Assembly: GCA_000004695.1 (NCBI GenBank)
Contig: CM000152.2
Coordinates: 1,536,001 to 1,600,000, forward strand
Origin: Dictyostelium discoideum
Taxonomy: Eukaryota
Length of the DNA: 64,000 nt
Direction: 5' to 3'
Within the stretch, counting starts at the first letter, position 1; every line of letters begins with the position of its first letter. The notes under the pieces are model-generated. The model did not search any database. It had not been told where the DNA came from and saw nothing but the letters and a program-made list of their open reading frames with translations. Of the stretch, positions 1 through 64,000 are shown one piece after another. The translations under genes and the position numbers were made by a program.

Positions 1-1006
1 CAATTGTCTTTTTAATTCACTATTTTCACTCTTTAAATGATCTAAAAATAATCTACATGCCATTGGTATATCTAAATTTGCAAATGAAAATGAATCAATA
101 TCTCCACCAAATGTTTGTTCATTAATTTGTTGTTGAATTGGTATATTATTATTATTATTTAAAATTTGTTGTTGTTGTTGTTGTTGTTGTTGTTTGTTAT
201 TATTTACAGGTTGATTATTAATATTACTACTATTATTATTAGTATTTATATTGTTATTATTATTATTATTAGTAGTATTTGTATTATTAGTATTATTTAT
301 AATTTGTTGTGTTTGTATTGGTAATTGTGATATATTAGTTGTTGTTGAAGTTGAGATGGTTGAAGTTGAAGTTATTGTTGTTGAAGTTTGTGGTGTTAAT
401 GCAGATATTGGTGTTGATGGATCAATATAGAGATTAGCATTAACACCACTATTCTTGTTTGAATGAAATGATTGTTGTTTATTTAATTTTGGTATTTCTT
501 TTTTAATTGGTTTATTTAATACAGATAATTGAGGTTCAATTGAACCTAGATAATGATCATCTCCACCTAATAATTCTTTATTTACAATAATTGTTGAATC
601 TTTATAGGTTAACATCTTTTCTGAATCATCTAAATCACCACCATTGGTCATACCACCAGCTGTACCACCACCAAAATCATCTAAGTTGGTTGAGAAATCA
701 CTCTGTCTATTTATATTGTTGGTTTCAATATTTAATTGAAATTGACCAAGTAAATTAGTTGATGCTGATGTTGTTAATGTACCACCTTTACTTGGTGTTT
801 GTTGTTGTTGTTGCTGTGTACTACCACCACCACCACCACCACCACCAACTTTTATAGGTGTATTTTGATTATTACTACCATTGGGTGTTGGTGTACTACT
901 ACCATTAAATGTTGATCTTTTTGTTGGAGTTTTATTGGGTGTAAGCTTTTCAAGAAAAGAATCAAATATACCTTTACTTGGTGTTGTTGATTTTACGTTT
1001 GACATT
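1..1006 (-). CDS. Hypothetical Ser/Thr/Asn/Gln-rich protein, N-terminal part. The start codon is at 1006 and the gene continues past the window start.
   Basis: The reverse-strand ATG at 1006..1004 opens a frame that stays open to position 1 (MSNVKSTTPSKGIFDSFLEKLTPNKTPTKRS...GGGGGGGST(Q)n...ENSELKRQL). Composition is coding-like (GC-richer than the flanks). It is not in the ORF track, presumably because it runs off the edge. The + strand ORF at 881..1102 is its antisense artefact. Confidence 0.6.
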
Positions 1007-2570
1007 TTTTATTTAATTTTTTTATTATTTTTTTATTTTTTTATTTTTTTATTTTTTAAATATAAAAATAAAATATGTATAAAAAATAAAAAAATAAAAT
1101 AAAATAAAATTGTTGTGTATAAAGTAAAAAAAAAAAAAAAATGATTGATGATGTGTTTGCCCCCAATAAAATTTTTTATTTTTTTAAAAAAAAATTAATG
1201 TTGTATAAAATTTTTACTCGAATATTTAAACACAACCACTTTTTTTTTTTTTTTATTTTTTTCAGAAAATATCTATTTTATTTTTTTTTTTTTTAAAATT
1301 TTTTATTTTTTTTATTTTTTTTTCCCGATTTCTTGCGATTATTATTTTTTAAGTTATTATTATTTGTTTTCCTTGAAATATTAATATGAATTGATCTTTT
1401 TACAATATCAAAATTTAAAAATGATCACAAATCAAAGAAATAACAAATCAAATAAAAAGGAAAAAAAAATTTTATTTATTTTTTTATTTTTATTTTTATT
1501 TTTTTTCATATTATTCCTTTAAAAATTAAATTTAATTTTTGATGTTCGATCTTTTGTTTTAAATTTTTTTTTTTATCTTTTTTTTATTTCTATTTTTTTA
1601 TTTTTTTTTTTTATTTTTATTTATTTTTTTTACCACACGTCATATTTTTTTAAAAGGAAATGTGTCTTGCATATGTTTTGAAATTGACAGTAGTGGTTAA
1701 GATTTTTTTTTTTTATTTTTATTTTTTATTTTATTTTATTATTTTTTTAAAAAATAAAATTAAATTAAAAATAAATTAAATTAAATAGATTTAAATTACT
1801 ATTTTTTAGTTTCATAAATAATATTTTTTAGGTTTATAGTTTTTTTTTTTTTTATTTTATTTTTTTTTTTTTTTTTTTTTTTTTTTTCCTTCATTATAAT
1901 TAGTATTATAACTAAAACTAATTTAAATAGTATTGATTATTTTAACTATTTTAATTTTTTTTTTTTTTTTTTTTTATACAATTTTTTTTATTCTATTTTA
2001 ATATCGTAATTATTAATATTATTAATATTAAAAAAATAAAAAAAAATAAAATAATAATTTTATTATTATCGTATTAATAGTAATTAAATATTTCCCATTA
2101 AAATCAACAAAATCAATATTTACTTTTTTTTTTTTTTTTTTTTTATTATTTTTTTTTAAAAAATTATCTTTTAAATAAACAATATTATAGTAATAAATAT
2201 ATCTGCTAAATTATAATTTTGCTAATTAAAATATTATTTAAATTTTATTTATTTATTTATTTCAAATCCATATTTAATTAATAAAATAATAATTTTAAAA
2301 AAAATAAAATAAAATAAAATAATTACCTTATTAATTATTAACAGTAATCAGTATTTCTTTTAAAATTATTTGTTATTTCCATTTTAAAAATTATTTATTA
2401 TTTTATTATTTATTTTCTTATTTCCTATAGAAAAAAAAAAAAAAATAATATTTTTTTTTTTTATTCCTAAACACTTTTATTTATATTATTATTATTTTTT
2501 TTTTTTTTTTTAATGTAGAAACAATAATAATTTTAAACAATTAAAAAATATATATAATTTAATATCAAAA

Positions 2571-2870
2571 ATGCAATCTTCAAATCCATTTGAAAATAGT
2601 GGTAGTTCTGGTGGTGGAGAAGGGAGTGAAGATACTAAAGATGATTTTGTACTATTAAAAAAAGATGAAGACCCAACAATTCAAAGTACTTTAATAAAAA
2701 GATTGGATTCAATTCAACAACAGGATCATTTAAAAAAGAAACAAGATTTAGATACAAAAAGTAATGAAAGTAGTTCAATATGTGGTGCTTCTCCATTTGA
2801 AGTTTCAAAAGAGGATCATAGTAATTTAAAATCTGCAAATGATTTAAAACAAAAAGAAAATCAAAAATTA

Positions 2871-2963
<93 letters not shown>

Positions 2964-3094
2964 GAACAACAACAAGAACAAGAACAATTTGGACAACAAT
3001 CAACCAATGAAACAATATCTTTACCATTTTCAAATAATAATGAATCAATTGTAAATTTAAATAATCAACAACAACAATCAACAGAAATAATAAA

Positions 3095-3126
<32 letters not shown>

Positions 3127-3599
3127 ACCAATTTGTATCAGTTCCATTTAGTCCACCATTAAAACCATTTTCATTAGAAAAAATAGAATCAAATTCAGAG
3201 TTACCATTTATTAGACCAGATAATTATGAAAGTACAAATTATCCTCATAATACAACAACCAACTCAAATAGTGGTATTTTAAATCCAGGAATTGATAGAG
3301 CATACTATAATATGAATTCAAGGATTGGTAGTAACATTCCATTAGATGATGATAATGCAAATCCATTCGCTCGTATTACCACAGCTGTTGACCCAGAAGT
3401 CGAAGTTAACAATGATGATGATGAAGCTGGTCCAATGGTTAATATAAATATCAATCCTGGTACTTTTGCAGAACCAAACGGTGCAGAAGTTCCTGTAGTA
3501 ACAAGAAGAAGAAGAACCGATGATAAAATAGGTGTCATTATAATGTGTACTATAATTATAATTATTATTGGTGGTTGTATTGCATTTTTATTCATTTAA
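2571..3599 (+). CDS. Hypothetical protein (342 aa) with a long poly-Q tract, six NPF/xPF motifs and a C-terminal hydrophobic transmembrane anchor.
   Basis: Single uninterrupted ORF from the track. It starts MQSSNPFENSGSSGGGEG. The (CAA)n run at 2875..2972 encodes about 32 Q. The last 23 residues (IGVIIMCTIIIIIIGGCIAFLFI) are a predicted TM segment directly before the stop, so it is tail-anchored-like. Repeated NPF, SPF, LPF and VPF tripeptides are present. Confidence 0.6.
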
Positions 3600-3736
3600 A
3601 TGTAATTTAAAAAAAAAAAAAAAAAAAAAACAAATTTAAAAATAAAAATTAAAAATAAAATAATAATTTCTTTTAAAGTAAAAAAAAAATAATAATACAA
3701 TAAGAATTTTTATTTAAAAATTTTTATTTTATTTAT

Positions 3737-4123
3737 TTATTTTTTAATTGCATGAAGTAAATAATTAACATTTAAATCATTTGTAAAATCCCATTCACAA
3801 GTTAATGGATTATAAACTAAACCTTTAAGATCAGTGATTTGACAATTATTTGAATCAAAATAAGATTCTAAATCCTTTGGTTTTATAAATTGATCCCAAT
3901 GATGTGTTCCAACTGGTACCATTCTAAAAATATATTCAGCACCTAAAATCGCAGAGATATATGATAAAAATGTTTTATTAATTGTTGATATAAATATACT
4001 ACCACCTGGTTTAACTATTTTACTTAAATAATCTATAAATTGTTTTGGATTATCAACATGTTCAATCACTTCTAATGAACAAACTGCATCAAATTGTTGA
4101 TCATTTTCAATATTATAAAAATT

Positions 4124-4171
<48 letters not shown>

Positions 4172-4795
4172 TATATTAATATATTTAATTATTTAATTAT
4201 TTTATTATTTATATTTACCAATTGTTGATTCTAAATAATTTAAAGATTTATTTTGAATATTTTCATTTAATTTTTGATCGAATGATGCATGTGAAATTGC
4301 CATTAAAATATTATTTTTAGCAGCATCTAAACCAACGACTTTAGAAGCACCTAATCTACTTAATGATTCTGTTAATAATCCAACACCACAACCAACATCA
4401 ATTACATTTAAACCTTCTAATGGTAAATGAATTGGATTTTTTGAAACTTTTTCATTATAAATCTTTAATCTATCACAAATATATTTAACTCTAAATGGAT
4501 TCATTCTATGTAATGGTTTCATTGTTCCTTCTGGATTCCACCAATCTGAAGATTGTTGATTAAAAAAATCAATTTCATCTTGTCTTAATGTTGTTGTTGT
4601 TGTTGTAGTGGTATTATTACTATTATTATTACTATTGGATGTTGTTGTAAAATATTTATTACTAATAAATTTACTACTACCACTACTACTACTACTACTA
4701 TATATAATTGATTGTTTTTGTGATTTTATTAAATTATTTATTAAATTTGGTTTATTTAATCTTTGACAAGATTTGCTAATTAAATGATAAATCAT
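3737..4795 (-). CDS. coq3: Ubiquinone biosynthesis O-methyltransferase (COQ3/UbiG family), 2 exons: 4795..4219 and 4125..3737. The intron is 4126..4218.
   Basis: Exon 1 encodes an N-terminal presequence-like region, then HRMNPFRVKYICDRL and the SAM-binding motif I, VIDVGCGVGLLTESLSRLG. Exon 2 encodes FDAVCSLEVIEHVDNPKQFIDYLSKIVKPGGSIFISTINKT...YIFRMVPVGTHHWDQFIKP, which is typical of COQ3/UbiG. The intron has a GTAAAT donor and TTTTTTTAG acceptor. Splice phase is consistent (phase 1). Confidence 0.85.
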
Positions 4796-5077
4796 TGTTT
4801 TTTTTTTTTTTATTTTTTTTTTTTTTTATTTTATCTTTTTTCGAGTTGATAGGAGTAATTTGACAATAAAATATTTTTTTATTTCATTTTTTTTTTTTTT
4901 TTTTTTTTTTTTTCATTTTTATTTTTTAATTTTTTTTTTTTTTTTTCATTTTTATTTTTTTTTGAAATTTTTTTTTTTTTTTTTTAAAAGGTTGTTGTTC
5001 ATATTTCACGGTGAGGCGATAGGAAAGGGTAAAAAAAAAATAAAAATAAAAATAGAAATAAAAAAAAAAATAAAAAA

Positions 5078-5766
5078 ATGAAAATCAGAGAAATTATACC
5101 ATTATTAAGTTCAAATCCTCTCTTTTCAAAAACACCACAATCATCACAAAAACCATCATCATTCACAAGTGAAAATAATGAATTATCATTCACAGCAAAA
5201 AATTTTTTATCAGTAAATAATCAATCATCAGAAATTTATTATTATTCACCAATTGAATGTAAATTATATGTAATTAAAGTAGAATCAACTTTAGATAATA
5301 CAATTTGTGCAATTAGATTTCAGGTAAATATTATAATTATTATCATAATTTATTATTATTATTATTATAATTTATTAATAATTAATTAATTAATTACTTA
5401 ATTAAATTAATAATAATAGGAATTAAAATTAAAAATCAATTTTGAAGTTTATAAAATTGAATTGAATGAAGATTCTAGATATCTTTGTATTTCAGGACAT
5501 GTAAATTGTATAATTGTTGATTTAAATCCTCAAACTGTAAATTCATATTTCACAAGTCAAGAGATTTTCTCTGATCAAGAGAATAAAACCTTTGGTTATG
5601 ATTCATTAACAGTTAGAAGTTTTACATTAGATAAAACTTTTTATCAATCTCAAATTTCAAATATAATTAAACAAGTTGAATGGCATCCATTAAGTAATAT
5701 TCATTTAGTAATTTTATATTCAAATAATACTTTAAAGTAAGTGTGTTTGTTTGTTTTTGTTTTTTG

Positions 5767-5797
<31 letters not shown>

Positions 5798-6534
5798 TAT
5801 AAATTATGTATATATATGTTCATTTTTAATTTCTAATTTTTTATTTTTTACTTTTATTAGAATTTATAATATTCAAAGTGGAAATGAAGAAATTGAACAG
5901 ACATTTAATTTAGAATCAATTCATACATTTGAATCATTAAAGAATTTAAAGAATAATGATATTAGAAATCAAACAAAGAATACCAAGAAATTCATTTCAT
6001 TTTGTTTTGGTTCAAATATTAATTTTTGGACAAGATTCACAATATTTTTATTAAGTGATTCTGGCGAAATCTTTAATCTTTGTCCAGTAATTCCAAATAA
6101 TTGTTTAGTTGAAACTAGTTTTTATAGGGATTTTCAAAATCATATTTTATATGAAAAAAATCAAATTGAAAATAATAGCGGTAGTGGTAGTAGTAATGGA
6201 GATGATAGCGATGAATTTATAAAACAACAACAACAACAAAAAAAATATTATGATTTTCAATTTAAATGGTTAATGGCAGCATCAATTAATACAATACCAT
6301 TTGAGATTGAAAATGTAAGTTGGTTAAAATTATCATCACCATCAAATAGTAGTACTACTTTTAATCCACTACTTCAAGGTCCAATTTCAAGGATATCAGA
6401 TTCATTACCACCATCATCAAATAGAGTACCTCTTAAAATTTTATCAATTCAACCATTAGTTTCAAATATAGATCAAAATTCAAATTCTTCAATTATAAAT
6501 AAAATTAATAATAATAATAATAATGATGACGATG

Positions 6535-6605
<71 letters not shown>

Positions 6606-6794
6606 GATGATGAAAAAAAGAAACATAATTTATCATTATCATCAACAAATAAATTAATACCATTTGTAATTATAGTTTTAATGGAATCTTGTGAAAGTTT
6701 AGTAAATATTTGTTGTCAGGATACTATTCCAATGTGGTCAAATGATAATGGTATTTTATATTTAGAGGAAAATAATAGTAATAGTAATAGTAAA

Positions 6795-6827
<33 letters not shown>

Positions 6828-7112
6828 CCAAAATATATAGATTTGATACTATATGAAATTTTAGATTTAAATGTAAAGAAATCAATTAAACCATCATTTA
6901 GTAATATTGATAAAAATTTAAAGAATAAATCAACAATTGCAATTGCAAGCACAAATCAAACTAAAGATTATTTATCATATTCATTACCAACAATGAAATA
7001 TGATCAATGGAGTGATAGTTTATATTTTTATCATAATCAAGGTGTTCAAATAGCTAAATTCCCATGGTTATATCAAATTTATTTAGAAATTAATAATATT
7101 GTAGCTTTTGAA

Positions 7113-7156
<44 letters not shown>

Positions 7157-7728
7157 TAATATCAATAATAGCAGTACCACGAATAATAATAATAATAAAA
7201 ATAAAAATAAAAATGATGAAATTGATGAAAATATTGAATTTGAAACAACTTCATTAATGTCTGTTATAAATAATGGTAGTGGTAATGGTGATCAATGTAT
7301 ACCAATTATTGGAATTCAAGTTTTTAGTAATATAAAAATTGGTACCTATTTCTTAATTTTACCAAATACTTTTAAAATCATCATTTTTGATATGGATGGT
7401 TTAATAAATCAACAACCAAATCTTCATGAACAAAAACAACAACAACAACAGAATGACGATAATGATGATGATGATGATGATGATGATAACGATGAAGATG
7501 AAATTAATTTAAAATCACCAATTCAACCATTTATTGATAATCCACCATCATTTATTGGAAGAATTATCTTACCAAATTCTTTTACACAAAAAGAATTTTT
7601 ACAAACTTTAGTTAATACAAAAAAGAAGTTATATAATTTATATATTTATTCAAATCAATTAGAAATAGAATTAAATTCAAGGTAATTAATAATATATATA
7701 TATATATTTATATAAAAATATTTTTTTT

Positions 7729-7760
<32 letters not shown>

Positions 7761-8303
7761 TAATATAAATTTATATTATAAATTTTTTAAATTAAAATTA
7801 GAGTTAAAGGTTTAGAATTAATAAGTAAAGATCAATTAAAGTTAATTGATAAATTAAAGATTTATATAGAGAATTTAAAAAGTAATCAACAAGCTTTAAA
7901 TGCAAAACTTAAATATGTTTGGGATAAAAAAGAAATTGATTCTGAAGAGATTAAAGAACTCTATAAGGTTGAAATGGAAGGTAAACCATTAAGTAATCAA
8001 GAGAAAGAATTGGCTAAAACTTTAAAACAAATCAATAGTCAAGTTAATATTTATTCTGAAAGATTAAATCAAGTAGAAAAGGATTTACAAGAAAATAATA
8101 ATAACAACAACAACAACAACAACAACAATAGTAGTAATATTAATAATAATAATAATAATAATGGATTAATTTCAGTAACATCTTATGAAACAATACCAAT
8201 TGAACATCAAACTGAAATTAAAAAAGTATTAAATTTACATGGTCAAAAGATTGAAGAGGATGTTACAAAATTAGAAAAATTATTAAAAAATATTCAAATT
8301 TAA
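5078..8303 (+). CDS. Hypothetical large protein with an N-terminal beta-propeller-like region, Asn/Asp/Gln low-complexity inserts and a C-terminal coiled coil. Four exons: 5078..5323, 5420..5736, 5861..7681, 7802..8303.
   Basis: ORF-track pieces at 5078, 5462, 5751 and 7974 are joined by three short AT-rich introns. Intron 1: GTAAAT...AATAG. Intron 2: GTAAGT...TTATTAG. Intron 3: GTAATT...AAATTAG. All splice phases check (0, 2, 2). The last exon encodes heptad-rich sequence (KDQLKLIDKLKIYIENLKSNQQALNAKLKYVWDKKE...EKDLQE). Confidence 0.6.
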
Positions 8304-9613
8304 AAATAAATAATAAAAATAATAATAATAATAATAATAATAATAATTCTGATTATTTTAGATATTTTTTCCTTTTCCTTTTTTAAATTTCAAATTTCAA
8401 ATTTTTTTTTTTTTAATTTTGATTTTTAATTTTTTATTTTTAATTTTTTTTTTTTTTATTTTGGGGGCCAATGAAAGAAATCTGGTGGTTTGAGGAAAAA
8501 CCAAAATTGATTTTTAAAAAAAAAATAAAAAATAAAGGAAAAAGAAAAAAATTATTGGGTAATTGCAAAGATACCAAAATTTTAATTTTTTTAATTTTTT
8601 TTATTTTTTTCCTTTTTTTCTAAATTGTTGTTGTTCCTTGTTTTACTTTTTTTGTGCATTGTTCACTTAATTCTCAAAGAAATTATGACGCTATGGTAAG
8701 TTTATGCTTTAGCCCCAGTGTATTGGTTAGATAAAAATCAAAAGTTATGTCTTGATTTATAAATATAAAAAAAAAAAATCCAAAAAAAAAAAGAAAAAAA
8801 AAAAAAATAAAAAAAAAAAGTGAATAAAAAAAAAAAAAAAAAACATTGTTAGTGTACCTATTTTTATAATAAAGTTATTTATATTATTAGAATAATTTTT
8901 TATTTTTTATTTTTATTTTTTTTTTTCATGTTTACTTAATCTCAATCAAATCTTATTCATCATCTTTTTTGTGTAGTTTATCTATTTTTAGGGGTTCCCA
9001 AATCAAAATTTGTAATCTGGTGGTGGGTGTGTGTTTTTTTTTTTTTTTTTATTTTCATTTTTTTTTTTTTTTTTTTTCATAAAAATTAAACACTACAAAA
9101 ATATTAAAAATAATATATAATAAATACATACAAATTACCTACCTTATTATTATTATTTTAAAATATAACATTCCAATAGTTGTGTCATATCATCAGTACC
9201 ACTCTCACTAACACACTCAAAATATAAATAAATAAATATACCCACATCCTGAACTGTTTTTTATTTTTTTTTATTTTTTATTTTTTTTATTTTTTTTATT
9301 GGTTTTTTTTTTATATCAAAAAAACATATTCATTTTTTTTTTTTTTTTTATTTATAATTTATTTTTGTTTTTTTAATTATATCAAATAAAAAAAAAATGA
9401 AAATAAAAAAAAAAAAAATAAAAAAAAGAGAGAAACGTAGAAACAACCACATTTTCATCACACTTCTATCACATATAAATTTTTAAAATTTTTTTTTTTA
9501 TTAAAAAAAAAATATTTATTTGATTAATAAAAAAAAAAAAAAGTCCCCAAAAAAAAAAAAATAAAACAAAAACAAAATCAAGAACAAAATCAAAAAAAAA
9601 AAAAAAAAAAAAA

Positions 9614-9730
9614 ATGTTTAACAGTTTTGAATTTAATTATTACAACGATTCCCCATCATTCCTCTCAGATGATTTAATTCCTCAATATAATAATCAATTC
9701 CAAAGTTTACAACAAAATCCACAATTAAAT

Positions 9731-9784
<54 letters not shown>

Positions 9785-11048
9785 TATAATAATAATAATA
9801 ATAATAACTTTAAAAATGATAATTTATTCCAAAATAGTAATTTATTTGTTTTCCAAAATGATTTAAACAATAATATAAATATAAATATAAATAATAATAA
9901 TTTTAATAATAATAATAATTTTAATAATAATATTAATTTTAATAATTTTAACAATAATAATATAAATAATGGATTTACATATTCAAATAACCAAAACAAT
10001 AATTTCAAACCTAATAACAATGGATGTGATGTTGAATATTCCGATCATTCAGTAATTTCAACACCAACTTCATCAATTTACAATGAAAATGAAAATAATA
10101 ATATTAATAATTTAAATAATAACATAAATAATACTGACAATACTTGTAATATTCTAAATAATAATAACAATAGTAATAATAATGATATGAATAATAATAA
10201 TAATAATAATAGTAATAACCAAAATGAAGTTACTAATATAAATAGTAATATTTCCCCAAACTATGAAAATCAAAATCAAAATCAAAATGAAAATGAAAAT
10301 AATAGTAATAATAATAATAATAAACCCAATGATAATTTGGTTGAAAATAATACCAATCAAATAACAAATCCAAATAATATTGACCAACAACAAGAACAAC
10401 CACAATTAAATCAAGTTGAAAATAAAATAAATAATAATAGTAATAATAATAATATAAATAATAATAATAATAATAGTGGTGAATTTTGTCCAGATTATGT
10501 ATATTTTGTAAATAAACAATTGAATGAATTTTCAAATTGTCTACCAATTTTAGAAAAAGATATGCCAGATTTTGCCTCGACTATCAAGGGTATAATTAGT
10601 CCAAATATTGTTGGTTCTTCGATTAAAAATGAAAATAAATCAACACCAAATTCAACTTCAACATCAATTGCATCCTATTCATTTGAACTAAATCCATCAA
10701 CTCCACTTGATGGTGTTTCTCACACAATTCAACAAACTTCACCATCAACTCAACCAAGTACTCCAGTTTCAAACGATATCATAGAAAATAATTCTATCAC
10801 CGCCTCAACTCAAAATGTAAATACTGTAAATAATCAAACCACAACAACAACCACCTCCACCACCTATACATCAACTTTTGCCCTATCCTCATCATCATCA
10901 TCATCATCTTCTTCTTCTTCTTCAAATGGTAGTGGTAAGAAAAGAGGTAGACCACCAAGAGCCAAATCTTCGACTGATTTAATTGGCTCGCCAAATTCAT
11001 TATCAAACTCTTCTTCAACTGTAGTATTAAGCGCAAGTACACCATCAT

Positions 11049-11089
<41 letters not shown>

Positions 11090-11527
11090 TCAGGTACACC
11101 AACTGGAGAAACTCTTGAGAGTATTGAATCAAAGAGAAAATATCTTTGTCAATATTGTAAGAAACCAAAAAAGAATCACAAATGTGATCATCCTGATGCA
11201 AATAAAGAATCTACTGAAGAAAAGAAAAAAAGAAAACATAAAATATTAAAAACTTCAACCACTTCCATTGGTGGTGATATCACTATTAAAGATGAAAATA
11301 TAACATCATCAGTTGTTGATAACAGTGTTTTTGGTTCACCTGAAATTACAACAACCTCTCTCTCTGATCCAACAAAACTTTTAATACCAATTTTAGAAGA
11401 AAAGGATAAAAATAGTGTCGTACCTTCATTAGATGAATCCATCAATAAACATTTTGATCAAGTTACTCAAGATAATGAAATTCATTTCTTTGAAATTCCA
11501 ATTAATGATGGAATTGTCCTATTATAA
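9614..11527 (+). CDS. Hypothetical Asn-rich nuclear protein with an AT-hook (KKRGRPPRAK), S/T-rich tracts and a Cys/His cluster (CQYCKKPKKNHKCDHPD).
   Basis: Single ORF from the track (637 aa). The GRP core with flanking K/R matches the AT-hook consensus. There is an extreme N-run at the N-terminus. The function is not inferable beyond probable DNA binding. Confidence 0.55.
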
Positions 11528-11540
11528 TTTAATTTAATTT

Positions 11541-11610
11541 AAATATAAATATAAATATAAATATAAATATAAATATAAATATAAATATAAATATAAATAT
11601 AAATATAAAT
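11541..11610. repeat. (AAATAT)n hexanucleotide microsatellite, about 11 units, immediately after the stop codon of the 9614..11527 gene.
   Basis: Direct reading: aaatataaatataaatataaat... repeated. Confidence 0.9.
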
Positions 11611-11691
11611 AAAATAAACAATATTTATAATAATAATAATCAAAACCTTTTTTATTAGTTTCAAAAAAATGGTAATCTTTTACTGAATTTA

Positions 11692-11739
<48 letters not shown>

Positions 11740-12583
11740 GGATTCAATGTCAAAGATCGGGGTTCTCTATGTACTATGACATTAGGAATGGTTTAAAAAA
11801 TAAAAAAAAAAAATAAAATACTAATTAAATTCTGAAAATAAAATTTTTGATTAAAAAAAAAATTAAAAAAAAAAAAAAATGAAAAAATCACATTTCTTTT
11901 TTTAACAAAAACCTTTTTATTTTTTAAAGGTCAGAAGAGTTTTCTTCAAATATTTTTATTATGATTACAGAGAAATTTTTTATTTTCCCAATATACATTT
12001 TATAAACAAATAAAAAAAAAACTATTATTAAATTTTAAAATTTGGTTTTTTTTTTTTATTTTTTTTTAAATCATTTAAATCCAAAAAAAATAAAAATTCT
12101 ATATATATAATTATTATTTAAAAATACTGGGATGCAACATTGGTAATTTATTTGAAAAGAAAAAAAAAAAAAAAAACAAGATATTTTTTTTTTTTTATTT
12201 TATTTTTTTTTTTTTTTTTTGAAATATCTTTGGGACCAAAAGAATTGGGATTTTATTATTATTGTTTTTTTTTTTTTATTTTTTATTTTTCCTTTTTCTT
12301 TTTTATATATTCAATCTGAATCATTTTTTTTTATTTTTCATTTCAAAAAAATTACATTTCAATAATTCAAATTCATATTAAAATGTTTGGTTTTATATAT
12401 AGAGACCCTTCTCCAGCACCTCAAGGTAAAATTAGAGATGGTTCAAAAGACCCAAAAACACCAGGTGGTGGTGGTGGTGGTGGTGGTGGTATTTCTCCAA
12501 ATGGTGGTGCTCCCCTTGGTGGTAAAGGGTTAGTAATTTTTAATTTATTAAAAAATTTTAAAAAACAAAATACCTCAGTTACT

Positions 12584-12621
<38 letters not shown>

Positions 12622-12803
12622 CAAAAAAAAATTTAGATTCTCAATGTAGTTTTAACTTTATTTTGTTACAATTCGATAATTATTATTAAATCAAATAAAA
12701 TTATTATATTTGGTTCATCTTCTATTTTAAAAAAAAATTATTTTTATTTTTAAAAATAAATTTTTTTTTATTTTTTTTATTTTTTTTTCAAAAAACGAAA
12801 AAT

Positions 12804-12842
<39 letters not shown>

Positions 12843-12958
12843 TATTTAATCAATGTTTTGGGTGTTTTTCAAAATAAAAGATAATAACAGAGAAAAGGAA
12901 TTATAAGAAAAGAAAAACAATTTTAAATTTTAGAAAAAAAAAAAAAAAACACACACAC

Positions 12959-13561
12959 ATGTCCTCTGTAGAAATAACACAAACAGATTCAAATAATAAT
13001 ACTGAAGAATATAATAACGATAATAGTAATAGTAATAACGATAGTTCAAATCAAAGTACGGAATTACCAAAACTACATGAAGCAATTATAAATGGTAATT
13101 TTGAAGATGTTAAAAAGATGATTGATTCTGGTAATGTAAATTTAGAAGAAGGTGATTTCGGTGGACTTCATCCATTACATTTTGCAGCACGTATGGGTAA
13201 TATAGCAATTGGTCAATATCTACTAGACAAAGGTGTAGATATCAATGCAGAGAATAACTATGGATCAACACCAATCCTTGAAGCTGTTCGTAGAGGTGAA
13301 GTTGAATTTGTAAAGTTTTTAATATCGCGTGGTGCAAACCTCTCCATTGGTGACATTGACGATAATACACCACTTCATTTAGCCGTAATGTGTGAAGATG
13401 GTGAATTAATACCAATACTATTAGATGCTGGCTCGCCATTAGATGCTAAAAATAAAGATGATGAAACTCCAATTCAAGTCACTGAAGATAAAGATATTAT
13501 TGATTATATAAATGAATTTAAAGCATTAAAAGAAAAACAACAACAACAACAACAAAAATAA
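12959..13561 (+). CDS. Ankyrin-repeat protein (200 aa, about 3-4 ANK repeats).
   Basis: Single ORF. It contains the canonical ANK signatures [87 protein letters not shown] and [40 protein letters not shown]. Confidence 0.8.
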
Positions 13562-13642
13562 CAAAAATATCAACAATTAATTAAAAAACTTAATAAATAA
13601 TTTAAACTTGTATATTCTTTAAATTTCCTCATTTTATGCCTT

Positions 13643-13681
<39 letters not shown>

Positions 13682-14496
13682 CCTCCCATGTGTGTGAATT
13701 TTTTTTATTTTTTTTTTTTATTTTTGGGAAAACAGATTCAAAAATTTTATATGTATTAATTTCACCAATAATTATTAATATAAAAAAAAAAAATAATAAA
13801 ATTATGATTTGATAATAATAATAATAAATCATTGTATGTTTAACTTTTCATAATTGATTAGATTGTTTTGTTTTGTTTTGTTTTTTTTTACATTTTTTAC
13901 CATTGATAAGTTTAATAGATATATACTATTTATGTATATTTTTTAAGAGGTTTCATAAATCTATTATAAAAAATCTCAAAAAAAAAAAAAAGATAATCTA
14001 AAAAGTTAGGTTAAAACAAATTTTATTTTTGGGAAAAATAATATATCTCAACCCACGTTTGGTAATAAAAAAAAAAAAAAAAAAAATTAAAAAAAATATA
14101 AAAAAAAAAATAATATTAATTTTATTTTATTTTTTAAATACATCTCTCCCATACACACCAAAATGGTTTTATCCAATAAAAAATAAAAATTAAAAAATTA
14201 ATGATTAGAAAATAAAAAAAAAAATTGGATATTATTATAAATGACGTAAATTTAAACATTGGGTAATAATCCAAAAATAACAGTGAGAAAAAATAAAAAA
14301 TGGGTTAACTATAACTATAAATATGTTTATTTGTTTTTTTTTCCATTTTTTCCATTTTTTTTTTTTTTTTTCAATAATAAAATTAAATTTTACATTAAAT
14401 AATAATATAATAAAAAAAAAAAAAAAAAATAAAAAAATTAAAAAAAAAAGTAAAGGAAAAATACCTATAAATATTTTAATCATTTTTTTTTTTTAA

Positions 14497-14956
14497 ATGC
14501 CGAGTAGCTCTTTTAACAATCAAAAGAATACAAATACAAATAAAAGTACTAGAGACCTAAAAAAGAAGAAATCTTCAAAATTTAATTTATTTATTTATAT
14601 AAAAACTTGTATTTCCAATAATGACTTTAATAAGTAATTATTTAAAATTAAAAAATTAAAAAAAAAAAAAAAATAATTTATACTAAAATTAAAAAAAAAA
14701 AAAAAAAATAGAATTTTTGTCAAAATTGGTAAATAAAAATAATGATGAAAATAATGGATCAATTTCAATGAATAGAATTGAAAGTAGAAGTAGTATTAAT
14801 ACATCAGAGATTGATATTTTTAATTATAATACTATATCAAGTTGTAACAATACTCCTCAACCATCACCATATCACCAAAATAGATTCAATCAACCAAATT
14901 TTTTTGAAGAAATTAAAAGAGAAGATGATACAAGATTATTGGCATATTCTTTATAA
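14497..14956 (+). CDS. Possible small two-exon gene (tentative exons 14497..14633 and 14776..14956) for a basic Asn/Ser-rich protein.
   Basis: ATG at 14497 (MPSSSFNNQKNTNTNKSTRDLKKKKSSKFNLF...). A GTAATT donor at 14634 joins in phase with the AATAG acceptor at 14775, linking to the track ORF at 14717..14956 (…IESRSSINTSEIDIFNYNTISSCNNTPQPSPYHQNRF…). Only splice phase and coding-like composition support it, and an alternative acceptor at 14711 is out of phase. Confidence 0.3.
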
Positions 14957-15166
14957 TTTTTAATAAAAATCTAAATGCATATAGAAATTCATTATTAATA
15001 ATTTTTTTTATTTATTATTATTATTTAATTAATAAAAATTAAAAATTAAATATAATAATTTAAAAAATTATGGTATAATTTGAGATATTCTGTAAATTAT
15101 TTTCTATTTTTGGAATTATTTAATCAAAAAAAATTGGAATTTAAAAGTGTTTAAAAATAAGTTTGG

Positions 15167-15197
<31 letters not shown>

Positions 15198-15324
15198 TTA
15201 GAAGTCGAAATTTGAATTTTTATTTTTCATTTTTTTTTTTTATTTTTTTTTTTATTTTTTTTTTTTTTAACCCTTCATTGTATTATATTTATACATATAT
15301 ATAATTAACATTTCAAAATAAGAA

Positions 15325-16389
15325 ATGTTTCAAACAAGTGGACTATTCGGACAAGCCTCTACTACAACAGGTGGTGGTTTGTTTGGTACAGCAGTAACAC
15401 CAACATCAACTGGTGGTAGTGGATTATTTGGTACAAGTACATCAATAGCTCCAACATCAACTGGTGGTGGATTATTTGGCACAAGTACAGCAGTAACACC
15501 AACATCAACTGGTGGGGGTGGATTATTTGGTACAAGTACAGCAGTAGCACCAACATCAACTGGTGGTGGTGGATTATTTGGTGGTGGTGGTGGTGGAGGT
15601 CTTACATCAAGTATTGGTCCACAAGGTGGTGGTGGTCTATTTGGAAGTACAACATTACCAACATCAACAAGTGGTAGTGGTCTATTTGGTGGTCAATCTT
15701 CAATTGGATTTGGTCAACCCAATAGTGGTAGTGGTAGTGTTAGTGGTGGTCTATTCGGCTCTACTTCAGTACAACAACCACAACAACAACAACAACAACC
15801 ACAACAACCTTTAATTACAGAATCAACTAAATTCTCTGATTTACCACCACAATTAAAGAATGAATTACAAATTTTAAAGTATGTACAAGTAAATATATCA
15901 ATTAATTAACAACAACAATAATATATTAATAATTTATTTAATTTTTAAAATGATAGTAAAATGATTATAAATAATAATTCATTAATGAATTCATTTTCAA
16001 ATTATGATACAAAGATAAATGAAATATCGATTGGGTTGGATCAAGTTGCATCAGTTATGGATAATTTATTTAACAATTTCGATATTCATATTCAATCATT
16101 TAAATATTTAGAAGAATCATTAGCAAAACCATTGAATTCAGTGAATGAACAAGTTCATCTTTTATCAACACAATTTCATTCACCATTTTCACAAGCAAGA
16201 CCTTCAAAAGAGATGGAAATTATCGTTGATAGTTTAGTTGAAAAAATTGATCGTATTAAACAAACTATATTATGTGTTACTCCAACTAATAAATCACAAT
16301 CTCAAAATTTATCATTTCAAGAATGTAATATATCAATATCATATAAAAAAAAAAAAAAAAACTAATACATATATAAATATAAATATTAA

Positions 16390-16425
<36 letters not shown>

Positions 16426-17266
16426 CTCTCTTTTATTTATAGCATTTATATCAACATTACAATCAAATCAAATTATATTAAGAAATTTAGCATATATAGT
16501 GGATAATTTAGTAACAGAATTAGAAAGACATAAAAAACACTTTTTATTATATAAAAAAAAATATTATAATCAAAATTATAATCCATTTCTAAAACAACCA
16601 AAATTAAATGAAAAAACAGATTATCATGGTAGTAGTAGTCTTCATCATTCTCATTTTTCACAATCATCAAATCTTTTATCATCACAATCATCATTATTTG
16701 GATCTTCAATGTATGGAAGACAATCTCAACAACAACAACAACAACAAAACCCACAACAATCTCAATATTTACAATCATCAACATTTCAACCAATACAAAC
16801 ATCAACATCTTTTTTTAATCCAACATCAACAACAACAACAACGTCATTTGGCTTAACCAATAATAATAATAATAATAATAGTTTGGCAAGTAATAATAGT
16901 AGTGGTGGTAGTAGTGGTTCTAGTTTAGGTAGTTTAGGTAGTTTAGGTAGTGGTAGTGGAAGTGGATTATTTGGGAGTACAGCTACAAATAATAGTTTAG
17001 GTAGTACTTCAAGTAGTGGTAGTACAAGTAGCTCAATTGGTGGATCAAATTCAATCGTTATACCACCATTAGCAATTGGATCAATCACTAATAATAACAG
17101 TGGTGGTGGTTTATTTGGGAGTTCTAACTCATCATCAAACTCTTTAAATTCATTATCAACCTCATCAAGTAATCTCTTTGGACCACCTCAAACACCAACT
17201 TTATCAGGACAAGGTTCTACACTTGGCTCTGTGGTTTTTCAATCTCTGGTTCAGCTTCAAATTTAG
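15325..17266 (+). CDS. FG-repeat nucleoporin with a Nup58/Nup49-like domain order (GLFG repeats, central alpha-helical region, C-terminal FG/SLFG repeats). Three exons: 15325..15878, 15957..16324, 16443..17266.
   Basis: The N-terminus has more than 10 GLFG or LFG repeats separated by S/T/G spacers (GGGLFGTSTAVTPTSTGGGGLFG...). The middle is a predicted coiled coil (PPQLKNELQIL..DQVASVMDNLFNNFDIHIQSFKYLEESLAKPLNSVNEQVHLLSTQ). The C-terminus is again SLFG/GLFG-rich (SGSGSGLFGSTATNNSLGS...GGGLFGSSNSS...NLFGPPQTPT). Introns: GTATGT...GATAG (phase 2) and GTAATA...TTTATAG (phase 1). Intron 2 contains (CA)17(CT)5. Confidence 0.6.
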
Positions 17267-17378
17267 ATACACCAAATAGAAAGAAAAATTCATTAAATTC
17301 TTCAAAAAGATAATTGATTTGGGTGGGGGAATAGTATTTTAATAATAATCAAAGACATGAAAAAAAAAAAAAAGAATG

Positions 17379-17411
<33 letters not shown>

Positions 17412-17554
17412 AATAATTAAATAATAAAATAATAAAAATAAATAAAAAAGAATCAATTAACTTTTGAAATAATTAAATAAAATAAATAAAATTTATTATA
17501 AACAATTATTATATAATTAAATTTAACATTTTTATATTGATGATTTATTTATAT

Positions 17555-18042
17555 TTATTTATCAGAATTTAAAACTAAAAATGCTAAATTTCCAGCGAAA
17601 TTATTTGATTGTACAACTTTATTATCAGAGGTTAAAATGTATTGATCACCAAGTGGCATTATACCAGAGTTGTCACTAATTTCTGGTATAATATTTGATT
17701 TTCCAGTTTTTGTATTAATTAATTGAGCTGAAAATTGTTTAAAGAATAAATAAGATATTGGTTTTGGTCTACCAATAAAACATGTTGCTACACCATTTTC
17801 AGTTGTTAAAAATATTTTCCAATTTTCATTTGTTCCTCCTGAAAAAAAAAAATTAAAAATATAATGATGATTGATGTATTAATAAATAAAAAAAAATAAA
17901 AAAAATAAAAAAAAGTATAATAAATTATTTTTTTAATATAAATAATAAATATAAATATCATACCTGTTGCAGCAAAACTAAAAATACATTTATAATTTTC
18001 CTAAAATAAATTAAATAAATTAAATTAAATTAATTAAACAGT

Positions 18043-18073
<31 letters not shown>

Positions 18074-18260
18074 TCATAATTAAAAAATATTATTAATAAT
18101 AAATTATACTACTACTACCACAACCTACTAAAACTAATTCAACAGTATCTAAATTACCTTCTGGTTTAATATTAAATTCTTTATCAATTTCTTCAGACAA
18201 GGAATTTGTAACCATTAAAAAAATAGTACAAAGAATTAATAAATATTTTAAAAAAGTCAT
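17555..18260 (-). CDS. Small secreted protein (about 150 aa) with an N-terminal signal peptide. Three exons: 18260..18129, 17990..17954, 17838..17555. Not represented as a gene in the ORF track.
   Basis: Reverse-strand ATG at 18260 gives MTFLKYLLILCTIFLMVTNSLSEE (hydrophobic signal then polar region). Intron 1 has a GTAGGT donor and TTATTTTAG acceptor. Exon 2 is 37 nt (ENYKCIFSFAATG). Intron 2 has a GTATGA donor and TTTTTTTTCAG acceptor. Exon 3 encodes GTNENWKIFLTTENGVATCFIGRPKPISYLFFKQFSAQLINTKTGKSNIIPEISDNSGIMPLGDQYILTSDNKVVQSNNFAGNLAFLVLNSDK. Phases are 0 and 1 and consistent. No recognisable family. Confidence 0.5.
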
Positions 18261-18448
18261 TATTATTGTTATTGTTATTGGTATTGTTATTGTTGTTGTT
18301 GTTTTTATGGTAGTTTATTATTAAATTGTTATTTAAAAATATAATGGTTTGATGATGACAGACAATGGCACCACAGAGTGTGAAAATTTTTAATTTTTCA
18401 TTTTTTTTTTTTTTCATTTTTTTTTTTTTAAATTTTTTTTTTTTTTTT

Positions 18449-18489
<41 letters not shown>

Positions 18490-18714
18490 AAAAATGTTTA
18501 TCCAAAAACAAAATTTTTTATTTTAAAAAAAAAAATTATTTCAAACACACACATCCACACCACCCATTCATATATCCAAAAAAAAAAAAAAAAAAAAATA
18601 TAAAATAAAAAAGAAAAAAAAAAAAAACTATTCATTTTTCATTTGTTAATTATCCTTGTTAATTAAGGGATACAATATAAAATAATTTTCAATAACAAAT
18701 TAAAATAAATAATA

Positions 18715-18962
18715 ATGGTTAATAATTTTAGCAGCAATGGAAGTGATTTTATAAATAATATCAACAACAACAACAATAACAACAGTAACAACAACAGTAA
18801 CAACAACAATTACAATTACAGTAATAAATTTAATTTAGAGGAAGAAAGAATACCAAATTTAAGAAGATCATGTTGTATTGTAAGAGTATCAGGAATTGAT
18901 CAAAGTAATGGAACAAATCCCAATTTACAATCTACTAGATCAAGATCATTTTCATATTCATC
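18715..18962 (+). CDS. Candidate 5-prime exon of the downstream peroxisomal protease gene (MVNNFSSNGSDFINNI...RRSCCIVRVSGIDQSNGTNPNLQSTRSRSFSYS).
   Basis: The protease ORF body at 19194.. has no ATG for its first 66 codons, although those codons already look like the start of a trypsin fold (NGKIIFSCSGFILDLEKGLIITSP). This upstream ORF ends at a GTAAAT donor (18963) in phase 2, which matches the TTTTACAG acceptor at 19219 (exon start 19220). The intron would be 257 nt, long but AT/T-rich. Confidence 0.35.
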
Positions 18963-19193
18963 GTAAATATTTCTTTTAATATCAAAAATATCTTTCACTA
19001 AATATATGTAACACACACACACTCCCAAAACTTTTTTTTTTTTTTCAGAATTTTTTATTTTCTTTTATTATCTATTCCTAAAAATTGTTTCACTTAAATT
19101 AATTTTTATTTTTCCCAAATTTTTATTTTCACAAAATATCTCCCCAAAAAAAAAATAAAAAAATAAAAAAATAAAAAAAAAAATCTAAATGTC

Positions 19194-21635
<2,442 letters not shown>

Positions 21636-22737
21636 AAATATTGTATATAATATAAAAATTATATAAACTACTTCAACCACTACTAGTATCAAATAAACAA
21701 TAAATAACAACAATAAAATAATTTAACAATAACCAAAAATAATTAATTAAAATTTAATGTATTAAAAAAAAAAAAAAAAAAAAGAAATAAAAAAATATTT
21801 ATAATATCATTTTTTTTTTTTTTTTTTTTATATACAAAAATATGGTTGATACCACAAATTAATTTTATTTTTATTTTTTTTTTTATTTTATTAATTCATT
21901 TTAATTGGTTGTTTTATATTATTATCATTATTATTCTATACCCCACATTGAAAGTTGTATAAAAAAAAAAAGTTGTATAATAAAAAAATAATAATATAAA
22001 TAAATAAATAAATATATTAAAATAGGAAAGAAAAAAAAAACAACAATAACAACAATAAAATAGAATCCCAATAAATTATAGCAACAAAATTTTTATATAT
22101 CTTGTTGAATGAGAAAAATAATTAATGATAACAACAACAAACAACAACAAACAACAAAAAACAACAACAATTCAATCCACCTCAATAATAATAATGATAA
22201 TGATAATAATAATTATAAAAATAAAAATAATAAAAAATAATAAAAATAATAATAACAATTACTATTTTGGATTGTGTAAGTGATAAAGACAATTGTGAAA
22301 GTGGGTGAAATTTTTCGTATTATTTATAAATAATTGAACACTCTATAATAACACCACTAACCAACCCTCTCAATAATAATATTATTAATAATAAAAACAA
22401 ATTTTTATATTTTAATTTTTATTTTTTTTTATTATTAAAAAAAATAAAAAAAACAATGATATTGATAATAGTGATAGTGATACACTCAATGCATTGTTTT
22501 GTTTATCATTAATATTGAACATGTATTTTTTTTTTAATCTCTAACCCTATTTTTAGCCTATTAGATCGGTTTAAATTATTAAAACAAATAATAATTATTT
22601 GGTAATTATGAGTGTTTAGAAAGAGAATAAAAAATTTTTTAATAATTTAAGGAAAATAACACACAAACACACTATCACCCACTCACATTATCACACACAC
22701 ATTTTCAAGCACACAATATTAACTCCCTCTAATTGGG

Positions 22738-22794
<57 letters not shown>

Positions 22795-23234
22795 CTTTGT
22801 CACATTATCATTATCATTATTAATTATAATTTATTAATAAATTTTTATCTTTTTTTTTTTTTTTTTTTTTTATTTTTTTTTATTTTTTTATTTAATTATT
22901 ATAATCAAAAAAATTGTTATTCTCATCATCAATAAAAAAATTTTAAAAAAAACAATTTTATCATCATTTCCATTTATATCCTATAATTTTAATAGAGAGG
23001 TGTATTGTCTGTTTTTGAAAGTGTGTAATTCATAATTATTGTTTTTATTTTTTTTTATTATTTTTTTATTATTTTTTTTATATTACTATATATTTTTTTT
23101 TTTTTTTTTTTTTTTTATAATATTTAATTTTTTTTATATTATAAATTATTTTATTCACCACCCATCAATAATAAAAATCAATAAGTAAAATAATTACATT
23201 TATCTTATTTATTTACCCTATATTAAAAATTTTA

Positions 23235-23272
<38 letters not shown>

Positions 23273-23275
23273 AAA

Positions 23276-23312
<37 letters not shown>

Positions 23313-23804
23313 ATGATAATTTGTAAATAAATAGTATATAATAAATATATGTGTATATATTTATTATCAATAATTTTCAAAATGTATGTTTTTCTTTTTA
23401 ATTACTATTTTTTTTTTTTTTTTAATTTTTTTTTTTTTTTTTTTTTTCTTCTTATACCCCATAAAAGTATTATTTGTTTTTGCCTTTGTTTTTTTTTTGT
23501 GAAAATAACACACACTACTACCCTGTTATAACCATTTAAAATATATTTTAATAAAAATGGAATTAGTATTTCGAAAAAAATACTTCAAATGTTTTTTATT
23601 CAAATAATATAGTCAAAAAATATTTTTTTATTTATTTTGTTTTTATTAAAATTTTTTTTTTTTTTTTTTTTTTGAAATAAATGTATTTTATATATATCTC
23701 ATTGTTAAAAATAAAAATAAATACTAACCATTTCTATTATTATTATTTTTTTTTATAACAAAATTAGAAATTTTATTTATTTATTTATTTTTGTATAAAA
23801 AATA

Positions 23805-27341
<3,537 letters not shown>

Positions 27342-27774
27342 ATAATTAAATAAAAAAAAAAAAGAATTAATAATAAATAAACAAATAAAAAAATGAATAA
27401 ATAAAAAAAAAAATAAAAAAAAAAGATGAATTTTATCTATTTTTAAATTTTTAGGGTAGTTTAATTATTTAATTTGTTTTTATTTTTTTATTTATTTTGA
27501 AAAATATCTATATAAAAAAATATATGTAAATTTTAAAAATAAATTAAATAAATATGAAAAAAAATAAAAAAAATAAAAAAAAAAGTGTCAAGATTAAGAA
27601 AAAAATGAAACAATTGTTTTTTTTGATTTTTTTTTATTTTTATTCTTTTTTTATTTTTTTTTTTTTTAATTTTTTAATTTTTTTTTTTAATTTTGATCAA
27701 TTTGAAATTAATTTTAAAAAAAAAAAAATTCTTTTCATTTATTTAAAATTCAAATTATCAACAACATGGCAGAA

Positions 27775-27811
<37 letters not shown>

Positions 27812-28577
27812 TTTCAACACCACCACATCAAAAACCACATTTAACAACTGGTTTAAGAACTTCAAGTTCTGGTTTATTAATGGATAAAAGAAGACAAGAT
27901 GAAGAGTATGTGTTTAAATATTATTTCATTTTTTTTTTTCATTTTTTTTTTTTTTTTATTTATTACAATACCTTTTTTTTTTTTTTTTTTTTTCTTTTTA
28001 TTTATATTATTTTATTATTATTTTTTTTTTTTTATATTGTAATTTGTTATTGATAAATATTTTTTTTTGTTTTGTTTTGTTTAATTTTTTTTTTTTTATT
28101 TATTTTTTTTTTATTTTTTTTATTTTTTTATTTTCATCAGTATTATCCTTTTTTGTGCAAATAGTGGTTAATGAACCCACATAAAAAAACATGATGAATA
28201 TTTTTTATAATCCCTTTAAGATTATAAAAAAAAAAAAATAATAATTAAAACCATTTATATTTATTGTCATTGTTGATTATTAGTATTTATATTTAATAAA
28301 TGGTATTTTATTAGTTGGTCTATTTATTATTTAACCCTAAAATAAAAAAAAAAAAATAAAAAAATTATAACAGTAATAATCAATAAAATAATATAAATAA
28401 AATAAAACAAATAATATAAATAAAATAATACAAATAAAATAATATAAATAATTTAAGCAAAAAATAATATAAATAATATTAATAAAAAAAAATACTATTT
28501 AAACTTGATATTAATTTTTTTCTTTAAATTTTTTTTTTTCTTTATTTTTTTTCTTTAATTTTTTTTTTTTTTTTTAA

Positions 28578-30821
<2,244 letters not shown>

Positions 30822-30939
30822 ATAAAATAAAAGAAAATAAAAACAAAATAAAAAAAACAAATAAAAAACTTATAATTAAAATAGAAATCTTTTTTTATTC
30901 ATTTTGAGTTAAGTTGATATCCAAACTTTATCATGTTTA

Positions 30940-31083
<144 letters not shown>

Positions 31084-31689
31084 ATTATAATTATATTTAC
31101 TAAGAAAAAAAAAAAATTTGGGTTTATTCTATTTAAATTATAAAAATGTATATTACTTGTTTTGGTCCTTTAATAAATAAGAGTTTTTTAAATTAATATT
31201 TTTTTATATATTTAATAGATTTTGGATGTCATTTTTTTTATTTTTTATACATTTTTTATTTTCTTTTTGGGTTAAGGTGTATAATTATTAAGTGGGGTTA
31301 TAGTTTGTTGTTGTGGTTTTGGGCCTTTAAACATTCTATTACCACTATTTCCTTGAAAATTATTATTATTATTGTTATTTTTAAGGTATTATTCTTTTTT
31401 AATTTAAATTATCGGATAGAATTTTAATTTAATTAAAATATAAAATTGTTATCATAATTATTAATTTTTATTAAGATATTGCTGTTGGAATGGTACTACG
31501 AAGGAGTCAGATGATGATTAATTAAATGAATTGGTAGAAGGAGATATTTTTGTCCTGATTTTGAAAATTTATAACAAAATGATTTCGTTAATTATTTGCC
31601 GATTTTTTTTTTTATTTTTAGAGTAATAATTATTATTCTAGAATAGCTAGTTTGTAACGCTTGTTGGTTAGCTTCGAGTATGAGAGTTT

Positions 31690-32180
31690 TTCATCTATGT
31701 TCGGTTCGTCGCTATACAGTTGATTGCATATCCAAACCTAAATTTTATGCAATATTAACGCTTTTATTTTTCTATATGCTGAATGTTCTGGATAAGTCAT
31801 AGTTTACACATTTATATCCCCATTCGAAGTATTCTTTATGGAATCTAAGGTTTGCGTAATCTATGTTAATTTCATGATCCATCTTCATGTTTGGAGGCAT
31901 TATTGTTTTAATTGTGTTGGTGGTTTTATTGTTGGATCTAGTTATTTGGTGTTTTCAATTTTTTCTGCGGCATGTGGTAATGTATATAAAGTTTTTCAAA
32001 CTATAGGTTGTATATTCTAATGTTCTTTTACATTTAAAGAAGAGGTGGCCATATGGGTCTTCATTACATAGCATACAATTTATAAGGTGAATATAGTTTA
32101 ATGGTAGACATCTTGCATGAAATCTAAACGTCGTATCTTTTGTTTTAATAAACCTTTTTTTTTTTTTTTTTTTTTTTTGA
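31690..32180 (-). mobile_element. 5-prime-truncated fragment of a TRE3-like non-LTR retrotransposon (3-prime part of ORF2). The left boundary is uncertain and may extend toward about 31200.
   Basis: 31690..32160 aligns by eye at about 65-70% identity and collinearly to 33250..33720 of the full-length element. Shared strings include ggtggccatatgggtcttc, gcatg[ag]aatctaaac and tcttttgtttta. A (T)24 run at 32155..32178 abuts its high-coordinate end. That run is the poly(A) tail of the next copy upstream. Confidence 0.45.
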
Positions 32181-32281
32181 TAAATAAACTATTGTAGTAT
32201 ACAATTAGTATATTATTTTTATTTATTTATTTTAGGTTTTTTAGTTTTTGTGAATTTAAAATGGAATGTTATTTTAGATTG

Positions 32282-32757
32282 GGTAATTAATAATTAATTG
32301 GTGGTGGAATTGTTGGAATTGGTTCATTTGTGATTATGCTCCATTCTTTTTTAAATTTTTTGATGGTTTAGGACCATTGGGTTTCTTTTTGAGTTTTTGT
32401 GAGTTGTTTTTAAGTGAGTTTTGGTTATAGATAATGTTCTTGAATATTCCAATTAGCTTGTGCCATTTTGATTTTAATATATCATAATCTAGTATTGTGT
32501 TTTTTATTTGATTGTTCCGATTATCAATTGATTGAGTTATATTGATGTCAAATAATGATTTGCATATCCATATCCATATTTGGTGAATAACTAATGAGAT
32601 TATGTTCCAATATGCATGTGTTTTGACTAGATCAAGATTTGTGTTTATATAATTCCAGTAGAATCTGTATTTTTTATTTTGTGCGTTTTCAGCAAAATTA
32701 ATAAACCAATGAACCAATTCCAACAATTACACCACCAATTAATTATTAATTACCTAA
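32282..32757 (-). mobile_element. Second 5-prime-truncated TRE3-like fragment (C-terminal 130 codons of ORF2 plus about 100 nt of 3-prime UTR and a poly(A) tail at 32155..32178), bracketed by a 48-bp inverted repeat.
   Basis: The track ORF at 32334..32726(-) reads ...HQIWIWICKSLFD...KSKWHKLIGIFKNI. This parallels the full-length ORF2 C-terminus ...HNIWIWICNQIYSED...LKKWHKLATLEYI. The left arm 32282..32330 (ggtaattaataattaattggtggtggaattgttggaattggttcattt) is the reverse complement of 32707..32754, matching 46 of 48 nt. Confidence 0.5.
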
Positions 32758-32814
32758 CCTAAAATAACATACCATTTTAATAAACCGAAATTCGTAAAAT
32801 TTTTTTTTTTTACC

Positions 32815-32827
32815 TAAAAGCGGTGTA
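32815..32827. repeat. Left copy of the 13-bp target-site duplication (taaaagcggtgta) flanking the full-length retrotransposon.
   Basis: An identical 13-mer occurs at 38031..38043 at the other end of the element. Immediately inside it is the element poly(A) tail (T-run on + strand, 32828..32894). Confidence 0.6.
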
Positions 32828-32831
32828 TTTT

Positions 32832-32899
<68 letters not shown>

Positions 32900-32997
32900 T
32901 GGATTAACAAGATTGATATATGTCCATCTGTGTTAATACGAGTTTTTATTTAATATTTATTTATAGGCTTATCATTTAAGCTGAAGGGTTATTTTAA

Positions 32998-35900
32998 TCA
33001 TATGAATTGATCAAAAGATATAATATTTGGGAGAGATGATTCTGGAATACAATAGTAATTAGCTGTTGTTTTTCTTAGCTTGATCGTTGAGGTGAGAAGG
33101 ATCTTAGGGTCTTTGAAATTATTATGGTCTTTTGCTGATAAGTTTTTCAGGTCTTTTGCTTTTTTGATGTATTCTAGAGTGGCCAATTTGTGCCATTTCT
33201 TTAGAAGGGAGCTGTATGATAGTGATTCATTTGTTAAAGGATCTTCACTGTATATTTGATTGCAAATCCAAATCCAAATGTTGTGGAGGATAAGGGCCAT
33301 TAGGTTTCTATATGCGAATGATCTGGTTAGATCATAGTCTATTGCTTTATAGTTCCATTCAAAGTATTCTTTGTGGAATCTGTGGTTGGCGTAGTCTGCA
33401 TTCACTTCTTGATCTTTTTTGGCTGTCGGTGATAATTTTGGAGTTATTCTATTAATGAAATTGTTATTTTGCCTAATTCTTGTATGGTGCCAGTTTTTAC
33501 CTTTGCCTGTGGTAATATAGATGAAATTTTTGAGTTTATTTATTTTTATGAATTGTTTTGTTTTCTTGCATGAGAAGAACAGGTGACCGTATGGGTCTTT
33601 GCTCATATCTTCTTTGCAGAGTGGACATTGTTTGTTGTGAAGGTAGTTTATTGGAAGGCATCTGGCATGGAATCTAAACATTGTGTCTTTTGTTTTAGGG
33701 TCTTTTATCTTCAGTATGTTGTTGAAGAGTTGATTATAGCTGTAGCCTCTTAAGTTTAGAGATGATTGGAATTCCGTTTTAGGGATGGTTAAATTTTGGT
33801 CTTGAATTGTGGTATACCATTCTGCCAGTGAAAGTGGTTGTCCATTTTCGTTTTTTATGGATGTGAGATTATTGTTGAAGATTGCTTTTTTTATTCTTAT
33901 TTTGTTCCATTCGTCTAAGTTTTCTTTTAGGTATCTGGATGTGAATTTGTTTTTTTGGATCTGATATTCCCAGCTTTTGTGATGCGATGAGTTTGTTTGT
34001 TTGGTTTCTAGTGCTAGGATGAACTGGTTTATGATCCAAAGTTTCTGCGCCAGTTGTCTCAATTCTATATTCCAAATGTTCCAACCCCCTACTTTTAGTG
34101 GGTATCTTGCTCTTTTGGTTCTCATTAAATTAATAACTTGAAATCCACTAGCATTTTTGTTGTTTGGTGCCGATAAAAACCATTCGACTAATTTATTGAT
34201 TTGGTTTAATTCCTCTTCCTTAAAGTTCTCTACATATGAATAGTAGGTTAATTTAGAGAGTGCGAATGCTTTGAGGATGTTGGTTTTGGTTTTGATTGTT
34301 GAGTCAGTGGTTTTCCATAGTACTAAGGATGATCTTATTGTGTTTAATATTTCTGGCATTTTTCTTGTTATCCCTTTGCCTGTGAAGAAGTATCCCAAGT
34401 ATCTTTCTGGATTTGTAGATATTGGAATTCTTTGGTTGGTATTGTCTGGGTTGCCTATAAGAATTGATGAAGATTTGTCGATGTTTAGTTTTGAGGAAGT
34501 GGCTTTGCAAAATGAATTGAAGTGTTGTAGTACTAATTCAAGTTGTTGAAAGTCTGGGACCATTGAAGCCGAGTCGTCTGCAAAGCTTTGGAATTTCTCT
34601 CTGTGGTTGCTGTTGTTTAGAGGAAGGCCAGTAATTCGGTCATCTTGTAAAATTTTTCTAGCTAAAGCCTCTATTACAAGGACGAACAGGGTGGGTGATA
34701 GTGGATCTCCTTGTTTAACTCCTCTTTTGATCTCAAAGGGTATAGTAGTTCTACCATTAATTTCAATTCTTGCTTCAGATTTGGTGAGTAGATTCATTAT
34801 CAGGTTGATTATATTGGTTGGAATGTTGATGTGTTGTAGTGATCTGAGTATTGAACCGTGTGAGATCGAGTCAAAAGCTTTTTCGAAATCATATAGTGTA
34901 ATTATTCCGTTAATTCTTTTATCATTACAATAGTTGATTAATTCGTTCATTGATATGATATTATCTAGAATGAATCTGCCTGGTACGAAACCTTTTTGAT
35001 TGTGGTTGATCACTTTCGTTAGTATTGGGATTATTCTATTGTTTATTAGTTTTGAGTGGATTTTATATATACAGTTAGCCAGTGTAATTGGTCTTCTGTT
35101 TTTGATTAGTTCGGGGTCTCCCTTTTTAGGTATCGTGATAATGAGGCCTTCTTTGTAATTTTTGCTAATTAGATGAGGATTTCTTAGAGTGTCGTTGAAT
35201 GCTGAGGCCAGTATTGGAGCTAGTTTTTCTTTGTGTGTTATGTAGAATAAGTTTGGAATTCCATCTGGGCCTGGAGATTTGTGTGGGTTCAATTGTTTTA
35301 TTACTTCTAGGATCTCTTGTGATGTGAATTCATTTTCAAGGTTGTCCCATGTTGAGTCCCTGGTCACTGTCCAATTTTCCAACATTTCATAATGAGATGG
35401 TGGGTCATCTTCTTTGTAGTCATAAAGATTTGAGTAATATTTTACGTATTCTTCTTCGATCAATTCCTGTTTGTTGATTGTTCTACCTTGTGCATCTTTT
35501 ACTGCGTTGATGGTGAAATCATTGTGTCTTTTCTTGATTCTCGCGGAGATGTACTTGAGTGAGGTTTCTTCGCAATAGTTGTTCAATTCTTGTTTAAGTT
35601 GTTCTTCTCTTTTTTTAGATTCATTTATTGCTGAAAGGGTTGCGAAGGCTTGGTCTTTAAATTCTGTCTCTAGTAGGGAGATTAGATTTTTGATGTTTGC
35701 CTTATTGTTGTAGTCATTTTGTTTTTGAAATTCTGTGTATAGTTGTTTTATTTTGTTTAGTAAGCTGTTGAGTTGAGAGAAGGAAATAGAGTTATGGTTG
35801 GATGACAGCTCCCTTGAATAATCGTTAAGTAGGAAGTCTATTTTCTTAAGCATTATGCTTGAGAGGATTGAGGATTTTTTTAATCTCCATCTGCGCTTGT

Positions 35901-36702
35901 TCATCTGTATGTTGGGTAGAGTGAAGGTGGTTGATAGGAAGTTGTGATCTGATAGAGGTATGTCATTAATTTTTGGGGGGATTAGGTTCCTTAAGTATAA
36001 TTGGCTGTAGTTGATTATGCTATTGTTAAGGTATATTCTGTCTAGTCTCCTTTCCAAGATTCTTGTGAGGTTATTGTTTGTGTTGTGTATCGTTCTTGAG
36101 AAGGTGGGTCTTTTATTTAGTTGGTCCATATCCATTAGGTTATTTGAAATTCTGATGGCTTCGATTACTGTGGCCATCTCATCTGGGGATTGTGTTGTCA
36201 AGTTGCCTTGGTCATCATTTGATGTGTGATTGTCATTGAAGTCTAAACAGTTGAAGTCGCCTGCTATGATGTCGATGTTTTTATTAGGGTTAGACGTTAG
36301 GTTGTGGTATTGGTTGTTGAAGTGTTTGTTTAGTGTTGAAGCTAGTGTTTTTCTTTTATCAGGTTGGGCCGGGGCGTATATGGCCAAGATTCTCGTTGTG
36401 GTATCTTTTATTAGAATGTCTGATATTATTAGTCTACCTTCTATTATGAATATTGGTGAGAGTTTTATGTTTTGGTTGTTGTGGTTTAGTATTCCTATTC
36501 CGTTGCCTCTGTTGGTTGCGCTAATGATGGAGCCAGGAAATAGCTGGTGTGCTTGTGTTGCGTCGGCGTTGAGTTCATTGACTATGGTTAGTGCCAATGA
36601 GTTTGGGGGGGATTGGGATTTGATAAAGTCTGTTTTGTTTTTGAAGGAGGTGTCAGTGCCCCAACCTCTGACATTCCATTGGTTGATTTTGATTACTACC
36701 AT
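32998..36702 (-). CDS. Retrotransposon ORF2 polyprotein (1234 aa): apurinic-endonuclease-like domain, reverse transcriptase and a C-terminal CCHC zinc knuckle. Apparently intact.
   Basis: Track ORF. The N-terminus MVVIKINQWNVRGWGTDTS... is an EEP/APE nuclease fold start. The central part has RT blocks (…LIKNRRPITLANCIYKIHSKLI…, …GVKQGDPLSPTLFVLVIEAL…, …SFADDSASMV…). The C-terminus has HARCLPINYLHNKQCPLCKEDMSKDPYGHLFFSCKK. Confidence 0.85.
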   Translation of the reverse strand: MVVIKINQWNVRGWGTDTSFKNKTDFIKSQSPPNSLALTIVNELNADATQAHQLFPGSIISATNRGNGIGILNHNNQNIKLSPIFIIEGRLIISDILIKDTTTRILAIYAPAQPDKRKTLASTLNKHFNNQYHNLTSNPNKNIDIIAGDFNCLDFNDNHTSNDDQGNLTTQSPDEMATVIEAIRISNNLMDMDQLNKRPTFSRTIHNTNNNLTRILERRLDRIYLNNSIINYSQLYLRNLIPPKINDIPLSDHNFLSTTFTLPNIQMNKRRWRLKKSSILSSIMLKKIDFLLNDYSRELSSNHNSISFSQLNSLLNKIKQLYTEFQKQNDYNNKANIKNLISLLETEFKDQAFATLSAINESKKREEQLKQELNNYCEETSLKYISARIKKRHNDFTINAVKDAQGRTINKQELIEEEYVKYYSNLYDYKEDDPPSHYEMLENWTVTRDSTWDNLENEFTSQEILEVIKQLNPHKSPGPDGIPNLFYITHKEKLAPILASAFNDTLRNPHLISKNYKEGLIITIPKKGDPELIKNRRPITLANCIYKIHSKLINNRIIPILTKVINHNQKGFVPGRFILDNIISMNELINYCNDKRINGIITLYDFEKAFDSISHGSILRSLQHINIPTNIINLIMNLLTKSEARIEINGRTTIPFEIKRGVKQGDPLSPTLFVLVIEALARKILQDDRITGLPLNNSNHREKFQSFADDSASMVPDFQQLELVLQHFNSFCKATSSKLNIDKSSSILIGNPDNTNQRIPISTNPERYLGYFFTGKGITRKMPEILNTIRSSLVLWKTTDSTIKTKTNILKAFALSKLTYYSYVENFKEEELNQINKLVEWFLSAPNNKNASGFQVINLMRTKRARYPLKVGGWNIWNIELRQLAQKLWIINQFILALETKQTNSSHHKSWEYQIQKNKFTSRYLKENLDEWNKIRIKKAIFNNNLTSIKNENGQPLSLAEWYTTIQDQNLTIPKTEFQSSLNLRGYSYNQLFNNILKIKDPKTKDTMFRFHARCLPINYLHNKQCPLCKEDMSKDPYGHLFFSCKKTKQFIKINKLKNFIYITTGKGKNWHHTRIRQNNNFINRITPKLSPTAKKDQEVNADYANHRFHKEYFEWNYKAIDYDLTRSFAYRNLMALILHNIWIWICNQIYSEDPLTNESLSYSSLLKKWHKLATLEYIKKAKDLKNLSAKDHNNFKDPKILLTSTIKLRKTTANYYCIPESSLPNIISFDQFI

Positions 36703-37955
36703 TATGAGATGATATCGATCTCCTCTTGGGAGTCGTATAGCTGCGGTTTGGATGGTGAAGGGTAGATACTCTCTATGAAGCTCTCAATGATTCCTTTCCT
36801 TTCTTTTTTGACAGGTGTCTTAGGGGTGGATGGGATGTAAGGGTTGCTTCTGTTTATTGTTGGTGAGAGTTGGGTGACCTCGTTGTTTGAGTGGATTTCC
36901 TCGTTCTTGCGTTTATGTGATGGAGGGATGTTTGGTGTCTTCTCTCTGTTTTCCGAGGATGAATGGATGTTAGTGCTCGTTTTGTTGGCATTGTCTTTTT
37001 GGATGGCGTTGGATGTTGTGGTAGTGGTTGTGGTGGGTTTGACAGATTGAGATTCTGCTTGGTTTTTGGGGGGAAGAGGTTGAGAGGACTTTTTTGATTG
37101 GGCTTTTTTCTCTTGGGTTGATTGTTTATCAGACTTATTGTTTGCTGGGTTGTTTGTTTGTTGTTGTGGTTTTGGTTGAGAGGATTTGATTGCTATCCTG
37201 TTTTGGATGTTGGGAGGATCATCTGTCATCTCATCTTCTAATGGTTCTTCCGTGTTGTTTGACTCTACTTTCTTATTTTTCTTTTGAGAGGAGTAGGTTT
37301 TGGTGGCCGTTCTGATGGTAAAGTTGGCGATTTCTGTATTGTGTTGGCCAGATTTCATTTGATCGCCTATTTTGCATTCTATTAGACCGAATACTAGGAG
37401 GTGGTCGGTGGAGTATGTAGTATGGTATATTGCATAGGGTATTTCTTCTGCAAAGGCAGTTTTGATGAGGGCGTCCACTATTCCTGCCTTTTCTCTTGGA
37501 ATTCTTACTCTTCCTGTGAGGACGTGGTAGTCTCTACTGGAGGTGATGAAGGTTCCCAATTTGCTTCTATCTCTAATGATATTTAGGAGAGATTGTTCGT
37601 TTTTAATCATCAGGTGTATCATTTTTCTAGTTCCTTTGCCTATGTATATCTTGTCGATTGGGATATCGTAGTTTGAGAGTGTTTTTCTCATTTCTTCTAA
37701 CCCCATGAGATCCATTTTGGGGAATTCGAGTGTAATTGGGTAGAATCCGTTGTTTTTCTCGTAGGTTGAGAGCGCAGTCATGTTCAATATGGTCTCGCAG
37801 TATTTGGAGATGTCTTTGAGGCCTATTGATAATTTGGGGTAGGTCTCCTTTATCTCTGCTGTTTTTGTGGAGAATTCCTTAATGAAGTTCTCTGATGCCT
37901 CGTCCATATGGGTGGAGGGGTTGGCCATTTTAGCCGCGTCTGCGTAGGAATTCAT
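36702..37955 (-). CDS. Retrotransposon ORF1 protein (417 aa), with a basic S/T/Q/K-rich C-terminal half (nucleic-acid-binding-like).
   Basis: Track ORF directly upstream of ORF2 and overlapping it by 1 nt. There is no stop or frameshift. The C-terminal half is lysine/proline/threonine-rich, as in ORF1 proteins of TRE elements. Confidence 0.8.
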   Translation of the reverse strand: MNSYADAAKMANPSTHMDEASENFIKEFSTKTAEIKETYPKLSIGLKDISKYCETILNMTALSTYEKNNGFYPITLEFPKMDLMGLEEMRKTLSNYDIPIDKIYIGKGTRKMIHLMIKNEQSLLNIIRDRSKLGTFITSSRDYHVLTGRVRIPREKAGIVDALIKTAFAEEIPYAIYHTTYSTDHLLVFGLIECKIGDQMKSGQHNTEIANFTIRTATKTYSSQKKNKKVESNNTEEPLEDEMTDDPPNIQNRIAIKSSQPKPQQQTNNPANNKSDKQSTQEKKAQSKKSSQPLPPKNQAESQSVKPTTTTTTTSNAIQKDNANKTSTNIHSSSENREKTPNIPPSHKRKNEEIHSNNEVTQLSPTINRSNPYIPSTPKTPVKKERKGIIESFIESIYPSPSKPQLYDSQEEIDIIS

Positions 37956-38030
37956 CTCGATGGGATTCCTTTGAATCGGCGATTTGGTAAGTTAGATCTG
38001 TAGATCGTGGTGGATTGGTGATTTTTTTCG

Positions 38031-38043
38031 TAAAAGCGGTGTA
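38031..38043. repeat. Right copy of the 13-bp target-site duplication (taaaagcggtgta).
   Basis: Identical to 32815..32827. It lies between the element 5-prime end and the tRNA. Confidence 0.6.
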
Positions 38044-38072
38044 ACGAAATTCGTAAAATAAATATTTTTTAT

Positions 38073-38077
38073 AAAAA
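38073..38077 (-). terminator. Pol III terminator T5 run, 5-9 nt downstream of the tRNA-Cys 3-prime end.
   Basis: - strand reads GGAACT-t-ccaTTTTTat right after the acceptor stem. Confidence 0.5.
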
Positions 38078-38081
38078 TGGA

Positions 38082-38153
38082 AGTTCCGAACCAGGATTGA
38101 ACTGGCGACCTAACGATTTGCAGTCGCTTGCTCTTCCACTGAGCTATCGAAAC
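38082..38153 (-). tRNA. tRNA-Cys (anticodon GCA).
   Basis: The reverse complement folds as a canonical cloverleaf. Acceptor: GTTTCGA/TCGGAAC, 7 bp with one G-U. D arm: GCTC-AGTGGAA-GAGC. Anticodon arm: AGCGA-CT-GCA-AA-TCGTT. T arm: GCCAG-TTCAATC-CTGGT (TTCRANY loop). The discriminator is U73, as expected for Cys. A-box (TAGCTCAGTGG) and B-box (GGTTCAATCC-like, here AGTTCAATCC) promoter elements are present. Confidence 0.85.
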
Positions 38154-38902
38154 TTGTTGAAATTTTTTAATGAGACCTTTTTTTTTGAATTGGAGAATTT
38201 TTTAATGAAACCTCTCACTTTCATTACAATTATCTTAAATTTGTGTCAAATAATATTTCAAATAATAATTTTATTAATTTCAGCAAAGATTAAAAATAAT
38301 ATTTTTTATTTAATTTTATAATTAATAATTATGTCACTCATTTAATTTATTATAAATATAAAAAAATAATTTAATTTTAATTCAGGTTGTTATCTCATTG
38401 TTAAGCGATAAAAGATATTAAATAAAAATATATATAAATAAATATAAATATAAATATAAATATAAATTAATATATAAAGTGTTTTAAAGATTATTTAATA
38501 TAAAATAAAGATTAAATTTTAAATAAAAATTATAATATTTGTAACATAATTACAAAAGACCACTTTCGTTACAATTTGTGGTTTAACAGCCCAACCTAGC
38601 CAATTTTAAGTCAATGGTTCGTTTCTGGGTTAAAATCTAATATGCCAAAATAAAATTAATTTGTCAAATTAAGATATTTAAAGTTTAAAATTTAGCCAAA
38701 AATTTTCATTTTTTTACAAAAAAGAATTATAATATAATAAAAAAAAGCCAAAAAGATATGTTTTACAATAAATAAATTAAGTATTTACAATTTTATTTAA
38801 ATTTTAAAATTATTAGGAATTTTAATTTGTATTTGTTTTTAAATTAATTAATATTTATATATTAATATTAATTATATATATACATATTGATTACTATTCC
38901 AA

Positions 38903-39170
38903 TTAAATATATGCAGGGCCAACATAAAATCCTTTTTTAATTACAGTTTTTCTTGGATCCCATCTCGTTATCATTGATTTTTCATATACTAATGAACTAT
39001 TAAAATTGTTTAAATTTTGGAATGTTTTATTATTTTTAATTGTAACGATTGCAGAAAAAGAATCTAAAATATTTAAAATTAATCTTTGTTAGATTTTTAT
39101 TTAAATTTTAAAAGTTTATTTTTTTTTTTTTTTTTTTTTTTTTTCTAATCAACTTACCGATAATTGTCAT
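38903..39170 (-). CDS. Candidate small two-exon gene (58 aa). Exon 1 is only 13 nt (39170..39158) and exon 2 is 39063..38903. Absent from the ORF track because each piece is short.
   Basis: ATGACAATTATCG is followed by a perfect GTAAGT donor. 95 nt downstream, TATTTTAG is followed in phase by an open frame of 53 codons (DSFSAIVTIKNNKTFQNLNNFNSSLVYEKSMITRWDPRKTVIKKGFYVGPAYI-stop). The exon is distinctly GC-richer than its surroundings. No family assignment. Confidence 0.35.
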
Positions 39171-40059
39171 TTAATAATTTATTTATAAAAATATTTAGAT
39201 AAATATTTGAAAAATGATATTTAAAAAAATGAAAAAAGATAAAATAATAATAAACAAAAAAAAAGATCAAAATTATTTATAGTTTTATTTTTTTTAATTA
39301 TTTATTTATACTTTATTTTTTTTTTATTTATTTATATTTATTTTTATTTTTATTTTTATTTTTATTTTTATTTTTATTTTTTTTGTTTTGATATAAAAGT
39401 GGTGAAAAGATTAGATATAAAATGTTCAACTAATTAGATATAAATTAAAAAAATACTTTAAACATTAGACATGCTATTCTTCATAGTTGTGCCAAAAAAA
39501 AATAAAAAATAATATTGTTTTAATAATAAAATTAAAAAAATAATAATTAAAAAAAAAAAAAAAAAAAGATTGTGGGACAAGATTAACAGATGAGAAGTGT
39601 GAGTGGTTATTTTGTTTTTGTTTTTATTTGTATATTTTTATTTCTAATTAATCTTTTTTTTTTTATTTTTTTTTTAAAATTATTTATTAATTTATTTATT
39701 TATTTATTTATTTTTTTTTTGAAAAAAAAAAGAATAATTAATTTTAAAAAAAAAAATTATTTATTCATTTTATAATTCCTTATATTAATAAACAAATATA
39801 AAAGATAAAAATTGTTTATACCCCTAAGTGTAATATAAACCCCTAATAAGAAAAACTCTTAATCAAATTAATGTGTGGTAAATTTTTAAACCTCAAGATA
39901 TGTACAATTTGTCAATTATCTGTCAAATTGTAATTATCTCAACAACTATCTTAATGTCAACTATTAATAAATTTTCCAATAATGATGATTATTAATTGTT
40001 CACATGGTGATAATAATAATTATAATTATTATAATAATCAAAAAAATAAAAAATAAAAA

Positions 40060-40061
40060 AA

Positions 40062-40137
<76 letters not shown>

Positions 40138-40140
40138 CAA
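40060..40140. repeat. (AAT)27 microsatellite in intergenic DNA.
   Basis: Direct reading. Confidence 0.95.
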
Positions 40141-40792
40141 AATCACCAATAACAAAAAATAACAATAAAATAATATCAACAAATTTTATTTTAAAAATTC
40201 TTTGTTTGATGGTTTTAAAATTTCAAAATATTTTTTTATTTTTATTTTTTTTTTTTACCAAAATTTTACCACCCTGAATTTTTAAACAAAAAAAAAAATA
40301 AAAAAAAAATAAAAATAATGATATTTTTATTGTAAAAATCACTTTAAAAGTCCAAATAAAAACTTCGAAAAGTTGAAACCCTTTTCGACAAATCTTTTTT
40401 TATTTTTTTTTTTTTTATATTTTTTTTTTAAAAAAAAATTATTTTTTATGATTTTTTTTTTTAGTCAAATAACCATTTTATTTAAAAAATTTTTCATCAC
40501 ATTTTATTTGTAAATTTGTGTGTGTGTATTTATTATATTAAAAAAATTATTAAAAAATAAAAATAAAAATAAAAATAAAAAACCCCATCGAAACATAAAT
40601 CTCACACATTTCAAATTTATACGCACTTTTTTTCATTTAACAATAATTTTTTTTTTTTCGTTTTACATCAAAAAAAAAAAAAAAAAAAAAAATTTTCATT
40701 TACATACCCACAAAATAATCAACAAATTATATATACATCCAAATTTAAATATTACATATATAAATATAGCGCAAAAATAAAACAAAAATACA

Positions 40793-41135
40793 ATGAAAAT
40801 ACTTGCAACCTTATTTACAATTTTATTATTGGTCAATTTTTGTTTTTCAACACCAATTCGTTTACTTGATGGTAATAATTGTTCATTTAATGCAACCGAT
40901 GGTAAAATTTATGATTTAAGTTCAATTGGGTATGTATAAAAAAAAAAAAAAAAAAAAAAAATTTATTTTATTTTACTAATTAAATTTCATTTTAAAATTA
41001 GTTATCTCGAATATAATTATCCATCAACTTCTGTTGTCCCAAACAGAATTATTGCTTTAAATCGTATGTATAGAATAATTTTTTTTTTTTTTTTTTTTTT
41101 TATAATTTATTATGTTTATTAACCAAATCTTTGAT

Positions 41136-41174
<39 letters not shown>

Positions 41175-41940
41175 ATAATAATAATAATAAAAATAAAAAA
41201 GTTTGTTCTGCATTAACTGGAACTCAACCATGTGGAACTAATCCAAAACCAACCTATATTTGCCAAAAAGATAGTGCCACAAGTCAAACTGGTATGGGTC
41301 TTACAGCAACAACTCCAACTCAATTACAACCATCTGCAAATGATACCTTTGTTTCTTTACAATATACTGGTGTACTTTGTGGTATGAATAACATAAAAAC
41401 CATTGTCAACATTGAATGTGGAGGTAGCGATAAAATTTTTTCTGTTACCCAAGGCACTTTAAAACCTAATGCTTGTAGTGTTCAAAATACTGTAAGTTTA
41501 ATTTTTTTTTTTTTTTTTTAGATTACCATCCAAGTGCAATATTAATTCCAAATTTTTATTTTTTAGATTATCATTCAATCTAATATGTTTTGTTCATCTT
41601 CACCAAAATCTGGTCTTTCAGGTGGTGATGTTTTCTTAATTATGTAAGTCTATAAAAATAATTATAATCTAAAAATAGAAATCTAAAAATGAAAAGATCT
41701 AATATTAGATATTTATTTTCCAAAAAAAAAAAAAAAAAAAAAACTAGATTTTTTTGTGGTTTTGGTGCATACTTTATTTTTGGTATTGCAATTCAATGTT
41801 ATAGAGGAAAGAGAGGAGCTGAAGCTGTACCAAATATCGAATTCTGGAAAAGTTTTGGTGGATTAATTAAAGATGGTGTTGGTTTCATTAAATCCAAGAT
41901 TTTCCGTACAGCTGCCACTTCTGGTTATCAAGCAATCTAA
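40793..41940 (+). CDS. Type I membrane protein with a mannose-6-phosphate-receptor-homology (MRH)-like cysteine-rich lumenal domain, one TM helix and a short cytosolic tail (CD-MPR / Atg27-like architecture). Five exons: 40793..40929, 41002..41063, 41202..41491, 41567..41643, 41748..41940.
   Basis: Signal peptide MKILATLFTILLLVNFCFS. The lumenal part has six spaced Cys, N-glycosylation sequons and the MRH-like stretch YTGVLCGMNNIKTIVNIECGG. The TM segment is FFCGFGAYFIFGIAIQCY, followed by the basic RGKRGAE. The four introns have GTATGT or GTAAGT donors and TAG/AAAAAG acceptors, and all phases are consistent (2, 1, 0, 2). The family call is by architecture only. Confidence 0.6.
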
Positions 41941-42048
41941 ACATTTTAATTTTGTAAATTAATATATAGTTAATAAAAACAAAAACAAAAACAAAAACAA
42001 AACAAAAAAAAATTAAAATTAATTTGGTGTGGAAAGAATGGTGTAGTA

Positions 42049-42175
42049 AATGGATTATAGTTTTATTTAAAAATAAAAAAAATATGATGTAATAAATGAA
42101 TCATAATTTTACAATAAAATAAAAAATGGTGAAATAAATGAATCATAATAAAATTAATCTTTGTGTGTTTTGTTT
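42049..42175. repeat. Three tandem, diverged copies of a ~43-bp unit (atgRtgNARtaaatgRaTYATARttt...aaaataaaaaa) in the short spacer between two convergent genes.
   Basis: Units start at about 42049 (atggtgtagtaaatggattatag...), 42087 (atgatgtaataaatgaatcataat...) and 42128 (atggtgaaataaatgaatcataat...). Confidence 0.4.
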
Positions 42176-42224
42176 TTTTTTTTTTTTTTAAAATATATTA
42201 AAAAATTTATTTTAATTAAACCAT

Positions 42225-42923
42225 TTAGTTGTCAGCAACTTTTTTGGTTTGGAGACCTTTGAAGCTCTTGACGATGACTAATGAAGCAACAGTGTATAAT
42301 TTTTCAGTTGCGTTTTCATCTTCGTTTCTCTTTCTTGAGAGGGTGACACGGACTCTGTGTGGAACGTTCTTGATACCTTGGCTCCATAAGAATTTGTTTA
42401 ATTTGTTATCAATACGGACATCTTTGGTACCCATGATCTTTTGAGCAAAGAGCTTGACTTGTTTGACAGCTTTTGGGGCTCTATCCTTGAAGGTACTAAA
42501 TGATTTGAAGTAAAAATGATGATGATGGTTAACAATCTATTTTATTTAAATATTTATTTTATTTGACAAGGGGACCAGATGAATTGTAAAAGTATAAAGA
42601 CTCTCTAAAAGTACGTAGTGGTGTGATGGTAGGTTGTGTTACGACACAACCCCCACTACGTAAAGAGGTGGCAGAATATCTGCTCTTGTATACCCTATTG
42701 AAACAGTAATAATATTATTACTACTGTTTACAATAGATACAAAACACCTGACTCCTTGCAAAATGTAATAATCCTTTATCCTGAATCTATATTTACTTTA
42801 ATCTATGGATTAAAGATAGATTGACTAGGAATAAGATATCAATTAACATTTTACATACGTTCCGTAGAGTCTCTTGTGGAGATTGATGGTGTATTCTCTG
42901 GTGACGGCTTCAGATGATGACAT
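42225..42923 (-). CDS. rpl31: 60S ribosomal protein L31 (eL31). Two exons: 42923..42859 and 42495..42225, separated by an unusually long and GC-rich 363-nt intron.
   Basis: The encoded protein [21 protein letters not shown]|[74 protein letters not shown]... is collinear with eukaryotic eL31 (…[81 protein letters not shown]…). The GTATGT donor and ATTTAG acceptor are in phase 2. Confidence 0.85.
42600..42790. ncRNA. Candidate structured non-coding RNA (snoRNA-like) embedded in the rpl31 intron. The strand and class (H/ACA or C/D) are unresolved.
   Basis: About 45% GC over 200 nt inside an otherwise AT-rich genome. Nested perfect stems: acgtagtgg...ccactacgt (9 bp) encloses ggttgtg-ttacga-cacaacc (7 bp) with an asymmetric internal loop. 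A second long imperfect hairpin is ttgtata..ctattg-aaacagtaataat/attattactactgttt-caatag..atacaa. A TGATGATGATGG (C-box-like) string lies at 42516 on the + strand. See findings. Confidence 0.3.
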
Positions 42924-43518
42924 TGTGATATGGATGCTATACAGATAATCAAATTTCAAAAAAAAAAAAATTAAAAACAGTTCTTCCGCCCCCCAAAAAA
43001 AAAAAAAAAAAAAATTTTGAAAAAAAAAAAAATTTCGAAAAAAAAAAACGAAAAGCCCGAATAACGTTATATTAATAGATTTTTTATTTTTTTTTAAATT
43101 ATTTCTTCTTTTAATTTTTTTTTTTTATTTAATTATTTTTATACTATTATAATTAATAATATTATAATTATTTTAGGATATTTTCTTTAATAATGTGGTA
43201 ACTATTTTCAAATTAAAATTTAAATCTTTTTTTTTATTTCTTATAACTTAAATAATATCTATAAAAAAAAATTTCTAAAAAGGAAAAAAAAAAATAAAAA
43301 AATATATACTTTTATGATTAAACAACATTTTAAAAATTAAAGAAAAAAAAAAAAAAAACAAAAATCTCATATCTAGATTTAAAAAAAGATAAATCAATAA
43401 AGAAAGAATCAGGTTATTTTTTTTTTTTTAAAAATTGTTTTTTATTTTTTTATTTTTTTTTTTTTGTTTAGTTATTTTTTTCTTTTTTTTTTTTTCTTTT
43501 TTTTTTTCTTTCTTTTTT

Positions 43519-43549
<31 letters not shown>

Positions 43550-43625
43550 TTCTTTTTTTTTTAAATGTAATGTTTATAATTTTTTTTGGAAAGGATTTTT
43601 CTTTTTTTTTTTTTTTTTTTTAAAT

Positions 43626-45456
43626 CTAGATATGAGATTTTTGAGAGACCAATTCTGAAAAAGCAGAGTCTATACATTTTTTTAAATCTTTATAACTGAC
43701 TACCAAAAGTGATTGTTCATCTCTAGACATTAAAAGTATTTTTTCATCGACACCACAATCCAATTTATTGAGGGTTTCAACAACATGGTAAAAGTCGAGC
43801 ACAGGAGTACCATCATCGTAGACTTGATGAAAGATGTAGTCACGAAACAATTTGATTAGATACCTATCACCAGTTTCAGACCAACGTGGATCCATATCAT
43901 AGAGTGGACGTTCATTGATGAAACCCAACTTTGTAACCAATCTAAAGAGACGACCATTCTCATATTCTTTAGAGAGTTCAGTCTCGAGGTCATCAGTGTA
44001 GGTATGAAGATAATTATTCTCTTGCAAAAGTCTTCCACTAATCATCAACACCACTTCATCGATATTTGGTAGGTTTATAACTGGTTTGGTTAATAGATAT
44101 ACAATTAGATTATACAATTCTTTACTATACTGATTTGATACATATTCGATTGATTTCGAAAGATTGGTAGTAGTAGTTGATTGAGCGGATCTACATGCCA
44201 ATGTCAATATTAATCTACCAAATAACAATAGATCTTCATGTTGATACTGTGCTAAAATACGTGGAGTATCGAAATTCACCACATCAAATATACCAACACC
44301 ATTCATTCGAATCCTATTCTTTCCAGTTAATAATATCTTACTTGGATGAATTACACGACAAACTAATCCTGCTGAATGAATTGTCTTTAATGCTGATGTA
44401 ATTTGACATATAAAACTCCATAATACACTTTCACTTAATGGATTACCACTTTGACTTAGATATTTACTTTCCAATGTTTCTGATCCTGGGAAAAATTCAT
44501 ATGTAAAAAATAATGCTAAAAAAATAAAATAAAAAAATACAATTAATAAATAAAATAAAAATTTTATATTATTATTATTATTATTGTTATTATTGTTTTT
44601 TTTTTACTTACAACTATTATCACCAAATTCTTTACTAACAAAAATTTCTTTTAATGATACAATATTTGGATGTTGAATATTTCTCCAAGTTTCAGCAGCT
44701 TGTAATGCATACTCACTTGATAGTCTAAAACCTTCAACTCTTCTAATTGCATAAGGTAAACCATCCAATGTACTAATAGCTTTATATACTGAAGTTATAT
44801 ATCCAAACATTTTACCTTGGTTTTCTCTTGATGCATCATGATCTAATGGATATAGTGAATGATATTTATTTAACATTGGTGGTATATTTTTAATTCTTGG
44901 ATCTAATTTTTTTTTATTTTTTTATTATTAATAATAAAAAAAAAAAAAAACAAAAGGGTGATCAATAATTAATAAAATTAAAATATATGGAAATATTTTT
45001 TTAAATTTTCTTTTTTTTTTTTTAATTTTTTTTTTTATAATTTACATACCATTTGGGTCAAGAGTTAAATATAATAATGATTTTTGATTTAAAATATCTT
45101 GTTTTAAAGATTCAGACATAAAGAAAGAACCTATATTTCTTCTACCTGGTTTATTTCGAATTACTGATTGTGAATAGGATGGGTATGGTGTATATGATTG
45201 ATTGATTTGTGCTTGTTGTTGTGCAGCTTGAATTTGTTGTAAATGTTGTTGAAGTTGTAATTGTAAAAGTTTATTATTATTATTTTGTAATGATGGATTT
45301 TGTGCTAAAGGTTGTGATGATGGTTGTTGTTGCTGTTGTTGTTGTNNNNNNNNNNNNNNNNNNNNNNNNNNNNNNNNNNNNNNNNNNNNNNNNNNNNNNN
45401 NNNNNNNNNNNNNNNNNNNNNNNNNNNNNNNNNNNNNNNNNNNNNGATAAACCGCC

Positions 45457-45487
<31 letters not shown>

Positions 45488-46266
45488 GCTGTGATGATGA
45501 TTGTGGTGAAGGATTTGGTTGCTGGAATTGTTGTTGATATGATTGTGGTGATGCATTTCTCATTTGTGCTGCTACAAAATTATTAATCTGGAATTGATTA
45601 TTCATATTTGGATCAATACCATTATTTGGTTGTGGTTGTGGTTCCTATATTTTTTCACATATTTATGTGAGTCAGAATTTATACATATAAAAATAAGTAA
45701 ATAAGTAAATAAATATAAATAAATAAAGGTAATAATTATTATAGATTATTTCAACATACATATTGATGTTGTTCATAATCATCCACTGAGTTATCACCAT
45801 AAGGGTATAAATGCTGATCATCGTCATAATTTTGTTGCTGTTGTTGTTGTAAAAGTAATGCTTGCTGCTGTTGTTGTTGTAATAGCTGCTGTTGTTGTAA
45901 TTGTTGTAATTGCTGTTTTGGTATATATTCTGGTATTCCTGATTGAAAATGATCTGCCCAATGATGATTTGTTTGTTGATTTGTACTTAAATTTTGAAAT
46001 GATGTTGTTAAATTATCTCTATTAAAGTGTGTGTGTATGTATGTATGTATGTATGTATGTATGTATGTATGTATGTGTGTGTGTGTGAAATGATATTATT
46101 AGTAAATAAACAAAGGTATATATCTGAATAAATATCTAAAGTATATAAGATATTAAAATGATCTATACATTGGAGATTTCTTTAATGGTGATGCTATATT
46201 ACTGTTTGGACTAATTATTGGGTTATTTGATGTTGCTGTATTATTACTTCCATTGCCGTTTGAATT

Positions 46267-46364
<98 letters not shown>

Positions 46365-46473
46365 GCTGAGGTGTTAATTCGTGACTAAATTCGCATTTAT
46401 CACTATTTCGACAATAACCATGTAGTGCAATATTTTTACATTGTTTTTGATTTTTTGGTTGTTGTTGATACAC
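43626..46473 (-). CDS. pan3: PAN3, the regulatory subunit of the PAN2-PAN3 poly(A)-specific deadenylase. Five exons: 46473..46169, 46018..45760, 45644..45050 (interrupted by the 100-N gap), 44902..44612, 44515..43626.
   Basis: The N-terminal CCCH zinc finger is CKNIALHGYCRNSDKCEFSHE. The pseudokinase, coiled-coil and C-terminal knob regions are collinear with metazoan PAN3, for example GYITSVYKAISTLDGLPYAIRRVEGFRL, SLFFTYEFFPGSETL (compare SLVFAYDFHAGGETM), LWSFICQITSALKTIHSAGLVCRVIHPSKILLTGKNRIRMNGVGIFDV, NGRLFRLVTKLGFINERP and WSETGDRYLIKLFRDYIFHQV. Introns are at GTATAG (unusual), GTATGT, GTATGT and GTAAGT, with phases 2, 0, 1, 1 consistent. Long poly-Q tracts. Confidence 0.8.
45346..45445. 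other. Assembly gap: exactly 100 N inside the poly-Q-encoding third exon of pan3.
   Basis: Literal n-run. The (CAA/CAG)n repeat on both sides probably caused the assembly break. The reading frame across it is unknown. Confidence 0.95.
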
Positions 46474-47193
46474 TATAATCCAAATATATATATATATATA
46501 TATATGTGTTAGTAAAGAATAGAATATTAAATAAAAAAAAAAAAAAAGAATATAAAAAAATAAAAAAAAAAAATTAGAAAAAATTTAAAATTTAAAATTT
46601 AAAGACACAAATCAATATAATGTAATCATCAAATCAAAAAAAAAAAAAAAAAAAGAAAAGGGATATCTTTTTTCCTTTTTTTTTTTTTTTTTTTTTTTTT
46701 AATTTTATTAGTATTTTATTTTATTTATATAAAATTTCCTTTATATATTAATTATTAATTTATTAATTTTGTTAATAACAAAAATTAATAACCAAATGTT
46801 TCTATTATAAAACCATAAATAATAGCTTTTTTTATTAATTTTTTTATTTTTAAATTTTTAATTTCCTCTCTCTCCTCTCTCTTCTCTCTCTTCTCTCTTT
46901 TTTTTTTTTTTTATTATTTTTTTAAAATTTTTTTTTTTTTATTTTTTTAAAATTTAATTAACCCCTAAAAAAAAAAAAAAATTCAAAAAAAATCAAAAAA
47001 ATTAAAAAAAGAAAAAAATAAAATAAAATTCAAAATAAATAAAATTTTTTTTTTTTTTTTTTTTTCAAAAAATTCAAAAAAAAATAAAAAAAAAAAAAAA
47101 ACGGAACATTTTGGCAGAAAACGCGAGTCACTTTTTGGAATCTACAAATTCGGTTTTCCTTATTCATCCCTTTTTTAAAAATATTTTTAAAAA

Positions 47194-47224
<31 letters not shown>

Positions 47225-47285
47225 CAATCAAATAAATAAATATATATATTTTTAATAATAATAATAATAATAATTTTATTTTAAT

Positions 47286-47841
47286 ATGCCAATTAATAAA
47301 AATAATGAAAATAGTGGTGATAATGACAATATGATTTCAAATAATAAAAAAAAGAAATTATTATTTGAAGCAGAGAGTGTACAAGATGAATATTATGACG
47401 TAGATACAAATAGAGATGATAAATCAAGATCAAAAGTCAATTCATTTAGAGTAAGTAATTTGTCATATAATAATAAAAAAAAAAAAAAAAACCGAAACTA
47501 AAAATAATTTTTAATTTTTATTAATTTATTTATTTATTTATTTATTTATTTTAGTATCAAAGTTTTTCAGAAAAAATCTCAAAAGTTGATATCAATATTT
47601 TCAATAAAGTTGGTGATGTATTGATTGAATTGGAACACGAAAATGATTCATACTTTCATCAATCAATTATGACATGGAGAGAATTAAATCTTACTCAACA
47701 TTATAACAATTTTTTCATTCACATTCGTAAATATCATAATAGTCTTCCAGAAATTATCATTCATAAAGATAAAATTATCGATATTTTATTACAACATATT
47801 TCAATTAAAAATTCAACAGCTTTAAAACCATTATTAAGGTA

Positions 47842-47925
<84 letters not shown>

Positions 47926-49960
47926 TGTTTTTTTTATTTTTTATTTTTATTTTATTTTATTTTACTAAATTTCTTTTTATTTCTTTTTATTTTTATAATT
48001 ATTATAGTATTTTAGCATCATTATCACGTGATTTAAGATCAGAATTTTATGGATCATTTTTTAAAGTTTTAAAAGTTTTAATTACAGTTTTAAAAAATTC
48101 ATTCCAATCTGAATCAATTGAAGAAATTTATACATCAATTTGTTTTATTTTCAAATTTTTAGAAAAGCAAATTTTACCAAATTTCACCCAATTATTTGAG
48201 TAAGTTTTTATTATTATTTTTTTATAAAATATATATTTTTTTTTTTTTTGTATAAAATAGTAATTTTTTAAAAAATTTTATTTTTTTATTTTTAGAATTT
48301 ATTCAGAATTATTTTTACAAAAAAGAAAATATATTAGAAAGTTTGCAGCAGAAAGTATTGCATTCTTTTTAAGAAAGATTTCATTTGAAGAATTTGAATT
48401 AACATTGAATTATTTATTTGGACAATTATCAATTAATAATCAAAGTGAAGAGTTTATTGATGCATTTTCAATATTATTATTTCATTCAGTTAAAGGTGTT
48501 AAAGGTAAATTTCATTCACGTACTGAACATATTTTACCATTAATGTTAAGACAATTGGATTCAAAAAATATTAAAAACTGTCAATATGAATGTAAATTCC
48601 GTGTAATCGTAAGATTATTCCAATTAATTAAAAATCATGCTGTTAATGAAGGTGATAATTTAAAACCAATTTGGATAACATTAAAAAAAGAATCAAATGA
48701 AATTTTTAATTTAATTAAAATTTTTCAACAACAACAACAACAACAAAATAATATCAGCAGCGGCAATAATAAAGAATTATTAAATTTATCAAGTCAACTT
48801 GAAGCATATTTTAATATTATTAAAGATTGGATGAATGGTAGTAAAATGATTGATGTTAATGATATTTTCATTATTTTATCAAATTTCTTTGAAAATGGGT
48901 TAATTTTAAAAACAATAATTGAAAATGAATTTAATTCATCAAATTTATTAATAGTTTTAGCAAAAGCATATCCAATTTCAATTAAATATAGTGGTAGTGG
49001 TAATAGTGGTAAAAAAGAATTAATGTTAAAATATTTAGATAATTTATTTTCATTACAAAATATAAAGAATTCACATTTATTAATATTTCAATTTTGTACA
49101 AGTTTAAAGAAATCAAATTTACAAGATACAATCATTACAAATAGATTAGTTAAATATTTAGATAAGAATTCATCAACATTGGATATTAATGAAATGTTAG
49201 CATTTATAATTCGTGTTTTCACATTGGATGAAAATGATGAACCTTTACCAATTTCATTATATCCATCATATGAAATTCCAAATCTTTTAAAGAAATTAGA
49301 ATCATTATTAATTAATTTCAATAAGAATTTCAATGTTATTAGTAGTAATAGTAGTGATGATAATGATAGCAACCATGGTTGTAATTTTAATTTTGGTTCA
49401 ATTTGGTCAATTGTTTCAAGTTTAGTTTGTATTTATTCAAAATCAATTATTGAAATTTTACCAATTTTAGAAAATACAACAATTTTAATTGAATCATTAA
49501 TAAATAATAGTAATAGTACAATTTCAAAAGATTCACAAGAATATCAAAATTTAATTTATTTATTATCACAATCATTATCAAGTTATATCATTTTATTATC
49601 AAAACATTCAAAAACTACAAATAAATTAGCACAATTATCAAAGAGAATTTTTAATTTACTATCAAACTTTTCAAATAATATAAATATTTTAAAATTATCT
49701 TCAATTTATTTTGAAAAATTAAAAGATTTTGAACAAATAACACCACCAATACCAATAACAACAACAGTAGAAAAGAAATCATTAACAAAGAAATCAACAA
49801 CAACAACAACAACAACAACAAAATCAATTACACCAGTTGAACCAATTAAATTTGAAATATTTAAAAATCATTTAGAATTATTAAAATTAAATTTAACAAA
49901 TAAATCAAATTCTATTAGAAGAGAAACTATATCAACATTAAAATATTTACATTTATGTAC

Positions 49961-50059
<99 letters not shown>

Positions 50060-53000
50060 GAATGATACTACATCATCAACAATATCAACACAAGAAGAAA
50101 ATGATGAAATTCAAAGATTGTTTGATTATTGTTTTGAAATTGAAACAGCTCAATATCATTTAAGAGATGCAAGAAGTGTTGTTTCAAAGGTTGATGCAAT
50201 TGGTTCAATCTATTCAAATGGAAAGATACCATATTTTAATGATTTACTTTATCATTATATGATGGGTGGTTTTTATATTCGTTTTACTCCAATTTGGTCT
50301 GCAATTCAAAAGAATATAATATTATTTTGTAAAAAAGATATAAACAAATTTTATCCAATCCTTTATAAAACTTTACAAAATTCTGAACAAACTTTATTAA
50401 ATTTAAATAAAGATAAAATGATAATTGATAATGAAAAAGAAAATGAACATGATGAAGAAGATGTTGAATTAATTGAAGATGAAGATGAAGATGAAAATAA
50501 TGAAGTAGAAGAAGAAAAAGAAAAAGTTGAAAAAGAAATTGAAGAAGAGGAGGAAGAAGAAGAAGAAGAAGAAATAAAATTAATTGAAAATATATCATTT
50601 GAAAAATTAATTATTAAAGATAAATTAAATTTAAATTATTTATTTAATGAAATTTTAGATAGATTATATATGGAGAATTCAGAAATGATTGAAAAATCAG
50701 CTAGGAATATATTATTATTATCAACTGATCCAATTAATTATAATTCAACATTATGGAAAACAATGTCAATGTTGGGTTCATTAGTTGAGGCTCAATCAAA
50801 GGATTTAATTCAAATGTTTTTAGAATTTGTTTATTTCGATTTCAATAGATTTACAAAAGTTTTCAAAAATTCATCAAGTGGTGATTCATTCGATTTCGGT
50901 GAATCAATTATAAAAGTTGCACAAACAAGAGACCAATCAATTATAAAACCTTATTCAAAAACTCAAGCTGAACAACTCTTTCTTTACTATTTAGAATTCT
51001 TTTCACAATTTAAACGTCCAACTAAAATGTATCAACAAGATTTAATGAAACAATTATTCTATCGTTGTTTGGATATTGATGAACCAAAAATTCAATTCCA
51101 AACATTACAATGTTATTTACTTTGGGCAAATCCTTCAATTCAACCTTATAAAAAGAATTTAGAACGTTTAATTCATGATAAAACAATGAGAGAAGAAATG
51201 ACTACTTTTATCATCTCAAAAGGTTCACCAAATACTTCAATCACTGATGATCATAGAGTTGAAATCGTTGAAGTCGTCGTTAAAATCTTAATTTCAAAAT
51301 TAAATCGTAAAGTTACTCGTTCATCAATCGATGCTCAAAGAATTACAATTTTCTCTTATTTCTCTGGTTTATCATCTGATGAATTAAAACCAATTATTAA
51401 AAGACTTTTACAACCATTTAGCTTATTATTAAATTCATTAAATGAAAATGTTAATAGTGGTGGTGTTACCAGCAGTAATAAGAAGATTAAGAAATCAACT
51501 AGTTTGGTTAAAGAAGACTTTTCATTATTACCACAATTGGATAGTCAAGTTTACTTTTTAAATATTTTACAATCAGCTGTTAAACAATTGGGTTCATTAT
51601 TAGTACCATTTATGGATGATATTATAAAGATATTGTTAACAATTTCGAAGAATACTTTAACGACAACCATTGTCAATTCAAATGATAAACGTCCAAAGAT
51701 TATATCATCAATTCGTTCTTTGGCATTTAGAAGATTCTCTGAAATTTTACAACAATACCATTCTTGGGATTTCAAAGATTATATATCAGAATTATTTAAA
51801 ATTATCTCAACTATACTTCCATCATTAAATGCTTATGGTTTACCAGTTGGTTTAAGAAGATGTTTATTCGTAGTTTCTTCAAATTCAAATTTAGTAGGTT
51901 ACTTAAATCAAGATATTAAATTGTTACCAACAATCTTGTCATTTATAACCTATAAACCACATCAAGATTCTTTCTTATCAATCATTGAAAATCTTTTATT
52001 AAATGTTGATCCAAATGAAGCTGAACCAACAATAATTGAAATTTATATGAAAGTTTTATTACCACATATTGATACAATTATTAATGCTGTTAAATCAATT
52101 TTATTACGTGGTAATAATAATAAAAAACAAAAACAAGAACAAAAACAACAACAAGAACAACAAGATATTTCAAAAAGTGGTAGTAATTTTACACAACCAA
52201 AATTAAATTCATTAAATCCAAGTAAATTATCAAAAAGACATTTAGCAATTTTATCAGAAGTTAGTAAATTTGCAAAATCAGCAGAACAAGCTAGTGAATT
52301 ATTAGAATTATTAATTCCATTCCTTAGATATAATAAATTGGGTGATGATGATGATTTAGTTTTATCGATTTTAGTTATCTTTAAGAATATGTTATCAATT
52401 ATAGAGAATCCAGATCACCACATTCCAACCTTGTCAACATTATTTGGTGTATTTAAAACTCGTCTCACTCGTACGACATTGGCAGAGATATTCTTAGTGT
52501 TGGGTGAAAAAGTGAGTTATATGTCATTGATTTCTCCATACTTGGAGAAACTAAATGCATACACAAAGAAGAGTGTGCATTTGGAAACCTATGATTACGA
52601 TAAACGTTTGGAAGCTTATCAATACATTAACGATAATCTATTAGAGAAATTGGGTCATCGTGAATTGTTACCATTATTTATAAACTATGTCTACTTTATA
52701 AATGATAAAGATTACTCAATTAAAAATAGTGCAATCTCTGGTATCTCGAGATTAATTAAATCAATCTCAAAGAAATTAAATGAAAATGGTGAAGTGATTA
52801 AATCAAATGATCAACAAAACACAATTGAAATCATTAATCACTTTAAAACCATTTTCATTCAATCAATGCGTTCATCATTTAATGATAAAGATGTTAGAGA
52901 TGAATTTTTAATTCTATTCAATCAATTACTCATCGATTGGAAAGGTCATAATCAATTTTATCCAGATTTAAAACAACTCTTATTCATTGGTGATGATGAA

Positions 53001-56000
53001 AAGAACTTTTTCTTAAATTATTGTCATATTCAAAAACATAGAAAAAGATTATCATTCCTTCAATTAAAAAATATTTGTTCAATTAATAATCAAGATGATG
53101 ATGGTAATAATAATAATCAAGACAATTGTAAATTTTCAAATGAAACAATTAATCATATTATTTTACCACTTTCAATTCAAGCTATTTTAGAAACATCAAT
53201 AAAAGATCATGGTAGTGCTGTACTTGGTGAGGTTGTTAAATCTTTAGGTGTATTAGCAAAATCATTAGATTGGAAATGTTATTATCAAGTTTTAAAGAAA
53301 TTAATTAAAACAATGGATGAACATCCAAATAGATTTAAATTCTTTGTTAAATCAGTTTGTGAAGTAATTGATGAATTCCATTTCTTTATTAATGAAACTG
53401 ATGTTAGAAATGAATTATTAACTGGTTCTGAAATTAAAGATGATAAAATTAATAATAAAGATGAAAATAATAAAGAACAAGCAGAAGAAGAAGAAGATGA
53501 TGAAGATGATGATGATAATGAAGAAGATGAAGAAATGGGTGAAGAAGAAAAAGAATTAAGAGAAATTGAAAATGATCAAAATAATTTAGTAACTGAATAT
53601 AATGAATTTGATCAAGAAGAGAATGGTGTATTAAAAGTTTCAAAAACTAAAGCACAATCAATATTAAAGATTAGAAAGAAGAAAGTTATTGGTAGTACAA
53701 TTGTAAAGACTAAAAATATTTCTGAAGAGATTTTCCAAGCGATTACAACGGTTTTAACACCACAATTAAAGAAACATCTTGTTGAAGTTAAAGTTGTAAC
53801 AAGCTCAAAGATGGATACTGGTAGTGCAGCTCAAGCAGAGAAACAAAAGAATGAAGGTTTAGTTAATTTATCGATTGCATTGGCAATATTAAAACTTTAT
53901 AAACTTTTACCAGAGAAAACATCCTCTCAATTGTATCCAAATATCATTGGTAAACTTTGTATTGGTTTAAAGAGTAAGGAATACTCAGTTAGAGATACAA
54001 CTAGATCAACACTTTTGCAAGTGATGGAAACATTAGGCTACAGATTCTTCCCATACATTCTTAAAGATTTAAGAAATATTTTAAAGAATGGTTATCAAAA
54101 GCATATCCTTGCCTATACATTACATGCTCTATTGAATACACTTTCAAAGAGTATCGAAGTCGGTGTATTGGATAGTCAAATATCATTATTGATGGACATT
54201 ATCATTGAAGATCTCTTTGGTGAACCATCGGTTCAACGTGAGATTAAACAAGTTCAAGATACTTATCCAGAGGCAAAAACTCAACGTTCTTTCGATTCTT
54301 TACGTATCATTGCAACCATCATTCATTTCAGTAATACAAATTTTATGATTAAACCTATAGAAGAGATCATTTCAGTTTCAAATTCACCAAAACTTTTACC
54401 AAATTTACAAGAGATGATTAAAAAGATTGGTAAAGGTCTTAGAGGTAATAAATCTTTAGATTTTAAGAATCTATCGATTTTAACCTATCAATTCATTACC
54501 AAAGGTTTAAGAGAGAAAGAAATCAATCAATTTTCAAATAGAAAAACAATTACTCTTGATACATCGATTGGTGTTGCTCATAAACCAACCTATGAAGAGA
54601 CTTTCTCAATTCAAGCTGATCCATCTAAAAAGAAGAATTCTCGTATTCATCAACAAGAGACTCATTCATTTATTTTCGCTGAATTAGGTTTCTCTCTATT
54701 GATTCATGCAATCAAGAGTCAAAAATCAACTCAACTCGAACAATATCGTTCAATGATTGATCCATTCATCACTTATATCTCCAAATGTTTAGAACATAAA
54801 CAACCACGTGTAGTTTATCTATCATTGAAATGTTTATTAAAAGTTTTCAATATGGATTTACCAAGTGTAAAAGCAAATTCAAAACAATTGACAATTCAAG
54901 TACTAAAGAGACTTCAAATGGATTCTGGTAATGAAAAGATTTCAAATAGTTCCTATGAGATGGCAACTTGCTTCCTTCGTGATGAAAAACAAGAACATGT
55001 CAATGAAGAACAATTGAAAGCAATTCTATCGTTAACTCGTCAACATTTAACAAGTGGTGAACAAAATCTTAATCGTTCACTTACTATGCTTCATGTTTTA
55101 GTCAATAGAAAAGTCTTACTACCTGAAATCTACGATCTAATGGATTTCTGTTGTGCATTGATGATTCGTTCTCATCAACCATCGATTGCAACCATCATTA
55201 GTAATATTTTCATTGACTTTTTATTATTCTATCCAATGGGTGAAACTCGTTTAAAACAACAAATCACTTTTCTCATAAAGAATCTTTCCTATGAATATGA
55301 CCATGGTAGACAAATAGTTTTGAAAACTCTAACTCAAATAGTTGAACGTTTCCCACAAGAAGTTTTGAATCAATATGCTCTAATTATCTACGTTCCATTG
55401 GTTGTACGTTTAACAAGTGATCCATCACCATCTTGTCGTGAAAATGTCGCTCAATTAATTAAACAATTGATTAAAGGTGTCTCTGTTCAAATCGCTTCGA
55501 AAATCTATGATATGACAATGTGTTGGTTTGAAAATGGTTCAAAGAATCTTACAATGGCTAGAACCTCTGCTCAAATCATTGGTATTCAATCCGAATGCTC
55601 TTTGGCAAACTTTGAATCAAAACTTCCAACTATCGTTTCAAAATCATTACCATACATTGAACAATGTTTAACCTCACTTCGTGAAAAAGAACAATCATTC
55701 AATATCATTGATGAAATCTCTGATGATGCTCAAAATTCAACTCAATTACTACCAGGTTGGCAATTATCTTATTCAATCTTTACTTCATTTGAAAAGATTT
55801 TAACAAATTATCCAAACTTTTCAACTTCAACTCATTTATCTCAATTTTGGAAACTTTCAATTGAATTCTTAAATTATCCACATATTTGGGTTAGAACTAG
55901 TTTAACTAGATTATTTAATATTTTCTTTACTCAACATTCAATTTTAAATTTAGTACCAATTATTGATCAATTATCAACAAATAACAATAATAATAATAAT

Positions 56001-56966
56001 AATAATAATAATAAGAAATCAAATTCAATTTCACCAATTTATAATATTATATTTAATTCAAATTCAATATTTGAAATTACTAAAAAACATTGTTCAATTT
56101 TAAATAGTAAATTATTAACTGATGAACTTGGTTTAACAATCATTAAAAATTTAATTTATCTTTCAATGTTATTCTATAAATGTAAAAATATTAAACCACT
56201 ATCAAATAGTAATGATGATATAACTCCAAATATTTTCATTGAAAATATTGATAATAATAATAATGATGATGAAATGAATGTTGATAATCATGAAGAAGAA
56301 GAAGAAAAAGAACAAGAAGAACAACAAGTTGAAAATGATGATGATGATGATGAAGAAAATGATAATGAACAACCAATGGAAGAAGAAGAAGAAGAGAAAG
56401 AACAACAAGTTGAAGAAGATGATGAAGATCAAATTCAAGAAACAACAAATGGAAAGGTTGAACAAGAATCGTCAATGTTATTATGGTTATTTAAGAGATT
56501 ATCATATATGTCAACCAAAGCAGGTTATTTGAGAAGAAAATATATTTTCAGATGGATTGCTGCAGTTTCAACTCAATTAACCGTTCAAGAGTTAATCCCA
56601 TACCTTTCAATTCTATTGATTCCATTAATTAAATGTACTGATGAAAAGATTCGTGTCACTCCTCAAGAAAAGAAATTAGCTCAAGAAGTACTTGATATTT
56701 TAAAGAAAAAGATTGGTCCAAGCAAATTTATGTCTGTCTATCAATCAATCGTTAAAGCAACTAATGAAATGAGAGAAAAGAGAAGAGCTGACAGAAAGAT
56801 TGAAGCCATTGCCAATCCAAAGGAATTCTTACAAAAGAAACAAGAAAAGAGACAATTAACTAAAGAAAAGAAGAGAAAATATAAAAGAGAATCACTCAAA
56901 GAATTACTTGATGATAGAAAGAGAATTCGTGTGTCTCAACACTTAATTCATGGTGAAGATGATTAA
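47286..56966 (+). CDS. utp20: UTP20 / small-subunit processome component 20 (DRIM-like HEAT-repeat protein, about 3030 aa). Four exons: 47286..47450, 47555..47838, 48008..48199, 48296..56966.
   Basis: The N-terminal exons align with UTP20 orthologues: NSFRYQSFSEKISKVDINIF (compare NTYRFLTFAERLGNVNIDII), SIMTWRELNLTQHY (compare LLKWRELNLTEHF), IKNSTALKPLL-S-ILASLSRDLRSEFYGSFF (compare VKNSFAYQPLLDLVVQLARDLQMDFYPHFPEFF) and KRKYIRKFAAESIAFFLRKIS (compare KKLHIRNFAAESFTFLMRKVS). The 8.7-kb final exon is HEAT/ARM-like throughout, with acidic E/D-rich inserts and a basic C-terminal tail (KKQEKRQLTKEKKRKYKRE). Introns use GTAAGT or GTAAAT donors and TTTAG/TATAG acceptors with phases 0, 2, 2. Intron 2 holds (AAT)29. 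Confidence 0.85.
47846..47931. repeat. (AAT)29 microsatellite within utp20 intron 2.
   Basis: Direct reading. Confidence 0.95.
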
Positions 56967-57197
56967 AATTAAAATAATTAAAAATAAATAAATAAAAAAA
57001 AAAAAAAAAAATGTTTAACAAAAAAAACAATAAAATAAAAAAAAAAAAACAAGATTTGGAAAAAAAAAAAAAAAAAAATTGGAGTTCTTTGTTAAAAAGT
57101 CTTAAACTTGTTGGGTAATTCCAATTTTTGACTTTAAAAAAAAAAAAATCTTTGTGATAACAAGAAAAAGTTAATATATAAATATATATAAGATAAA

Positions 57198-57286
<89 letters not shown>

Positions 57287-58423
57287 AAAGCCTATTTATA
57301 AAATTAATAATCTTGATCAGTTTAGATTGTGGAAAACTGTATTATGGGCGATGCCAAAGAAATAATTTTTTTTTTTTTTTTTTTTTTTGTTTTGGTTTAA
57401 TTTTAGAAATTGAATAATGGTTTAACATTTTTTTTTTCGGTTTCAAAAAAGCTAATAATTTTTTTCTTTTTTTTTTTTTTTTTTTTTTTTTTCTCCTTTC
57501 TTTTTTTCCTTCGTCTGTTTAATATTAATTTGATTGAAAATACTTAAAAAATTTATAAGGCAAAAAATTAATTCTAATAAAATTACACTACCCACCACAA
57601 CAAAAAAAAAAAAAAAAAATTCAGACAATCACCATAACGAAATGGTGAACTCCAACAATTTTTTTTTTTTACTTTTTTTTTTTTCGAAAAAAAAAAAAAT
57701 AAGAAAATTTTTTTTTTTTTGGTGCTCCACAAACAAGAAACTATAAATTGAATCAGTTGTGTTGTGCATAAATGCAACCTCTCTACAAAACAAATAAAAT
57801 TATAAAAAAATAAAAATAAAAAATAATAAAAAAAAGAAAAAAAAAAAAAAAAAAAACAAAAACCTAGATATTTAAAAATAAAATTCGTAAAGGTTAAATA
57901 GTATATTTATATAAATAAAAAAAAAAAAAAAAAAAAAGTAATATTATAGAAATTATTTTTTATTTTATTTTTCTCATTTCTATTTATATGTATATATATT
58001 ATTATTATTCCTATTCCTATTATTATTATTATTACTATTATTTATTATTGTTATTATTGCTATTATTATTATATTATTATACTTAAAATTATAAACTCTT
58101 TTAATTATCTTTAATGAAATAATAATAATTAGTGGTTTATTTGAAAAATATATTAGGTGTTGGTTTGAAATAAGAGGTTATCAAACATACAACATTCTTT
58201 TTGAAAATAAAAAAAAAAAAACTTCAAATGCCACAACCCATATAAAGGTTAATTACTATTATTATAAAGTGAAAGGTTTATTGATTGTATAAAATTTAAG
58301 AAATCCAAAAGGCAAAAAAAAAAAACAGGTGACCGGGGGTGCTTTTTTTTTTTTTTTTTCTCTTTCTAAACAATTTTTTTTTTTTTTTAAAAAAGCTACT
58401 ATTATCATTTTTATCTTTTTTTC

Positions 58424-58454
<31 letters not shown>

Positions 58455-58507
58455 TGGATAGTAGCGCCTATTTGTGTGGCTTTATCCTGATTTTTTCTTT
58501 TTTTTTT

Positions 58508-58546
<39 letters not shown>

Positions 58547-59017
58547 AAAAATAAAAAATAGCCTTTTCTAAGGCTCCCCTACTGCTCTATTTTATTATAT
58601 TGATAAAAAAATTATGATAACAGTGGCAGAAAATATTAATATTGTCACGTTTTTTTTTTTTATTATTAATTTATTTTTATTTTTTTTTTGTAAATCAACA
58701 CTAAAATTTTTAAACAGTTTAATCAAAACATTCACTTTTCAAAGTATCTTTTCCAACCAATCGATAATAGTGGTTATCGATCTTTAATATTTTCAATAGT
58801 TTCGTGCACCCTAAAAAAAAAAAAAAAAAAAAAACTGTATGTATAACCTTTTTTATATTATTATTTATTTTGTTTTTGTTGATTTTATTTTTAATTTTTT
58901 ATATTTTTATTTATTTTGTTTTTATTTTATTTTTTATTTTCTATTTTTTTTTTTTTTTACTTTATTGTTACCGCCAATGTAATATAAATTTTGCAAATCA
59001 ATTCTATTTTAAAATTA

Positions 59018-59058
<41 letters not shown>

Positions 59059-59488
59059 TGGGGGTTTTTTTCATCAGATTATTTCCTGCAAAGGTTGAAA
59101 AAAATCTATTAAAAAAAAAAAGCTCGTTTTCGTCATATGAACAAGCCAAAAAGGTTAAGCATATAAAAAATTTTAAAAAAAATAATTACTCAGGACCATC
59201 CTACACCTTTGGGATACTTATATAATTATTCTAATTTTATCACTTTTTCATTTTCCATTTTTTTTTTTTTTTTTTATTATCTGTATATTTATTTTTATTT
59301 TTTTTTATTTTGTTTTTTTATTTTTTTGTTCCCTCTTAATTTCTTCTTATATGTTTATTTTTATTTTTTATTTTTATATTATTATTATTTTTTATTTTTA
59401 TTTTTTTTTTTTAGATTAATCATTTTTTTGGTTTTTTTTTTTTTTTTTTAATAATAATTATTAAAAATTATTTATGTGAACCAACTTG

Positions 59489-59526
<38 letters not shown>

Positions 59527-60191
59527 AGGCTTGTGCCCGATTAAATTTAATTAAATTTAATTTAAAAAAATAAAAAAAAAATAATAATCAAAATAATCAT
59601 CAATTTTATTAAAAATAATTATTTTTTATTTTTTAATGTGCAATTTGATTTTTTTTTTTTTTTCATAACCTAAAAGCCCAATACAAATTCAAAATAAAAA
59701 GCTTTGTGTTAAGGTTCTGGGTGCAAGAAAAAATTTTTTTTTTTTTTTTTTTTAGTGGGTTTATAATAATAAACTGTGTTTTAAAATTTGCAGCATTTAT
59801 TTTGACGTATTTGAAAATCCTATTTAAAAAATATCTTTTTTTTCAGAAGTAGCGAATTTTATTTTTTTTAAAATATATTTTTTTTTTTTTCCAATTCATG
59901 AAAAAAAAAAAAAAGTATAAATATCATGTGAACCCTAATAAGATTTTTTTTTTTTTTTTTATTTATTTTGTTTAATTAAAAAAATTTTATAACTTTTTTT
60001 TTTTTCTTTGCCTTTTCTTTCATTTTTTTTTTTATCAATAAATAATAATAAAAATAATAATAATAAAAATAATAAAAAAAAAAAAAAATTAAAAAAAATA
60101 TATTATAAAAAATAATAGATCAATTAATAGAAATATTAAATTAATTTACCATTAATCTGATTCTTGATCAAAAACCCAAATTCACAAATCG

Positions 60192-60224
<33 letters not shown>

Positions 60225-61199
60225 AATTTGTGAACACAAAAAATTTTTTTTTAAAAATAATATATAAAAAAAAATTCAACTTGTATTACTATTGTACTCT
60301 TATTCTTGTATCTATATTTGTAGTTTTTTTTTTTCATATTGTCAAAATATTTATATAAATATATATATATATATACCCAAATAAATAAATAAAAAAAAAA
60401 AAAAAAAATTATAATAATAAATTAATATCTTTTTTGATTAAAATAATTAACTGACCAATTCATAATTGGAATAAAGGATAAACGTCTTATGTCTCTCTTA
60501 AACGCCATCGTTAGCATCATTACACAGCATCTTCCAAAAAAAAAAAAACCATTTAAAAAAGTTACTTGCCTTCTAAAAAAAAAAAGAAATTACATGTTAA
60601 ACATTCCTCTTAGTGCTACCAACCTGATAAAATTAAAAAACAAGGTAAGAATGAACTCTTTTTATTAATTTATTTATTTATTTATCTATTTATTTTTATT
60701 TTTATTTTTATTTTTTTTTTTTGGTTGTTGCTTTTTTAACAAAGTTTAAAAAAAAACAAAACACAAAGAAATCAAAATTTATCTCATTATAATTTCCTCA
60801 CAAAATTTACAACTCTGTTGAAGCTATTGTCTATTTAATTTTTTTTTTTTTTTTTTTTTTTCTTCACAAATATAACAATAACGGATAATCCAAAAATAGA
60901 TAATTGTTTTTTTTTTTTTAATTCATTTTTTTTTTTTTTTAATTCATTTTTTTTTTTTTTTTTTTTATTATTACCCAATAATTTAAATAATAGTAATAGA
61001 TTAAAATGATTTTAGTTCCAACATTCATTATTTTCAGGTAATTGGGCTAAAAAAAAAAAAAAAAAAAAAATTGTAACTCGTAAAACCAAAAGACACTAAA
61101 TTATATATTTTTTTTTTTTTTTCTTTTTTGAGTACATTAATATAAAAAAAAAAAAAAAAATTAAAAAGGTCAAATTGTGACCGATTTGACTTTTAAAAA

Positions 61200-61338
<139 letters not shown>

Positions 61339-62021
61339 TGTAATTAAATCTTTTTTTTATTTATTTATTTTTTATTTTCAATTTGTTTTTTTTTTTTTTT
61401 TTAATTTATTCTGTTTTTATAATCATTTCCAATACAGCAAAAAATAGTAGTGAGTGGAGTTGTTGGTATGACTTAATTTACAAAAAAATCCAGTAAATTT
61501 ACTATTTTTATCGGTTATTATAAAAAAAAAAAATAACAATGATCAATTAATTATTTTTTTCATTTAATTTTTTTATTTTTTAATTTTTATATTTAAACAT
61601 ATTTTTTATTTTTTTTATTTTATTTTTTTTTTGTAGATGAAAAGTGCAAAAAAAAAAATAAAATAATAATAATTTACGAATTAGTGTATAGATTTATTAA
61701 AGTGTTATAACACCATACGTTTTTTTTTTTTTTTATTTGTGCTATTATTTTTATTATCTTCTATCATAGGGTGTTGGTGGTGCATTTTGCCAATTTTTTT
61801 TTTAATTATATTTTTTATTTTTTAAATTATATTTTTATATTTTTTTTTTTAATTTTTTTTTTTTTTTTTTTCTGTGTTTGTTGGTGATTGACAATATACT
61901 GAAGTGCTGCTATGTATGAATATAGCCGACAATATTTTACAAACAAAATAATAATAATAATAATAAAATAACACACAAAAAATATAACAGTACATTTTGT
62001 TAGATCAATAATATATATTTA

Positions 62022-62056
<35 letters not shown>

Positions 62057-62088
62057 AAAAAAAAATAATTATAATAATGTGTTTGTGA

Positions 62089-62134
<46 letters not shown>

Positions 62135-62640
62135 TAAATTTAATTAATTAAATTAAAATATTAATTTCAATAGAATTTTTTATTCAAAATTTTTTTTCCA
62201 TTCATTATTAAATTAATATTCATTTATTTAATTTAATATTGCATATTTATTTATTTATTTATTATTATTATTTATTTATTTTCAATAGTTGTATCAATAG
62301 TAGCAATTTTAAATGTATTTTGGCTAATCACATTTTCTAATTCAAATGTAATTAAATATTATTTTTTTTTTATTTTTTTATTTTTTTTTTTTCTTTTTTG
62401 GGTATTTTTTTTTTTTAGTGCCCAAAAATTTTTTTTTTTCTTTTATTATTTTATTTATTATTGTTTATACACTATGTCATTGTATTGTTATTATTTTATA
62501 ACTCATTTTTCAATTTATTAACTTACTTTTTTTTTTTTTTTTTTTTATTAATAAAAAAAAAGATTTATAAAAAATTTTAATTTAAAAGAAAAAAAAATAG
62601 AAAAAAAAAAAAAAAAAAAAAAAATATAAATAAATTTAAA

Positions 62641-62817
62641 ATGAATCAAACTCTATCAAATGAAAATGACGAAGTTAAAAAATCGTCATCCAATAAAAGA
62701 GAGAGTCCATTTCCACAAGAAGATACCAATAAAAATCATAAAAGAGTAGCATTATACGATGTTACCCACCAACAAAATATTCAACCACAACCATTTGTAA
62801 GTCTTTTTTTTATGAAC

Positions 62818-62851
<34 letters not shown>

Positions 62852-63148
62852 ATAATTAATAAGTTTTTTTTTCTACTTCTAATCACTTCCCAAAGAATGT
62901 AAATAACAACGATTGTCTTGTCAACAATAACTATAATAACAATAATAATAATAATAATAATAATAACTATAATAATAAGAATTTAATGGCAAAACCCATT
63001 CAATCAAATAAAAATAATAGTATTATAACCGCCTCAAACATTCCCAGTACTTTCAACAATACCGCCACTAATAATAGCAATAATAATAATAACAATAATA
63101 ATAATAACAATATTAATAATAACAATAACAACAATATTAATATTATTA

Positions 63149-63233
<85 letters not shown>

Positions 63234-63399
63234 GTTAAAATCACAAACAGTAAATGGAGGTATTAAAACTGAAAACTTACCATCCAAAAATAATAATGAT
63301 AATAATAGTAATAGTGATGATAGTAACAATTCAAATAAAACAAATCAAACTCAACAAGATAATAGTAATAATGAAATAGCACCACCAACTAAACCAAAC

Positions 63400-63474
<75 letters not shown>

Positions 63475-63534
63475 TTAACAGAAAATGAAAACAACGAATT
63501 AAATAATATTAAAAACAATAATAATAATAATAAC

Positions 63535-63600
<66 letters not shown>

Positions 63601-64000
63601 GAAAATAATAGTTTGGAGAAAACATTCCATGCTCATATTCATGCCGATTTTAGTCATGTGCCACATATAGACATTGATGAACAATTTGGGGCATGCCAAA
63701 TTCTATGTGCGGAGTACGCAGAGGAAATATTTGATAATGCGCGTAAGAATCAATGGAAAACACAGCCTACAGACTATATGCAAAATCAAAGTGAATTGAA
63801 GCCAGGTATGAGAGCAATTCTCATTGATTGGATCGTAGATATTGGTTGTGAATTGGGTGTAAAGAACGAAACCATCTATTTATCAATAAATATTTTGGAT
63901 CGTTATCTTTCATTGCAACCAGTCACTAGAAATGAATTCCAAATGATCGGAGCCTGTGCCTTCTTTATCGCGGCAAAGTATGAAGAATACAAGGGTGCTC
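62641..64000 (+). CDS. cycB: Mitotic (A/B-type) cyclin, 5-prime part. Exon 1 is 62641..62796 and exon 2 is 62896..64000+, continuing beyond the window.
   Basis: Exon 1 contains a destruction-box-like RVALYDVTHQQN (RxALxD..N). After long poly-N linkers, exon 2 encodes the cyclin-box start MRAILIDWIVDIGCELGVKNETIYLSINILDRYLSLQPVTRNEFQMIGACAFFIAAKYEEYKG (compare MRAILVDWLVEVH..ETLYL.VN.IDRFLS...LQLVG..A..IA.KYEE). The GTAAGT donor at 62797 and CCAAAG acceptor at 62895 are in phase 0. The symbol is assigned by family resemblance only. Confidence 0.7.

What the first reader, a model, noticed from the sequence alone, without database searches (positions are those of the whole stretch)
31200..38160. 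tRNA-Cys with a stack of TRE3-type retrotransposon insertions: one intact full-length copy plus at least two older 5-prime-truncated copies
All three element-derived segments are co-oriented with the tRNA (- strand) and lie on its 3-prime side. The full-length copy is nearest: its 5-prime end is about 50 nt from the tRNA end. Behind it, after about 70 nt of spacer, comes fragment B (32282..32757) with its own 3-prime UTR and a (A)24 tail at 32155..32178. Behind that is fragment A (31690..32154 or further). Fragment A overlaps the ORF2 region covered by fragment B, so it is a separate copy. This is the repeated, position-specific integration downstream of a Pol III gene that is established for Dictyostelium TRE3 elements. 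The nearest copy has the youngest-looking structure: intact ORFs, a long homopolymeric tail and a perfect TSD. The fragments are about 30-35% diverged from the full-length copy, so they belong to other TRE3 subfamilies or to much older events.
Basis: partly seen in the sequence, partly recalled or inferred. Interest (0 to 1): 0.5.

Follow-up and report, generated by a model that had tools for sequence, protein, structure and literature searches.

The report
Retrotransposon pile-up behind a tRNA gene
A Dictyostelium tRNA-Cys gene is followed by a head-to-tail stack of three or four insertions of the tRNA-targeting TRE3 retrotransposons; this is a well-documented, ordinary feature of this genome.

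Summary
tRNA-Cys(GCA) lies at 38153..38082 on the minus strand. Co-oriented behind it are three parts.

- **Large copy:** a 5.1-kb L1-type element (38030..32895) with intact ORF1 (417 aa) and ORF2 (1234 aa), an A61 tail and a perfect 13-bp target-site duplication (TSD), starting 51 nt from the tRNA end.
- **Fragment B:** 32774..32155, with an A24 tail and a perfect 12-bp TSD.
- **Fragment A:** 32146..~31604.

A and B both cover ORF2 residues 1103-1172, so they are separate copies. They belong to two further subfamilies.

Corrections:
- The "full-length" copy lacks the first 89 nt of the canonical 5' UTR.
- B is more diverged than stated (34-40% amino-acid identity). Its first 76 nt are an inverted duplicate of its own 3' UTR.
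- A second perfect 14-bp repeat encloses the large copy plus 17 nt and an A12 run. This is either a fourth tiny insertion or parental flanks copied along with the element.

Relatives sit downstream of, and co-oriented with, eight other tRNA genes, often stacked. The canonical length (5221-5223 nt plus 5' A's) matches published TRE3-A (5229 bp). TRE-TRE tandems are already described. Ordinary; low interest.

The parts
38082..38153 (-). tRNA-Cys (GCA) gene, with internal B box GTTCAATCC at 38102..38094
   Evidence: Rfam RF00005, 61.4 bits; ARAGORN; B-box pattern
38059..38081 (-). 23-nt tRNA trailer with the T5 Pol III terminator (38077..38073)
   Evidence: Read from the sequence
38045..38058 (-). 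Outer direct repeat R1 (TTTTACGAATTTCG), 5' copy
   Evidence: Found only here and at 32799..32786 in the 64 kb
38031..38043 (-). TSD of the large copy, R2 (TACACCGCTTTTA), 5' copy
   Evidence: Found only here and at 32827..32815; shuffles expect 0.01 matches
32895..38030 (-). TRE3-A-like non-LTR retrotransposon, 5136 nt, lacking the first 89 nt of the canonical 5' UTR. Remaining 5' UTR is 38030..37956; 3' UTR is 32997..32895.
   Evidence: 98.7% identical to another D. discoideum copy and 94.6% to D. citrinum copies; missing 5' stretch measured
36702..37955 (-). ORF1, 417 aa, no known domain
   Evidence: same length as in intact D. citrinum copies
32998..36702 (-). ORF2, 1234 aa: APE-type endonuclease motifs, reverse transcriptase, C-terminal CCHC knuckle. 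Its ATG overlaps the ORF1 stop (TAATG), placing it in the -1 frame.
   Evidence: RVT_1 E=4.8e-33 and a weak full-length Exo_endo_phos match; human LINE-1 ORF2p E=3e-50; overlap read
32828..32894 (-). Poly(A) tail of the large copy: A61 + T + A5. The run is A38 in a second assembly.
32815..32827 (-). TSD R2, 3' copy
32800..32814 (-). GGT + A12. Either the end and tail of a 30-bp mini-insertion (T-R2-GGT-A12), or a 3'-transduced flank plus the true tail.
32786..32799 (-). Outer repeat R1, 3' copy
32775..32786 (-). TSD of fragment B (GGTTTATTAAAA), 5' copy
   Evidence: Found only here and at 32154..32143
32179..32774 (-). Fragment B: 5'-truncated copy of a distant TRE3-type subfamily. ORF2 C-terminal remnant at 32699..32337, then 3' UTR. 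Its 5' end (32780..32705) is an inverted duplicate of 32331..32256.
   Evidence: tblastn E=3.5e-10 to ORF2 residues 1103-1176; no similarity to the TRE5-like proteins; inverted repeat of 76 nt at 93%
32155..32178 (-). A24 tail of fragment B
   Evidence: identical in the second assembly
32143..32154 (-). TSD of fragment B, 3' copy. Its last 4 nt (AAAA) are the first bases of fragment A.
31621..32146 (-). Fragment A: degenerate 5'-truncated copy of a third subfamily (ORF2 residues ~1003-1178), with one frameshift near 31779 and in-frame stops
   Evidence: tblastn E=2.5e-48, 58% amino-acid identity; blastn 66.6%; ~69% to the L006 family; stops seen
31604..31620 (-). A5-T-A11: probable tail of fragment A. 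No convincing TSD was found.
   Evidence: Read from the sequence; low confidence

Best explanation
This is a TRE-TRE tandem: repeated, independent, position-specific insertions of Dictyostelium TRE3 non-LTR retrotransposons just downstream of one tRNA-Cys gene.

**Mechanism (established for L1-type elements; inferred here).** Each event is target-primed reverse transcription. The ORF2 endonuclease nicks the target, and the poly(A) RNA is copied from its 3' end. Copying often stops early, which gives 5' truncation. Staggered nicks give the TSD.

**Reconstruction.** Removing each insertion in turn puts every target site 24-51 nt after the tRNA end.
1. Fragment A came first, with its 5' junction at about +45.
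2. Fragment B then landed on A's 5' junction (TSD at +37..+48).
3. The event marked by the outer repeat R1 followed (TSD at +24..+37).
4. The large copy is the closest to the tRNA and the youngest.

Each newcomer pushed older copies away from the tRNA.

**The large copy.** It is most likely TRE3-A. It is coding-competent but lacks 89 nt of 5' UTR, so it may lack its own promoter.

**The three families.** The large copy, A and B come from three different TRE3 subfamilies.

**Shown versus inferred.** Shown: anatomy, TSDs, homology, and the behaviour of relatives at other tRNA genes. Inferred: the order of B relative to the large copy, the B-box guidance, and the subfamily names.
For: **Anatomy and TSDs**
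- Each of the three perfect repeats (13, 14 and 12 bp) occurs only at its two junction positions in the 64 kb.

**L1-type coding capacity**
- RVT_1 at E=4.8e-33, plus a full-length but weak endonuclease match.
- Human LINE-1 ORF2p at E=3e-50.
- The motifs WNVRG, NE, GDFN, SDH and the CPLC...H....C knuckle are readable in the translation.

**Multi-copy Dictyostelium family**
- 99% identity to a cluster of 79 ORF2 proteins that includes AX4 genes.

**TRE3 behaviour of relatives**
- Copies lie downstream of and co-oriented with tRNA-Ser, -Leu, -Arg and -Lys in D. citrinum. Distances are 106-145 nt, and 315 nt where another element sits in between.
- In D. discoideum, copies lie 83 nt from tRNA-Asp, 88 nt from one tRNA-Arg and 49 nt from another tRNA-Arg.

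**Stacking is common**
- L010 has three TRE3-A pieces in tandem.
- L011 has a near-full copy at +49 followed by two more fragments.
- L001 has two copies in tandem.

**Subfamily**
- Canonical length is 5221-5223 nt plus 5-11 extra 5' A's.
- Published lengths are TRE3-A 5229 bp, TRE3-B 5279 bp and TRE3-C 4734 bp (PMC5006619 Table 1).
- ORF2 sits in the -1 frame with a TAATG overlap. A -1 frameshift is reported for TRE3-A (PMC5911963).

**Not an assembly artefact**
- A second D. discoideum assembly carries the same 3' junction, the same B and the same A.

**Literature**
- TRE3 lies 40-150 bp downstream in the same orientation (PMC5911963).
- 'TREs ... typically form TRE-TRE tandems' (PMC5391098; PMC5006619 supplement).
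Against: - No Dictyostelium repeat library or reference TRE3-A to -D sequence could be searched. The names TRE3 and TRE3-A therefore rest on behaviour, length, frame structure and abundance.
- No strict external B box was found downstream of this tRNA. The insertion sites (+24..+51) are at the near end of the published range.
- Fragment A has no identifiable TSD and ends about 290 nt earlier than the large copy would predict. Its 3' boundary is uncertain.
- Nesting proves only that the large copy lies inside the R1-flanked unit, and weakly that B followed A. The order of B relative to the large copy is inferred.
- No empty site from another strain could be obtained.
Confidence: 0.9

Rival explanations
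1. Sub-rival for the R1/R2 nesting. The large copy was not inserted into a pre-existing 30-bp mini-insertion. Instead, the whole R1-flanked unit (T + R2 + element + A61TA5 + R2 + GGT + A12) is one retrotransposition of a read-through transcript. The transcript came from a parental, already 5'-truncated copy elsewhere, and it carried the parent's two TSD copies along as short 5' and 3' transductions.
For: - The outer 14-bp repeat is perfect and directly follows an A12 run, the signature of a single target-primed event.
- The interrupted tail A61-T-A5 creates AATAAA about 17 nt before the GGT|A12 junction, the spacing expected between a polyadenylation signal and the cleavage site (read).
- At L011, a composite (near-full copy, A29, ~65-nt spacer, 138-nt 3' fragment, A35) is flanked by one 10-11-bp repeat (TATGAAGATA). 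No repeat is present at the inner junction. This suggests 3' read-through co-mobilisation happens in this family.
- A copy lacking 89 nt of 5' UTR would need an upstream transcription start.
Against: - It requires both a 5' and a 3' transduction, each extending only 1 and 3 nt beyond the parental TSD.
- No parental copy with the TACACCGCTTTTA junction was found among the 11 loci held, although only part of the genome was sampled.
- Sequential insertion at the same distance from the tRNA is exactly what this family is known to do. A 13-bp TSD falling inside a 17-nt earlier insert is not unlikely given the narrow target window.
- Six of the L011 repeat's bases could be microhomology with the element.
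Confidence: 0.4
2. Fragments A and B are rearranged pieces of one older element, or of the large copy, rather than separate insertions.
For: They are adjacent, co-oriented and both derive from the ORF2 3' region.
Against: - Both cover ORF2 residues 1103-1172.
- Judged against the large copy's ORF2 over that region, A is 63% identical and B only 40%; B also carries a 10-residue insertion that A lacks.
- B has its own A24 tail and a perfect 12-bp TSD.
Confidence: 0.02
3. The element is a TRE5-type or unrelated LINE that sits near the tRNA by chance.
For: No repeat library could be searched. D. discoideum has about 418 tRNA genes, so proximity alone is weak evidence.
Against: - Eight further loci show the same downstream, co-oriented placement.
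- The TRE5-like relative is only 29-30% identical and has the opposite geometry.
- The length matches TRE3-A.
Confidence: 0.03
4. The stack is an assembly artefact: repeat copies from elsewhere were collapsed into, or misjoined at, this locus.
For: - Within the element, the window differs from the second assembly at 20 of 4470 positions, against 16 per 19 kb in the flanks. Sixteen of the 20 cluster at element positions 824-1868.
- This hints that one assembly borrowed reads from another copy, or that gene conversion occurred.
Against: - The order, junctions, TSDs, fragment B and fragment A are the same in an independent assembly.
- All junctions carry TSDs that reconstruct one continuous pre-insertion sequence.
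Confidence: 0.02

Closest known systems
TRE3-A (Tdd-3) of Dictyostelium discoideum
   Same: - Two ORFs, with ORF2 in the -1 frame and the domain order APE-RT-zinc knuckle.
- Oligo(A) tail and TSDs of variable length.
- Downstream of and co-oriented with tRNA genes.
- Canonical length 5221-5223 nt plus 5' A's, against the published 5229 bp.
- It is the most abundant TRE3-type ORF2 cluster recovered.
   Different: - This copy lacks the first 89 nt of the 5' UTR.
- It sits 51 nt from the tRNA, which is the near end of the published range (14-228 for TRE3-A).
- Identity to a reference TRE3-A sequence was not tested.
TRE-TRE tandems at previously targeted tRNA genes (Spaller et al. 2016, PMC5006619; Spaller et al. 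2017, PMC5391098)
   Same: Several TREs lie head to tail behind one tRNA gene, each with its own tail. The same pattern is seen here at L001, L010 and L011.
   Different: - The literature says tandems form 'without integrating into each other'.
- Here the large copy sits inside a 30-bp R1-flanked unit.
- B's TSD includes the first 4 nt of A.
Other TRE3 subfamilies (TRE3-B, -C, -D)
   Same: Fragments A and B and the L006 element are TRE3-type by ORF2 C-terminal homology (IWIWIC and KWHKL motifs) and by position.
   Different: - Which fragment is which subfamily could not be decided.
- A is 59-63% identical to two families.
- B is an outlier at 40% with a 10-residue insertion. It is possibly TRE3-C, which is reported as the most divergent (PMC5006619).
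TRE5-A/B (upstream-targeting relatives)
   Same: Same superfamily and the same ORF2 domain order; both target tRNA genes.
   Different: - TRE5 inserts about 50 bp upstream in the opposite orientation.
- The TRE5-like relative found (L007) is 29-30% identical.
Human LINE-1 insertion variants (5' truncation, 5' inversion by twin priming, 3' and 5' transduction)
   Same: - 5' truncation in all copies.
- Microhomology at 5' junctions.
- An inverted 5' segment in fragment B.
- Possible transduced flanks around the large copy.
   Different: - B's inverted segment duplicates sequence that is also present in direct orientation. Classical twin priming inverts upstream sequence instead, so B looks more like a snap-back or template switch.
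- L1 has no tRNA targeting.

Membership tests
TRE3 (tRNA-gene-targeted retroelements, 3' type) | Non-LTR, L1-type element with two ORFs; ORF2 carries APE endonuclease, RT and a zinc finger | tested here: met
   RVT_1 E=4.8e-33 and Exo_endo_phos weak but full-length; LINE-1 ORF2p E=3e-50; endonuclease motifs and CCHC knuckle read in the translation. A single-sequence PDB search of the endonuclease domain alone found nothing.
TRE3 (tRNA-gene-targeted retroelements, 3' type) | Integrated downstream of a tRNA gene (40-150 bp; 14-228 for TRE3-A) in the same transcriptional orientation | tested here: met
   51 nt after tRNA-Cys on the same strand. Relatives lie 49-145 nt after seven other tRNA genes, co-oriented. 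Published ranges are from PMC5911963 and PMC5006619.
TRE3 (tRNA-gene-targeted retroelements, 3' type) | 3' oligo(A) tail and flanking TSD of variable length | tested here: met
   A61TA5 with a 13-bp TSD; A24 with a 12-bp TSD; A12 with a 14-bp repeat
TRE3 (tRNA-gene-targeted retroelements, 3' type) | ORF2 groups with reference TRE3 sequences rather than TRE5 in a phylogeny | not testable with these tools
   No reference TRE sequences are available. Indirectly, ORF2 is 58% identical to a second TRE3-like family and 29-30% to a TRE5-positioned element.
TRE3-A subfamily specifically | Consensus length 5229 bp, with ORF2 requiring a -1 frame shift relative to ORF1 | tested here: met
   Full copies are 5221-5223 nt plus 5-11 5' A's. 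TAATG overlap places ORF2 in the -1 frame.
TRE3-A subfamily specifically | High nucleotide identity to the reference TRE3-A/Tdd-3 sequence | not testable with these tools
   No reference is held. dictyBase IDs of cluster members were not found in any searchable paper.
TRE3-A subfamily specifically | This copy is full-length | tested here: not met
   It lacks the first 89 nt that are present in six complete copies; a seventh copy, L011, lacks only the first 23 nt.
TRE3 targeting via B box or external B box | A B-box landmark upstream of the insertion site | tested here: inconclusive
   The internal B box GTTCAATCC lies 72 nt before the element. No strict external B box follows this tRNA, whereas L003, L009, L010 and L011 have one at about +29..+34.

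The most novel reading that the evidence does not exclude
The large copy may be a daughter of an already 5'-truncated, promoter-less TRE3-A copy. Under this reading, the parent was transcribed from flanking DNA. The RNA was cleaved about 17 nt after an AATAAA created by the parent's own interrupted poly(A) tail. It was then retrotransposed together with both parental target-site duplications. That would show that truncated TRE3-A copies stay mobile through read-through transcription, and that TRE3 elements transduce flanking DNA. The L011 composite hints at the same process.
Probability: 0.35. Interest if true: 0.3.

Novelty: already known. Interest (0 to 1): 0.12.

Why it matters
This is a clean, fully resolved example of how tRNA-targeted retrotransposons pile up at a safe harbour in a gene-dense haploid genome. 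Four perfect or near-perfect junction signatures let the pre-insertion sequence be rebuilt base by base. It adds nothing new to the biology of TRE3. Two details are worth a specialist's glance: possible transduction of parental flanks by a promoter-less copy, and a snap-back-type inverted 5' end in fragment B.

Tried and rejected
1. **Naming the subfamily from databases.**
   - Exact look-ups of ORF1, ORF2 and the B ORF were not in the collection.
   - Homologue names were only 'hypothetical protein'.
   - The Glöckner 2001 repeat paper is not held.
   - The RT alignment in the PMC5006619 supplement is an image.
   - dictyBase IDs of cluster members were absent from searchable papers and supplements.
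2. **Empty-site comparison in other strains or species.**
   - Homologue searches with flanking 5'-nucleotidase and PAN3 exons returned no D. discoideum or D. citrinum proteins.
   - The single-exon 1178-aa neighbour was found in only one other assembly, which has the same stack.
3. **Searching for the source of the 17-nt mini-insert, or for a parental copy.** No match was found in 11 loci.
4. **Strict external B-box search downstream of the tRNA.** None was found.
5. **PDB search with the endonuclease domain alone.** Only spurious hits were returned.
6. **Length of the second family from L006.** That copy is disrupted by insertions, so it gives no usable canonical length.
7. **Classical twin priming for fragment B.** Rejected, because the inverted segment duplicates sequence that is also present in direct orientation.
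8. **The bacterial promoter/terminator scan.** It is irrelevant for this eukaryote.

Full report
**What is there**

The window is about 20% G+C and comes from Dictyostelium discoideum or a very close relative. The element's ORF2 is 99% identical to D. discoideum proteins. The whole region is 99.5-99.9% identical to a D. discoideum chromosome assembly.

One tRNA gene is present, tRNA-Cys(GCA), on the minus strand at 38153..38082 (ARAGORN; Rfam 61.4 bits). It has an internal B box GTTCAATCC and a T5 terminator.

**Anatomy on the minus strand, 5' to 3'**

| Coordinates | Part |
|---|---|
| 38153..38082 | tRNA-Cys |
| 38081..38059 | 23-nt trailer |
| 38058..38045 | R1, TTTTACGAATTTCG (5' copy) |
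| 38044 | T |
| 38043..38031 | R2, TACACCGCTTTTA (5' copy) |
| 38030..32895 | Element body |
| 32894..32828 | Tail, A61 T A5 |
| 32827..32815 | R2 (3' copy) |
| 32814..32800 | GGT + A12 |
| 32799..32786 | R1 (3' copy) |
| 32786..32775 | GGTTTATTAAAA (B's TSD, 5' copy) |
| 32774..32179 | Fragment B |
| 32178..32155 | A24 |
| 32154..32143 | GGTTTATTAAAA (B's TSD, 3' copy) |
| 32146..~31621 | Fragment A |
| 31620..31604 | A5TA11 |

Each of the three repeats occurs only at its two junction positions in the 64 kb. Shuffles expect 0.01 matches for the R2-containing 20-mer.

**The large copy**

- ORF1 (417 aa) and ORF2 (1234 aa) are open. They overlap as TAATG, which puts ORF2 in the -1 frame. Intact D. 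citrinum copies have the same ORF lengths and the same one-base overlap.
- ORF2 has a strong RVT_1 match and a weak but end-to-end endonuclease match.
- The closest solved structure is human LINE-1 ORF2p (E=3e-50).
- The endonuclease motifs and a C-terminal CCHC knuckle are readable in the translation.
- It is not full-length. Six complete copies (L001, L002-L005, L009) begin CCGTACCGCG..., and a seventh (L011) begins 23 nt into that stretch. All seven extend upstream of the point where the window copy starts (CGAAAAAAATCACC), which lies 89 nt into the canonical 5' UTR. The coding capacity is intact, but the 5' end of the 164-nt 5' UTR is missing.

**Family**

Relatives lie downstream of and co-oriented with tRNA genes at every locus examined.
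- D. citrinum: tRNA-Ser, -Leu, -Arg and -Lys.
- D. discoideum: tRNA-Asp at 83 nt, tRNA-Arg(ACG) at 88 nt and tRNA-Arg(TCT) at 49 nt.

This is the defining TRE3 geometry: 40-150 bp downstream in the same orientation (PMC5911963). The only TRE5-positioned relative starts about 50 nt upstream of a tRNA-Arg on the opposite strand and is 29-30% identical.

Full copies measure 5221-5223 nt plus 5-11 extra 5' A's. The published lengths are TRE3-A 5229 bp, TRE3-B 5279 bp and TRE3-C 4734 bp (PMC5006619 Table 1). A -1 frame relation is reported for TRE3-A. I therefore call it TRE3-A with about 75% confidence. No reference sequence could be compared.

**The fragments**

- Fragment A matches ORF2 residues 1003-1172 (E=2.5e-48; 58% amino-acid and 66.6% nucleotide identity). 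It has a frameshift and in-frame stops.
- A is equally distant from the large copy's family and from a second family represented by L006. It is therefore a third subfamily.
- Fragment B matches residues 1103-1176 at only 34-40% identity, with a 10-residue insertion. It shows no similarity to the TRE5-like proteins. It is a fourth, more distant TRE3-type lineage.
- A and B overlap on ORF2, and B has its own tail and TSD. They are separate insertions.
- B's first 76 nt (32780..32705) are a 93% inverted copy of its own 3' UTR (32331..32256). The duplicated sequence is also present in direct orientation, so this looks like a snap-back or template switch rather than classical twin priming.
- The five mismatches between the arms suggest B is appreciably older than the large copy.

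**Reconstruction and order**

Removing the insertions in turn rebuilds one continuous ancestral sequence: tRNA, then TCCATTTTTATAAAAAATATTTA, then TTTTACGAATTTCG, then GTTTATTAAAA, then fragment A.
- Fragment A's 5' junction is at about +45 from the tRNA end.
- B's TSD is at +37..+48 and includes A's first four bases.
- The R1 event's TSD is at +24..+37.
- The large copy's TSD falls at +39..+51 of the then-current sequence.

All events used a 30-nt window just behind the tRNA. The newest insertion is nearest the tRNA, as expected for position-specific integration. Two relations come from structure: A came before B (weak evidence), and the large copy lies inside the R1 unit. The order of B relative to the large copy is inferred from the family's targeting.

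No strict external B box follows this tRNA, unlike L003, L009, L010 and L011. The internal B box, 72 nt upstream of the element, may therefore be the landmark. This is inference.

**The R1/R2 puzzle**

There are two readings.
1. A 30-bp mini-insertion (TTACACCGCTTTTAGGT + A12, with R1 as its TSD) came first. The large copy then integrated within it, with R2 as its TSD.
2. A single event copied a read-through transcript of a parental, already truncated copy, including both parental TSD copies.

Three observations favour the second reading:
- AATAAA is formed by A61-T-A5 about 17 nt before the GGT|A12 junction.
- A copy without its 5' end needs an upstream transcription start.
- The L011 composite is flanked by a single repeat.

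- The family is known to hit the same spot repeatedly.
- The extensions beyond R2 are very short (1 and 3 nt).
- No parental junction is present in the 11 loci held.

**Robustness**

An independent D. discoideum assembly (L008) has the same 3' junction, the same B and the same A. Its tail is A38 rather than A61. Within the element it shows 20 differences, clustered at positions 824-1868. This points to gene conversion or repeat mis-assembly in one of the two assemblies, not to a different structure.

**Comparison with what is known, and verdict**

TRE3 elements, their downstream targeting and TRE-TRE tandems are described. [quoted passage not shown] PMC5391098 says the same. Tandems also appear in three of the other loci fetched here (L001, L010, L011).

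It is an ordinary, already known feature of this genome. Interest 0.12; novelty: already known.

Noticed in passing
L005 1314..1559 (D. citrinum JBTAPK010000032.1): A ~216-nt poly(A) element lies between tRNA-Lys and a full TRE3-A-like copy. It begins with the canonical TRE3-A-like 5' end (AAAAAACCGTACC) and ends with a near-canonical 3' end (TTAATCTAATATT + A24). Its interior is unrelated to the element. It contains a T-arm-like GGTTCGAGTCTTGG...CACCA and has no Rfam match. It may be a SINE-like or chimeric passenger of TRE3-A.
   Followed up: partly
L002-L005 (D. citrinum), element bodies 1648..6781: Four full copies at four different tRNA genes are 100% identical over 5134 nt. This indicates either a very recent burst in D. 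citrinum or an assembly-polishing artefact.
   Followed up: partly
L011 1082..6450 (D. discoideum JBTAPE010000033.1): A composite consists of a near-full TRE3-A-like copy (lacking 23 nt), A29, a ~65-nt unrelated spacer, a 138-nt 3' fragment and A35. It is flanked by one 10-11-bp repeat (TATGAAGATA), with no repeat at the inner junction. This may be 3' read-through co-mobilisation.
   Followed up: partly
window 32895..37364 versus L008: The same locus in a second assembly differs at 20 of 4470 element positions, against 16 per 19 kb in the flanks. Sixteen of the 20 lie at element positions 824-1868. The poly(A) run is 61 versus 38. This points to gene conversion or repeat mis-assembly.
   Followed up: partly
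window 45346..45445: A run of 100 N (assembly gap) lies inside a polyglutamine-coding stretch of a PAN3-like gene on the minus strand.
   Followed up: no
window 30940..31094: A long (ATT)52 microsatellite lies between the 5'-nucleotidase gene and the retrotransposon stack.
   Followed up: no
window 27766..30821, 42225..42434, 43626..46473, 23805..27341: Host genes around the stack are a multi-exon 5'-nucleotidase (PF05761 relatives), a ribosomal protein L31e-like exon, a PAN3 deadenylase subunit and a 1178-aa Asn-rich low-complexity ORF. The stack sits in a ~7-kb interval between the 5'-nucleotidase gene and the tRNA.
   Followed up: partly
L006 7729..8500 (D. discoideum JBTAPG010000022.1): The 58%-identity TRE3-type family copy has a ~770-bp insertion that splits the ORF2 zinc knuckle. 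It also has about 900 nt between ORF1 and ORF2. No tRNA gene lies nearby, and it sits next to gypsy-type and DDE-transposase genes, probably in a repeat cluster.
   Followed up: no
L010 2676..7384 (D. discoideum CM142510.1): Three TRE3-A-like pieces (285 nt, 3.3 kb and 1.1 kb) lie head to tail behind tRNA-Arg(ACG). This is another tandem stack, made of a single subfamily.
   Followed up: partly

Follow-up and report, generated by a model that had tools for sequence, protein, structure and literature searches.

A nested inverted duplication within a 5′-truncated TRE3-type insertion of Dictyostelium discoideum, and its possible origin in one aberrant reverse transcription event

Introduction

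Target-primed reverse transcription (TPRT) does not ordinarily yield terminal inverted repeats. How, then, did a short fragment of a non-LTR retrotransposon in Dictyostelium discoideum come to carry two near-perfect inverted arms? The locus lies in a stretch of 64,000 nucleotides, all of which was analysed here and which we refer to as the window. The initial annotation of the locus remarked on the conflict with ordinary TPRT, and we agree. It proposed three possible explanations: a template switch or snap-back during reverse transcription, a short inversion-duplication after integration, or capture of the fragment by a foldback-type rearrangement. Here we describe the repeat, the insertion that contains it, its junctions and its age, and weigh these and other explanations.

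Results

Size and uniqueness of the inverted repeat

The core arms (32256-32328 and 32708-32780) are complementary at 69 of 73 positions, with mismatches at 32265, 32278, 32281 and 32307. The longest extension recovered, by a repeat finder and by blastn, is 76 nt at 93% (71/76) with a 373 nt spacer. The initial annotation placed the arms at 32282-32329 and 32707-32754, and a recount confirms its figure of 46 complementary positions in 48, but the length of 48 is an underestimate as the repeat continues outward to 73-76 nt. A 31-nt arm core, searched with up to 3 mismatches, matched the two arms and nothing else, and no match was found in 100 dinucleotide-preserving shuffles.

The G+C content of the window is 21.8%, and its protein matches point to D. 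discoideum. An unfiltered window-wide scan for inverted repeats was dominated by (ATT)n arrays, and a dust-filtered self-BLAST was used in its place. Once low complexity was filtered, no other inverted repeat of at least 40 nt was identified in the 64 kb. BLAST of the fragment against the window returned no further copy, the only matches being poly(A)/poly(T) noise. When folded, the transcript-sense strand forms a stem of 73 bp that closes a loop of 379 nt (z = -12 relative to shuffles).

The locus is also present in the assembly GCA_054883475.1 (locus L001, in CM142509.1, a 6.4-Mb chromosome-scale record), where 6585 bp, both arms included, are 100% identical to the window. The full-length element beside the unit differs between the window and L001 at 21 of 5948 positions, and thus GCA_054883475.1 is a sequence record separate from that of the window. 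These differences (32828-38030 versus L001 1-5948, 0.35%, with the adjacent 6.6 kb identical) could reflect a strain difference, gene conversion among copies, or a consensus-type assembly error. In a search of Logan and of other-strain assemblies, no contigs encoding the protein P0003 or the junction-spanning 130-aa open reading frame of the window were found.

Anatomy of the insertion

The unit is a single 620-bp minus-strand insertion downstream of a tRNA-Cys gene (Table 1). Its parts, in order, are a target-site duplication (TSD, GGTTTATTAAAA), a 67-73-nt antisense piece, the 10-mer GGTTTATTAA, the truncated end of ORF2 with the 3′UTR, A24 and the second TSD copy. One TSD pair encloses both an antisense 5′ segment and a sense, poly(A)-bearing 3′ segment of the same element. 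The inverted piece, which is antisense relative to the remainder of the insertion, encodes (T)NEPIPTITPPINY and a stop, followed by ~31 nt of 3′UTR, and its unique (non-TSD) portion spans 32708-32774. Its partner, the direct arm, is internal, separated from the 3′ end by 77 nt of UTR and then A24.

Table 1. Coordinates, in the window, of the parts of the insertion and of neighbouring features
Feature	Position	Strand	Remarks
tRNA-Cys(GCA) gene	38154-38078	-	
Full-length two-ORF TRE3-type element	32828..38030	-	ORF1 417 aa, ORF2 1234 aa, ~68-nt A-rich tail
5′ (tRNA-proximal) TSD copy GGTTTATTAAAA	32786-32775	-	chance of a 12-mer at a fixed place ~1e-6
Inverted piece	32708..32780	+	AATGAACC...CCATTTTAA, TRE3 sense on the + strand
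Third target-site copy GGTTTATTAA	32707-32698	-	exactly between the inverted and direct pieces
Direct 5′-truncated TRE3-type fragment	32701-32179	-	C-terminal ~125 ORF2 codons and 3′UTR
Direct arm, partner of the inverted piece	32328-32256	-	last 13 ORF2 codons, stop, ~31 nt of 3′UTR
Poly(A) tail (A24) of the fragment	32178-32155	-	
3′ TSD copy GGTTTATTAAAA	32154-32143	-	
Older 5′-truncated ORF2 fragment	32147 down to ~31600	-	~75% identical to the full-length element

The reading frame of the fragment has been lost via deletions of 5, 4 and 1 nt, which produce a local stop at 32336-32334; in the family frame the stop codon lies at 32289-32287, inside the direct arm. This changes how the arms are to be read. 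The low-coordinate arm had been placed after the stop, within the 3′UTR. That holds for ~31 nt of UTR, but most of the arm is the terminus of ORF2: the ORF2 of four relatives reads through the region (...EWSINTNEPIPTITPPINY and stop), and the local stop was made by deletion. Similarly, the residues ELVHW, taken for the first of the fragment's open reading frame, are a read-through of the antisense arm and include no ORF2 sequence. For this locus, automated annotation in the second assembly predicts a protein of 121 aa (P0001, L001 6001-6489), labelled hypothetical and encoded by spliced exons. Exon 1 (MVCYF) begins within the antisense arm, and an intron of the model mends the frameshift so that the family stop is reached. 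The model is almost certainly an artefact of gene prediction on a dead piece of retroelement.

Relatives of the fragment

Among proteins, the nearest matches are ORF2 fragments of D. discoideum: one, from L001 (the same locus), has 99% identity and five have 67-70%. The C-termini of these relatives read ...KKFKKEWSINTNEPIPTITPPINY and stop. Longer versions of these proteins (P0002) include a CX2C...H...C zinc-knuckle region, and in DNA alignment this region has 67% identity to the neighbouring full-length element. The description of the window copy as a 5′-truncated ORF2 fragment agrees with this TRE3-type homology of ORF2 and the 3′ end.

Five related loci (L001-L005), fetched through protein look-ups, were compared. 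The four further genomic copies (L002-L005) are 97-98% identical to one another and 93.4% identical to the window copy. Their alignment gives the consensus AATGAACC...CCATTTTAA for the arm. Each carries the arm sequence once, and the inverted piece and third target-site copy are absent from all four. Thus, the second arm is specific to this locus and is not a family feature. A sequence present once in the family, with no second arm elsewhere, is the arrangement that the initial annotation had itself set against its reading.

Elsewhere in the subfamily the junctions are plain microhomology-type 5′ ends with normal TSDs (TCGTCTCG with GAAAAC in L005, TTAATTTT in L004). Three of the five subfamily copies have their 5′ ends within ~25 nt of each other (window 32701, L004 ~1171-1180, L005 3133), in an A/T-rich patch (tattaattttcattttgcagaaaac) and each with microhomology (TTAA, TTAATTTT and GAAAAC, respectively). 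The cluster may be a microhomology-mediated hotspot or a sampling effect of the query. A tighter clustering of the ends in the window, L004 and L005 was considered and set aside as partly an artefact, because an element with terminal inverted repeats (TIRs) interrupts L004 and the real end is ~25 nt upstream.

That element (L004 1211-3007; GCA_054883475.1, CM142509.1) is ~1.8 kb long, lies within the TRE3 copy and is flanked by a 7-bp duplication, ACGCACA. Its TIRs are long and internally palindromic (1210-1445 versus 2805-3008), with the termini GTCCCATGCCAAAATTAAT...ATTAATTTTGGCATGGGAC, and it resembles a DNA transposon or a MITE-like insertion. At L003 (~3664-3760), a tiny second copy of the last ~20 nt of the element (...aaatagtttattttatatc), with its own poly(A), directly follows the TRE3 poly(A), an example of extreme 5′ truncation and tandem re-targeting. 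The L005 copy adjoins a tRNA-like sequence (~2990-3132, ...ggtcgagtgttcgattctcgtctcg; TSD TCGTCTCG, GAAAAC), and its insertion seems to be at or very near the 3′ end of a putative tRNA-like gene, much closer than the usual 40-150 bp.

Context downstream of the tRNA gene

TRE3 elements integrate ~40-150 bp downstream of tRNA genes, and their insertions are reported in the orientation of the tRNA gene only (PMC5911963). Four stacked insertions follow tRNA-Cys, all on the minus strand and in the orientation of the gene. The full-length element carries RVT_1 and is flanked by a 13-bp TSD, TACACCGCTTTTA, at 38043-38031 and 32827-32815. At the other end, TAAAA of the 3′ TSD copy of the unit doubles as the 5′ end of the older truncated TRE3 fragment. 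The tRNA gene attracted this stack of insertions, and the younger full-length element displaced the fragment away from the gene. With the younger insertions removed by their TSDs, the original target GGTTTATTAAAA would have occupied about +33 to +44 relative to the end of the tRNA, which is at the lower limit of the published distances. The same reconstruction places successive targets in the stack between about +33 and +47.

The fragment belongs to the TRE3 group, as judged from its location and orientation, the homology of its ORF2 to the APE-RT-zinc-finger ORF2 of TREs, its poly(A) and its TSD. The fragment and the adjacent full-length element, at only 67% identity over 170 nt, clearly represent different subfamilies.

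A 28-nt mini insertion, TTACACCGCTTTTAGGT followed by A11, with a 15-bp TSD (ATTTTACGAATTTCG), was also identified on the minus strand (38059-38031 and 32827-32786). The full-length element landed later within it. The sequence CACCGCTTTTAGGT with a poly(A) is also found at the unrelated site L004 1016-1045, by a longer related 3′ end (...ACACCGCTGAAAAG...CACAGGT and A15). The mini insertion appears to be a 3′ terminus with extreme 5′ truncation that has been retro-copied recurrently.

Junctions and microhomology

At the outer junction, the 6 nt TTTTAA are common to the TSD and the element (consensus ...CCATTTTAAattcac), so that TTAAAA (32780-32775) forms both the final 6 nt of the 5′ TSD copy and the outer end of the inverted arm. 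The probability of a 6-nt microhomology here by chance is ~1e-3. The TTAAAA end of the target overhang pairs over 6 nt with the internal UUUUAA priming site of the element RNA.

The inversion junction is more complex. Unambiguous inverted sequence stops at ...GGTTCATT (32708), and the direct element begins at TTAATTTTGC (32701), where relatives carry TTCATTTTGC or TTAATTTGC. The 10-mer GGTTTATTAA, an exact match to the first 10 nt of the TSD, bridges and overlaps both element ends; TTAA (32701-32698) of this third target copy overlaps the start of the direct element sequence. There are four occurrences of GGTTTATTAA in the 64 kb, three of which are the three junctions of the unit, in one orientation. 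For GGTTTA, the non-element part of the 10-mer, the chance of occurrence at a fixed place is 2.7e-4. The antisense strand of the element runs on as ...CATTTGTGTTTAT, and GGTTTAT resembles the antisense GTGTTTAT given a 2-nt gap and one mismatch. The junction 10-mer is formally ambiguous, an exact copy of the target site being more likely than imprecise element sequence. The third TSD copy could be partly coincidental, with TTAA perhaps element sequence.

Age of the arms

With the consensus of L002-L005 as reference, the direct fragment has 19 private substitutions in 511 positions (3.7%), compared to 0.4-1.2% in the other copies. The direct arm has three of its own (32265, 32281, 32307) and the inverted arm one (32758), and none of the four is common to both. 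The difference of one versus three is not significant (P = 0.24-0.6), and thus the substitutions do not distinguish one template from two. The arms diverge from one another by 5.5%, near twice the private divergence of the fragment. Under a Poisson model, the likelihood is maximal if the separation of the arms dates back to the insertion itself, drops 4-fold for a separation halfway through the history of the insert and falls by more than 30-fold (at least 30) for one in its last quarter. This pattern, along with the lack of common private substitutions, indicates that the inverted copy and the insertion are of about the same age. To judge from these counts, the inverted arm was probably not copied late from an already mutated direct arm, and a late inversion-duplication after integration, one of the explanations first proposed, is disfavoured. 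The copy is dead, frameshifted and neutrally decaying, with no evident host consequence, and we imply no function for it.

Discussion

A single aberrant TPRT event

Any explanation of the unit has to fit its anatomy, TSDs and microhomologies, the uniqueness of its second arm and the age of its arms, all of which the data show. We consider it probable that a single aberrant TPRT event, of the L1 twin-priming or cDNA snap-back type, made the unit. A template switch or snap-back was the first of the three options proposed initially and fits best among them, given TSDs that enclose the whole unit, the 6-nt outer microhomology, and arms as old as the insertion. The unit is real, yet it is essentially an ordinary by-product and no new element. 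Because a single locus is available and its end product alone is visible, we infer the mechanism, including the order and nature of the template switches, the polymerase and the template.

In the proposed event, the bottom strand (the plus strand of the window) would be nicked at ...AATAAACC, and cDNA synthesis primed from the poly(A) tail. This first cDNA would end after ~520 nt of the RNA and form the direct piece with its truncated 5′ end. The inverted piece could then arise by either of two routes. By twin priming, the 12-nt 3′ overhang of the top strand (5′-GGTTTATTAAAA-3′, ending ...TTAAAA-3′) would anneal to UUUUAA in the 3′UTR and prime a short antisense cDNA (tggtatg...ggttcatt), which matches the sequence seen. 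The inverted piece is nested in the direct piece, and thus this route needs strand displacement or a second RNA: the first reverse transcriptase may have overrun or displaced the second cDNA, or a second RNA may have been the template. By snap-back, the first cDNA would reach its 5′ end, switch to the overhang at TTAA and copy 10 nt, then fold onto its own GTTTAT (sense ATAAAC, 2-3 nt from the junction) and self-copy 67 nt. It would rejoin the overhang at TTTTAA, complete the TSD and be ligated. This second route would account directly for the third target-site copy and for the AA missing from its end. Both routes agree with the observed strand polarity and with the topology of the unit, which is TSD, antisense X..Z, target copy, sense Y..Z..X..A(n), TSD. 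Each is a variation on behaviour known from L1-clade and R2 enzymes, namely twin priming, template jumping and the attachment of 5′ ends by microhomology (PMC2912911, PMC3159450). Against the single event as canonical twin priming is the position of the inverted piece, ~370 nt inside the direct piece, and the fewer private substitutions on the inverted arm are equally compatible with a separate, later template.

Other explanations

Two successive integrations at the same target would be a different way to obtain a target site that is present three times, and one that we consider unlikely. A TRE3 insertion of the ordinary 5′-truncated kind, flanked by a 10-bp TSD (GGTTTATTAA), would have come first. 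An abortive re-cut of the regenerated tRNA-proximal TSD, with opposite-strand priming at UUUUAA, would have followed, leaving 67 nt of antisense cDNA without poly(A) and the target duplicated anew. TRE3 sites are set by their distance from the tRNA gene, and in the stack one insertion after another used almost the same interval, about +33 to +47, which makes repeated cutting of one site plausible. The inverted arm is also nearer to the family consensus and shares no private substitution with its partner, although a difference of this size is not significant. Against this, TRE3 insertions are reported in the tRNA orientation only (PMC5911963), and the second insert would run antisense to the gene. 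That insert would also lack poly(A), and both of its nick positions must coincide with those of the first event. A separate candidate, an independent TRE3 insertion in the opposite orientation that was later truncated, was rejected: it would break the same orientation rule (PMC5911963), neither the rest of the UTR nor poly(A) comes after the arm, and target-site copies flank the piece.

Microhomology-mediated template switching is a known origin of short inverted duplications, and the junctions of the unit do show microhomologies. A replication template switch or foldback repair after integration, copying 67 nt in inverted orientation via TTTTAA/TTAAAA, is nevertheless improbable. The duplicated 10-12 nt match the TSD boundaries exactly, to which a later replication error would be indifferent, and the three private substitutions of the direct arm are all absent from the inverted arm. 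By its likelihood, such an event could only have been very early, which is hard to tell from integration itself. Less probable still is that the unit is a mobile foldback or MITE-like element, or a selected hairpin-RNA (small-RNA) gene derived from TRE3 sequence. The long stem and its folding score would suit such a unit, and small RNAs are known from Dictyostelium retroelements, TRE3-A included (PMC6161686). However, no other two-armed copy was found in the window or in the five related loci, the repeats are not terminal given the internal position of the direct arm, and the arms decay at the neutral rate of the remaining fragment. The lack of other two-armed copies and the internal arm likewise speak against capture or mobilisation as a foldback, the third of the options first proposed. 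As for an assembly artefact, in which a chimeric join within repeat-rich sequence would have produced one arm, a stack of retroelements with homopolymer runs is indeed hard to assemble. Yet GCA_054883475.1 has the same structure while differing at 21 positions in the adjacent element, and two arms diverged at 4 of 73 positions, with precise TSDs and microhomologies at their flanks, are unlike a chimera. The identical second record makes such a join unlikely, and with the character of the arms and flanks we find it scarcely credible.

Immediately upstream of the imperfect 73-bp hairpin are a Pol III gene and an intact, full-length TRE3 element. It is a far-fetched idea that the hairpin serves as a small-RNA trigger, fed by read-through, against this TRE3 subfamily. 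If the hairpin is diced, an integration accident would have left behind a silencing trigger that is inherited, comparable at one locus to a piRNA/siRNA trap. A more modest reading would make the unit the first documented product of twin priming or snap-back by an amoebozoan L1-clade element. In that case, top-strand priming and serial switching to the overhang would be ancestral to APE-type LINE integration.

Comparison with known systems

Ordinary 5′-truncated TRE3 insertions resemble the unit in location, orientation, poly(A), TSD and ORF2/3′UTR sequence (93%), whereas the extra inverted piece and the third target copy are found in the unit alone. Outside Dictyostelium, the likeness is to the 5′ inversions of L1 that are attributed to twin priming (Ostertag & Kazazian 2001, as described in PMC2837659 and PMC2912911). 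The unit shares with these a non-LTR, L1-clade, APE-type element, TSDs around the whole insertion, a 3′ poly(A) and an antisense 5′ segment. Microhomology is found in about 95% of 5′-inverted L1 insertions (PMC2912911), and microhomology between the end of the target top strand and the internal priming site is common to L1 twin priming and the unit. L1 inversions take their inverted segment from a part of the RNA that lies upstream of the direct one, and their junction shows a small deletion or duplication. In the unit, by contrast, the 73-nt inverted segment is nested and fully duplicated, ~370 nt from the 5′ end of the direct piece, and the target site is repeated once more at the inversion junction. 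Canonical twin priming joins the two cDNAs directly, with microhomology of 0 to a few nt; the junction here can be read either as an exact 10-nt target match or as imprecise element sequence with a TTAA overlap. Given the nested inversion and extra target copy, the unit is a variant of L1 5′ inversion and not a canonical member. A full-text literature search returned no report of twin priming in Dictyostelium TREs, the single match being a primate-oriented pipeline paper.

Dual priming and twin-priming variants with very short segments (Meyer et al. 2010, PMC2837659) also place a short antisense cDNA beside a sense insertion within one TSD pair, by way of a second RNA or of another priming on the overhang of the top strand, and a second RNA would explain the nested duplication of the unit. 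However, dual priming was proposed for second cDNAs primed at poly(A), with 5′ poly(T) stretches as the outcome, whereas the unit would require internal priming at UUUUAA of the 3′UTR.

Template jumping is a further model. R2 reverse transcriptase makes end-to-end jumps between templates (Bibillo & Eickbush 2004, as cited in PMC3159450), and microhomology-driven formation of 5′ ends has been proposed for TREs (PMC3159450). The GAAAAC and TTAATTTT junctions of L005 and L004 are consistent with such TRE 5′ ends. Serial switches at TTAA, ATAAAC and TTTTAA, by template jumping or snap-back, would explain all three junctions and the overhang copied twice. Attachment of 5′ ends by microhomology was reportedly described by Zingler et al. 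in 2005. Template jumping and microhomology attachment are known as biochemical or statistical descriptions, whereas the unit is a genomic product. To our knowledge, no standard category exists for a genomic product in which the target site occurs three times and a stretch of cDNA was copied from the cDNA itself.

If the reading as a single aberrant TPRT event is correct, both nicks, their 12-nt stagger, three microhomology-guided switches and an overhang copied twice are recorded at one locus with unusual completeness. This would be modest evidence that TRE3 shares the 5′-end repertoire of mammalian L1, namely twin priming, template jumping and microhomology joining.

Follow-up and report, generated by a model that had tools for sequence, protein, structure and literature searches.

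The rpl31 locus and its intron

The stretch of Dictyostelium discoideum DNA analysed here (the window, 64,000 nt) carries the gene for the ribosomal protein eL31, rpl31, on its minus strand. Joining the exons at the splice sites GT (42858) and AG (42496) gives a protein that is identical to eL31 of D. discoideum AX4 at 111 of 111 positions, which confirms the single intron of 363 nt given in a preliminary description of this DNA. Introns of 70–250 nt and about 90% AT are typical of the D. discoideum genome. The coordinates of the gene and of the elements discussed below are collected in Table 1. The intron begins 66 bp past the ATG, and unspliced RNA, which runs into a UAA in frame at intron +13 to +15, is thus unable to encode eL31. 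The putative branch point, UUGUUAACCAUCA, is identical at 13 of 13 positions in the orthologue L011 and in D. firmibasis and D. citrinum, with identities of 23–57% in the linker and tail around it.

The GC content of the intron is 29.8%, compared with 21.8% for the whole window. A value of about 45% had been given for 42600–42790, but we measure 36.1% over these positions, 42.7% over 42570–42700 and 44% in the best 100-nt segment.

Table 1. Positions of the rpl31 exons, the intron and its elements in the window.
Feature	Positions	Strand	Remarks
rpl31 exon 1, coding part	42859–42924	−	ATG at 42924–42922; spliced protein 100% identical to eL31
rpl31 intron 1	42496–42858	−	363 nt, GUAUGU...UUUAG; host-sense z = −8.57
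rpl31 exon 2, coding part including TAA stop	42225–42495	−	
P0, 5′ strand UGUAAAAUGU	42846–42855	−	Intron +4 to +13; includes part of the 5′ splice site
Hairpin 0, imperfect rod	42769–42841	−	Base UCCU/AGGA, UCUU/AAGG conserved; tip variable
Entire conserved structured domain, about 194 nt	42566–42759	−	Same architecture in MFE folds of 10 orthologues
Block A, GUCAGGUGUUUUGUAUCUA	42734–42752	−	Invariant in 10/10 sequences including D. purpureum
P2 hairpin (the ‘second hairpin’ of the preliminary description)	42695–42736	−	Compensatory changes
Block B, UAGGGUAUACAAGAGCAGAUAUUCUGCCACC	42667–42697	−	Contains the candidate ‘H box’ AGAGCA
P4 mini-hairpin GCAGA-UAU-UCUGC, within block B	42671–42683	−	Stem invariant, loop alone varies
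P5 long hairpin (the ‘outer pair’ of the preliminary description)	42601–42667	−	CUCUU + UACGUAGUGG / CCACUACGUA + GAGAG
P5 tip, inner stem ggttgtg/cacaacc and ‘10+3 pocket’	42622–42652	−	Lineage-specific insertion
3′ strands of P3 (UCUU.UAUACU) and P1 (UACAA..CAUCUGG)	42575–42600	−	Sole ACA candidate, UACAAU
UUGUUAACCAUCA, branch-point-like motif	42523–42535	−	27–39 nt upstream of the 3′ splice site

Folding of the intron RNA

The host-sense intron folds with an MFE of −100.1 kcal/mol, compared with −60.4 ± 4.6 kcal/mol for shuffled sequences, and none of 100 shuffles was as stable. The dense self-complementarity ascribed to the intron earlier is borne out both by this difference (z = −8.57) and by the stems themselves. 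The D. purpureum rpl31 intron also folds more stably than its shuffles (z = −3.95). On the plus strand of the D. discoideum intron z is −5.05. Many conserved G·U pairs are found on the host-sense strand, for example at alignment columns 20/78, 16/189 and 12/193. Read from the opposite strand they would turn into A·C mismatches; on this ground, and on that of the stronger host-sense z value, we regard the functional strand as settled in favour of the host sense. The antisense RNA that had been entertained for this interval is disfavoured.

The structured domain is closed by the terminal helix P1 (GCAAGG.GUCAGGUG..UUGUA / UACAA..CAUCUGG..CCUUGU). The second, imperfect hairpin noted earlier is present as P2, whose arms are AAACAGTAATAATA/TATTACTACTGTTT plus CTATTG/CAATAG. 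Both perfect stems described in what we term P5 exist and are one pair longer than had been stated: the outer stem, TACGTAGTGG/CCACTACGTA, measures 10 rather than 9 bp (42612–42621 and 42653–42662) and the inner stem, GGTTGTGT/ACACAACC, 8 rather than 7 bp (42632–42639 and 42644–42651). On the 5′ side of the domain, the P0 strand at 42846–42855 is paired with 42757–42766 (ACAUUUUGCA) in the MFE structure, corresponding to inverted repeat I9. Both strands of P0 are 88–97% conserved in the D. discoideum/D. firmibasis/D. citrinum clade. The probability of this pairing with the 5′ splice site shows no excess over shuffled AU-rich controls, from 3/60 to 16/60 of which equal it, and sequestration of the 5′ splice site was rejected as a statistically supported feature because the shuffles do as well.

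Blocks A and B are predicted to take part in two mutually exclusive sets of helices. In the first (Alt-1) they pair with each other through AGGUG/CACCU and UUUUGUAU/AUACAAGA, and together with P2 and P4 build a perfect three-way junction; in the second (Alt-2) both blocks pair with the 3′ strand of the domain to form P1 and P3. The two lie 3–10 kcal/mol apart, Alt-1 being the MFE structure of the full D. firmibasis and D. citrinum introns and Alt-2 that of the D. discoideum and D. purpureum sequences. Bistable switches and riboswitch platforms likewise contain conserved segments that form two exclusive sets of helices of similar stability. Unlike riboswitches, the rpl31 domain has neither a known ligand nor an Rfam riboswitch match, and its switching is a prediction from the folds; chance, too, can produce alternative folds of this type.

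Conservation among dictyostelids

The orthologue set (n = 10) consisted of the window and nine group 4 assemblies labelled D. discoideum, D. firmibasis, D. citrinum and D. purpureum. Independent folds of all ten introns, which range from 231 to 375 nt, recovered the multi-helix architecture. A lack of conserved hairpins in relatives, which the preliminary description would have counted against itself, is thus not what is seen for the core (10/10 orthologues). The conservation is mosaic, with identities of 88–100% in the helix bases and junctions and of 3–57% in the hairpin tips and linkers, and the tips differ freely among species, with compensatory changes. The base of hairpin 0 is 88–97% identical and its tip 39–49%; in D. 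purpureum this hairpin takes a short form, AUUAAUCC/GGAUAAU. P2 is a hairpin in every species, with a total length of 18–42 nt. At the P5 site D. purpureum has UGUAUCU/AGAUGCA, in which four pairs are altered on both sides (helix 6), and its sequence at 42575–42600 is different, with complementarity to blocks A and B retained.

The tip of P5 is an exception to this pattern. It is an insertion found only in the window, L010, L012, L013 and, in part, L009. L011, D. firmibasis, D. citrinum and D. purpureum lack it (3–23% identity); in all, five of the ten sequences are without it. The H/ACA-like pocket with a 10+3 internal loop that had drawn attention to this interval lies within the insertion: its geometry is real in the D. 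discoideum sequence, but it is not conserved.

In alignment A2, standard pairs occupy 97% of the pair cells, compared with 37–52% when the partners are slid. Changes on both sides of a pair number seven, compared with one to three for slid partners and 1.9 for shuffled ones (0/500 shuffles equal), most of them contributed by one divergent species, D. purpureum, such that the power to detect covariation is low.

Non-coding sequence can seldom be aligned between D. discoideum and D. purpureum. In this comparison blocks A and B have no substitutions over 50 aligned nt, the only difference being one 1-nt loop indel in block B, whereas exon 2 is 83% identical, its third codon positions are 73% identical and its four-fold sites agree at 18 of 26. 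Judged by these identities, the two blocks are under stronger selection than the eL31 coding exon, and an intronic core of 50 nt that is better conserved than the adjoining exon marks a functional RNA. The invariance of the two blocks would follow from dual pairing constraints, if each must fit both Alt-1 and Alt-2. The conservation and the compensatory changes strongly support the view that the intron carries a functional structured RNA element; this part of the preliminary description stands, while its snoRNA readings do not (see below).

The invariant blocks might instead be splice-site-like signals, serving as a recursive or decoy site or in unproductive regulatory alternative splicing. 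The candidates are UCAG/GUGUUU in block A and G/GUAUAC in block B, where the slash marks the would-be junction. The U1 snRNA 5′ end is conserved, and the CAG/GU of block A could form six contiguous pairs with it; the GUAUAC of block B could pair with the authentic 5′ splice site, GUAUGU, to which it is complementary. These motifs, however, are short, both predicted folds place them within helices, the CAG has no preceding pyrimidine tract, and the invariant stretches far exceed any splice signal. We consider this interpretation extremely unlikely.

We regard as very unlikely a further set of interpretations, in which the interval is a DNA-level intronic enhancer or promoter, a functionless mobile-element or hairpin relic, or, in P2, a miRNA precursor. 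Intron-borne transcriptional elements are common at positions soon after the ATG, where this intron begins, but the compensatory changes, the conserved G·U pairs and the strand asymmetry favour RNA. A relic would be neutral, whereas the core is more conserved than the exon. The window and 14 related loci (∼60 kb) contain no second copy of the domain. A miRNA precursor finds some encouragement in the D. discoideum P2, with arms of about 20 nt and a weak mir-280-like Rfam match (E = 8.8). A DrnB-dependent Dictyostelium miRNA would call for a conserved hairpin with arms of at least about 21 nt. We rejected this reading because P2, at 18–42 nt in total, is reduced to 7 bp in D. purpureum and to about 9 bp in L011, and because none of the published miRNAs of D. 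discoideum comes from rpl31.

At this site of rpl31, T. lacteum, A. subglobosum and H. album have introns of 101–137 nt that are unstructured (z = −0.3 to +1.4). Short, unstructured introns in groups 1–3 imply that the domain is an added, lineage-specific feature. No homologue of block A or B was found in the introns of these three species or in that of L014, an rpl31 intron from a metagenomic dictyostelid, and metagenome scans with the invariant blocks gave no matches. The T. lacteum intron has a 9-nt chance match to the blocks, CACCUCUUU, and nothing more.

Comparison with known RNA classes

The rpl31 intron domain fits no known snoRNA or Rfam family. It had been put forward as a candidate intronic snoRNA, but when the introns of D. 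discoideum, D. purpureum and D. firmibasis were scanned against Rfam by E value, only noise was returned, with no covariance model above it in the three species. The only H/ACA match, to SNORA20 (E = 7.4; 16.6 bits, where the gathering score is 60), falls in hairpin 0, which is not conserved, and has no counterpart in D. purpureum or D. firmibasis. A scan of the whole window with Rfam 15 at gathering thresholds found only the tRNA at 38082–38153, and ARAGORN detected no tRNA or tRNA-like RNA in the intron.

As had been noted, the host-sense strand lacks a RUGAUGA/CUGA pair, and neither box occurs on it. The motifs reported for the opposite strand are also as described: TGATGATGA (42517) and CTGA (42748 and 42781) are found on the plus strand only, 230–270 nt apart, whereas a whole box C/D snoRNA measures 70–120 nt. 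The plus-strand UGAUGAUGA at 42517 is not conserved, reading AAUGAUGG in D. firmibasis and UUGAUGG in D. citrinum, and a box C/D snoRNA was rejected, as no C/D box pair is conserved on either strand. The only intronic snoRNA reported for D. discoideum is CD38, a box C/D RNA of 91 nt and 25% GC in DDB_G0283293 on chromosome 4 (PMC8817022). Like the rpl31 domain it lies in an intron of a protein-coding gene, but the latter has no host-strand RUGAUGA/CUGA. Published intronic miRNAs are mir-1180 in DDB_G0293106 and mir-7102 in DDB_G0284713. The rpl31 element is none of these three RNAs, which differ from it in gene and sequence. U17/snR30 was likewise rejected: the first bases of an m1-like AUAUUCUGC vary among species, the segment forms P4, there is no m2 partner and neither SNORA73 nor snR30 is matched. 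Resemblances to a kink-turn, an Sm site, the vault-RNA boxes A and B and U2/U6 were noted by eye only, are weak or not conserved, and were set aside.

An interpretation that merits fuller consideration is that, after splicing, the domain is released from the intron and persists as a stable small RNA acting in trans, either a non-canonical H/ACA-like snoRNA or an orphan RNP RNA of a new class. P1 would then shield the ends, and blocks A and B would be protein-binding or target-pairing sequences. Several features are consistent with this. The host is a ribosomal-protein intron, the domain is host-sense and richer in GC than its surroundings, P1 joins its 5′ and 3′ ends, and the blocks are as invariant as snoRNA boxes or guides. 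There are two main hairpins, and the interval from UUUUGUAU to ACAAUU, about 130–160 nt, is of H/ACA-like size. The invariant AGAGCA, between P2 and P4/P5, matches the H-box consensus ANANNA. In D. discoideum, D. firmibasis and D. citrinum, UACAAU lies 3 nt past P3 and 13 nt past the base of P5. Only one D. discoideum H/ACA snoRNA is known (PMC8817022), so that many are left to find.

Other features are unlike those of H/ACA RNAs. AGAGCA is paired in both predicted folds, its AAGA with UUUU or UCUU and its GCA inside P4. The ACA box is not conserved, D. purpureum having CAAAAC at the equivalent site, and where the triplet does occur it is base-paired in the MFE structure (UUGUA/UACAA). No conserved pseudouridylation pocket was found: P2 is fully paired in 10/10 sequences, with no internal loop, the only pocket-like loop is that of the lineage-specific insertion, and the pocket-to-box spacing (14–16 nt) fits some D. 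discoideum sequences only. The P4 hairpin is extra, the terminal helix is long, and no Rfam H/ACA or C/D model scores consistently above noise in three species. The 5′ flank outside the P1-closed domain is 88–97% conserved in three species as far as the 5′ splice site, which is unexpected for the flank of an excised snoRNA, and the published D. discoideum intronic small RNAs sit in other genes. In our view a stable RNA is somewhat unlikely.

In the literature covered, which did not extend to the ncRNA candidates from Aspegren 2004 and Larsson 2008, no account of an rpl31 intron element was found; the one H/ACA RNA published so far, or one of the GC-rich candidates that have been predicted, may map to this intron. 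No DUSE motif, the ncRNA promoter element, was found within 2 kb of the intron, which also speaks against a promoter of this kind at the DNA level. The nearest DUSE motif is at 40706, ahead of the ATG of the neighbouring protein gene.

A possible role in rpl31 splicing

Among the alternatives raised in the preliminary description, which included a regulatory structure controlling rpl31 splicing, we find splicing control the most likely. More specifically, we tentatively propose that the domain is a cis-acting, protein-bound regulator of rpl31 splicing, a reading that we hold to be possible rather than probable. The host-sense domain, of about 130–200 nt, would act in cis on its own rpl31 pre-mRNA. 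It is closed by P1 and carries the hairpins P2, P4 and P5, with blocks A and B able to form either of the two pairings, and the conserved rod made of hairpin 0 and P0 extends it in the 5′ direction and base-pairs intron +4 to +13 beside the 5′ splice site. A trans-acting protein would recognize the invariant junction. Its binding would lock one conformation, altering either how accessible the 5′ splice site is or the geometry between this site and the branch point, and would in this way tune the share of productively spliced rpl31 pre-mRNA. The structure, its conservation, its strand, the two pairings and the lack of snoRNA features are what the analysis shows; that the domain acts in cis, which protein binds it and how splicing responds are inferred.

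The natural candidate for this protein is free eL31, suggested by analogy with the feedback loops of yeast RPL30, RPS14B, RPL22B and RPS9. In these genes, as in rpl31, a conserved structure lies in or beside the first intron near the 5′ splice site. The yeast elements and the rpl31 domain are all lineage-restricted, have the sequence-invariant parts expected for protein recognition and occur in genes whose protein cannot be encoded by the unspliced transcript. A conserved RNA structure in its own pre-mRNA at or near a splice site, which is one mark of an autoregulatory element, is present in rpl31. At about 190 nt and with a junction of several helices, however, the domain far exceeds the RPL30 kink-turn and the RPL22 hairpin in size, and protein binding, rRNA mimicry and an effect on splicing would be expected of it by analogy. 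We know of no organism in which eL31 autoregulation has been described. A terminal helix that joins the ends and high sequence conservation are equally typical of stable trans-acting RNP RNAs.

So far, autoregulation of ribosomal-protein genes through splicing has been described chiefly in yeast, nematodes and vertebrates; should the rpl31 domain prove to be a feedback element, this mechanism would be extended by a first case in Amoebozoa, which would also be the first for eL31. If it gives rise to a stable RNA, this would be a new family in a genome whose pseudouridylation guides are nearly all unannotated. In either case the element is small, well delimited and present in a genetically tractable organism, which makes the question directly testable. 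The domain might even represent a new class of eukaryotic structured RNA, whether a bistable three-way-junction splicing switch that senses a protein or metabolite or a stable RNP RNA of a new type, derived from the intron and belonging to neither the C/D nor the H/ACA kind; in both cases it would have arisen in the common ancestor of group 4 Dictyostelium. We consider this rather doubtful.

A more modest role in splicing is that of a passive ‘zipper’, which would only draw the 5′ splice site and branch point together and keep splicing of a long intron efficient. Zipper stems have been described for long yeast ribosomal-protein introns, and in rpl31 too the long-range helices span most of an unusually long intron: P0, hairpin 0 and P1 enclose about 290 of the 363 nt, so that a distance of about 40 nt is left between the 5′ splice site and the conserved UUGUUAACCAUCA. 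A zipper, however, demands complementarity and not sequence, as is seen in yeast, where pairing is what is conserved; it explains neither the 50 invariant nt nor the conserved, defined junction nor P4. Nor does it account for the length of the intron itself, given the 101–137 nt that suffice at this site in other dictyostelids. We therefore think a purely passive role improbable. The unrelated rpl31 intron of L014 (337 nt) does form a long end-to-end helix (z = −3.6) of the kind that a zipper would call for.

The rpl31 gene and its intron

The intron studied here interrupts the gene for ribosomal protein eL31 (see table). The spliced product is identical to D. discoideum AX4 eL31 (EAL67952.1) at 111 of 111 residues, and the rpl31 intron of another assembly (GCA_054883475.1, locus L008) is identical to that of the window, which bears out the boundaries and length given in the preliminary description. 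The GC content of the whole intron is 29.8%, compared with 21.8% for the window and 5–15% for nearby non-coding DNA; the value of about 45% suggested for 42600–42790 was too high, as we measured 36% there and 44% in the richest 100-nt window. We note that rpl31 and the ATG27-like gene converge on a short spacer, their 3′ UTR/terminator region, which holds about 2.7 imperfect copies of a 42–46-nt tandem unit (…AUGGUGUAAUAAAUGAAUCAUAAU…) at 42033–42149.

Features of the rpl31 gene, its intron and the predicted helices
Feature	Position	Strand	Detail
eL31 coding gene	42225–42924	−	two exons
Exon 1	42859–42924	−	
Exon 2	42225–42495	−	
Intron GUAUGU...UUUAG	42496–42858	−	363 nt
Block A GUCAGGUGUUUUGUAUCUA	42734–42752	−	no variation in 10/10 sequences
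Block B UAGGGUAUACAAGAGCAGAUAUUCUGCCACC	42667–42697	−	invariant but for 2 firmibasis changes and a 1-nt purpureum indel
UUGUUAACCAUCA, near intron 3′ end	42523–42535	−	13/13 in L011, firmibasis, citrinum
Intron nt 1–32 and 30 nt before block A			88–97% identity in L011, firmibasis, citrinum
Hairpin tips, linker, 3′ tail			3–57% identity to window sequence
P0, predicted pairing	42846–42855 (intron +4 to +13) with 42757–42766 (ACAUUUUGCA)	−	
P1, long terminal helix			GCAAGG.GUCAGGUG..UUGUA with UACAA..CAUCUGG..CCUUGU
P2			18–42 nt; hairpin in each sequence
P3			GGUAUA.AAGA with UCUU.UAUACU
P4, mini-hairpin			GCAGA-UAU-UCUGC
P5			UACGUAGUGG/CCACUACGUA and CUCUU/GAGAG
Stem TACGTAGTGG/CCACTACGTA			10 bp
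Stem GGTTGTGT/ACACAACC			8 bp
Second hairpin AAACAGTAATAATA/TATTACTACTGTTT			lengthened by CTATTG/CAATAG

Conservation among orthologues

Orthologues were gathered by an eL31 protein search followed by contig look-ups of the encoding genes. They comprise the group-4 loci of D. firmibasis (L001), D. citrinum (L002, L003) and D. purpureum (L004), five more assemblies labelled D. discoideum (L009–L013), the other dictyostelids Tieghemostelium lacteum (L005), Acytostelium subglobosum (L006) and Heterostelium album (L007), and one metagenomic dictyostelid contig (L014). The intron lies at the identical codon in every orthologue collected. Group-4 introns are 231–375 nt long with 28–32% GC; those of T. 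lacteum, A. subglobosum and H. album are 134, 137 and 101 nt long, and none folds better than its shuffles (z = −0.33, +0.23 and +1.39, respectively).

The group-4 alignment is a mosaic of conserved and variable segments, and the few exceptions in block B are all confined to the apex of P4. Over 50 aligned block positions D. discoideum and D. purpureum show no substitutions, compared with 83% identity in exon 2 (73% at third codon positions; 18 of 26 four-fold sites), and the intron core is therefore under stronger purifying selection than the surrounding coding sequence. The conserved UUGUUAACCAUCA is probably the branch-point region; its spacing to the 3′ splice site varies between roughly 27 and 75 nt in discoideum, firmibasis and citrinum. 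It overlaps the + strand string TGATGATGA, weighed as a possible C box in the preliminary description.

The gene order PAN3–rpl31–ATG27-like is common to the discoideum, firmibasis and citrinum assemblies (L001–L003, L008–L013). In D. purpureum the neighbours of rpl31 are topoisomerase I and an inverted PAN3, and the intron domain has therefore outlived local rearrangement.

Predicted RNA fold

The minimum free energy (MFE) of the host-sense intron is −100.1 kcal/mol, compared with −60.4 ± 4.6 for dinucleotide shuffles (z = −8.57); for the + strand, z = −5.05. A number of the invariant pairs are G·U and would turn into A·C mismatches on the + strand. These pairs and the z-scores jointly place the structure on the host-sense strand; a DNA-level function is a less likely reading. 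The stems listed in the preliminary description are all present in the intron, and separate MFE folds of all ten sequences yield a common architecture. In D. purpureum the entire 3′ half differs in sequence, yet pairing to the unaltered blocks A and B is kept (GUUUUG/CAAAAC, CAGG/UCUG, CAGGG/CUCUG and AUACA/UGUAU), and P5 becomes UGUAUCU/AGAUGCA.

RNAalifold, run on eight sequences, favours an alternative (Alt-1) in which blocks A and B pair with each other via UUUUGUAU/AUACAAGA; AGGUG/CACCU is added in the full-intron firmibasis and citrinum MFEs and in constrained Alt-1 folds. With P2 and P4, the Alt-1 helices make up a three-way junction that leaves no junction nucleotide unpaired. The complete firmibasis and citrinum introns have Alt-1 as their MFE, whereas in core-only folds the P1/P3 fold beats it by 3–10 kcal/mol. 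Such dual pairing would account for the invariance of the blocks and, as modelled, suggests a conformational choice; a purely architectural zipper is less likely.

In alignment A2, 97% of cells are standard pairs (37–52% with partners slid, 94.7% shuffled) and seven pairs are changed on both sides (1–3 and 1.9, respectively); on every measure, none of 500 shuffles matches the observed value. The covariation is supportive but not statistically strong, since D. purpureum alone supplies most of the both-side changes.

Upstream of the domain, P0 closes the hairpin 0 rod, the base of which is conserved but not the tip, and a shortened rod is retained in D. purpureum. The splice-site region has a pairing probability no higher than that of shuffled AU-rich controls, so P0 is only suggestive. 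Splice-site-like decoys are also a less likely explanation.

Class of the element

An H/ACA pocket had been proposed from ggttgtg/cacaacc and its 10+3-nt internal loop, but these fall in a non-conserved 31-nt insertion (42622–42652) found only in the window, L010, L012, L013 and partly L009, and missing from L011, firmibasis, citrinum and purpureum. AGAGCA is an invariant match to ANANNA, yet it is base-paired in both alternative folds. The sole ACA candidate, UACAAU, is absent in D. purpureum and pairs with UUGUA, and P2 lacks an internal loop. In Rfam scans of the D. discoideum, D. purpureum and D. firmibasis introns, no H/ACA covariance model rose above noise; the single H/ACA match, SNORA20 (E = 7.4), lies on the non-conserved hairpin 0. 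C/D boxes were sought on the host strand and, as previously stated, none was found. On the + strand, UGAUGAUGA lies 230–270 nt from any CUGA and lacks conservation, and a C/D RNA there was rejected.

A miRNA, also less likely, was set aside: P2 varies in length between species, and the intronic miRNAs described in the literature map to other loci. The intron contains no tRNA-like element; the only above-gathering Rfam match in the 64-kb window is a tRNA gene at 38082–38153 (−). No DUSE promoter motif occurs near the intron. The nearest match, ACCCACAA at 40706–40713 (+), which precedes the ATG (40794) of the ATG27-like gene by about 80 nt, is probably due to chance, as the motif is rarer in the window than in shuffles. 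A mobile-element relic is likewise less likely, and no second copy was found in the window or the related loci. Metagenome scans with the invariant blocks gave no matches, nor did a literature search with the element sequences. The element is not described in Rfam 15 or the searchable literature, outside which the two most relevant older papers lie.

Cis-acting domain or stable RNA

This host-sense RNA domain is genuine, maintained by selection and of group-4 origin. In our view it is best read, tentatively, as a cis-acting regulatory domain. Conservation starts at the 5′ splice site and continues unbroken across the domain rather than ending at the termini of a putative mature RNA, and the invariant blocks are tied to two competing pairings. 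Ribosomal-protein genes are, according to a review, classic cases of splicing feedback through structure in their own pre-mRNA, and reading of unspliced rpl31 RNA halts at an in-frame UAA at intron +13 to +15. The protein eL31 itself would be a natural candidate effector.

The main rival, a non-canonical RNA that is released from the intron and stable, seems somewhat less likely to us. Such RNAs typically show a terminal helix, enrichment in GC and invariant blocks resembling boxes, as here, and nearly all H/ACA RNAs of D. discoideum are still undiscovered. The only intronic snoRNA reported in this species is CD38, in DDB_G0283293 on chromosome 4 (PMC8817022).

Other rpl31 introns and gene models

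The metagenomic locus (L014:83–419; JGI 3300028107; 79% identity in eL31) carries an intron of 337 nt at the shared codon, without sequence similarity to block A or B. This intron (z = −3.6) has its own long end-to-end helix and a GC-richer inner hairpin, GAGAUAACA...UGUUAUCUU, and may be an independently structured rpl31 intron of another lineage. Several rpl31 gene models, deposited or called, run into the intron (L002:3001–3711, L003:3001–3703, L013:1501–2189 and L014:352–687), and erroneous N-termini or extra residues occur in P0002 (153 aa, D. citrinum), P0123 (124 aa) and P0008 (metagenome); gene callers seem to have been misled by the fairly high GC content and open frames of the intron.
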